A stretch of 36,327 nt of DNA from Promethearchaeota archaeon (GTDB taxonomy: Archaea; Asgardarchaeota; Lokiarchaeia; Sigyniarchaeales; SOKP01). Of this stretch, positions 1-36,327 are shown piece by piece. The notes beneath the pieces are model-generated. The model was not told where the DNA came from. It did not search any database and saw nothing but the letters and a program-made list of their open reading frames with translations. Numbering within the stretch: position 1 is the stretch's first letter; every line of letters starts with the position of its first letter. Location of the stretch: the NCBI GenBank assembly GCA_019058015.1, contig JAHLWH010000149.1:1-36327 (forward strand), read 5' to 3'. A program made the position numbers and the translations under genes.

Positions 1-258
1 AACAGATACAGCCACATTAATTTTGGAAATCTCTTCAGTTATCATACAATGAGCAATCATTCCAAGCTCCGAACCATTATATCTTTTTGGAATTAATGGC
101 CCAATAAATCCCTTTTTTCCAATTTCTTTAATCAAAGAAAGAGGAATTTTTTTATTCTGATCAATTTCATTCTTCATCGGTTCTAATTCTGTTAATAGAA
201 ATTTTCTTACATCTTCTCGTAATGCGTAATGTTTCTCTGTAAAAAATAACTCGTTCAT
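1..258 (-). CDS. Acyl-CoA dehydrogenase family protein, N-terminal 86 aa (runs off the left edge)
   Basis: Not in the ORF track. Manual translation from ATG at 258 gives MNELFFTEKHYALREDVRKFLLTELEPMKNEIDQNKKIPLSLIKEIGKKGFIGPLIPKRYNGSELGMIAHCMITEEISKINVAVSV, matching the Acyl-CoA_dh_N pattern (R..VR.F...EL.P, G..G..IP..Y.G..LG, EEIS). Confidence 0.88.
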   Translation of the reverse strand, partial: MNELFFTEKHYALREDVRKFLLTELEPMKNEIDQNKKIPLSLIKEIGKKGFIGPLIPKRYNGSELGMIAHCMITEEISKINVAVSV

Positions 259-401
259 CTTTTCATCCTTGCTTTGTTTTTTTTCTAATATTTTATGTTA
301 AATATTTAATTTTTAATTAAAGTGATTTGAATATATTTATTTCGATGATATATATCTACATATCACTTCCTTTCATAAAAGCTTTTTATTCATTTCTCTT
401 C

Positions 402-905
402 ATGATAGCTTTAACTGTCTGCCCCCACCTTTCAATTGAAGAATTGAAGGAATTATATCGAAAAATGGTTAAAAACAAGTTAGCAAGGAAGTACCTGGCA
501 ATTTTAAAACTATATGAGGGAAAGACAACGCAACAAGTTGCGGATGAATTATTTGTCACTCCCCAGATCGTCCGAAAGTGGATACATCGATGGAATAAAC
601 AAGGTTCGACTGGTTTGATTGACATTCCGCAATCAGGACGCCCTCCCTTTTTATCTAAAGAAGAGCAAGCTGAACTGATTCAGGATATATTAAAATCTCC
701 CCGAGAACTGGGATTTGATTATAGCAATTGGATGCTTAAAATCATTGTGGGGCATGTAAGGCGAGAATTCGACGTGGAAATGACTCTTAGCGGCGTTTGG
801 CGAATATTAACGCGCCACAAAATGACCAGACTCGTGCCGAGACCAATGCCTGCAAAAGCAGATCCTCAAAAAAACAAGAGTTTCTCGAGAAAAAGAAGCA
901 AATAA
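402..905 (+). CDS. IS630 transposase OrfA (HTH / winged-HTH DNA-binding part)
   Basis: QVADELFVTPQIVRKWIHRWNKQGSTGLIDIPQSGRPP followed by the W...I...V..EF.V.....VWRIL winged-HTH. ATG at 402 is preferred over the upstream TTG at 327. Confidence 0.85.
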   Translation: MIALTVCPHLSIEELKELYRKMVKNKLARKYLAILKLYEGKTTQQVADELFVTPQIVRKWIHRWNKQGSTGLIDIPQSGRPPFLSKEEQAELIQDILKSPRELGFDYSNWMLKIIVGHVRREFDVEMTLSGVWRILTRHKMTRLVPRPMPAKADPQKNKSFSRKRSK

Positions 906-1480
906 TCCAAAACCTCGGCCCTGATGATACGATTTTAATCGAGGATGAGAGCACTTTTTATCGGTCGGGTGATCCTCGAAAAATATGGGCGCTCAAGGGG
1001 ACGAAACCCATATTACGCACATTTGGCTCTCATGAGAAGGTGAATGTCATCGGAGCGATTAATCCTTTCGAAGATGAGGGCATTTACGCGTACATCAAAA
1101 CCTTGACAGGTAAGAATTTTGAAGTGTTCTTACATAAGATTGTCGATGTTTATTGTAGTTCAGGAAAGACCTACATGTTTCTGGACAATGCCAGGGCTCA
1201 TCACGCGAAACTGCTGCAACTCTTTTTAGAAAGTGTTCGGGATAAATTCGAACTGGTCTTCTTACCTCCTTATTGCCCTGATTTGAGCGAAATAGAGAAG
1301 TTATGGCAGGAGGTGAAATCAGAAGTAGTATATAATGGCTTTTACGAAACATTCGACGATTTTGAGAACGCACTCACCCGAGCCTTAAGGCGTAAGAACC
1401 AATCCGGATACATAAGGTCTTTATTTAACGAAAGAAAATATTTAATAAGATCGCATCATACTTTTTATCATAACAGATGA
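868..1480 (+). CDS. IS630 transposase OrfB (DDE_3 catalytic domain), probably reached by -1 frameshift at A7 868-874
   Basis: Catalytic motifs IEDES, FLDNARAH and LPPYCPDLSEIEKLW. The frame is -1 relative to OrfA, and the fusion reads ...KADPQK-KQEFLEKKK... Confidence 0.85.
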
Positions 1481-1490
1481 AGGGAAAGAA

Positions 1491-2153
1491 GTGTCAAAAG
1501 GGAAGTTTATTGGTGTAGTAACCTTTGCAACGTTCTTGCTTGGATTAGGAATGTTCATACCCGCTAATGATTTTCTATGGGTTGAGGCTTGGATTGTACT
1601 CATTTTATTTTACGTGCTTTTGATAAATAATATTTTATATTTCAGCAAACACGACCCCGATTTAATCCAGAAACGCTCCAAGCCAGAATTTAAAGAAAAA
1701 TGGGATAAAATCGTGACTTTTTTTACATCCATCGGATTCATTCCGATTTTCTTCGTTCCCGGCTTAGATAGACAATTTGGATGGTCAAACGTACCCATCA
1801 TTGTTGAAATAATTGGTTTTATCATGTTTATTATTGGTTTCATTATTATTTTCTTAACAATGAAGGAGAATTCCTTTTTATCGAAGGCAGTGGAAATCCA
1901 AGAAGGACATACAGTTATTACCACGGGCCCTTATAAAATTGTTCGCCATCCGATGTATCTAGGCCTGATAATTTTTATGGCGGGGTGGTGTTTAGCCCTC
2001 GGATCGCTGTTTTCACTCATATTCGTGGCGTTCATAGTAATAGGTTTAATTATTCGCATTGTATTTGAAGATAAAATGCTTCATGAAGAACTTGAAGGGT
2101 ATAAAGAGTATGCTCAAAAAACTAAGAAGAAGTTAATACCCTTTATATGGTAA
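1491..2153 (+). CDS. Isoprenylcysteine carboxyl methyltransferase (ICMT/Ste14/PEMT) family membrane protein
   Basis: Multi-TM protein with the H.VITTGPYKIVRHPMYLG motif and a C-terminal RI..ED.ML..EL.GY.EY...T..KLIP.IW. Confidence 0.88.
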   Translation: MSKGKFIGVVTFATFLLGLGMFIPANDFLWVEAWIVLILFYVLLINNILYFSKHDPDLIQKRSKPEFKEKWDKIVTFFTSIGFIPIFFVPGLDRQFGWSNVPIIVEIIGFIMFIIGFIIIFLTMKENSFLSKAVEIQEGHTVITTGPYKIVRHPMYLGLIIFMAGWCLALGSLFSLIFVAFIVIGLIIRIVFEDKMLHEELEGYKEYAQKTKKKLIPFIW

Positions 2154-2174
2154 AAAGGGTCTATTTTTATTTTT

Positions 2175-2560
2175 TTATGTATCCCAGCCGCCCTTGGCTC
2201 TCGCTTCCTCGATATCCTTATCCACGCGTTCTTTCAACGTTAAATAATCCGTCTTTGCCACGTGGTCTAAAGGAAATTTCTCCAAGAACACGACCAATGA
2301 GGGGCGCTTATATGCCGCCATCCCCTTGCAATGTTGCAATACCTTCTCTTCCTTCAAGGTCATCTCTTCATAAACTTTGATTTTCTCCTACTTGAGAGAT
2401 GCAAGCCTTTCTCATCCATATACCCCAAATCTCCCGTGTATAAAATTCCATCAGTGGATAGAACCGCTTTCGTGGCTTCCTCATTTTCAAAATACCCCTT
2501 GAACACTTGAGGACCTCCCACGCAGATTTCGCCGATCTCCCCGTTTGTCAGTTCTTTATT
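2175..2560 (-). pseudogene. Remnant of a long-chain fatty-acid--CoA ligase (AMP-binding enzyme); C-terminal pieces only
   Basis: Manual translation of 2560 to ~2381 gives NKELTNGEIGEICVGGPQVFKGYFENEEATKAVLSTDGILYTGDLGYMDEKGLHLSSRRK (GEI, GY, TGD and R.K adenylation motifs). After an apparent internal deletion and frame change it continues ...HCKGMAAYKRPSLVVFLEKFPLDHVAKTDY... (C-terminal domain). There is no start codon or N-terminal domain. Confidence 0.85.
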
Positions 2561-2712
2561 TCACGAAGAAAAATATTTAGATGAAGAAATCATTGTAGAG
2601 GTATAGAAAAAAAGATATTCAAAACACTTTAATTAAAATATTCGTCTATTAAAACAATTCTGTAAATCATATACATAATCACAAGGAAAAATACAATTAT
2701 TAAAAATTTAAA

Positions 2713-3108
2713 ATGAAAGGAACCTATATTTTAGAAATCATCCTTCAAAATGATATTAAATTATCAATTGGAAGTTTAGGTTTAATTTTTTTAAAAAAGG
2801 GTTTATATTATTATATAGGATCAGCAATGGGGACTGAAGGATCTTCTACTTTACTAAATAGAGTTAAACGACATCTGAAAAAATCATATGAAAAGAAAAG
2901 ATTTTGGCATATAGATTATTTTTTGGAAAATAAGAACGCTCTTTTAACCAAAATTATTCTTATTCCCTGTAAAATCAAATTAGAATGTGAGTTTGCAAGA
3001 CATTTTTTACAATTGGCAGATAATTTTATACCAAACTTTGGAAGTAACGATTGTAATTGTAAAACTCATTTATTATATTTTTCGAGTTCCAATAAATTGT
3101 TCATTTAA
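2713..3108 (+). CDS. DUF123 / GIY-YIG (Uri superfamily) nuclease-like protein
   Basis: MKGTYIL, GLYYYIGSA, RVKRH, WHIDY, LEC and FGS.DC.C.THL motifs typical of archaeal DUF123. Confidence 0.85.
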   Translation: MKGTYILEIILQNDIKLSIGSLGLIFLKKGLYYYIGSAMGTEGSSTLLNRVKRHLKKSYEKKRFWHIDYFLENKNALLTKIILIPCKIKLECEFARHFLQLADNFIPNFGSNDCNCKTHLLYFSSSNKLFI

Positions 3109-3188
3109 TCGATCGTAAGAAAGAAAAAATCAAATTAATATTCAATTTTTCATTTATATTTAAAAAAGAAGAATAAAGTTGATTCTTT

Positions 3189-3677
3189 ATGCAAATGGTT
3201 ACTCACTTTTTGGTCGGAATTATCATACAGAAATATCTTTTCGGAATAATTCCATTTCCCTTTGACATTATATTAATATTAATACTAGCATTTTTATCTC
3301 ATATTCTCGTTGATTGTCTCGCAAGATTAACGTATCATACCCCCTCCCCACAAAAAGGAGATAAAATCTGGCTGGGATGGCACATTGTTATTTATGTGAC
3401 AAGCTTTCTGGTTTTCATAATTTTTTGTAATTCGTATTGGCTGGTTATGATTGTATCGATTCTATTCGATATTTGGGACTGGTATACGCTCAGAATGATA
3501 CAGCGTCACTTTAAAAAAAATCCAGACTGGGGAAAGAAGTATTTCTTACACCCAATAATCGATAAAGTGCGAAATAAATGCTTTTTATGGCTTCCGGACC
3601 TTACTTATGAACATAAAGGTATAATAGTTGAGATAGTTATCATAATTTCATTATTATTAATTATTATATTTTTCTGA
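3189..3677 (+). CDS. Membrane protein, possibly a membrane-bound metal-dependent hydrolase
   Basis: Hydrophobic helices with THFLVG, SHILVD, YH and FD.WD, giving candidate His/Asp metal ligands. Confidence 0.5.
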   Translation: MQMVTHFLVGIIIQKYLFGIIPFPFDIILILILAFLSHILVDCLARLTYHTPSPQKGDKIWLGWHIVIYVTSFLVFIIFCNSYWLVMIVSILFDIWDWYTLRMIQRHFKKNPDWGKKYFLHPIIDKVRNKCFLWLPDLTYEHKGIIVEIVIIISLLLIIIFF

Positions 3678-3781
3678 GCTAAATTCTTTATCTTTCATTA
3701 CAAATAATAAGATCTGTTTATTCTAAATATTTATAGTTAAATTTTAAAATAAAATTTGTTTCACAAAAAGGTAAAGAAAAA

Positions 3782-5248
3782 ATGGAAAATATAACCCAAA
3801 AATTACAGAAACTGGAGAAACGTCAAGGAATTTTGACAGGATATATCAGTAAAGTAGGAAAAATGCTACTTTATATTCTTCCACTGGTGCTTGTGGTAAT
3901 TACAATCTTAACATTCCTTATTTCAGAAGATATTATTTTATACGTGATATTCTATATAGTCTTAGTTATTTATGGAATAAATTCATTGATCTTATTCTAT
4001 GGCGCAAGTTTAACAAAAAAATCATTTCAATCCAGGTTGAAATTTGAAAGAAAGCGCGGTAGACCCATCGATTCTCTTGATGGCTTTGATTTACTCTCTT
4101 CTAAAGTTCAAAGAGTAATAAATCTACTCAAAATTATTGCTCTTGTGTGTATTGTCTCATTGGTACTATTTATAATAATGTTGGCATTTAATACAGTCGA
4201 ATTAGGTTATGCAGCGATTGGTTTTACTATGGTGGGGTTAGGTTTAGCACTAATAATCAGAAGTTTGAATTTAAAAGTTTCAGAGGTAAATGGCCTACAA
4301 GATTTTTATAAACCAACAACACATCAAATCTTTTTAGATAACTTCTTTGCAGAAATCTTCTCAAATCATTTGGACCCTATAACATTTCTTAAATGGGATG
4401 ATTATGTACTAGGGCTCCAAAAGATTTTGAATCCCAATTTCGTCCAAAAAATTAAACAGCAAGAGCCGGATGAAATGCCAATTACGTTTGCGATTGAAAA
4501 AATACTCTTTCTATATTATTTGAAATATCAAAATGTATTATCTGATGAATTATTTGCCCAGGAAATGAGAGAAGTAATAAATATTGATGATGAAATTTTT
4601 AATATTGAAAGAGGGTTATTAATGGAAAATAATTGGTATTTTTCTAAAAAAGATATCTATAAAATATTTCATTTCATTAAGAAATATAATCCAGGATTTT
4701 TCAATATTATAGATCGGCTTCAGCTAGAACTCGCAGATAACATTGAACGTCTTGCTAAAGACCCAATATATATGGATTCATCATCCCAAGAAATTGTGTA
4801 TGTAAATGATGAGCTAAATATTATGATTTATCTATATAATAATACACCCGAAGCAAGAAACTATTCAGTGAGAATAATCGCCCCAGGTTTTGATCCAAAA
4901 GAGCTTGTATTAGATATTGAGGTCGAAGGAAGAGGGACTTTTAGGATTCCTGAAAAACCGATTCCATTAACAGCAATGGGTGAAACGGATATTTGTGGGG
5001 TATTATCTGTGATGTTAGAAAACGGTGATACAACATGGCTTACTTTGGAACCGAGATCTGTTGGGGAACAGACCATTCAGATATTTTTAGAATCTGTAGA
5101 TGGAACAATCATTGAAGGAAAAACAAGAAGTGTGAAAGTTGTTAAAAACTTTAAAGATAATCTTAAGAAAATAACCTCTATCGGATCTCTGCTTGGTGGA
5201 TTGGCTGTCCCCCTTTCAAAAGTGCTTATGCCGACTTTAATGCCTTAA
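3782..5248 (+). CDS. Hypothetical membrane protein (about 4 N-terminal TM helices, large soluble region, beta-rich C-terminal domain)
   Basis: 488-aa ORF with four hydrophobic segments in the first 165 aa. No family recognised. Confidence 0.75.
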   Translation: MENITQKLQKLEKRQGILTGYISKVGKMLLYILPLVLVVITILTFLISEDIILYVIFYIVLVIYGINSLILFYGASLTKKSFQSRLKFERKRGRPIDSLDGFDLLSSKVQRVINLLKIIALVCIVSLVLFIIMLAFNTVELGYAAIGFTMVGLGLALIIRSLNLKVSEVNGLQDFYKPTTHQIFLDNFFAEIFSNHLDPITFLKWDDYVLGLQKILNPNFVQKIKQQEPDEMPITFAIEKILFLYYLKYQNVLSDELFAQEMREVINIDDEIFNIERGLLMENNWYFSKKDIYKIFHFIKKYNPGFFNIIDRLQLELADNIERLAKDPIYMDSSSQEIVYVNDELNIMIYLYNNTPEARNYSVRIIAPGFDPKELVLDIEVEGRGTFRIPEKPIPLTAMGETDICGVLSVMLENGDTTWLTLEPRSVGEQTIQIFLESVDGTIIEGKTRSVKVVKNFKDNLKKITSIGSLLGGLAVPLSKVLMPTLMP

Positions 5249-5254
5249 AAATAA

Positions 5255-5273
5255 TTTTTTTTTCTTTTATTTT
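5255..5273 (+). terminator. Oligo-T archaeal-type terminator candidate
   Basis: T9 run plus CTTTTATTTT directly after the stop at 5248. Confidence 0.45.
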
Positions 5274-5291
5274 ACCGATTTAACAAGATAA

Positions 5292-5504
5292 CTATCTTCG
5301 AAAAATTATATAAACAATAAAGCCAATTAAACCAGTTAGAGCTACAACCATAACCCAAAGATGACCACTCATATCTCTTTCATTAGCATCTTTAAATACC
5401 CAAATTGCCAGTAGTATTGCTATTATGTAATAAGTGATAATAAAAGTACATGTAATTATTAATCCAATAAGAAACGGGCTAATACCAGTTGGTGTCTGTA
5501 ATAT
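5292..5504 (-). CDS. Small PLDc_N-like membrane protein (70 aa) lacking a canonical start; ATA start or pseudogene
   Basis: Not in the ORF track. Translation (I/M)LQTPTGISPFLIGLIITCTFIITYYIIAILLAIWVFKDANERDMSGHLWVMVVALTGLIGFIVYIIFRR*. It parallels WVYKDALKRDMEAAIWLLIVLL..IG.LIYLIVRK of the 6987-7403 protein. An in-frame TAA lies four codons upstream of the ATA. Confidence 0.7.
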   Translation of the reverse strand: MLQTPTGISPFLIGLIITCTFIITYYIIAILLAIWVFKDANERDMSGHLWVMVVALTGLIGFIVYIIFRR

Positions 5505-5624
5505 CTTATTATATTAAATTGAATAATTCTATTTATTTTAATAAATGTTTTCTATATTGTTAAAAAAATTGATTTTTAATTAATAAAAGCTATGTTTTAT
5601 AATCCCAAGATTCCTTTAAATATA

Positions 5625-6212
5625 CTAAATCATTTCAATTTTCTCAAGACTTGATTTTCTTTTTTTGAAACCATGTTCATATAATTTTTCAATTATCGGT
5701 TTCATCGTTGGACAAACTTTCCAATTTCCCTTATATTCACATTGCTCACACTCTTTAGTAATATGGTTGGCTCTAACGTAAGCTATTACTCCAGTATAGA
5801 AATTTACAAGAAATAACGATAATATTTTTAATATGAGAAATATCGGAAGATATATTACGGCAACAATATAGAATCCCGTTCCAATTCCTATTGAAACTTT
5901 TGAAAGAATTTTTAGAATTTTATAACTTGTAAGATGGAAGATATTCAATAAAATTGCTTAAAAGAATAGATAGGAGATAAAATATAAAATTAAAAGATTT
6001 TGTAAACTCAAATCTATAAAAAGAATTGAAAAGATAATCGTAAGAATAATTGTAGGATAATATGTGAAGCAACCTATACAAAATCTATATTTTCCAATAT
6101 GATACACATGATCAGAGAAATGCTCACAATTAGGATGGTGAGACAAAATCATAGGTTTTACGTCAGTAATTAACAACTTTAAGCGTTTAATTTTTTTTTT
6201 AATTCTATTCAT
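5625..6212 (-). pseudogene. Cys/His-rich predicted membrane protein (DUF2085-like) split by one in-frame TAA at 5958-5960
   Basis: ORFs 5958-6212 and 5625-5948 share a frame and read ...YLFF*AILLNIFHL... across a TM helix. Motifs are HHPNC..F..H......RFCIGC and CEQC......VCP. Confidence 0.7.
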
Positions 6213-6326
6213 TCTTATCTTTAGATTTAATTAATGTTAAAAAAATTAATTTATTTTGACAATAGTAAATAAAATTCATATATACGCGATTGCTCAAAAT
6301 TATTTTAATCATTATGAAATCAATTT

Positions 6327-6347
6327 AAAAAAAAAATGAAAAAAAAA
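6327..6347 (-). terminator. Oligo-T terminator candidate for the 6361-6732 gene
   Basis: A10 and A9 runs on the + strand just past the stop codon. Confidence 0.45.
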
Positions 6348-6360
6348 GCGATTTAATTTA

Positions 6361-6732
6361 TTAAGGAGGGATTATTGAAGCAAGTCCGAGTAGAGGGAAA
6401 ATTAGGAAGATAACAATTAAGAATGCTACAATGATTGCAAGCAAACCCGACAGAAGCCAAACTACAATTGCAGTTCCGAATCCAGTTTTATGGCGAGAAT
6501 TTATTATAACCCAGGATAATATACAGCCTATGCATGGAATCCATCCTACTAAGGCCATAATTAATGCTGTAACAAATACTGAACCAAATTCATCATTTCT
6601 AGAATCAAAGAAACTTAAGGCAATTTTTAGAAATATAGTTCCGAGTACCAAAGCGAGAATTATTATGCCGAATATTAGAACTAGAATTCCTATTATACCT
6701 AGGCCGATAATCCAGTCTATTGGATTTATCAT
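6361..6732 (-). CDS. Small hydrophobic membrane protein (3-4 TM)
   Basis: 123-aa hydrophobic ORF with a GGTGA Shine-Dalgarno-like motif at 6739-6743 upstream of the ATG. Confidence 0.75.
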   Translation of the reverse strand: MINPIDWIIGLGIIGILVLIFGIIILALVLGTIFLKIALSFFDSRNDEFGSVFVTALIMALVGWIPCIGCILSWVIINSRHKTGFGTAIVVWLLSGLLAIIVAFLIVIFLIFPLLGLASIIPP

Positions 6733-6986
6733 TTTATATCACCATTTTTTTATTAATTTATTCAAAGTTTTATTAAAGATTTATATAAAGGTTTTGATCT
6801 ATTAATAACTTTTAATATAATTTTGAATATAAGATTGATATAGCTTATTCAGTTTAGTAGAATCTAGTATTTTATCAAAATTATGCAGATAAAATCGATT
6901 CTCGTGAATAAAAAAGAGATTATTTCAAAAAAAGAGAGAAATAGTAAGTTTTTTTTAATTTTTTTATTTTGAGCAGTTTTGACGCC

Positions 6987-7403
6987 TTATAATTTACTTC
7001 CACAATGGGGACAGAATGTAGCTTGCGCTGGAATGGAAGCGCCGCAAGTAGGACAGAATTTCTTGCCCTTTTCTATTAGTCTTTCAGTTTCAGGTAGTGC
7101 GGGTGCTCTCTCCTCATACGGAGTTGTTGCTTGAGCAGTGGCTGGAGCGGTATAACTAGGAGAAACTCTTTCTTCTCCCCCAATTGGCTTTCTTACTATT
7201 AAGTAAATCAGGCACCCTATACAAAGAGGGACTAATAAGACAATTAAAAGCCAAATTGCTGCCTCCATATCTCTTTTTAGTGCATCTTTATATACCCATA
7301 CACATAAAATAATTGGAATAATACAACAAAATATAAGGAGGGGGATCAACAACATCATCAGCACAGCCATAACGGCACCAGTTGGATCATAACTCATGAA
7401 CAT
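6987..7403 (-). CDS. Membrane protein with PLDc_N-like TM segment, Ala/Thr/Pro-rich linker and C-terminal zinc ribbon
   Basis: WVYKDA..R.M....W membrane motif and FCPTCGASIPAQATFCPHCGSKL (two CxxC knuckles). Confidence 0.85.
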   Translation of the reverse strand: MFMSYDPTGAVMAVLMMLLIPLLIFCCIIPIILCVWVYKDALKRDMEAAIWLLIVLLVPLCIGCLIYLIVRKPIGGEERVSPSYTAPATAQATTPYEERAPALPETERLIEKGKKFCPTCGASIPAQATFCPHCGSKL

Positions 7404-7590
7404 TTTTTAACTCACTTCAATTTTGTATTTTTTTTTTAATTTTTTTTAATTTTGAATTTCAATTAAATTTATTGTAATAAGATTATTTAAAAATATAAAA
7501 AGATTTTGAATGCATGATTTATTATTAATTTTTTAGTTAAAATAAAATAAGAAATTAAAGGCATTTAATTATTTAGATTTATGATATAAA

Positions 7591-7956
7591 ATGAAAGATA
7601 TGTTAGGCATAAAAAATTTGAAAAACGATTTATCTGCAATGAAAAATGAGATGACTAAGATCAGTTCAGAAATTTCCAAGATGAGCGAAAACATAATAGA
7701 TCTTAGCAATAAAACATCACAGAGTATGGACAAAGTATCCTCGGAGATTCATGAAATGAATTTAACAATAAGGGAAGCAATGAAAATAACTTCTGATACA
7801 ATTAAAGAGATGAGTGAAAACTTTTCAAAAGCATTAAAAGATGCTTTGAGAGATATGTCTGAAATGAAAGTCAAGGTTGAGGTTAGAGATTCGATTTTGC
7901 AAACTCTTGGAATTGATAGACTTCTTCCGGAGTTTTTGAAAAAATCTAAAAAATAA
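7591..7956 (+). CDS. Coiled-coil / amphipathic helical protein of unknown function
   Basis: 121 aa, rich in Met/Ser/Lys/Glu, with hydrophobic residues at 3-4 spacing over about 90 aa. Confidence 0.7.
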   Translation: MKDMLGIKNLKNDLSAMKNEMTKISSEISKMSENIIDLSNKTSQSMDKVSSEIHEMNLTIREAMKITSDTIKEMSENFSKALKDALRDMSEMKVKVEVRDSILQTLGIDRLLPEFLKKSKK

Positions 7957-7967
7957 AAATAAAGAAA

Positions 7968-9380
7968 TTATAAATTTTTAAGTTTTTCTTCATGCAATTT
8001 TGTCAATTTTATTCGATTTTCTGCTAATTTTTTTCCTTTGATGGGATAGAAATATAATCCAATGACACCGATCAATAGAACAATGCATGGAAAAATACCT
8101 ATTAGAAATTGAAGACCTGCTATTACATCAGCTCCTGGGTTCGGTATGTAAGTTGACCATTCAGTGCCAGAAAAAACCAAGCCAATTACTGAAAAATTAA
8201 TGACCGCCGATATCCGTATAAGGAAATTGATGATTCCATAGTAAATACCAGCTCGTCGTGTTCCATGCTTGATTTCATCTTCATCAATGATCTCCGCAAG
8301 ACATTGGTCATAGAAATAAATAGTTCCGCCCAATCCGATACCGGTGAATATCATCACAATGAGACCCACAACATAATCTGGTGTGAACATGTAAATCAAC
8401 ATACCAAATCCCCAAATTATCATTCCTAGCATTCCAACTATGCGAGCGCCTTTTTTTTTACGCAATTTTTCCCAAAAAGGTATAGTAAAAAAAGCTGTTA
8501 TAAAAGCCGCAAGCAAAACTAATCCTATTAGTTCTGAATCTACAACTTTATGTACATATGTCTCAAATAGAGGAATTAATGTAGGTAATAGATTAACACA
8601 GATCCAATAAGTAAGTCCAGGGATGAGAAATACTAGAAATGACTTATTTTTAAATGTAAATTTCATTGTGTTTATAAAAGACGGTGCGGTTTCAGCATCT
8701 TTTACAAATATTTTAGGTTCTCGAAGACCCCATTTCACTGCGATGAAAAGAAACACAATAACTATAATTGCAATAATGATTCCTGTAAGTTGATATTGAC
8801 CTAGTGTATAAGGATAACCAAATTGATTAGTAATATCTTCAATAATAAATGTAGGCATAATAAAAGCAAAAATTAATGAAATAAGTACAAACATTACACG
8901 GGTTCGACCTACTTCACTCCTTTCTTTCACAGAAACGAACATTTCCGAAAAAATTGCATTATAATTTAAATTAAATGCCGTGTAGACCGTGTCAAATATA
9001 ATAAGTATAATCAATAAATAAATAAGATTGACTACATCGGAGTTAGCATAGATGGGGGGTGTAAAAAGTAAAAACATTATAATCGCTAGTGGAATAATAG
9101 CACCGACCATCCATGGAGTTCTGCGTCCCCACTTAGTTCGTGTCCGATCAGAAAGATAACCAATAAGCGGATCATTAATACTATTCCATATACTCCAAAA
9201 GATAAAAGTTAGACTAATCCATAGAATTGGTAATCTAATCACAGTAAAATAGAAAAGAAAGATCAAAAATGAAAAGCTCTGGTAGGCAACATTATCTCCT
9301 ACTTCAGCAAGAGAGTAAGCCAATTTCATACGAGAATCTTTTCGAGATTTCATTTCGTTCTTAGAGTTCATTTCGTTCAT
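7968..9380 (-). CDS. MFS transporter, glycoside-pentoside-hexuronide (GPH/MelB-like) family
   Basis: WNSINDPLIGYLSDRTRTKWGRRTPW and EIIDEDE...G.RRAG.Y.G motifs; about 12 TM. Confidence 0.92.
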   Translation of the reverse strand: MNEMNSKNEMKSRKDSRMKLAYSLAEVGDNVAYQSFSFLIFLFYFTVIRLPILWISLTFIFWSIWNSINDPLIGYLSDRTRTKWGRRTPWMVGAIIPLAIIMFLLFTPPIYANSDVVNLIYLLIILIIFDTVYTAFNLNYNAIFSEMFVSVKERSEVGRTRVMFVLISLIFAFIMPTFIIEDITNQFGYPYTLGQYQLTGIIIAIIVIVFLFIAVKWGLREPKIFVKDAETAPSFINTMKFTFKNKSFLVFLIPGLTYWICVNLLPTLIPLFETYVHKVVDSELIGLVLLAAFITAFFTIPFWEKLRKKKGARIVGMLGMIIWGFGMLIYMFTPDYVVGLIVMIFTGIGLGGTIYFYDQCLAEIIDEDEIKHGTRRAGIYYGIINFLIRISAVINFSVIGLVFSGTEWSTYIPNPGADVIAGLQFLIGIFPCIVLLIGVIGLYFYPIKGKKLAENRIKLTKLHEEKLKNL

Positions 9381-9539
9381 TTTTTTAACCTTTTTTTTTA
9401 AAAATGTTTTGAATCGTTATGATTAAATTTTAAAAATTTATTATAATTTAACTCTTTGATTAATATCAATATAAATATTTGCTAAAAAAAGAGATTGCAT
9501 ATGATCCAGAAAAGAAAAAATAGAAAAAATAAATAATAT

Positions 9540-10130
9540 TTAAGTAATTTTTTTCTCTTTTAAGAATAATGCTAGAATGGATATAATAATGAGCAATATG
9601 GATTGTATTATCAAAGCAGGAAAATAATCACCGTTGGGCATTTTCAAACCTTCGAAACCGAGGATAAAAATAACTCCTCCTATTTGTCCAAACATCATTA
9701 AAAATCCGTTTGAACTTGCTTCTGAAACGGGGCTTGCAATATCTATAGCGTATTCTAAAGCAACTGGTGCAACGGAGATTAAACCGAATCCAAAAAGAAA
9801 ACCGAAGAGATATAATAAATTTTCATCATATGCAAATGAAATAATGAATAGAGAAATTGTTGCAATTACACACGATAAAATTATTAGAATTTCTCGTTTT
9901 TTGAATTTATCTGATAAAATAGACATTACTAAACATCCAATGATGCCACCTATTAAAATTATACTTCTAAATATACCTGCAAATATGGCATCATAACCTC
10001 TAGGTACAACAATTTGTTCTATATATTTAGTTATGGTATTAAAGACGCCAAGTCCAATGAGAAAAACGATAACTAATACTAGAAATTTTTTATTTGTAAA
10101 TAGTTTTTTGAGACCTGTAAACATAAACAC
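9540..10130 (-). pseudogene. C-terminal half (6 TM) of an MFS transporter; N-terminal half missing
   Basis: Begins in the central-loop sequence (EEKVFMFTGLKKLFTNKKF) and contains the second-half motif ILSDKFKKR. Only about 180 bp separate it from the uppS stop, so there is no room for TM1-6. Confidence 0.7.
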
Positions 10131-10312
10131 CTTTTCTTCTTTTTTATATTCCTAAAATCCAGTATCCAAAAGGTTTTGATGTAATTATTTCTGAGGGAGA
10201 AATTGAAAAAAGAGAGGACGAGCAATTGATATTCATAAAATTCAAAACTAAGGGAATTCATTCAATCAAGTTCATAAAAAAAGTCTAAATTATTAAATTC
10301 CTTTTACTTTTT

Positions 10313-11050
10313 CTATTTTCCCCTTCGCCGGGCTCTTCTTAGATATTCTCTAATATCTTCAACCAACATTTCTTCATTATAATCAGGCCAATAATCGTCA
10401 CGAAATTTAAACTCAGCATATGAAGCATCCCACAATAAAAATCCTGAAATTCTTGCCCCATCTTCCATCCCTGTCCGGATAATGTAATCCAATTCGGGAA
10501 AATCTTTAGTATATAGATAATTTTTAATTAATTCAATATTTATATCCTTTGGGTTTATTTTATCATCTAAAATTTTTTTCACGGCATCGACAATTTCTTC
10601 TTGACCATCATACATTATACATATATTCAAAAATTTTTTGTCATGGTCTTTTGTTGTTTCAATAAGTTCATTAATTTTTTCCCTCACATCAGGTGGCAAT
10701 AGTGATAATCTCCCGATTACATTAATTTTAACTTTTTCTTCTTTTATAACCGGATCGTTGCTGATAACATCAATTACATTAATAATCAAACCATAAATAT
10801 ACTGAAGTTCTTGGGGACTTCTTTTTTTAACATTTTCATTTGATAAAGCAAACACACTCAAGTATTTAATACCCAGATCTAAGAAGCTAAATAATATTTT
10901 CCTTAAGGTTTCATACCCTGCTAAGTGTCCTAAATTGAGATTAAGATTTCTTTTTTTTGCCCATCGGCGATTTCCATCGAGAATAAGTCCAACATGTCTA
11001 GGTAATTTGTCCTTTGCTTCTTTTTTCAATTCTTCCAAGTTATTGACCAC
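10313..11050 (-). CDS. uppS: cis-prenyltransferase (undecaprenyl/polyprenyl diphosphate synthase)
   Basis: HVGLILDGNRRWA, FALS.EN..KR, YDGQEEI, DYIIRTG....RISGFLLW..SYAE, WP and a C-terminal RRGK. Confidence 0.95.
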   Translation of the reverse strand: MVNNLEELKKEAKDKLPRHVGLILDGNRRWAKKRNLNLNLGHLAGYETLRKILFSFLDLGIKYLSVFALSNENVKKRSPQELQYIYGLIINVIDVISNDPVIKEEKVKINVIGRLSLLPPDVREKINELIETTKDHDKKFLNICIMYDGQEEIVDAVKKILDDKINPKDINIELIKNYLYTKDFPELDYIIRTGMEDGARISGFLLWDASYAEFKFRDDYWPDYNEEMLVEDIREYLRRARRRGK

Positions 11051-11325
11051 CTAGATCTAATAAATAAAATGCATTAAAAAAATTTTAATATAGATTTATC
11101 CATTAGAAAAATAAACAATCAATTATTTTTTGATTCAATATTGTATTTTAACATTAGTAAGAATATGAACGATTTAAATTATTAAAGTTAAGAGAATTTT
11201 TAAATATATTATAACCTTTTACAATTTTTAATAAATGATAATTTATTATATTAAACAGACATTTAAGTAATCCCTACTTGCTTAAAAATGGAAAATCTTA
11301 GTTTTAAATAATAGAGAAGATTTCT
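11051..11325. promoter_or_regulatory. Divergent promoter region between uppS and the mevalonate gene run
   Basis: Very AT-rich non-coding gap between head-to-head genes. TATA-like strings (e.g. TTTTAAATATATTATAA near 11197-11213) cannot be assigned uniquely. Confidence 0.45.
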
Positions 11326-12960
11326 ATGAAAAGTGATAAACACTTATTCAGTAATATCGGAATAGACTCAATTGGATTCTATGCGCCAAGATTTTACTTG
11401 AGTTTAAATGATCTTGCAATTATACGAAATGTTGATCCAAATAAATATAAAAAGGGATTACTTACAAAAGAGATGAGATTTCCTGAAGTAGGTGAAGATA
11501 TTGTATCTATGGGTATAAAAGCCGGTTATAATGCATTACTTAGGGGTCACATCAATCCAAAAAAAATAGATGCAATATTTGTTGGAACTGAGACAATAAC
11601 TTATGCAGTTAAATCAGTTTCAAACATACTCGCCCAATTATTAGGCATTTCTATAAATTCTTTAACACAAGATGTGTATAATGCATGTGCTGCTGGCACA
11701 CTAGCAATTCTTAATGCAATTGCTTTAATTGAAAAAGATATAATTAAAAAAGCATTAGTAATTGGAGTCGATGTGTCTTCCTATAGTTTAGGTAGTCCAG
11801 GAGAGCCCACACAAGGAGCTGGTGCAATTGCTTTAGTTTTATCAAAAAATCCACGAATTGCAACCTTTAGTAAGAAATTTGGAAAAATTTCAGGAAATAT
11901 TAATGATTTTTATAGACCTGCAAATGAATCTGTACCTCAAGTATTTGGACGATATTCCATTGATTCTTATCTTAATTTTCAATTAGGAGCATTTGATGAT
12001 TTAACTAGGAATATTGGAGATTTTTACGCAGATTATTATGTATTTCATGCTCCATATAGTAAACTAGCTTTAAAATGCATGCAGAATATAATCGTTAAGC
12101 GTTGGGTTAAGGATATAAGTAAAATTTTTAAAATTGAACCGCATCATGTAAGATCTTCAATTATTAAAAAAATAAATGACTTTATGCAAAATATAAGTTT
12201 CATTCCGGAATTTATAGGTGTAAAATTAAAAGATAAAGGATTGAAATTAACTCAACTAGACATCATGAAAAATTGGGTACTTACAAATATAAAAAATAGA
12301 GTAATTCCACAATTGAAAGTCCCTATGCATTTCGGTAATATGTATTCAGCTTCAGTTTGGGCTCAAATATTGTATATCCTAGAAACTTCTGCTCGTGTGG
12401 ATAATACAATTTATTTTGGTTCTTATGGTTCTGGGGCAACTTGTATCTCAGGTTTATTAAAAGTTCAGCCAAGATTTAAGCGTGTTGTTAAAAGAAAACC
12501 ACAAGTTGTTGATTTTCTTAAAATAAAAGAACGAAAAAGTGTTCAAGAATACGAACAGATAAAACAAGGTCTTTTAACACCACATATTAGCTTAGGACAT
12601 ATAGAGGAATACAAAAAAAATAAGGCAAAAGGTTTTACTCTGCATTTTTGTGATGAAGGATGTATAATTCCACAAATTGAGGGATTGAATTATTGTCCTA
12701 AAGGACATTCTGGTTTTTATGCGAAGTTTTTCCCATTATTTGCTGTATTAATTTCTGAGCCAATCGATACAAATGGAAATGACCTTAGCTTCCTAAAAAA
12801 AGATCTAGTAAGAATCCAAGGCTATCCAAAAATAGGAAATCTTTTAGAATGTGAGATACGCCGTGTTGAAAGTACGTTTGAAGATCAATCATTAAGTAGT
12901 GGATTGTTAAACTGGACACCCACTTATATTCCCTTAATAAATAGAGATCAATTTTTTTAG
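11326..12960 (+). CDS. mvaS: HMG-CoA synthase (MvaS-like) with an internal insertion and a C-terminal DUF35-like Zn-ribbon/OB-fold extension
   Basis: GIDSIGFY.P, EDIVSM, GTET, NACAAGT (catalytic Cys), GEPTQGAGA, DFYRP, FHAPY, GNMYSAS and GSYGSGA. The C-terminus carries CDEGC...CPKGH and KIGNLLECEIRRV...GLLNWTPTYIP. Confidence 0.92.
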   Translation: MKSDKHLFSNIGIDSIGFYAPRFYLSLNDLAIIRNVDPNKYKKGLLTKEMRFPEVGEDIVSMGIKAGYNALLRGHINPKKIDAIFVGTETITYAVKSVSNILAQLLGISINSLTQDVYNACAAGTLAILNAIALIEKDIIKKALVIGVDVSSYSLGSPGEPTQGAGAIALVLSKNPRIATFSKKFGKISGNINDFYRPANESVPQVFGRYSIDSYLNFQLGAFDDLTRNIGDFYADYYVFHAPYSKLALKCMQNIIVKRWVKDISKIFKIEPHHVRSSIIKKINDFMQNISFIPEFIGVKLKDKGLKLTQLDIMKNWVLTNIKNRVIPQLKVPMHFGNMYSASVWAQILYILETSARVDNTIYFGSYGSGATCISGLLKVQPRFKRVVKRKPQVVDFLKIKERKSVQEYEQIKQGLLTPHISLGHIEEYKKNKAKGFTLHFCDEGCIIPQIEGLNYCPKGHSGFYAKFFPLFAVLISEPIDTNGNDLSFLKKDLVRIQGYPKIGNLLECEIRRVESTFEDQSLSSGLLNWTPTYIPLINRDQFF

Positions 12961-13020
12961 AGTTCCCTTTCAGTCTCTTTCCCAATAAACCCGTCTATTG
13001 ATGTTTGAGATTTTTCCATT

Positions 13021-14232
13021 ATGATTCAATTTAAAAATCTTCCCAAGTCTTTTGGGAATCAATTAAGGAAGGACCATAATGATATTTTAAATTATTTAAT
13101 TAAAGAGGATTATAATATCCAATCTCTCCCTACAAACAGAAAAGCAATATCTAAAGAGGGAGAAGCATATACACTGGCATATCCTATTCAAGGAGTACTT
13201 AAATATCATGGGTTGGTAAGTAAAAAACACCGAATCTCTTATTTTCCCAGTGTTTCTTTTAATAATAATGTAGGTTTTACAGTCACTTATTTAAAATTTG
13301 ATAAGCAATTAAAAGAAGATACAGTAATTTTAAATGGAGAAAAATTATCAAACGATAATTTAAAGAAAATTACAATTTCTTTAGATCTAATTAGAGAATA
13401 TTCAAAAATTAAGTTAAAAGCTTTATTAATTTCAGGTAATTTTTTAAATTCTTCGCATAAATTGTTAACTGGTAAAGGATTAGGAACATCTGCTTCTGGT
13501 TCTGCAGCTCTTGCTTTAGCTGCAATTTCGATATTATATAACAATGAATCAGAATATATTGAAAATAATCGATTAATCAGCTTATTTTCTAGATATTTAG
13601 CTGGATCTGGAACACGTAGTGCCGCAGGTGGATTCGCACTATGGTTGAGTCATCCTACAATAGATCCATTTGACTCTTTTGCAATCCGCCTTGATAGAGA
13701 AGAACACAAAAAATTTGTTAATAACATTTCTCTTATAACTATTCCAATCAATTCCGATTTAAAAACCGAACAGGTTCATAAGATTGCCCCAAAATCGCCC
13801 TTTTTTCCTTCTTGGTTAAAAGAACGGAAAAAAAAGGTTTTTGATTTCTTTATAGCATTAGATAATTGTGATTTGAATAAAATTGGAGAAATAGCGGAAT
13901 ATGATACAATGTGTCTGCATTCAATAACAATGACCTCACAACAAAAGCAAAATATTATTGCTTGGAAGCCAGATACTCTATCAATTATTCTTCGAGTTCG
14001 AGAACTGCGTGCATCTGGTTATAATGTATATTTTTCAATTGATACGGGTCCTTCAGTGGTATTATTAACATATAAAAATGAAAAAAATAGTATAATTAAT
14101 AATTTAAAAGAATTAAATCCGAATTTGGACATTATTGAAGGAAAAATTGGAGGAGCAAGCAAGTTAATTCGTGCTAATTCTCCCAATGCTCAACTGCTAA
14201 AAGAAGACATAAATAAATTTAATATTTCTTAA
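13021..14232 (+). CDS. mvaD: GHMP-family decarboxylase, most likely phosphomevalonate decarboxylase (haloarchaeal/Chloroflexi type)
   Basis: AYPIQGVLKYHG...RI.Y.PS.S in place of the NIALIKYWGK of diphosphomevalonate decarboxylase. GLGTSASG P-loop, RYLAGSGTRS and catalytic SIDTGPSV are intact. About 45-aa N-terminal extension. Confidence 0.82.
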   Translation: MIQFKNLPKSFGNQLRKDHNDILNYLIKEDYNIQSLPTNRKAISKEGEAYTLAYPIQGVLKYHGLVSKKHRISYFPSVSFNNNVGFTVTYLKFDKQLKEDTVILNGEKLSNDNLKKITISLDLIREYSKIKLKALLISGNFLNSSHKLLTGKGLGTSASGSAALALAAISILYNNESEYIENNRLISLFSRYLAGSGTRSAAGGFALWLSHPTIDPFDSFAIRLDREEHKKFVNNISLITIPINSDLKTEQVHKIAPKSPFFPSWLKERKKKVFDFFIALDNCDLNKIGEIAEYDTMCLHSITMTSQQKQNIIAWKPDTLSIILRVRELRASGYNVYFSIDTGPSVVLLTYKNEKNSIINNLKELNPNLDIIEGKIGGASKLIRANSPNAQLLKEDINKFNIS

Positions 14233-14249
14233 ATAATATATGTAAAATA

Positions 14250-15530
14250 ATGAATGATATCAACTCTAGTATTCCTGGATTTTATAAATTATCAATTGAT
14301 GAACGCCAACAAGTAATAACTAAACTTGTTAATCTTAATACAGAAGAACTCAAGTTGTTAAAAAATTATGGATATATTTCTCCTTTTCAACTAGATACAT
14401 TAATAGAAAATGTTATAGGAAGTTACCATTTACCAATGGGTATTGCATGCAATTTTAAAATTAATAATAAAGATTATTTAATACCAATGGTAATTGAAGA
14501 GCCTTCTGTCGTAGCTGCGGCTTCAAATGCTGCAAAAATTGCTAGAAAAAATGGTGGATTCTATTCTGAAAAAATTAAATCAATAATGTTTTCTCAGATA
14601 CAAGTTACGAATATAAAAAATATGAATATTGCTAAAGAAAATATTGAGAAAAATAAGGATAAAATTTTAAAAATTGCGAATGAACAAGATCCAATTTTAA
14701 CAAGTTTAAAAGGGGGGGCATTTGATCTTGAAATTCATGAAATCTCAACAAAAAAAGGCCCTATGCTGATTGTCCATTTATTAGTAGATGTTTTAGATGC
14801 AATGGGAGCCAATGTAGTAAATACCATGGCAGAAGCTGTAGCACCTTATATTGAAGAAATTTGTGAGGGACAAGTTTTTCTTAGAATTGTATCTAATTTA
14901 GCCATACATCGTCTTGCAAGGTGTAGAGCTGTTTTTGATAAAGAGCTATTAGGTGGAGATAAGGTGGTTGAGGGTATAATAAATGCCTATGAATTTGCAC
15001 TCGCTGATCCTTTCAGAGCAACAACGCATAATAAAGGTATAATGAACGGAATTGTAGCTTTAACAATGGCTACAGGAAATGACACACGCGCTATAGAAGC
15101 TGGGGCTCATGCATTTGCAGCATTAAGTGGAAATTATTCTCCATTGACAAAATTTCAAGTTGATTCAGATGGAAACTTAGCTGGAGAAATAGAGATACCT
15201 CTTGCTCTTGGCATTATAGGGGGTATGACTAAAATACATCCGATGGCGCGATTAGCGTTAAAGATTTTGGATATTAAAAGTGCTAATGAGCTTTCTCAAG
15301 TAGCCGCTGCTGTCGGTTTGGCTCAAAATGTAGCTGCACTAAGGGCTTTAGCTTCAGAGGGAATCCAAAAAGGACATATGTCCCTACATTCGAGAAATAT
15401 TGCAAAATTGGCGGGTGTACCTGAAGAATTAATAGAAAAGGTTGCAAAAAAATTAGTAGAAGATAAAAAAATTAGAGTTGATCATGCTAAAGAAATTTTT
15501 AAAAAAATAATTGATGGTGAAAACCTTTAG
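14250..15530 (+). CDS. mvaA: HMG-CoA reductase, class II
   Basis: ENVIG, PMVIEEPSVVAA, DAMGAN, THNKGIMNG, GNDTRA and GIQKGHMSLH. Confidence 0.95.
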   Translation: MNDINSSIPGFYKLSIDERQQVITKLVNLNTEELKLLKNYGYISPFQLDTLIENVIGSYHLPMGIACNFKINNKDYLIPMVIEEPSVVAAASNAAKIARKNGGFYSEKIKSIMFSQIQVTNIKNMNIAKENIEKNKDKILKIANEQDPILTSLKGGAFDLEIHEISTKKGPMLIVHLLVDVLDAMGANVVNTMAEAVAPYIEEICEGQVFLRIVSNLAIHRLARCRAVFDKELLGGDKVVEGIINAYEFALADPFRATTHNKGIMNGIVALTMATGNDTRAIEAGAHAFAALSGNYSPLTKFQVDSDGNLAGEIEIPLALGIIGGMTKIHPMARLALKILDIKSANELSQVAAAVGLAQNVAALRALASEGIQKGHMSLHSRNIAKLAGVPEELIEKVAKKLVEDKKIRVDHAKEIFKKIIDGENL

Positions 15531-15618
15531 TTTTTTAAAATTTGTTCATGTAAGTTTTCTTTAAAAAAAAACAATAATGTAGATGAATTGTATTATTAAA
15601 AATAAGTCTTTGAGATGA

Positions 15619-16929
15619 TTGAAACTTATGGGATTTAGAGAATATATAAATCAAATTTATGAGAAAGGTCTTCTTCGAAAGGTAGATATTGAAGTATCAA
15701 AAAAATTAGAGATTTCTGGAATTTTAAAAGAAATTGAACCAACCCCAGTAATGTTTAATAATGTTAAAGAATCGGAATTTCGCGTGGTTGGTAATATATT
15801 TTGTACCAAGAATGTAATTGCTTCATATTTCGGCGTGACTCCGGTAGATCTCATACCAATGCTTTCAAAAGCAATTTCTGAACGTTCGGAACCAGAGATT
15901 GTTTCAAACGCTCCTTGTCAAGAAGAAATTGAATCGAACGTTGATTTAGATAAACTTCCGATTTTATTCCATTGTGAAAAAGATGGTGGGAATTATATCA
16001 GTTCTGCTGTTGTTATTACTAGAGATCCAGATTATGGACAAAATATGGATTTTCATCGAGCAATGCAATTTTCTAAAGAAAAATTTGCCACTCGAATAGT
16101 TAGAGGTCGTCATTTTCATAAATTTTTGGAAAAAAACAGTGAATTAGATGTAGCATTTTGTATTGGAAATACTCCTAACATTCTAATTGCTGGAGCAACT
16201 TCTGTAGATATTGGAGTTGATGAATTACAAATAGCAAATGCATTAGAACCCATTAGAGTTGTTAAAGCAAATTCAGTAGATCTTTTAATTCCTGTAGAAA
16301 CAGAATTTGTTTTAGAAGGTCGCGTTTATATGGAAGAAAGACACTCTGAAGGGCCATTTATTGATTTAACAGAAACCTATGACGTGATTAGAGAAGAACC
16401 TGTTTTTGAAGTCAAAAAAATCACTCATAGAAAGAAAGCAATTTGGCAAACTTTATTACCGGGAGCACTTGAGCATAAAATATTAATGGGAATGCCCCGA
16501 GAACCAACTATTTTCAAAAAAATAAATGAAGCAGCAGTTAAATGCTTGGATGTAAATATTAATCCTGGTGGATGTTCCTGGTTACATGCAATTATCCAAA
16601 TTGATAAAAAAACAGAAGATGATGGCAAAATAGCAATAGAAGAAGCTTTTGCTGGTCATAAAAGCTGTAAACACGTTTTCATTGTTGATATGGATATTAA
16701 TATTTATAACCCGTTATCTGTAGAATGGGCAATGGCAACTCGCTTTCAAGGGGATACGAGAATGATCATAAAAGATAAAGAACCAGGAAGTAGTTTAGAT
16801 CCTAGTGCCGAACCGGGTACAAAAATGACTACAAAAATTGGTTTCGATTTGACAAAACCACTTGTAGCTAAAGGAAAGAGTTATAATAAAGCAGATTTCC
16901 CTAAAGTAGACATAAATAAATATTTTTAA
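15619..16929 (+). CDS. UbiD-family prFMN decarboxylase, putative anhydromevalonate phosphate decarboxylase
   Basis: DLDKLPI, DGG.YI, FHR, EFVLEG, EGPFIDLTETYD, VEWAMATRFQ, GSSLDPS and KIGFD.T. It lies directly upstream of the AcnX pair and mevalonate kinase. The true start may be the ATG at 15628. Confidence 0.88.
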   Translation: MKLMGFREYINQIYEKGLLRKVDIEVSKKLEISGILKEIEPTPVMFNNVKESEFRVVGNIFCTKNVIASYFGVTPVDLIPMLSKAISERSEPEIVSNAPCQEEIESNVDLDKLPILFHCEKDGGNYISSAVVITRDPDYGQNMDFHRAMQFSKEKFATRIVRGRHFHKFLEKNSELDVAFCIGNTPNILIAGATSVDIGVDELQIANALEPIRVVKANSVDLLIPVETEFVLEGRVYMEERHSEGPFIDLTETYDVIREEPVFEVKKITHRKKAIWQTLLPGALEHKILMGMPREPTIFKKINEAAVKCLDVNINPGGCSWLHAIIQIDKKTEDDGKIAIEEAFAGHKSCKHVFIVDMDINIYNPLSVEWAMATRFQGDTRMIIKDKEPGSSLDPSAEPGTKMTTKIGFDLTKPLVAKGKSYNKADFPKVDINKYF

Positions 16930-16942
16930 GATATAGGAGTCG

Positions 16943-18142
16943 ATGAGATTGAAATTAACATCAGAAGAAAAAGATATGTTGGATGGCAAGCAAGGAAGAT
17001 CAACTCAAAAATCCATGGAGATATTAACCACATTAGGTGAGATATTTGATGCAGAATGTATGATTGAGGTTTATAGCGTGCAAATAGCAGGAGTTTCTTA
17101 TGCAAATTTAGGAGAAGCAGGTCTAGAATTTTTGAGTGAGATGGCAGAAGATGGAAAGGTTAGGGTTTTAACAACTTTAAATCCAGCTGGAATGGACCGA
17201 GAAAATTGGCAAGCTTTAGGAATTGAAAAAGAATTTGCAGTTAATCAAAACCGTGCTATAGATACCTTTGCAAAAATGGGAATAATTACAACATGTTCTT
17301 GTACACCATATTTAATAGGAAACGCCCCACATTTTGGTCAGCATATTGCTTGGGCCGAGAGTAGTGCTGTTTGCTATTCAAATTCTGTTATTGGTGCTCG
17401 AACAAATCGTGAAGGTGGTCCGAGTGCACTAGCTGCTGCTTTAACTGGAAAAACACCAAAATATGGCTATCATCTAGATAAAAATCGTCATGGACAGGTT
17501 TTAATTGAAGTTAAGGTTCCAGTGAAAGGTACAGATGAATTTGGCGTGTTAGGAAAAATAATTGGGGATAAATTGGTTGAATTAGGAAAGAAAATACCTT
17601 ATATTACTGGAATTTCTTCAGCAACAGTTGAGGAACTTAAATCATTCTGCGCTTCAGTGGCTACTTATGGAGGTACAGCATTATTTCATATGGAAGGCAT
17701 AACCCCAGAATATAATATGTATCCTAAGCCAAGAGATAATATTTTTGAAATTAATCAGGATAACCTTAATAAAACTCGTTCTGAACTTATTGATGATGAT
17801 ATTGAAATTGATTTCGTTAGTATCGGGTGTCCTCACGCTTCAATTCACGAAATAGCAACAATTGCAAGTTTATTGAAGGGAGAGAAAGTTAAAAAAGAAT
17901 TTTGGATTACTACTGCTCGACCTACAAAAAGAATCGCTGATGAAGCTGGCTATTCTAAAATAATTGAAGATGCTGGAGCAAAATTCGCAGCAGATACTTG
18001 CTGTGTTGTAGCTCCAATTAAAGGGCGTTTCAAGGGAATCATGGTAGATTCAGCAAAAGCGTGTTATTATGGCCGCGCTAAGAATAAATTTAAAGTAAAA
18101 ATTGGAACGATTGAAGAATGTGTTAAGGAGGCGACAATATGA
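16943..18142 (+). CDS. Aconitase X catalytic subunit, putative phosphomevalonate dehydratase large subunit ([4Fe-4S])
   Basis: QIAGVSY, TTLNP, SCTPY, WAESSAV, GARTNREGG, IGCPH, DTCC and DSAK, so the Cys ligands are present. Confidence 0.9.
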   Translation: MRLKLTSEEKDMLDGKQGRSTQKSMEILTTLGEIFDAECMIEVYSVQIAGVSYANLGEAGLEFLSEMAEDGKVRVLTTLNPAGMDRENWQALGIEKEFAVNQNRAIDTFAKMGIITTCSCTPYLIGNAPHFGQHIAWAESSAVCYSNSVIGARTNREGGPSALAAALTGKTPKYGYHLDKNRHGQVLIEVKVPVKGTDEFGVLGKIIGDKLVELGKKIPYITGISSATVEELKSFCASVATYGGTALFHMEGITPEYNMYPKPRDNIFEINQDNLNKTRSELIDDDIEIDFVSIGCPHASIHEIATIASLLKGEKVKKEFWITTARPTKRIADEAGYSKIIEDAGAKFAADTCCVVAPIKGRFKGIMVDSAKACYYGRAKNKFKVKIGTIEECVKEATI

Positions 18143-18528
18143 AGTTAGAGGGGAGAAAGATTTATAAGGGAATAGCAGAAGCAGAAGCGATTGTAACAAA
18201 AGATGGAATTTCATTTTATGGAGGCGTTGACCCTGATACAGGTAAGGTGGTTGAAGTTGGACATGAATTAGAGGGTCAATCAATAACTGGAAAAGTGTTA
18301 GTTTTTCCTACCGGAAAAGGTTCAACAGTAGGTTCCTATACGATGTATCGGATGAAGAAAAAGAATACAGCTCCAGCTGCAATAGTAAATGAACAAATCG
18401 ACACGATAATAGCAGTGGGTTGTATAATTAGTGAAATTCCTTGTGTGGACAAAATTGATATTAATAATATTAAAACTGGACAAAAAATCATTGTTAATGG
18501 TTCAGAAGGAACTGTAGAGATAAAATAA
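18139..18528 (+). CDS. Aconitase X swivel-domain subunit (DUF126), putative phosphomevalonate dehydratase small subunit
   Basis: ISFYGGVDP.TG, GKVLVFP.GKGSTVGSY and IP.VD. ATGA overlap with the large subunit suggests translational coupling. Confidence 0.9.
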   Translation: MKLEGRKIYKGIAEAEAIVTKDGISFYGGVDPDTGKVVEVGHELEGQSITGKVLVFPTGKGSTVGSYTMYRMKKKNTAPAAIVNEQIDTIIAVGCIISEIPCVDKIDINNIKTGQKIIVNGSEGTVEIK

Positions 18529-18543
18529 AATGGGGTAAAACTA

Positions 18544-19479
18544 ATGGGATTTGGTAAAGGTTATGGAAAAACAATTTTATTTGGCGAACATTTTGTTTTA
18601 TATGGGTTTTTAGCAATCGCATCAGCATTAGGTTCTTCTACGACTGCTAATGTTAAAATTATCGAAGGTAAAGGATGGGTTGTTGATGATCAGAGACTTG
18701 AAACGCCAGGTTATAAAATAAAGAAATTTGATGAAGCACAACAATCCATTAAAAATGTATTAGAGTATCTAAAAATAGATACAGATAGTCAAAAACTTGA
18801 AATAACTTTTGCTGGAGATCTAATTGCTGCGAGTGGAGTTGGTGCTTCAGCGGCTCAATGTACATCATTAGCTCGGGCTTTAAACGACAGCTTTAATCTA
18901 AATTTAGATGATGAAAAGATAAATGAAGCTGCGTATGAAGGAGAGAAAGCTTATCACGGAACCCCATCTGGTATTGACAATACCGCCTCAACTTATGGAG
19001 GATTGATTTGGTTTGTGAAAAATTTGAATGGTGGGAAAAATACTATGGACCTCTTGCAATCACCAATAAAAATACCATTATTAATCGCTAATTCAGGAAT
19101 AACTGCTTCTACGATAGAAGTAGTTGCTGATGTTCGGCGTTTGAAAGATAAAAATCCTAATAAATTTGAGAAAATTTTTAAGGAATATAAAGAAATAGCA
19201 GATAAAGCAAAAATGGCCTTACTTGAAGGAAATATTATTTCTATAGGTAATTTAATGAATCAAAACCACAAATTACTCCAAGAAATTACGGTTTCAGGAG
19301 AAGTTAATGATAAATTAGTTCAAATAGCGTTAAAAAATGGAGCGATTGGTGCTAAAATGACAGGAACCGGGCGTGGTGGTTTAGTAATTGCTTTAGCTGA
19401 AAATAAAGAAATACAAGAAAAAATAGCCAAGGCAATCGAAAAAGAGGGTTATGATGCCTGGAAAACCATAATTGGATGA
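18544..19479 (+). CDS. mvk: Mevalonate kinase
   Basis: GKTILFGEHFVLYG, SGVGASAA, HGTPSGIDN and GAKMTGTGRGG. Confidence 0.94.
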   Translation: MGFGKGYGKTILFGEHFVLYGFLAIASALGSSTTANVKIIEGKGWVVDDQRLETPGYKIKKFDEAQQSIKNVLEYLKIDTDSQKLEITFAGDLIAASGVGASAAQCTSLARALNDSFNLNLDDEKINEAAYEGEKAYHGTPSGIDNTASTYGGLIWFVKNLNGGKNTMDLLQSPIKIPLLIANSGITASTIEVVADVRRLKDKNPNKFEKIFKEYKEIADKAKMALLEGNIISIGNLMNQNHKLLQEITVSGEVNDKLVQIALKNGAIGAKMTGTGRGGLVIALAENKEIQEKIAKAIEKEGYDAWKTIIG

Positions 19480-19491
19480 GATTGATTTAAA

Positions 19492-20301
19492 TTGAATAAC
19501 AATAATGAAATTTATCTATTGAAGTTAGGTGGAAGTTTATTAACTGATAAAAATAAGCCCTTTTCTATTAGAAAAAATGTTGTTAAAAGCGCAGTTCAAC
19601 AAATTATAGATGCTAATGAAAAATTAATATTAATTCATGGAGGGGGTTCGTTTGGCCATCCTCTTGCAAAAAAATATAGTCTTTCAAATGGTATAAATGC
19701 ATCTATTCCAAATCAAATTCTTGGACTTACTGAAACACACCAATCAATGAACAAATTCAATTCCTATCTAATTAATCAATTTTTAGAAAAAAAATATCCT
19801 GCATTATCAATTCAAGCTTCCAGTATTTTCATCAAAGATTCTCAAAATATCTCAACTCAATCGATTAATGTTATTGAAACTGCCTTAGATCTTGATATTT
19901 TACCTATTTTGTATGGAGATATAATCCTTGATTCAAAGGGGTCATTCTCAATTATTTCTGGAGACCAAATCATCGTGGAATTATGTAAGAAAATTAAAAA
20001 TTATAATATCTCTAAGGTTATTTTCGCTATTGAAAAAGATGGATTATTTATCAAAGAAAGAGAGAATGACAAATTGAATATAAAACTAGCGACAGAATTA
20101 AAATTCGAAGATTTAGATAAAATTGAAATTGCTGATTTAGAAAGTAAAATCGATGTAACAGGCGGAATTAAAGGTAAAATTAATAAAATCAAACAAATTT
20201 GCCAACAAAATATTCCCGTTCAAATAATAAATGGTTTAAAAGATGAATTTATACTTAAAGCATTAAAAAATCAAAATATAATTTCAACCAAAATAAAATG
20301 A
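19492..20301 (+). CDS. ipk: Isopentenyl phosphate kinase
   Basis: KLGGSLLTDK, IHGGGSFGHP (IPK His), YGD, ISGD and DVTGGI.GK. Confidence 0.93.
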   Translation: MNNNNEIYLLKLGGSLLTDKNKPFSIRKNVVKSAVQQIIDANEKLILIHGGGSFGHPLAKKYSLSNGINASIPNQILGLTETHQSMNKFNSYLINQFLEKKYPALSIQASSIFIKDSQNISTQSINVIETALDLDILPILYGDIILDSKGSFSIISGDQIIVELCKKIKNYNISKVIFAIEKDGLFIKERENDKLNIKLATELKFEDLDKIEIADLESKIDVTGGIKGKINKIKQICQQNIPVQIINGLKDEFILKALKNQNIISTKIK

Positions 20302-20311
20302 GCACAGAATT

Positions 20312-21394
20312 ATGAATGAAAATGATATAAATAAGAGAAAACTGGATCATCTAAAAATCCCAATTGAATTTGATGTTCAACATTCTGAAAATTATTTCAA
20401 ATATATTAAATTGATTCATCATTCTCTCCCAGAGGTAAATTTTGAAGATATTGATTTAACTACAAAATTTTTTAATAAACAAATATCGGCACCCATATGT
20501 ATTGCAGCTATAACTGGTGGGCATGAAATTTCTAAAGAAATCAATAGGATTCTTGCTACAGCCGCAGAATCAGAGAAGATTATTATGGGGGTCGGGAGTC
20601 AACGCGCTGGATTAGAAGATCTATCAAAGGAGAACTCATTTAAAGTGGTTCGAGAAGTTGCGCCTAATATTCCACTGATTGGAAATATTGGTATTGGTCA
20701 AATAAGTGAGAAAAATTTCAATATTGAAAATTTTAATAAATGCATTGATATGATTAAAGCTGACGTAATGGCAATACATTTCAATGCATTGCATGAATTA
20801 GTTCAGGATAAGGGTAATATTTCATATAGTTTATTCCGTTCAAATTTTCAAAAAATAAGAGAAAAAATTAAGATTCCAATAATAGCAAAAGAAGTTGGAA
20901 CAGGAATCAGTCAGGAAATGGGTTTAATTCTTGAAAACCTTGGATTTGATGGTTTTGATGTAGGTGGATTTGGTGGAACAAGTTTTGCTGCAATTGAATC
21001 TAAGCGAAAAAATTTTATTAATGAAAAATATTCACGTGACCCAGCAGAGCTTTTCAAGGATTGGGGAATACCTACTCCAGTAAGTGTAATTAATATAAGG
21101 AAAGTTTCAAACAAAATTATTATTGCGACTGGTGGGTTGAGAACCGGAGCTGATGTTGCTAAATCCATTGCAATAGGTGCAGATATTGGAGGATTTGCTT
21201 ATAATTTACTCTTAACTGCATGGAAAGATTACCAAAATAAAACAAATATTAATACTATAAATGAAATAAAAACAATAAAACGAGAATTACGTTCTTGTTT
21301 ATGGTTGATGAATTTAAAGAATATAAATGAATTAAAAAATAATATAAATAAAAGAATTATTCTTGGTAAATTACATGAATGGTTAAATCAATGA
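20312..21394 (+). CDS. fni: Type 2 isopentenyl-diphosphate delta-isomerase (FMN-dependent)
   Basis: RK.DH, AITGG, MGVGSQR, H.N...E..Q, KEVG.G, GGTSFA..E, WGIPT and ATGGLRTG. Confidence 0.95.
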   Translation: MNENDINKRKLDHLKIPIEFDVQHSENYFKYIKLIHHSLPEVNFEDIDLTTKFFNKQISAPICIAAITGGHEISKEINRILATAAESEKIIMGVGSQRAGLEDLSKENSFKVVREVAPNIPLIGNIGIGQISEKNFNIENFNKCIDMIKADVMAIHFNALHELVQDKGNISYSLFRSNFQKIREKIKIPIIAKEVGTGISQEMGLILENLGFDGFDVGGFGGTSFAAIESKRKNFINEKYSRDPAELFKDWGIPTPVSVINIRKVSNKIIIATGGLRTGADVAKSIAIGADIGGFAYNLLLTAWKDYQNKTNINTINEIKTIKRELRSCLWLMNLKNINELKNNINKRIILGKLHEWLNQ

Positions 21395-21400
21395 TTCTGT

Positions 21401-22468
21401 TTAGAACTTCCGCTCAATAACATATTTTAATAAATTTTCAAAAAACTCTGCTTCAGACTGATTAATAACAGGAATTAACTCGTTAAGCTGAATCCTAGCA
21501 ATTTTAGCATAATCATTCACTAGGTTCTTACAAGAAAAAACAACCTCAGCTTCAAGGAATAGATCCTTTACTTCTTGAACTTCCTCGTCTTTTATATTAG
21601 GATTTCCAATTAAATCAATGATCCTTTTTCTTTTATTTGAATCTAATTTTTCAAAAGCATCTATTAACAAGCAAGTCTTCTTACCTTCCCTTATATCTCC
21701 ATTTGTGGGTTTTCCAGTAATTTTTTCATCTCCAAAAGTTCCTAATATATCATCGATCATTTGAAAGATAATTCCAAGATTAATAGCATATTTCGAAATA
21801 TTTTGAAGATATTTATCCTCAACTCTAGCATAATTTGCACCAATCAACATAGATTTTTCAATTAATGCACCGGTTTTTAATGAGATCATTTCGATATAAT
21901 CTTGCATTTTTAGGAATTCTTGATTAACCATATCCAATTCGATTAACACACCATCACATATTTCTTGAAAGACCCTTTCATAATACTTAATTGCTCTAAT
22001 ATTTTGGTCGAGATCAAAACCATTATTAAAAAATGCTTCCAATCCAAAAAAGAAAGCAGAATCCCCGCCTAAAATACCTATTGAATTACCAAAATCTTCT
22101 TTATTCATCTTTTTTAAATTAAATCTGGAATGATACTGCTTGAATCTATAATGAAATGCAGGATTATTGCGCCTAAAATCATCCTTATCTATTATATCAT
22201 CGTGAATTAATGAAGCATTATGGAGAAATTCAACTCCCACACTGGGAAAGACTATTTTATCATCTCTTTCAGAGCTAAAAGCATTATATGTGGCTATACA
22301 AACCAATGGTCTTAATCTTTTACCCCCAACCAAAAAATAATCCATTAATTCATTATAATATTCCCTTAAAAAAGGATTTTGGACTTCATTTAATTTGTTT
22401 TCGTATATTTTTTTAATTGAATTGTTTATTTTGGGTTTATATAAATTCAGATATTCAGGAACTTTCAT
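21401..22468 (-). CDS. trans-prenyltransferase (GGPP / polyprenyl diphosphate synthase)
   Basis: GGKRLRP, FARM HDDIIDKDDFRR, KTG, SARM FQMIDDILG and DIREGKKT. Convergent with fni across a 6-bp gap. Confidence 0.93.
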   Translation of the reverse strand: MKVPEYLNLYKPKINNSIKKIYENKLNEVQNPFLREYYNELMDYFLVGGKRLRPLVCIATYNAFSSERDDKIVFPSVGVEFLHNASLIHDDIIDKDDFRRNNPAFHYRFKQYHSRFNLKKMNKEDFGNSIGILGGDSAFFFGLEAFFNNGFDLDQNIRAIKYYERVFQEICDGVLIELDMVNQEFLKMQDYIEMISLKTGALIEKSMLIGANYARVEDKYLQNISKYAINLGIIFQMIDDILGTFGDEKITGKPTNGDIREGKKTCLLIDAFEKLDSNKRKRIIDLIGNPNIKDEEVQEVKDLFLEAEVVFSCKNLVNDYAKIARIQLNELIPVINQSEAEFFENLLKYVIERKF

Positions 22469-22669
22469 AATTACAGCATTTTAAAGTTAATTGAATTCAT
22501 AAGAAAAAGTTAATTTAAAATATATAATTGAAACTTTCCAAATCTTTTTATAGTTTTTCAGAACTTTAAGCGTTTAAATTTTTAAAAATAGTATTTGTAT
22601 GATTTTAATTCCTAATTTAAAAGAGGAATAATTTAATTTTATTTTAAGGAGAATTTCTCTACGTAATTT

Positions 22670-23875
22670 TTAGATTTTTATTAATTCATATTCGATATTA
22701 CCGATTCTATCTTTAACTGCAGCGTCTAATTGCCAAGAAACATTTACCATATTATTTAATGCATTAAATTTTTCGATTCCAGGGGCAGTAGGTTTTGTCC
22801 ATTGCCCATTTTCATTTAAGATTGGAATTCCAGGGGCATTAGTTTCTGCGTCAACACAAGCTTTATCTATTGCAAGAGGGTCAGCTGATCCGAAAATACC
22901 AAGATCAGGCACAATAGGAACACTCGGATTAACTACGCAATCACACATGAGAGTAATTTCTAAAGCAAAATTAATACAACGAATATTTTCTTTACCAAAG
23001 GATGTTAAGACAGCCTTAGCATTATCAATTACACGGCCACAGAATATATCGAAATTAGCAAATGCTGCACTTTTTATTGCTTTTCTCACTGGACATTTTT
23101 CTTTACAACCAAAACAACCAATACAAGTAGAAGGATCGATAACTGCAATTTTATTTATTATCTTTATTGCCCCTACCGGACAGGCTTGAACACATTCTTG
23201 ATTGCATTTTGATATATCGCATTTCTTGGGATTAACTTTTAGATCGCCATCAAAATGAGCTCGAAACTTATTTCGCTTAGTGATACAACCAATTCCAAGG
23301 TTTTTCAAGGCACCTCCAAAACCTGCCTGGGGATGTCCCTTAAAATGCGAGACAATAACAAGTTTATCAAAATCAAAAAGCCCTGCAGCAACAGATACAT
23401 CTTTCAAGTGAATACCATCTATTTCAATAATTTTTCCATCAATTCCATTTTCCCCATCAATAAATTTTAGCGGAGCGCCAATTAAAGACTCATTATATCC
23501 ATGAAGATACGCAGTTTTATTATGTTCAGTTGCAGTTTTTCTGCATCCAAGACAAATTGAGTAATTTTCAGAAATATTTAAGTGCTTGACGTTCATTCCA
23601 TTACCTTGGGTCTCTATAAGTGTAGGAATACCTCCTTTTGATTTAATAAAATCAACAACCTCATGTACATAATCATGACGCAAATAGCGTGTATTATAGG
23701 CTTCTCCAACATGAACTTTTACTCCAACTTTATCTCCAGAATCGATGTTATCCAATATTTTGTCTAAAATTAGGCGTGTTTTTACTAGATTATTTGTTAC
23801 CATATTTTCAGCGGTGTTTTTTATTGCAGCGACTTCATATGGGGGAGCCCAATATACTATTGATTCTTTCGACAT
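22670..23875 (-). CDS. DUF362-domain Fe-S protein with an inserted 2x[4Fe-4S] ferredoxin-like domain
   Basis: VKVHVGE, SHFKGH...GFGGALKNL.IGC, CDC and DP.AIDKA..D. Ferredoxin motifs C....C...C...CP and CIGCFGCKEKCP. Confidence 0.88.
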   Translation of the reverse strand: MSKESIVYWAPPYEVAAIKNTAENMVTNNLVKTRLILDKILDNIDSGDKVGVKVHVGEAYNTRYLRHDYVHEVVDFIKSKGGIPTLIETQGNGMNVKHLNISENYSICLGCRKTATEHNKTAYLHGYNESLIGAPLKFIDGENGIDGKIIEIDGIHLKDVSVAAGLFDFDKLVIVSHFKGHPQAGFGGALKNLGIGCITKRNKFRAHFDGDLKVNPKKCDISKCNQECVQACPVGAIKIINKIAVIDPSTCIGCFGCKEKCPVRKAIKSAAFANFDIFCGRVIDNAKAVLTSFGKENIRCINFALEITLMCDCVVNPSVPIVPDLGIFGSADPLAIDKACVDAETNAPGIPILNENGQWTKPTAPGIEKFNALNNMVNVSWQLDAAVKDRIGNIEYELIKI

Positions 23876-24123
23876 AATAATTTCACAATAATTTACAGAT
23901 ATGAAATTTTTAATTTTTAATTTAATGGATATATTAAATAATTTTACTTATTTGTTCTTGATTTTTTTTTCCTTGAAGTTAGAAAATATATCAACTTCGA
24001 TAACTTAAAAGAAATTTTTTAGTAAAAAGAAGAATAAATTTTAATTTTTCTTAGAAAAATAAAAATTATATTTATAAATAATAATGACACCATATTAGAT
24101 AGAAAACCAATGGTGGATAATTT

Positions 24124-24447
24124 ATGATAAATAAAAAAAATGAAAGGAATCCATTTAAATTAAATTTATTTAAGGCAGATGCTAATTCTAGAAAAAAGAT
24201 TTCAAAAGCCATATTAAAATCCTTAAGAAAAGAATTAATTGAAAAATTAAATAAGAAACTAGACATACTTAAGGGAAAATTTTTTAATATTGATTTCGAT
24301 TCTAAAACTAAAACCTATGCTATGTATGATCCCACCATCACTGAGAAATATTGTGATATTGTCAGTGAAGATGAAATTGGCTTTTTTTTAGAAGCACTAT
24401 TATATGAATATATTGAGTTATATAAAGCAAGAAAAATAAGATTCTAA
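24124..24447 (+). CDS. Hypothetical protein
   Basis: 107-aa ORF with a GGTGGA SD-like motif upstream. No motif recognised. Confidence 0.5.
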   Translation: MINKKNERNPFKLNLFKADANSRKKISKAILKSLRKELIEKLNKKLDILKGKFFNIDFDSKTKTYAMYDPTITEKYCDIVSEDEIGFFLEALLYEYIELYKARKIRF

Positions 24448-24697
24448 GAAATAAAGCAAGGTACTCTCTATTTTACTTCATTTAAGTGTTCATTTTATTA
24501 GAAAATAGATTTTATTTGAATTTATATATCCAAAGAATTACTAGTTAACAGTTTTGATTGGGAAAGCATTATTTTTGATGTTCTAAACACTATATATTCA
24601 TTAAAAAAGTGAAAAAATTATGATGTGAGTCAAAAATTATATTAAAATGAAAAATTTCTTTTAATTAAAGAATACACTTAATAAAAATGCATAACTT

Positions 24698-25495
24698 ATG
24701 AAAAATTTTAAAAAAATGATTTTAACGGCTACAACAGCCAATTCCTGGATTTATCCAGATGTAAAGAATTGGGCTCAAACAACCGATGATTTAATAGAAT
24801 CAATTGTAAAATGTTATGAAGTAGGGGCTTCTATAGCTCATGTTCATCTCCCGAGAGGGGAAGAGGTTGATACTGTTAAAAAAATTAGGGAAAGATGTGA
24901 TATTATAATTCAAGCTGGAATGTCGAGTTATCCAATAGAAGAAAGAGAGGCTGATTTTCAAGCAAAACCCGATATGCTTTCGATAATATTAAATCATCAT
25001 GATGAGTATTTCACGCAAATAAGAGTTAATCAACTCCATACTATTGAGGAATTAGAAAAATATTGCGTGAAATGTAAGGAGTTCAACATAAAACCAGAGT
25101 GGGAAGTATGGCATACTGGGTCTTATTGGAATTTGAATTATCTAATTAATAAAAACTTATTAGAAACACCTCATGTATTAACCTTGTTTTTTAATTGGCC
25201 TGGAGGGACATGGTCTCCTTCGACTGCTGATGAGTATTTGCATAGGATAAAATATATGCCTCAAAATTGTTTACACACAATAAGTGTTATGGGAGAGAAC
25301 CAGATAAAAATTGCAACTCTAGCCATAGCACATGGTGGAAATGTACGAGTAGGAACTGAAGATTATCCTTTTATTAAGAAGGGGATTCCTGCAAAAGATA
25401 ACGCCGAACTTGTAGCTCGAATGGTAAGAATATGTAAAGAAATGGGACGAGAAATTGCAGATCCATCGGAAGCACGGAAAATTTTAGGGGTCTAA
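24698..25495 (+). CDS. Beta-keto acid cleavage enzyme (BKACE / 3-keto-5-aminohexanoate cleavage family, DUF849)
   Basis: GASIAHVH (Zn-binding HxH), KPE.E, GGNVRVGTED, NAELVAR and GREIA.P.EAR..LG. Confidence 0.9.
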   Translation: MKNFKKMILTATTANSWIYPDVKNWAQTTDDLIESIVKCYEVGASIAHVHLPRGEEVDTVKKIRERCDIIIQAGMSSYPIEEREADFQAKPDMLSIILNHHDEYFTQIRVNQLHTIEELEKYCVKCKEFNIKPEWEVWHTGSYWNLNYLINKNLLETPHVLTLFFNWPGGTWSPSTADEYLHRIKYMPQNCLHTISVMGENQIKIATLAIAHGGNVRVGTEDYPFIKKGIPAKDNAELVARMVRICKEMGREIADPSEARKILGV

Positions 25496-25617
25496 TCTAA
25501 TTGTCGGTTCATCAAATTTTATTAGCATAAGAAAAAAGAATTTATATATTTTTATCTTAAGTGAAATTATCATTAATAAGAATTTATTAAATTAAATTTA
25601 AATAAAGAGTTAAAAGT

Positions 25618-27096
25618 ATGAAAATTCAAATAGTTTTTATTGGAAAACCTCAATGGGAGGCTGGCTGGCCTTATTTAGGATATGATAACGAACCTTTGAA
25701 AACATCCATTCTCAACCATCTAAAGAAGAAATATCCAGAAGTTGAATTTAGCCAGAGTGAAACGGTTACAACTGACGATGAACAATTAGTTGAGAAAATC
25801 AAAGAAGATATTTTTAACGCAGATGGGATATTAATCTATACAATTGGGCACTATGGTGAGCCAGCAATAGTAAAAGCAGGCATAGAATTTATCAAAATTG
25901 GGAAACCTACAATTTTAGCAAATTATATTTATGGGGGAGATCATACATTTACAAAAATTTACACTAAAATAAAAGATAAGAATTTGCCTGTAATTCCCAT
26001 ATCTTCACAAAATATCGAAGATTTTGGTAAACCTATTGAAAACATGATTAATATCCTAACTATTAAGGGCAAGAAAGTCTTAGTTTATGCCACCGATTCA
26101 AAAAAGATAAATTGGGAAGGAGTCTTGGGATTAGTAAATCCAGAAAGGAGTAGAATTTTGAAAGATCATCCAGAATTCATTGAACAAATTGGAAAAATGA
26201 GAGAGGAAGAATATGAATTTTATCTCGATTTAGTTGGAAAGGACCAAGCTCATCAATGGAGGAAAGATGAGGATAAATACAGAGAAAATCTTAGAGAAAT
26301 TTTTGGTGTTGAGATGATAAGAGAAAACCCAGAAGACATTAAAAAGTATTATGATGAAATAATTGAAGATCAAGCTGCTAAAATTGCAGAGAAATGGATT
26401 AAAAATGCAAAAGAGATTGAACCTACTGAAAAAACCATTTTAAATTCTGCAAAGTTATTTTTGGCATTTAAACAGATTTTAAAAGATAAAAAATACGATT
26501 TTGTTGCTCCTGACTGTGGAACTTTACTTATAAGTGGTATTTTTCCAGCTTATCCTTGCATGGCTTTCTTTGAATTAAGTAATGAAGGTCTTTATGGAAT
26601 TTGCGAATCGGACATGGATTCTGCTATAAGTTATATTTTTGGTTTATATTTAACTGGACGACCAGGATATGTTTCAAATCATACTCTTGATTTAGTTAAT
26701 AATCAAGTTACTTACATGCATTGTCTTGCTCCAAATAAATTATATGGTGTTGATGGCCCTTCTGCCGAATATGATATTGTATATCACGGAGAAACCGGAA
26801 TTTTAGGAGCATCTCCACGCGTTAAATTTCCAATAGGTGAAATTGCAACTACAATAAAAATTAGTGTTTTTGAAAAAAAAATTGCAATTCGACAAGGAAA
26901 AATTATAGATAATGTCGTAGATAAAAAAGGATGCGTCTCGAAGATGCTTGTAGAAAGTGATGTGAAAGCAATTTTAGAAAATTATGACTGGGAGACTTTT
27001 GGGTGGCATAGATGTACTTTTATCGGCAACTGGAAGGAAGAATTCATGATAGCTGCTAAATTATTAGGCTTAGAGATAGTTGAAGAAGATAAATAA
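25618..27096 (+). CDS. L-fucose/L-arabinose isomerase-like protein
   Basis: C-terminal PC......N.EG...CESD..SA, G...N, MHC..P, C..K and GWHR pattern of FucI/AraA-fold proteins. Substrate unknown. Confidence 0.65.
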   Translation: MKIQIVFIGKPQWEAGWPYLGYDNEPLKTSILNHLKKKYPEVEFSQSETVTTDDEQLVEKIKEDIFNADGILIYTIGHYGEPAIVKAGIEFIKIGKPTILANYIYGGDHTFTKIYTKIKDKNLPVIPISSQNIEDFGKPIENMINILTIKGKKVLVYATDSKKINWEGVLGLVNPERSRILKDHPEFIEQIGKMREEEYEFYLDLVGKDQAHQWRKDEDKYRENLREIFGVEMIRENPEDIKKYYDEIIEDQAAKIAEKWIKNAKEIEPTEKTILNSAKLFLAFKQILKDKKYDFVAPDCGTLLISGIFPAYPCMAFFELSNEGLYGICESDMDSAISYIFGLYLTGRPGYVSNHTLDLVNNQVTYMHCLAPNKLYGVDGPSAEYDIVYHGETGILGASPRVKFPIGEIATTIKISVFEKKIAIRQGKIIDNVVDKKGCVSKMLVESDVKAILENYDWETFGWHRCTFIGNWKEEFMIAAKLLGLEIVEEDK

Positions 27097-27194
27097 TCAT
27101 TAAAATTACCTTTTTATTCATTCTTTTTTAGAAGAAAAAGCTATATAAATAAATTCATGCGTATTTTTGGTTTATCATCGTTATTTTCTCTTAA

Positions 27195-27413
27195 TTATTC
27201 GAATTTTACTATTAAGAATTGTTTTATATCTTTCCTCGGAACAGGGCATCCAAATGTATCATATCCTTCATTTCTGATTCTTTTAATGATATATTTATAC
27301 ATATTTTTTAGAAACCAATCTCTCAGTCTTTGCATATCATATAAATAAAGCTTAACTAACTTCTTTTTCTTCCAATCAAAATATCCATATGAGAGAACTT
27401 CGCTTTCACATTT
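27195..27413 (-). pseudogene. C-terminal fragment (72 codons) of a putative phage-type nuclease-fold protein
   Basis: Not in the ORF track. Open frame KCESEVLSYGYFDWKKKKLVKLYLYDMQRLRDWFLKNMYKYIIKRIRNEGYDTFGCPVPRKDIKQFLIVKFE* with no ATG at its start. It abuts the break point of the truncated MFS. The family resemblance is from memory. Confidence 0.55.
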
Positions 27414-27414
27414 C
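27403..27414 (+). repeat. 12-bp direct repeat CTTTCACATTTC, copy 1 (copy 2 at 35281-35292)
   Basis: Exact match seen. It sits at the junction between the minus-strand fragment and the truncated MFS. Confidence 0.6.
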
Positions 27415-28326
27415 AGAGTTGAGGTCCGACCTAGAGCGTCTCAATACGAGCAATTTTTTGGTATGGTTGGATACGCAGTAATTACAGCTTTTTCAATGGT
27501 AATTTTAACAGGAGTGTTTGATAAAATAAAAACAAACCCAGAAAATATTCCGCCAGAATTTTTATATAGTGTGATAATATTTGGGATAATTCCAGTTGTT
27601 TTATATTATTTAGCTAGCATTTTAATGGCTACAGAACCACATTTTAAGATAGAATCAAATATAATTCAGAATTTAAAGACAATTCTAAAAAATAAGAATT
27701 TTTTATTAGTAGCCATTATGCAGGGTATCTCTAGTATAGCTACTATAACAATAACTGGTATAATGTTAATATATATCGTGGAAGTTTTACAATTCAATGA
27801 TATGGATTATATTATTGCAGCAGGTATTATGATTTTTGGGATGTTAGGTTTCTTATATATATGGAGAAGAATGATACAAAAATTAGGAAAAAAACAAAGT
27901 CTTTTATATATTTTTCTTTTAGGATTTCTTATTCTCCCATTAACTTTAATAGGATTAATTCCGATGGATTCATCCCTTATATTTGGAATACTTTTTATCC
28001 TTGGATTAGCAGGGTGTTTGAGCGGCTGGGCTTTATTCCCTGCAATTATGTATGCAGATATTGCTGAAGATGATGAGGTAAAAACAGGGGAATTAAAAGC
28101 AGGCATATATACTGGTTTTCCTAGTATAACTTTAAATCTTTTTCAAGCATTGGGTTTGTTTATTATGGGGATTATATTAGAATTACCTGATATTGTCGTA
28201 GGACCTTTAACCTTTTCATTAGGTTTAATTTTATGGGGACCATTATGTTCGTTAATATTTGTTATTACATATTGGTACATTAGAAAATTTATACAACTTG
28301 ATTTTGTGTGGGAAAAAAACCAATAA
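27412..28326 (+). pseudogene. 5'-truncated GPH-family MFS transporter, paralog of 28440-29786
   Basis: Similarity to the neighbour starts at FRVEVRPRASQYEQFFGM (vs FRVEDRPKASQYQQFFGM). About 145 N-terminal codons (TM1-4) are absent. The ORF from ATG 27463 is 287 aa. Confidence 0.85.
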
Positions 28327-28439
28327 AAATAAAGTTAAAATTTTTTTAGTTGCTATTTAAATAAAACTTTATAAATCTTGAGGAAGAATTTTATTTACAA
28401 TTTACTTAAAAAATTTATTAATAAATATGTGAAATAATT

Positions 28440-29786
28440 ATGAGTAAAGAAGAGTCTATTCAAAGAAGTAAAGGTACATCGAGTAGATACATGACGTTTG
28501 GTGCACCAAAATTAGGAACATCTGTTCTCATGGGATTTGCTGATTTTGCTTTATTTACTCTTTATGCTTTAGCATACCAAGTAGATCCATCTCTCGTTGC
28601 TATTGGTCTGGGTTTAGGAAAACTTACTATCGCTGCATCGCAATTCTTTTTTGGCTGGATCAGTGATGCAAAATATACAAAGTGGGGGAGAAGAAAACCA
28701 TATTTAATGATTCTGAGTCCAATACTTGGAATATCTTTCCTATTTTTATTATTACCCACTTTAATAATAGATTTTACTAATAAGGTTGGATTATTTCTCT
28801 GGTTGTTGATATGGTATCAAATATTCAATATTTGTTACGGTGTTACTACACCATATGGATCTTGGATGGCTGAACAATTTAGAGTTGAGGATCGACCCAA
28901 AGCGTCTCAATACCAGCAATTTTTTGGCATGATCGGAACTGCAATAATGACTGTTTTTTCAATGGTTGTTTTAGCTGATTTTGAAGAAACAATAGAAGCG
29001 GCCCCTGATATTATTCCACTAGGATTTTTATTGGGTGTAATAATATTTACGATTATTCCAATAGTATTATTTTATTTAATTGTCTTTATAATGCCTACAG
29101 AACCGCATTTTAAGATCGAATCAAATATGATTCAGAATTTAAAGACAATTATTAAGAATAAGAATTACATATTAGTAACCATTATGCAGGGTATCGCGAG
29201 TATAGCATGGATAATGATTGGTTCGTTGACTTTAGCATTCATAACAGAGGTTTTAAATTTTGATACTATGACCAATCTTATTGCTTCGGTCATTTTCATT
29301 ATGGGAATTTTAATTTTCTTATATATATGGAGAAAATTGATACAAAAAATTGGAAAGAAACAAATTCTTTTATATATTTTCCTGGGTACAATAGTTTTCC
29401 TTCCATTTACATTATTGTCTTTAATTCCTATGGATTCAAATGTTATATATGGAATCATTTTCATCCTCGGATTAGCAGCGTGTATGGGTGGGTGGTTCTT
29501 ATTCCCTGCCATTATGTATGCAGATATTGCTGAAGATGACGAAAAAGAAACAGGTGAATTAAAAGCAGGAATTTATACAGGTTTTCCAAGTATAATTTTA
29601 AATCTTTTTCAAGCATTAGGACTTTTTATTATGTCAACTATTGTAGGATTGCCTAGTGTAGGCGGCTTAACTTATTCTATAGGTTATATCTTGTGGGGTC
29701 CAATTTGTGCGGTAATTCTATTTATTTCTTATTTATACTCCAGAAAATTTATAAAACTTGATTTTGATTGGGAAAAAACTCGGTAA
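28440..29786 (+). CDS. MFS transporter, GPH/MelB-like family
   Basis: GWISDAKYTKWGRRKPY and ADIAEDDE..TGELKAG.Y.G; about 12 TM. Confidence 0.92.
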   Translation: MSKEESIQRSKGTSSRYMTFGAPKLGTSVLMGFADFALFTLYALAYQVDPSLVAIGLGLGKLTIAASQFFFGWISDAKYTKWGRRKPYLMILSPILGISFLFLLLPTLIIDFTNKVGLFLWLLIWYQIFNICYGVTTPYGSWMAEQFRVEDRPKASQYQQFFGMIGTAIMTVFSMVVLADFEETIEAAPDIIPLGFLLGVIIFTIIPIVLFYLIVFIMPTEPHFKIESNMIQNLKTIIKNKNYILVTIMQGIASIAWIMIGSLTLAFITEVLNFDTMTNLIASVIFIMGILIFLYIWRKLIQKIGKKQILLYIFLGTIVFLPFTLLSLIPMDSNVIYGIIFILGLAACMGGWFLFPAIMYADIAEDDEKETGELKAGIYTGFPSIILNLFQALGLFIMSTIVGLPSVGGLTYSIGYILWGPICAVILFISYLYSRKFIKLDFDWEKTR

Positions 29787-29794
29787 AAAGAAAA

Positions 29795-29816
29795 TTTTAT
29801 TTTATTTTTTTTTTTT
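29795..29816 (+). terminator. Oligo-T terminator candidate
   Basis: TTTTATTTTA followed by T12, directly after the MFS stop and between convergent genes. Confidence 0.55.
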
Positions 29817-29891
29817 AAAATTAAGATCTTAATGAAAAGATAATATTTAAGCAGAAAAATTAAAAAGATTTAACTAGAAATATCTTTTTGT

Positions 29892-30668
29892 TTATCTCGT
29901 AGTCCAGCCACCATCTAGACGTAAATCAGCTCCCGTCATATAAGATGAATCATTAGTTGCTAAATAAAGAATTCCAGTAGCTATTTCTTCAGGTCTTGCC
30001 CAACGACCCATTACTCCTTCTTCTTCAAATTCTTTTTTGACCATGTTATAATCAACCCCTCTGTCTCTTGCTTGTTTAGCCACATCACCCTGTAGCATTG
30101 GAGTATCGGTGGCTCCTGGACTCACACTATTTACACGAACTCCATAGGGAGCCAAATCTAACGCTAAAGCTCTTGTGAATCCTAAAATACCAGCTTTAGT
30201 GGAGCAATAATTTGCATGATTGACTTGTCCAATGTGAGCGGCAACTGAAGCTAAGGTTATAATTGAACCAAATTTTTGATTTTTAAAATATGGAACAGCA
30301 TATTTACATGTATAATAGGTACCCTTAAGATTAACATCAATCAATAAATCATAATCCTTATCTGGAAAATCTTCAATGGGACCTACTCTTACAACACCAG
30401 CATTGCATATCAATATATCTATTTTTCCATATTTTTTTATGGTAGTATCAATCATATCTTTAACTTCAGCAGGTTTAGTTACATCCACTTTCATAAATAT
30501 TGTATTTTCTTGGCCATCTTTTATCATTTCATATGTTTCTTTTAAACCTACTTCATTAATATCTGAAATAATCTGAATCGCTCCCTCTTTAGCAAATAAA
30601 ATTGCCGTAGACCTCCCAATGCCAGAGGCTGCACCAGTTAATACTACTACTTTATCCTTTAATCTCAT
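29892..30668 (-). CDS. Classical SDR oxidoreductase (probably NAD-dependent), copy A
   Basis: TGAASGIG, Asp after beta-2 (SDIN), NAG, S, YCSTK, VSPG.TDT.M and DGG. Confidence 0.93.
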   Translation of the reverse strand: MRLKDKVVVLTGAASGIGRSTAILFAKEGAIQIISDINEVGLKETYEMIKDGQENTIFMKVDVTKPAEVKDMIDTTIKKYGKIDILICNAGVVRVGPIEDFPDKDYDLLIDVNLKGTYYTCKYAVPYFKNQKFGSIITLASVAAHIGQVNHANYCSTKAGILGFTRALALDLAPYGVRVNSVSPGATDTPMLQGDVAKQARDRGVDYNMVKKEFEEEGVMGRWARPEEIATGILYLATNDSSYMTGADLRLDGGWTTR

Positions 30669-30950
30669 TTGATTTACCTTTAAAAATTTTAAGACAATTT
30701 AGTTATAAAGTATCTTTTTGAAATATATTTTACTCTTTAGATTATAAATAATACTAGATAACAAAGAGCATTAAAAAGGAAAAAATAAGATTTTAATATT
30801 TGTTTAAAATGTAATAAAACGATCGAAGAAAGTTAAGAATCCAGCCTTTATGGCAGTGAATGGATATATTCTATTTGATTACGATTATTTTGTGAACTAT
30901 TTTTCATTACAAGTAAATAAATATATAAAAATTAAAACATATTCAAATGT

Positions 30951-31727
30951 TTATCTAATTTTCCAACCTCCATCTATGCGTAAATCTACACCATTAATAT
31001 AAGATGATTCATCAGTTGCTAAAAAGAGAATACCAGTAGCTATTTCTTCAGGTCTCGCCCATCGACCCATCACTCTCTCTTCTTCAAATTCTCTCTTAAC
31101 CACGTTGTAATCAACACCTCTATCTTTTGCTTGTTTAGATACATCATTTTGCAACATAGGTGTATCAGTAGCTCCAGGACTAACACTATTTACCCGAATT
31201 CCATAAGGTGCTAAATCTAATGATAAAGCTCGTGTAAACCCTAATACTCCTGATTTCGTAGAACAATAATTTGCATGATAAATTTTCCCCATATGAGCTG
31301 CTACAGAGGATAAGGTTATGATTACACCATATCTTTGTTTTTTGAAATATGGTACAGTATATTTGCAAGTATAATAAGTTCCTTTAAGATTAACATCGAT
31401 CAATAGATCATAATCCTCATCTGGAAAATCTTCAATAGGACCCACTTTCACGACTCCAGCATTACATATTAAAATATCTATCCTTCCATATTTTTCAATA
31501 GTAATATCAATCATATCTTTAATTTCAGCGGGTTTAGTAACATCTACTTTCATAATTATCGTATTTTCTTTTCCTTTAGTTATCAATTTATAAGTTTCTT
31601 TCAAACCTTCTTTATTAATATCAGAAATAATTTGAATTGCTCCTTCTTTTGCAAATAAAATTGCTGTTGCCCTCCCAATACCGGATGCTGCACCCGTTAA
31701 TATTACAATTTTATCCTTCAATCTCAT
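30951..31727 (-). CDS. Classical SDR oxidoreductase, copy B (tandem paralog)
   Basis: Same length and motifs as copy A, with about 46 differences in 258 aa by manual count (~82% identity). Confidence 0.93.
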   Translation of the reverse strand: MRLKDKIVILTGAASGIGRATAILFAKEGAIQIISDINKEGLKETYKLITKGKENTIIMKVDVTKPAEIKDMIDITIEKYGRIDILICNAGVVKVGPIEDFPDEDYDLLIDVNLKGTYYTCKYTVPYFKKQRYGVIITLSSVAAHMGKIYHANYCSTKSGVLGFTRALSLDLAPYGIRVNSVSPGATDTPMLQNDVSKQAKDRGVDYNVVKREFEEERVMGRWARPEEIATGILFLATDESSYINGVDLRIDGGWKIR

Positions 31728-31863
31728 TTTTCTTAACTTTAATGGTTTTTGAACATTTTAAATATAAAGAATTTCTCTGAAATATAGTTTATTATTTAGA
31801 TTAAAAAAAAAGATACTAGACATCTATAAAAAATATTGGGAAAAAAAATTAAAATAAAAGCAA

Positions 31864-33414
31864 TTATTGAAGTGTATATGCTGCAATTTTTTGAAGTTCC
31901 TCATTCTTAAGAAATTCTGATGTAGGTAATTTTTGTATTAAGTTTCCATCATCAAGAATTATAACTGTTTTTGAATATTGGGCGATAACGCGGGGATCAT
32001 GAGTTATAATAATGATTGTGTGTTTTTGTTCATGAAGATCTTGAAGAATTTTCATAAATTCTTGAATCATACGATAATCCTGACCAGTAGTAGGCTCATC
32101 TACTATTAAAATCTCAGGTTTTAGAACTAAAACCGAAGCTAATGCTAATCTTTGGCGAATTCCCTTACTAAGATAAAATGTTGATTCATATATTTCTTCA
32201 AATTTTCTTAAATCTAATAGATCGATAATTTCATTGTATCGATTTTTAATTTCATCATCGGGAAATTTAAGATTTTTTAAACCAAATTCAATTTCTTCTC
32301 TAATAGTATTTTTAAATAATTGATGGTCAGGGTTTTGATAACAAAAACCAATAATTTGAGCCATTTGAGTGATAGAATATTGTAATACAGGATTATCATT
32401 AATAAAGATTTCTCCTTGTTGAGGTCTGAGAAGTCCATTAAAATGTTTTATTAGAGTTGTTTTTCCAGAACCATTTTTTCCTATAATAGCAATAAATTCC
32501 CCATTAAAAATTTTTAGACTTATGTCTTTTAGAGCTTGAGTATTATTAGGATAAGCAAAACTTAGATCAGATATTTCAATTATTGGATCCTGTTCTGCCG
32601 TTACATATTTACCCGTACTTATTTGTTCTGAAAATTTTAGATTCTGAGAAATTCCATTTTGGGATAAATGTATTGGAATATAAATTCCCAATTTGTTTAA
32701 AAGTTCCTCATGTTTTAAAAACTCAGAAGTTTCTCCGTTAAATTTAATTTCTCCATTATCGAGAAGTATTACCCTATTACAAAATTGAACGATTTTTTCA
32801 GTTCTATGACTTACCAATATGATTGTCAAATCAAACTCTTTTCTTATTTTCTCAAGTATTTCAACAATTTCATATTTTCCTATAGGATCGAGATCAGATG
32901 TAGGTTCATCTAAGATAAGTATTTCTGGTCTCATTGCCATAATTGAAGCAATAGCAACACGTTGTTTTTGACCCCCAGAGAGTTCTTCAGGTGCTTTTTG
33001 TTCAAAACCTTCTAATCCAACAAGTTTTAATGCCCATTCAATTCGATTCTTAATTTCTGCACGATCAAGACCTAAAGTTTCAAGACCAAGAGCAATTTCA
33101 TCTTCTACTGTTATCATTATAAATTGAGTTTCAGGATCTTGAAATACTAAACCAATACGCTGTCCCAATTCTGTCATTTTCGCTGTTCGAGTATTCTTAC
33201 CAAGAACTTCAACATTTCCTTTAATCCATCCACGTGTTTTTAAAGGAATTAGTCCATTAATACAACAACAGAGAGTGGATTTACCTGCACCCGTTGGACC
33301 CATAATTCCAATAAATTCATTTTGGTAAATTTTTAGATTAATAGAGTTAAGAACTAAATCTTTAGAAGCTTTATATTTCCAAGAAAAATCCTTGAATTCG
33401 ATAATAGGTTTCAT
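31864..33414 (-). CDS. ECF transporter ATPase with two fused ABC domains (A-A')
   Basis: GPTGAGKS / VFQDP.TQ / LSGGQKQR / LDEPT, then GKNGSGKT / YQNPDHQ / LSKG..QR / VDEPT. Confidence 0.93.
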   Translation of the reverse strand: MKPIIEFKDFSWKYKASKDLVLNSINLKIYQNEFIGIMGPTGAGKSTLCCCINGLIPLKTRGWIKGNVEVLGKNTRTAKMTELGQRIGLVFQDPETQFIMITVEDEIALGLETLGLDRAEIKNRIEWALKLVGLEGFEQKAPEELSGGQKQRVAIASIMAMRPEILILDEPTSDLDPIGKYEIVEILEKIRKEFDLTIILVSHRTEKIVQFCNRVILLDNGEIKFNGETSEFLKHEELLNKLGIYIPIHLSQNGISQNLKFSEQISTGKYVTAEQDPIIEISDLSFAYPNNTQALKDISLKIFNGEFIAIIGKNGSGKTTLIKHFNGLLRPQQGEIFINDNPVLQYSITQMAQIIGFCYQNPDHQLFKNTIREEIEFGLKNLKFPDDEIKNRYNEIIDLLDLRKFEEIYESTFYLSKGIRQRLALASVLVLKPEILIVDEPTTGQDYRMIQEFMKILQDLHEQKHTIIIITHDPRVIAQYSKTVIILDDGNLIQKLPTSEFLKNEELQKIAAYTLQ

Positions 33415-33420
33415 TTTTAA

Positions 33421-34311
33421 TTACGTAAATATTCTTAAAAATAACAGAACAAAACTTCCATTAGTATAGCGTAAATAAATCGAAAATATTAATAACATAA
33501 ATAATCCAATGAAAATCATATAATCTTTTTTCTTAAAAGGAAAATAATGGTAAATTGTTCTATTCTTCGAACGCAATGGAATTCCTCTTGCTTCAATAGA
33601 GGCAGACATATCTTCTGTTTTTTTAAACATTAAAACAATTAATACAATAAAAATTGATATAAAATTCCGAATTTTTTGAGGAATAGAGACATGTTCAAAT
33701 TCGACTCCACGTGTCATCATAGCTTCCTTAACAGTGGAATATTCCTGTTGAAACATTGAAAGACCACGAAAAGTCAAATTTACTATCAAACAAATGGTAA
33801 AAGGAATTTTGATTGAACGCAACCCATGAATTAAATCTCTATCTGAGATTCCAATAAAAAAGAATAACATCAAAAAAAACATGATAATAGAGCGTAAAGT
33901 TATACTAAAAGCAATAAAAACAGTTTGATCAGTAATTAAAATATGCCAAATCAATTTATCCTCTGCCAAAACAATATATTTTTCAAAAAAAATGATTTCG
34001 CCCTCTTCTACGCTGAAAAGACACCATGAAATAAATATAGTAATATTAGCTAATAAAAAAAATATAATTAATTTTCTAAACCCTTTAGAAAATAGGGGGA
34101 TTTTAGCTAGAATTATTAAAATTATATCAAATACAAGCAGTACTAATAAATCAAACATATTTGGAAGTATTAAGGCAATAATACTTAAAAGGAAAACCAT
34201 CAAAATCTTAGATATTGGATGTAATTTTCTCATAATGGAATTTGAGGGAATATAAGAAAAAAAAGTTTTTGATAAGGTGGAAATATTTCTCACCTCATTT
34301 ATGAAAACCAA
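33421..34311 (-). CDS. ecfT: ECF transporter transmembrane T component
   Basis: LHP.SK N-terminal motif and coupling-helix motifs AMMTRG and IEARG. The start codon is uncertain. Confidence 0.9.
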   Translation of the reverse strand: MVFINEVRNISTLSKTFFSYIPSNSIMRKLHPISKILMVFLLSIIALILPNMFDLLVLLVFDIILIILAKIPLFSKGFRKLIIFFLLANITIFISWCLFSVEEGEIIFFEKYIVLAEDKLIWHILITDQTVFIAFSITLRSIIMFFLMLFFFIGISDRDLIHGLRSIKIPFTICLIVNLTFRGLSMFQQEYSTVKEAMMTRGVEFEHVSIPQKIRNFISIFIVLIVLMFKKTEDMSASIEARGIPLRSKNRTIYHYFPFKKKDYMIFIGLFMLLIFSIYLRYTNGSFVLLFLRIFT

Positions 34312-35075
34312 TTCTCAACGAATACTGATGTTTTTTTTATTTTTCCCGTTAATGATATCATCATTGGAGTTGCAATTGCTGAAAGAACAATCAAATCGCC
34401 AGCAAACCATCCAATAAACCCAACCCAAAAACTCTCAGCTGGTGCAAATCCTGCTATAATCGGAATTGATACTCCAATTATCGCAGAACCAATAGCTGCA
34501 CCAAAAATTCCAAATATTATATATAATAACCAGGAAAGGGATGGATTCAAAATATACATGCTAATCATGAGAACGACTGAAATTATTACAGTAACTATCC
34601 AAATTATTTGCCAAATTTCTATTTCTAACAATGGTGTAGCAATAGCAGCTATTATTAGATTTACAACCAAAACCCCAAGTAACATATATAATTCTTTTGG
34701 TCGCTTTAATTCTGCTCCTAAATCTACATTAGCTTTAAAAGCTCTAAATGCTACAAGAGGTATAAGTCCCTCAACAAAATCTGCAGTAGCCCAAACAAAG
34801 CTCCATATACCAAAAGGAGTACTAACAAAACCAAGAATCACACACGAGAAATAACCAGCAGCACATCCCCAGATCCCTAACCATAGGCTTAATGGAACAT
34901 AAATTGCTGCTGCTAAATACAATCCAGAAACTCCAGGAAACGCTCCTACTGGTGCTAAAATCACTGCCCAAATCGCTAAAATTGTACTAACTCCTGTAGC
35001 TAAAGCAGTAACAACTAAATGACGCCAGGTGACTCCAACTCTTACTTCTTCCATTTCAGAAGTAGATTCACCCAT
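34299..35075 (-). CDS. Polytopic membrane protein, probable substrate-binding (S) component of the ECF system
   Basis: About 7-8 TM; first gene of the S-T-AA' run; AGGTGA SD at 35083-35088; Y....P..LW.G.WG pattern. The role is inferred from position. Confidence 0.65.
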   Translation of the reverse strand: MGESTSEMEEVRVGVTWRHLVVTALATGVSTILAIWAVILAPVGAFPGVSGLYLAAAIYVPLSLWLGIWGCAAGYFSCVILGFVSTPFGIWSFVWATADFVEGLIPLVAFRAFKANVDLGAELKRPKELYMLLGVLVVNLIIAAIATPLLEIEIWQIIWIVTVIISVVLMISMYILNPSLSWLLYIIFGIFGAAIGSAIIGVSIPIIAGFAPAESFWVGFIGWFAGDLIVLSAIATPMMISLTGKIKKTSVFVENWFS

Positions 35076-35243
35076 TTTTTATTCACCTTTTTAATTTCAA
35101 TTTTTAAAATATTTTAATTAATTTTAATTAGATTTATTTCCGTGTTATAAATGGATAAAATTTTATTTAAACTTTAATGTATTAATAGATTATTCTATAT
35201 TTCTATTTCTTGCATATTAAGAGAAAAAGGTTTGTTAAAAAGA

Positions 35244-35408
35244 TTATTTTACATAGATATTTTTATCGAGACTCGAAAGTCTTTCACATTTCGTTTTTGT
35301 TATTCGATAACAATCTTCAATTCCTACTAGACCAAATTTCTTAAAAGTTTGCCAAACTTCAATATCTAAAACCATATTTTCTTCAAAAGGAATATCAGGA
35401 GTTATCAT
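35244..35408 (-). pseudogene. Short ORF (54 aa), probable N-terminal fragment of the gene whose C-terminal part lies at 27195-27413
   Basis: Not in the ORF track. MITPDIPFEENMVLDIEVWQTFKKFGLVGIEDCYRITKTKCERLSSLDKNIYVK*. It starts 18 bp after the stop of the upstream nuclease and contains the 12-bp repeat in the same codon phase (KCE). Confidence 0.45.
35281..35292 (+). repeat. 12-bp direct repeat CTTTCACATTTC, copy 2
   Basis: Exact match to 27403-27414. Confidence 0.6.
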
Positions 35409-35426
35409 AATATCAAGTAAATGAAA

Positions 35427-36326
35427 CTATATATAATCATTCCAACAACAATCAATGCTCTTTGAATTTAACAACTTATTGACTTTTTTCAGCATCAATT
35501 CTGGGTTGAACTCCCACATTATATCCTTATTGAAAATAGCACATTTTAATTTTTCCAAGTTACACATTTTTTTCAACACTATTCCGTAAATACACACTTG
35601 GGGTAAGGCATGAAAAAATTTCTCAGGTTTATAATCTATTACATAAGGCGTTCCATCATTATCAATTCGAATCAAATCAATATGACCCGTTATCATATTA
35701 CTATTATTTCTCAACCAAATGGGTATTTCGATCCCAACCGAGTTTTTATCATTATTAATTATATGATGTAGAACAGCCTTATGACTACCTCCTCCATGTC
35801 CTAGAATATCAATATTATTAAAATTTTTAGGGTTAGATAGACTACATAATAAATAATTTAAATTATAGAACTTAATAAATCCCTTATTTATTAATTCTTG
35901 TTCAAAATCTACTCTTTCATTAAAAGAAATTTTAGTTATCTGAAACTCAGAAATTCGAGACATGTTAATCAATCCGTTAGTCGTATTTAAGACCTCATTT
36001 TTTACTTCTTTAGGAAAGTCTTTCGTTTTTTTAATTAACTCTAAATGTTGTTTTAGCCCTTTTGGAATCTGTATATTCTTAAATCTAACCTCTGGTGGGG
36101 CACCGTAGTGACAGATATATTCACGGCATTCTGGACACCAATAACCTATTTTTACATGATCAGGCCTCATCTTAAAAATATGACCGTGTTTACATTCAAA
36201 TTCAAGAGGGGTTTTACTGTTTTCATATTCTTCAGAAATACATTTTCCGTCCTTTTCTCTTGCTATTTCTTGAAATACTTCAAGCCCTAACTTTCTCTCA
36301 TTTATAAAACATTCCAGACACCAATG
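35427..36326 (-). CDS. Zinc-ribbon-repeat protein fused to a C-terminal PD-(D/E)XK (RecB-like) nuclease; 5' end beyond the window
   Basis: The frame is open to the window edge: HWCLEC...EIAREKDGKCISEEYENSKTPLEFECKHGHIFKMRPDHVKIGYWCPEC (end of one repeat plus one full repeat). Nuclease motifs follow: H...E.PIW...GHIDL..., IDYKP and QV..Y. Confidence 0.85.
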   Translation of the reverse strand, partial: HWCLECFINERKLGLEVFQEIAREKDGKCISEEYENSKTPLEFECKHGHIFKMRPDHVKIGYWCPECREYICHYGAPPEVRFKNIQIPKGLKQHLELIKKTKDFPKEVKNEVLNTTNGLINMSRISEFQITKISFNERVDFEQELINKGFIKFYNLNYLLCSLSNPKNFNNIDILGHGGGSHKAVLHHIINNDKNSVGIEIPIWLRNNSNMITGHIDLIRIDNDGTPYVIDYKPEKFFHALPQVCIYGIVLKKMCNLEKLKCAIFNKDIMWEFNPELMLKKVNKLLNSKSIDCCWNDYI

Positions 36327-36327
36327 A

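Follow-up and report, generated by a model that had tools for sequence, protein, structure and literature searches.

The decarboxylating step of the locus studied here has three close counterparts among described systems: the haloarchaea-type phosphomevalonate decarboxylase (PMD; NF040704; A. thermophila, 6N0X), the Thermoplasma-type bisphosphomevalonate decarboxylase (MBD; PtoMBD, 7T71; NF040847), and the Aeropyrum pernix pathway, which combines a phosphomevalonate dehydratase (PMDh) with the decarboxylase AMPD. For Asgard archaea, mosaic or chimeric MVA pathways in metagenome-assembled genomes (MAGs) were published in 2024 (PMC11052028, Microorganisms 2024;12:707). According to the main text of that study, archaeal-type genes occur in most Asgard, Hodarchaeales MAGs carry PMK, DMD, AMPD and AcnX on one contig, 'DMD' homologues without PMK exist in order CR-4, and the PMD homologues of Lokiarchaeia, closer to MBD by identity, were called PMD by context. 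The main text does not explicitly describe a Lokiarchaeial operon with a PMD-like gene and AcnX/UbiD, nor the frequency of such a doubling, the different architectures in which it occurs or the selection acting on it, on which Figures 1b, 5 and S5 may say more.

Our window, the whole stretch of DNA that was analysed (36,327 nucleotides), derives from an uncultured Lokiarchaeon. Like the A. pernix pathway, its operon has a split AcnX with three Cys positions, adjoining UbiD, MVK and IPK, with UbiX located elsewhere in the genome, but it embeds a GHMP decarboxylase, and its upper part pairs a long HMGS with a class-II HMGR. The decarboxylase resembles haloarchaea-type PMD in its fold, in the catalytic DxGP Asp, the P-loop, SxN, KYHG and the PMD-type His, in lying near MVK and IPK without PMK, and in that its orthologue appears to be the only route in sister families. 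However, it exceeds A. thermophila PMD in length by ~75 residues, carries an N-terminal helix plus a pre-P-loop insertion, and shares 28–30% identity with 6n0x when aligned by Foldseek; its score on the PMD model is 149 bits (cut-off 475), and it forms its own clade and coexists with an AcnX/UbiD route. With PtoMBD it has in common the long form with the alpha-1 helix, local motifs, a His at column 253 and the missing loop lysine at column 245, whereas it keeps the ATP-site residues S138, N140, T156 and S159, which in MBD are replaced by R/K and Glu; the MBD model gives it 171 bits (cut-off 560), and searches of the genomes detected no M3K.

Gene content of the mevalonate cluster

Nine + strand genes, all of them strong family matches, form a cluster at 11326–21394, as delineated by open reading frames and Pfam plus NCBIfam matches. 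The cluster reaches beyond the 13021–20301 span of an earlier sequence-only reading, whose named genes were all recovered in place on the + strand. It begins with a 544-aa HMG-CoA synthase (11326–12960; PF01154, PF08540), which scores 228 bits against TIGR01835, under the cut-off of 360, and whose 170-aa C-terminal extension had no Pfam match at E<=1. The long-form GHMP decarboxylase (P0001, 403 aa, a probable PMD; 13021–14232; MVD-like_N, 3e-23) and a class-II (NAD-type) HMG-CoA reductase (14250–15530; PF00368, 1.9e-106; TIGR00532, 482.6 bits, cut-off 260) follow. Beyond an A/T-rich spacer lie UbiD (15619–16929; N, core and C domains, core 2.5e-56; TIGR00148, 358.8 bits, cut-off 244.85), the AcnX large subunit, a candidate phosphomevalonate dehydratase (16943–18142; PF04412, 7.1e-148), and the AcnX small (swivel) subunit (18139–18528; PF01989, 3.1e-36; NF003046, 179.6 bits, cut-off 163), the two subunit genes sharing 4 bp. 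Mevalonate (5-)kinase (18544–19479; TIGR00549, 226 bits, cut-off 163), isopentenyl phosphate kinase (19492–20301; NF040647, 213.1 bits, cut-off 120) and type-2 IPP isomerase, IDI2 (20312–21394; TIGR02151, 350.6 bits, cut-off 281.3), complete the series. Successive genes are spaced by 60, 17, 88, 13, −4, 15, 12 and 10 bp; the widest gap, the 88-bp spacer (15531–15618), shows small indels at 15560–15585 in metagenome contigs of runs X3, X5 and X8 and may mark the boundary of two transcription units. Both sides of the cluster are occupied by prenyltransferase genes on the − strand. A cis-prenyltransferase of the UPPS family (10313–11050; PF01255, 9.6e-63), divergent from the operon, adjoins HMGS in all forms of the cluster that were compared and is 54–88% identical in loci L007–L009, L011–L017 and L020. 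A short-chain trans-prenyl diphosphate synthase of the GGPP-synthase type (21401–22468; PF00348, 1.8e-55) is convergent with the operon; its top NCBIfam match is GGPP_syn, at 186.8 bits under the cut-off of that model.

The AcnX large subunit has Cys at 118/120, 296 and 353/354, positions whose numbering nearly matches that of the ApPMDh ligands C122, C297 and C356 (PMC10040528). Its best solved relative is 7cnr/7cns with 339 bits, as compared to 209 bits for type-I hydroxyproline dehydratase. The operon's UbiD is the only one in the genome (G000), which encodes UbiX at another location. G000 and G007 each encode all three of UbiX, UbiD and AcnX, whereas G054, G105 and G002 have none of them. 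Gene content and catalytic residues thus bear out the sequence-only reading in that both routes from mevalonate 5-phosphate (MVA-5-P) to isopentenyl phosphate (IP) lie, intact-looking, in one co-oriented cluster.

On balance, we favour a model in which the operon holds a full AcnX/UbiD route together with a probable PMD as an old, dispensable parallel branch for the same step. The cluster would represent an isoprenoid-precursor operon with a complete archaeal lower mevalonate route: MVK would generate MVA-5-P, the AcnX Fe-S dehydratase would convert it to trans-anhydromevalonate-5-P, the prFMN-dependent UbiD decarboxylase would yield IP, and IPK would phosphorylate IP to IPP. Most probably, the long-form GHMP decarboxylase would act as a PMD, turning MVA-5-P into IP in a single ATP-dependent reaction, and the two branches would have identical start and end metabolites. 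The decarboxylase (DEC) would be an ancient component of the HMGS-DEC-HMGR segment, passed on vertically. Sister families that have neither AcnX nor UbiD nor UbiX would depend on it as their sole route; within the window's family, it would be under weaker constraint and dispensable, with most lineages having lost it and some retaining it.

Distribution of the doubled step

The doubling is real, recurs in many relatives and matches the published Asgard mosaic pattern. Among 127 sampled genomes of the window's family, 23 carry the decarboxylase together with AcnX, and 19 more combine AcnX with an unrelated PMD-like gene; both PMD-like types never occur in one genome. The long-form decarboxylase was not found in ~80% of the sampled family genomes, and searches with two queries found neither type in 62 of the ~104 having a strong AcnX match. 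Genus g2 displays all three states, with 9 of its 50 genomes carrying the long-form type (DEC400), 12 the other PMD-like type (DEC343) and 29 neither. Given that the doubled state extends over 8 genera, whose decarboxylases are 58–64% identical, it is old and persistent, with repeated loss. Of the explanations offered by the sequence-only reading, a snapshot of pathway replacement therefore comes nearest, but has to be reworded for a state of such age. Its co-occurrence observation is confirmed and at the same time loses most of its novelty, being common in the lineage and preceded by the mosaic Asgard pathways reported in PMC11052028.

Such persistence raises the question of whether the two branches are non-redundant, with selection keeping both. 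The decarboxylase could act on another substrate, serve as a regulated bypass (e.g. prenyl-diphosphate-modulated) or relieve iron, sulfur or flavin limitation, a group of explanations that includes the oxygen/cofactor trade-off suggested earlier and that we consider rather unlikely. They would account for the doubling of 8 genera despite the low identity of the decarboxylases, for two unrelated genes being found in archaeal-type clusters in a mutually exclusive manner, and for purifying selection on DEC; moreover, GGPP is reported to activate the homologue PtoMBD (PMC9254496). However, many AcnX genomes of the family appear to manage with neither decarboxylase, the three states coexist inside a single genus, and within the cluster, dN/dS is highest for DEC, 0.29–0.40 in 6/6 pairs as compared to 0.01–0.14 for AcnX and 0.08–0.15 for HMGR, estimates that come from small dS (0.04–0.17) and from a genome of 30% GC that shows traces of recombination. 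The oxygen-robustness idea in particular is unsupported, because the main text of PMC11052028 assigns the PMD-only route, with no other pathway beside it, to strictly anaerobic archaea such as the cultured MK-D1. Likewise, there is no need to invoke the ATP-dependent route for bootstrapping prFMN, since the 62 genomes showing neither decarboxylase with the two queries carry AcnX nonetheless.

Probable activity of the long-form decarboxylase

The decarboxylase translation contains AYPIQGVLKYHG at residues 53–64, the P-loop GKGLGTSASGSAA at residues 151–163 and a DTGP motif at residues 341–344. It stays under every curated NCBIfam cut-off (MBD 170.9/560, PMD 149.1/475, DMD 105.8/171 bits); the MBD model is its top match, and members of the long-form clade score about equally against the MBD and PMD models. 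Its fold model (pLDDT 94.5) has as top Foldseek matches the A. thermophila mevalonate 5-phosphate decarboxylase structures 6n0x/y/z (E ~1e-31, TM to target 0.89–0.93), and the longest alignment, of 372 columns, is with 7t71. The model includes an N-terminal helix, a feature that known DMD and PMD structures are reported to lack (PMC9254496). In the maximum-likelihood tree, the protein groups in a long-form Asgard clade between Thermoplasmatales MBD and classical PMD/DMD, separate from the short PMD/DMD group with 100* support; the MBD clade, with its long branch (1.32), is nested among other long-form proteins, outside the window's clade.

D341, S157, R191, H253 and DTGP are invariant in 35 long-form sequences, with conservation of 90% or more for S138, N140, T156 and R199. 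We then compared columns at least 80% conserved in 90 short PMD/DMD-like rows and altered in 9 MBD-clade rows, group labels being based on NCBIfam scans of 11/90 and 4/9 rows, respectively, plus two source names. In the 24 rows of the window's clade, the PMD/DMD state persists at A53, Y62, T87, S138, N140, S159, L164, A279, G289, E293 and R330. Position 156 is Thr in this clade and Glu in 9/9 MBD rows. KYHG[LMIF] with His253 is of the PMD type, whereas DMD has KYWGK and Met, and MBD has KFLGY; the KYHG/His positions are those engineered in A. thermophila PMD according to the 6n0z title (N20K H194M mutant). The loop lysine at column 245, present in 82% of short-form rows, is missing in the clade, with a substitute basic residue at 248 in 16/24 rows only. 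Directly before the P-loop, the clade has an 8–25 residue insertion, and the motifs GSGTRSAAG and WLSxPxID are common to the decarboxylase and MBD.

Two closed genomes of sister families, G054 and G105, carry HMGS/DEC-HMGR-MVK-IPK clusters. In both, no UbiD was found, the AcnX search gave weak aconitase-like matches only, and neither UbiX nor PMK scored over cut-off, the PMK searches having weak positive controls; an M3K-family search of these two genomes and G000, G007 and G032 returned nothing besides the decarboxylase itself. Because these five functions were not found, the decarboxylase orthologue is the only MVA-5-P to IP candidate in G054 and G105, an argument that covers UbiD, AcnX, UbiX, M3K and PMK. 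Together with the PMD-type residues, this status suggests that the window's decarboxylase is probably an ATP-dependent PMD. The PMD assignment of the sequence-only reading is hence plausible, as catalytic and ATP-site residues are kept, but not established, as no curated model was passed.

The best-scoring model, the N-terminal helix and long 7t71 alignment, the shared motifs, the missing loop lysine and the published finding that Lokiarchaeia homologues are more identical to MBD than to PMD (PMC11052028) would also fit an ATP-independent, MBD-like enzyme, acting on mevalonate 3,5-bisphosphate from an unrecognised MVA-5-P 3-kinase in a Thermoplasma-like hybrid branch. We regard this as distinctly unlikely, given that SxN, the P-loop Thr/Ser and KYHG are retained where the MBD clade has basic residues, Glu and KFLGY, that the M3K-family search yielded no paralogue in five genomes, that the gene is flanked by MVK and IPK, and that the MBD clade branches elsewhere.

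Inheritance and integrity of the locus

Trees of DEC, HMGR and IPK from 11 genomes are concordant at family level, indicating that the decarboxylase gene is inherited vertically with the cluster and predates the divergence of the genera, having been kept from then on. Within the genus, it is the least conserved cluster gene (89–91% identity vs 94–99%). This, the elevated dN/dS and the patchy distribution might point to a decaying relic, functionless in AcnX/UbiD genomes. We deem this very unlikely: internal stops are absent in 50/50 decarboxylase matches, the frame is intact in 39/39 strong-match genomes, catalytic residues are invariant, dN/dS is far below 1 in all six pairs, and the gene has been kept across genera.

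A chimera of assembly or binning has a negligible chance of explaining the juxtaposition: although the source genome is a fragmented MAG of 283 contigs and the contig layout gave one back-joint (15512 to 13077), treated as chance because it is built on 18-nt and 25-nt A/T-rich matches, the gene order is repeated in four other assemblies (G007, G013, G032 and G043; tblastn), and metagenome contigs bridge the HMGS/DEC join in four studies (runs X3, X5, X6 and X8) and the DEC/HMGR join in three of these runs (X3, X5 and X6), the HMGR/UbiD join having no bridging record among the contig matches listed. The chimeric join considered in the sequence-only reading is thereby excluded.

In sum, the decarboxylase seems to be a parallel branch that is both long-lived and dispensable. 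The operon doubles one step of lipid-precursor synthesis, placing a probable ATP-driven decarboxylase beside an iron-sulfur/flavin route.

Gene content and assembly of the mevalonate operon

Nine co-oriented genes occupy 11326-21394 on the forward strand of the window, which is contig C146 of a 3.84-Mb metagenome-assembled genome (G000; 94% completeness, 283 contigs). In order, they encode a 544-aa HMG-CoA synthase with HMGS N and C domains (HMGS; 11326-12960), the 403-aa GHMP decarboxylase (DEC; 13021-14232; MVD-like_N, 3e-23), a class-II HMG-CoA reductase (HMGR; 14250-15530; TIGR00532, 482.6 bits), a UbiD-family decarboxylase (15619-16929; TIGR00148, 358.8 bits against a cut-off of 244.85), the large and small subunits of AcnX, which overlap by 4 bp (AcnX-L, 16943-18142, PF04412, 7.1e-148; AcnX-S, 18139-18528, PF01989, 3.1e-36), mevalonate kinase (MVK; 18544-19479; TIGR00549, 226 bits), isopentenyl phosphate kinase (IPK; 19492-20301; NF040647, 213 bits) and type-2 IPP isomerase (IDI2; 20312-21394; TIGR02151, 350.6 bits). 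Successive genes are spaced by 60, 17, 88, 13, -4, 15, 12 and 10 bp. The flanking genes, both on the reverse strand, encode a cis-prenyltransferase (10313-11050) and a GGPP-synthase-type protein (21401-22468). The sequence-only reading had proposed that one co-oriented cluster holds two routes from mevalonate-5-phosphate (MVA-5-P) to isopentenyl phosphate (IP), and this is borne out, with the cluster reaching further at both ends than that reading had placed it. The decarboxylase motifs it quoted are present in the translation. A chimeric join, which had been named as a possible source of the arrangement, is ruled out by the same gene order in four other genomes (G007, G013, G032 and G043; tblastn with the window's proteins) and by public contigs that span the junctions: HMGS/DEC in four runs from four studies, and DEC/HMGR in three runs. 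For the HMGR/UbiD junction, no spanning contig was found among the records listed. An apparent back-joint from 15512 to 13077 (X3, X5, X6) was discarded as chance, both of its sides, of 18 and 25 nt, being A/T-rich.

The C-terminal extension of HMGS, about 170 residues long (375-544; window 12448-12960), gave no Pfam match at E<=1; it is retained in relatives, where alignments run to residue 534-540 (loci L008, L009 and L012-L014). Genes or fragments of MFS_2-type transporters lie around the operon (7968-9380 and 9540-10130, reverse strand; 27463-28326 and 28440-29786, forward strand), and the 470-aa transporter of this type has more than 15 paralogues genome-wide by tblastn. A DUF362 protein with a 4Fe-4S dicluster domain (22670-23875, reverse strand) adjoins the GGPP-synthase gene, as it does in G032 and G043, and a gene for a beta-keto acid cleavage enzyme (BKACE) follows further along (24698-25495, forward strand). 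Contig C278 of the same genome carries a second IDI2-like gene, 36% identical.

Assignment of the two branches

The dehydratase branch has the features of the archaeal-type pathway. AcnX-L scores 339 bits against the Thermococcus kodakarensis enzyme (7cnr) versus 209 bits against a type-I hydroxyproline dehydratase. Its cysteines at 118/120, 296 and 353/354 lie near, by position number rather than by direct alignment, the Fe-S ligands C122, C297 and C356 that PMC10040528 gives for ApPMDh. Split subunits, three cysteines and closer similarity to the archaeal than to the type-I enzyme are together the marks of a type IIb AcnX. UbiD adjoins AcnX in every cluster examined. Among five genomes, UbiX, UbiD and AcnX occur together in G000 and G007 and are jointly missing from the decarboxylase-only genomes, a pattern that links the UbiD of the window with the AcnX route; the UbiX of G000 scores 216.7 bits with TIGR00421 (cut-off 108.9). 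From the UbiD fold, the supply by UbiX and the coupling to AcnX we infer that the UbiD substrate is trans-anhydromevalonate-5-P; no curated model specific for the corresponding decarboxylase (AMPD) was among the UbiD matches.

For DEC, gene context points to a phosphomevalonate decarboxylase (PMD). The closed genomes G054 and G105, of the sister family f2, carry DEC-HMGR-MVK-IPK clusters, to which G105 adds HMGS and IDI2. In both, we found no UbiD, no UbiX above cut-off and only weak, aconitase-like AcnX matches. A search for the mevalonate 3-kinase family (M3K) returned only the decarboxylase itself, there as across the five genomes searched. No phosphomevalonate kinase (PMK) rose above cut-off in G054 or G105 with NF040957 or with TIGR01220, a model that passed in none of its control genomes; with PF04275, the control gave no signal in any genome. 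For AcnX, UbiX and PMK, the searches gave the same outcome in G002, of family f5. Judged by gene content, the DEC orthologue would be the only candidate in G054, G105 and G002 for the conversion of MVA-5-P to IP, which makes PMD the parsimonious assignment. MVK and IPK, both encoded in the operon, in the absence of PMK form the context typical of a PMD, and PMC11052028 (section 2.2) also assigns PMD from context, in agreement with the assignment made here.

Residues that bear on catalysis were compared by taking columns at least 80% conserved in 90 short-form (PMD/DMD-like) alignment rows and reading them in nine rows of the Thermoplasmatales clade of mevalonate-3,5-bisphosphate decarboxylases (MBD) and in 24 Asgard rows of the window's clade. 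The window's clade retains the short-form state at A53, Y62, T87, S138, N140, S159, L164, A279, G289, E293 and R330, all of which are changed in MBD. S138 and N140 are replaced in MBD by R/I/M and R/K, respectively, and position 156 is Thr in 24/24 rows of the window's clade, Ser in the short forms and Glu in 9/9 MBD rows. The hallmark of the lost kinase/ATP site in MBD, a P-loop Glu together with replacement of SxN, is thus absent from DEC. Across 35 sequences, D341, S157 and R191 are invariant, and S138, N140, T156 and R199 are at least 90% conserved; D341, the catalytic Asp, corresponds to PtoMBD D309 by hand mapping of the alignment. DEC therefore has the catalytic Asp, the carboxylate-binding Arg and the P-loop and SxN residues of a PMD, the last two of which we take, from DMD structures, to be the ATP site. 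Specificity for the monophosphate was read at two positions, placed via the PDB title of 6n0z ('N20K H194M mutant'), which marks both as engineered in A. thermophila PMD, and via alignments. At the first, the window's clade has KYHG[LMIF], like PMD-like rows, where DMD-like rows have KYWGK and MBD has KFLGY; in DEC the motif is KYHGL, with L65 in place of the Lys that follows (Y/W)xG. At the second, His253 is found in 24/24 clade rows at the position of A. thermophila PMD H194. L65 and His253 are the pair expected of a PMD. A basic residue of the beta9-alpha8 loop was dropped as a kinase marker, being variable in the window's clade and in those short-form rows that are most PMD-like.

MBD is a less likely, rival assignment. 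Like MBD, DEC has Ala/Ser at column 73, no loop lysine at column 245 and an N-terminal helix (residues 9-28 of the model, pLDDT 94.5), equivalent to the extra alpha-1 helix that, according to the Results of PMC9254496, is absent from known DMD and PMD structures. In Foldseek searches with the DEC model, A. thermophila PMD ranked top (E about 1e-31) and the longest alignment was to 7t71 (372 columns versus 338-351 for PMD). Profile scores did not arbitrate between the two, as the two models give members of the clade nearly the same scores. DEC falls below every curated decarboxylase or M3K cut-off scanned in NCBIfam: it reaches 170.9 bits with MBD (cut-off 560), 149.1 with PMD MvaD (NF040704; 475), 105.8 with DMD (TIGR01240; 171.35) and 32.8 with M3K (440). 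On NF040704, members of its clade reach 147-170 bits, compared with 603 bits for P0215, a control row above the cut-off; the MBD model gives 307-439 bits for rows from the Thermoplasmatales clade. What speaks against MBD is the intact set of kinase residues. A diphosphomevalonate decarboxylase (DMD) is disfavoured by the score below its cut-off, by the missing KYWGK lysine and by the lack of a PMK partner.

Searched against 1.84 billion representatives, DEC had 1434 matches with E no higher than 0.001. Promethearchaeota/Asgard sources account for over 100 close homologues, with identities of 40-97%, among them P0070 from the cultured Promethearchaeum and P0090 from Lokiarchaeum ossiferum, whose source name is 'Phosphomevalonate decarboxylase'. 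The phylogeny proposed in the sequence-only reading was built as unrooted trees with FastTree (137 rows) and IQ-TREE LG+C20 (53 rows). They resolve three groups, labelled from NCBIfam scans of 11 short-form and four MBD-clade rows plus two source names. The first is the short-form clade (support 100), whose basal rows have their highest scores with the PMD model and whose crown is DMD-like. The second (98) holds long-form proteins and ends in the long-branch MBD clade (99; branch length 1.32), whose members include a Thermoplasma sp. protein and a Thermoplasmataceae protein named MBD. The third, with a core support of 99, is the Asgard clade to which DEC itself belongs, and it falls between the first two. 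The evolutionary scheme in the Discussion of PMC9254496 implies a root in or beside the short-form group; given such a root, the long-form proteins would be one lineage, with MBD as its derived offshoot. In PMC11052028 (2024), PMD homologues of Lokiarchaeia are described as having higher identity to MBD and as sister to Thermoplasmatales MBD. The clade of DEC appears to be the source from which Thermoplasmatales MBD derives.

Frequency and history of the doubled state

The sequence-only reading had also called for a survey of PMD and AcnX co-occurrence, for which 151 genomes of the class were evenly drawn. Strong DEC matches (E <=4e-89, no stops) were found in 39 genomes: 25 of the window's family f1 (G000 included), 12/13 of f2 and 2/2 of f5. 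AcnX was found at E <=1e-85 in 104/127 f1 genomes (again including G000), and no cluster-type copy was seen in f2, where the sole strong match, in G135, shares only 31% identity with the window's AcnX, is encoded on a different contig and is similar to a second AcnX paralogue type. DEC and AcnX co-occur in 23/25 DEC-bearing f1 genomes, belonging to eight genera; they lie within 8 kb on one contig in 19/23, with spacing as in the window's order in 15, and the full gene order was confirmed in four of these genomes. A second, unrelated decarboxylase of 339 aa passes the DMD model (246.9 bits versus 171) and carries Asn and His as in A. thermophila PMD. It is present in 20/126 f1 and 3/3 f6 genomes (23 of the 151), accompanied by AcnX in 19 and three, and its gene directly follows AcnX-S in 12 genomes (for example L010:5419-6438 in G033 and L014 about 8360-9376 in G001). 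Apparently these are the proteins that PMC11052028 terms 'DMD homologs of order CR-4'; that paper describes DMD-like genes without PMK in the order. No genome of the class sample carries both types. Some PMD-like gene thus accompanies AcnX in about 42/104 AcnX-bearing family genomes (~40%). Of the 50 genomes in genus g2, nine carry the long form and 12 the short one, which in one case is a fragment; the other 29 have neither. Where both AcnX and decarboxylase were missing from a family genome, 4/5 genomes checked also missed HMGR, indicating an unassembled cluster, and neither such genomes nor G092, described below, were counted as absences.

At least four gene orders can be told apart. Form A, HMGS-DEC-HMGR-MVK-IPK-IDI2, is found in G105, G002 and G135 and partially in G054 and G038; form B, the window's order, in G000, G007, G032, G043 and G013; form B', with DEC after AcnX-S and next to a duplicated 3' AcnX-S fragment, in G053; and form C, with the 339-aa gene after AcnX-S, in G033 and G001. 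In G053 (L009:8050-8175, contig C9), the 400-aa decarboxylase sits between AcnX-S and MVK beside a 42-residue fragment 71% identical to the AcnX-S C-terminus, which looks like the scar of a recombination-driven relocation. Two MVK types are found in the class, about 35% identical to each other and both passing TIGR00549. We considered that UbiD-AcnX-MVK had displaced the form-A MVK as a single block, which fails as a strict rule: the form-A type of the decarboxylase-only clusters also occurs in 17 f1 genomes, six of them with both DEC and AcnX. In the cluster of G092, interrupted by a scaffold gap just after HMGR, the HMGS-HMGR slot (L024:13348-14852, contig C1) holds a 183-aa UbiX-like gene on the forward strand and a 307-aa alpha/beta-hydrolase-like gene on the reverse strand, both named by reading translations.

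Trees of DEC, HMGR and IPK from 11 genomes are concordant at family level, and the DEC of G053 groups with that of G013, which together argue that DEC has long belonged to the cluster and been inherited vertically, with relocation and loss, and is no recent import. Within the genus, the DEC tree pairs G000 with G007 and the HMGR tree places G000 with G032 and G043; along the cluster, dS between G000 and G007 varies nearly ten-fold, from 0.13 (DEC) to 1.15 (AcnX-S). This conflict and the uneven dS point to recombination inside the cluster. G000 also encodes, at C239:7130-8744 (reverse strand), a second AcnX large/small pair sharing 33% and 30% identity with the subunits in the operon, and many relatives have this second paralogue type (about 370 bits). 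The decarboxylase-only f2 genome G038 contains an AcnX-like fragment with five in-frame stops (L019 about 5841-6248; C13:13840-14247; 39.9 bits, above the Pfam cut-off), which may be the remnant of a lost AcnX gene, of either paralogue type.

DEC is the least conserved protein of the cluster among four genomes of the genus (89-91% identical), compared with 94-99% in the closest pairs for HMGR, UbiD, AcnX, MVK, IPK and IDI2. Its dN/dS (NG86) is 0.29-0.40 in all six pairs, against 0.01-0.05 for AcnX-S, 0.05-0.14 for AcnX-L, 0.08-0.15 for HMGR, 0.08-0.33 for UbiD, 0.17-0.28 for MVK and 0.14-0.22 for IPK, figures that are rough because dS is small and the genome A/T-rich. DEC is under purifying selection, yet it is the most relaxed gene of the operon.

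Two routes side by side

Schemes of archaeal and eukaryotic evolution usually show the variants of the mevalonate pathway as alternatives that took one another's place, and the Asgard archaea are the archaeal lineage nearest to eukaryotes. In this operon and about 40 related genomes, the Fe-S/prFMN route and a PMD-like decarboxylase have stood side by side for long periods. The picture with the best support is a complete archaeal-type lower pathway with a probable parallel PMD, sharing substrate and product. The doubling itself is old; it recurs and is dispensable. Pathway replacement, one of the explanations offered from the sequence, holds as a long-lasting polymorphism and not as a snapshot of a single moment. 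Less probably, the decarboxylase branch would have a non-redundant, condition-specific role, a reading made more interesting by two unrelated PMD-like genes having become fixed, mutually exclusively, in archaeal-type clusters. The idea that the ATP-dependent route bootstraps prFMN is unnecessary, because most AcnX/UbiD-bearing relatives showed no decarboxylase. The supposed trade-off against oxygen finds no support, as PMD-only relatives are strict anaerobes (PMC11052028, section 3.3).

As to novelty, PMC11052028 reports 'mosaic' or 'chimeric' mevalonate pathways in Asgard genomes, with a same-contig example from Hodarchaeales, and identifies the haloarchaea-type route as the only one in MK-D1. 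Relative to that account, the operon is a further case of a published pattern. Our literature search, which for PMC11052028 covered passages of the main text with sections 3.1 and 3.3, found no explicit account of PMD and AMPD in one genome or of this Lokiarchaeial operon. New here are the doubling's frequency and architectures, an argument for kinase competence from individual residues, the UbiX-UbiD-AcnX coupling and the relaxed selection on DEC. With mosaic pathways already described, the gain lies in detail and testability, not in surprise.

A bolder reading, which we regard as unlikely, is that the long-form Asgard decarboxylases with their N-terminal helix are a distinct enzyme class ancestral to Thermoplasmatales MBD, and that part of the family has been selected for two parallel routes. 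Selection of this kind is suggested by the two PMD-like genes, each fixed in archaeal-type clusters and never together, in ~40% of the AcnX-bearing family genomes, and by a doubled state that has outlasted the divergence of genera. If this were true, the decarboxylase branch would act as a bypass that is regulated or specific to certain conditions, for instance one modulated by prenyl diphosphates or used under Fe-S/prFMN limitation, and would go beyond simple redundancy. A literature search found no biochemical test of an Asgard PMD; an assay of this enzyme clade would anchor the scheme of PMD-to-MBD and PMD-to-DMD evolution. The long coexistence of the two routes in these genomes also makes them a natural setting in which to study the displacement of one route by another.
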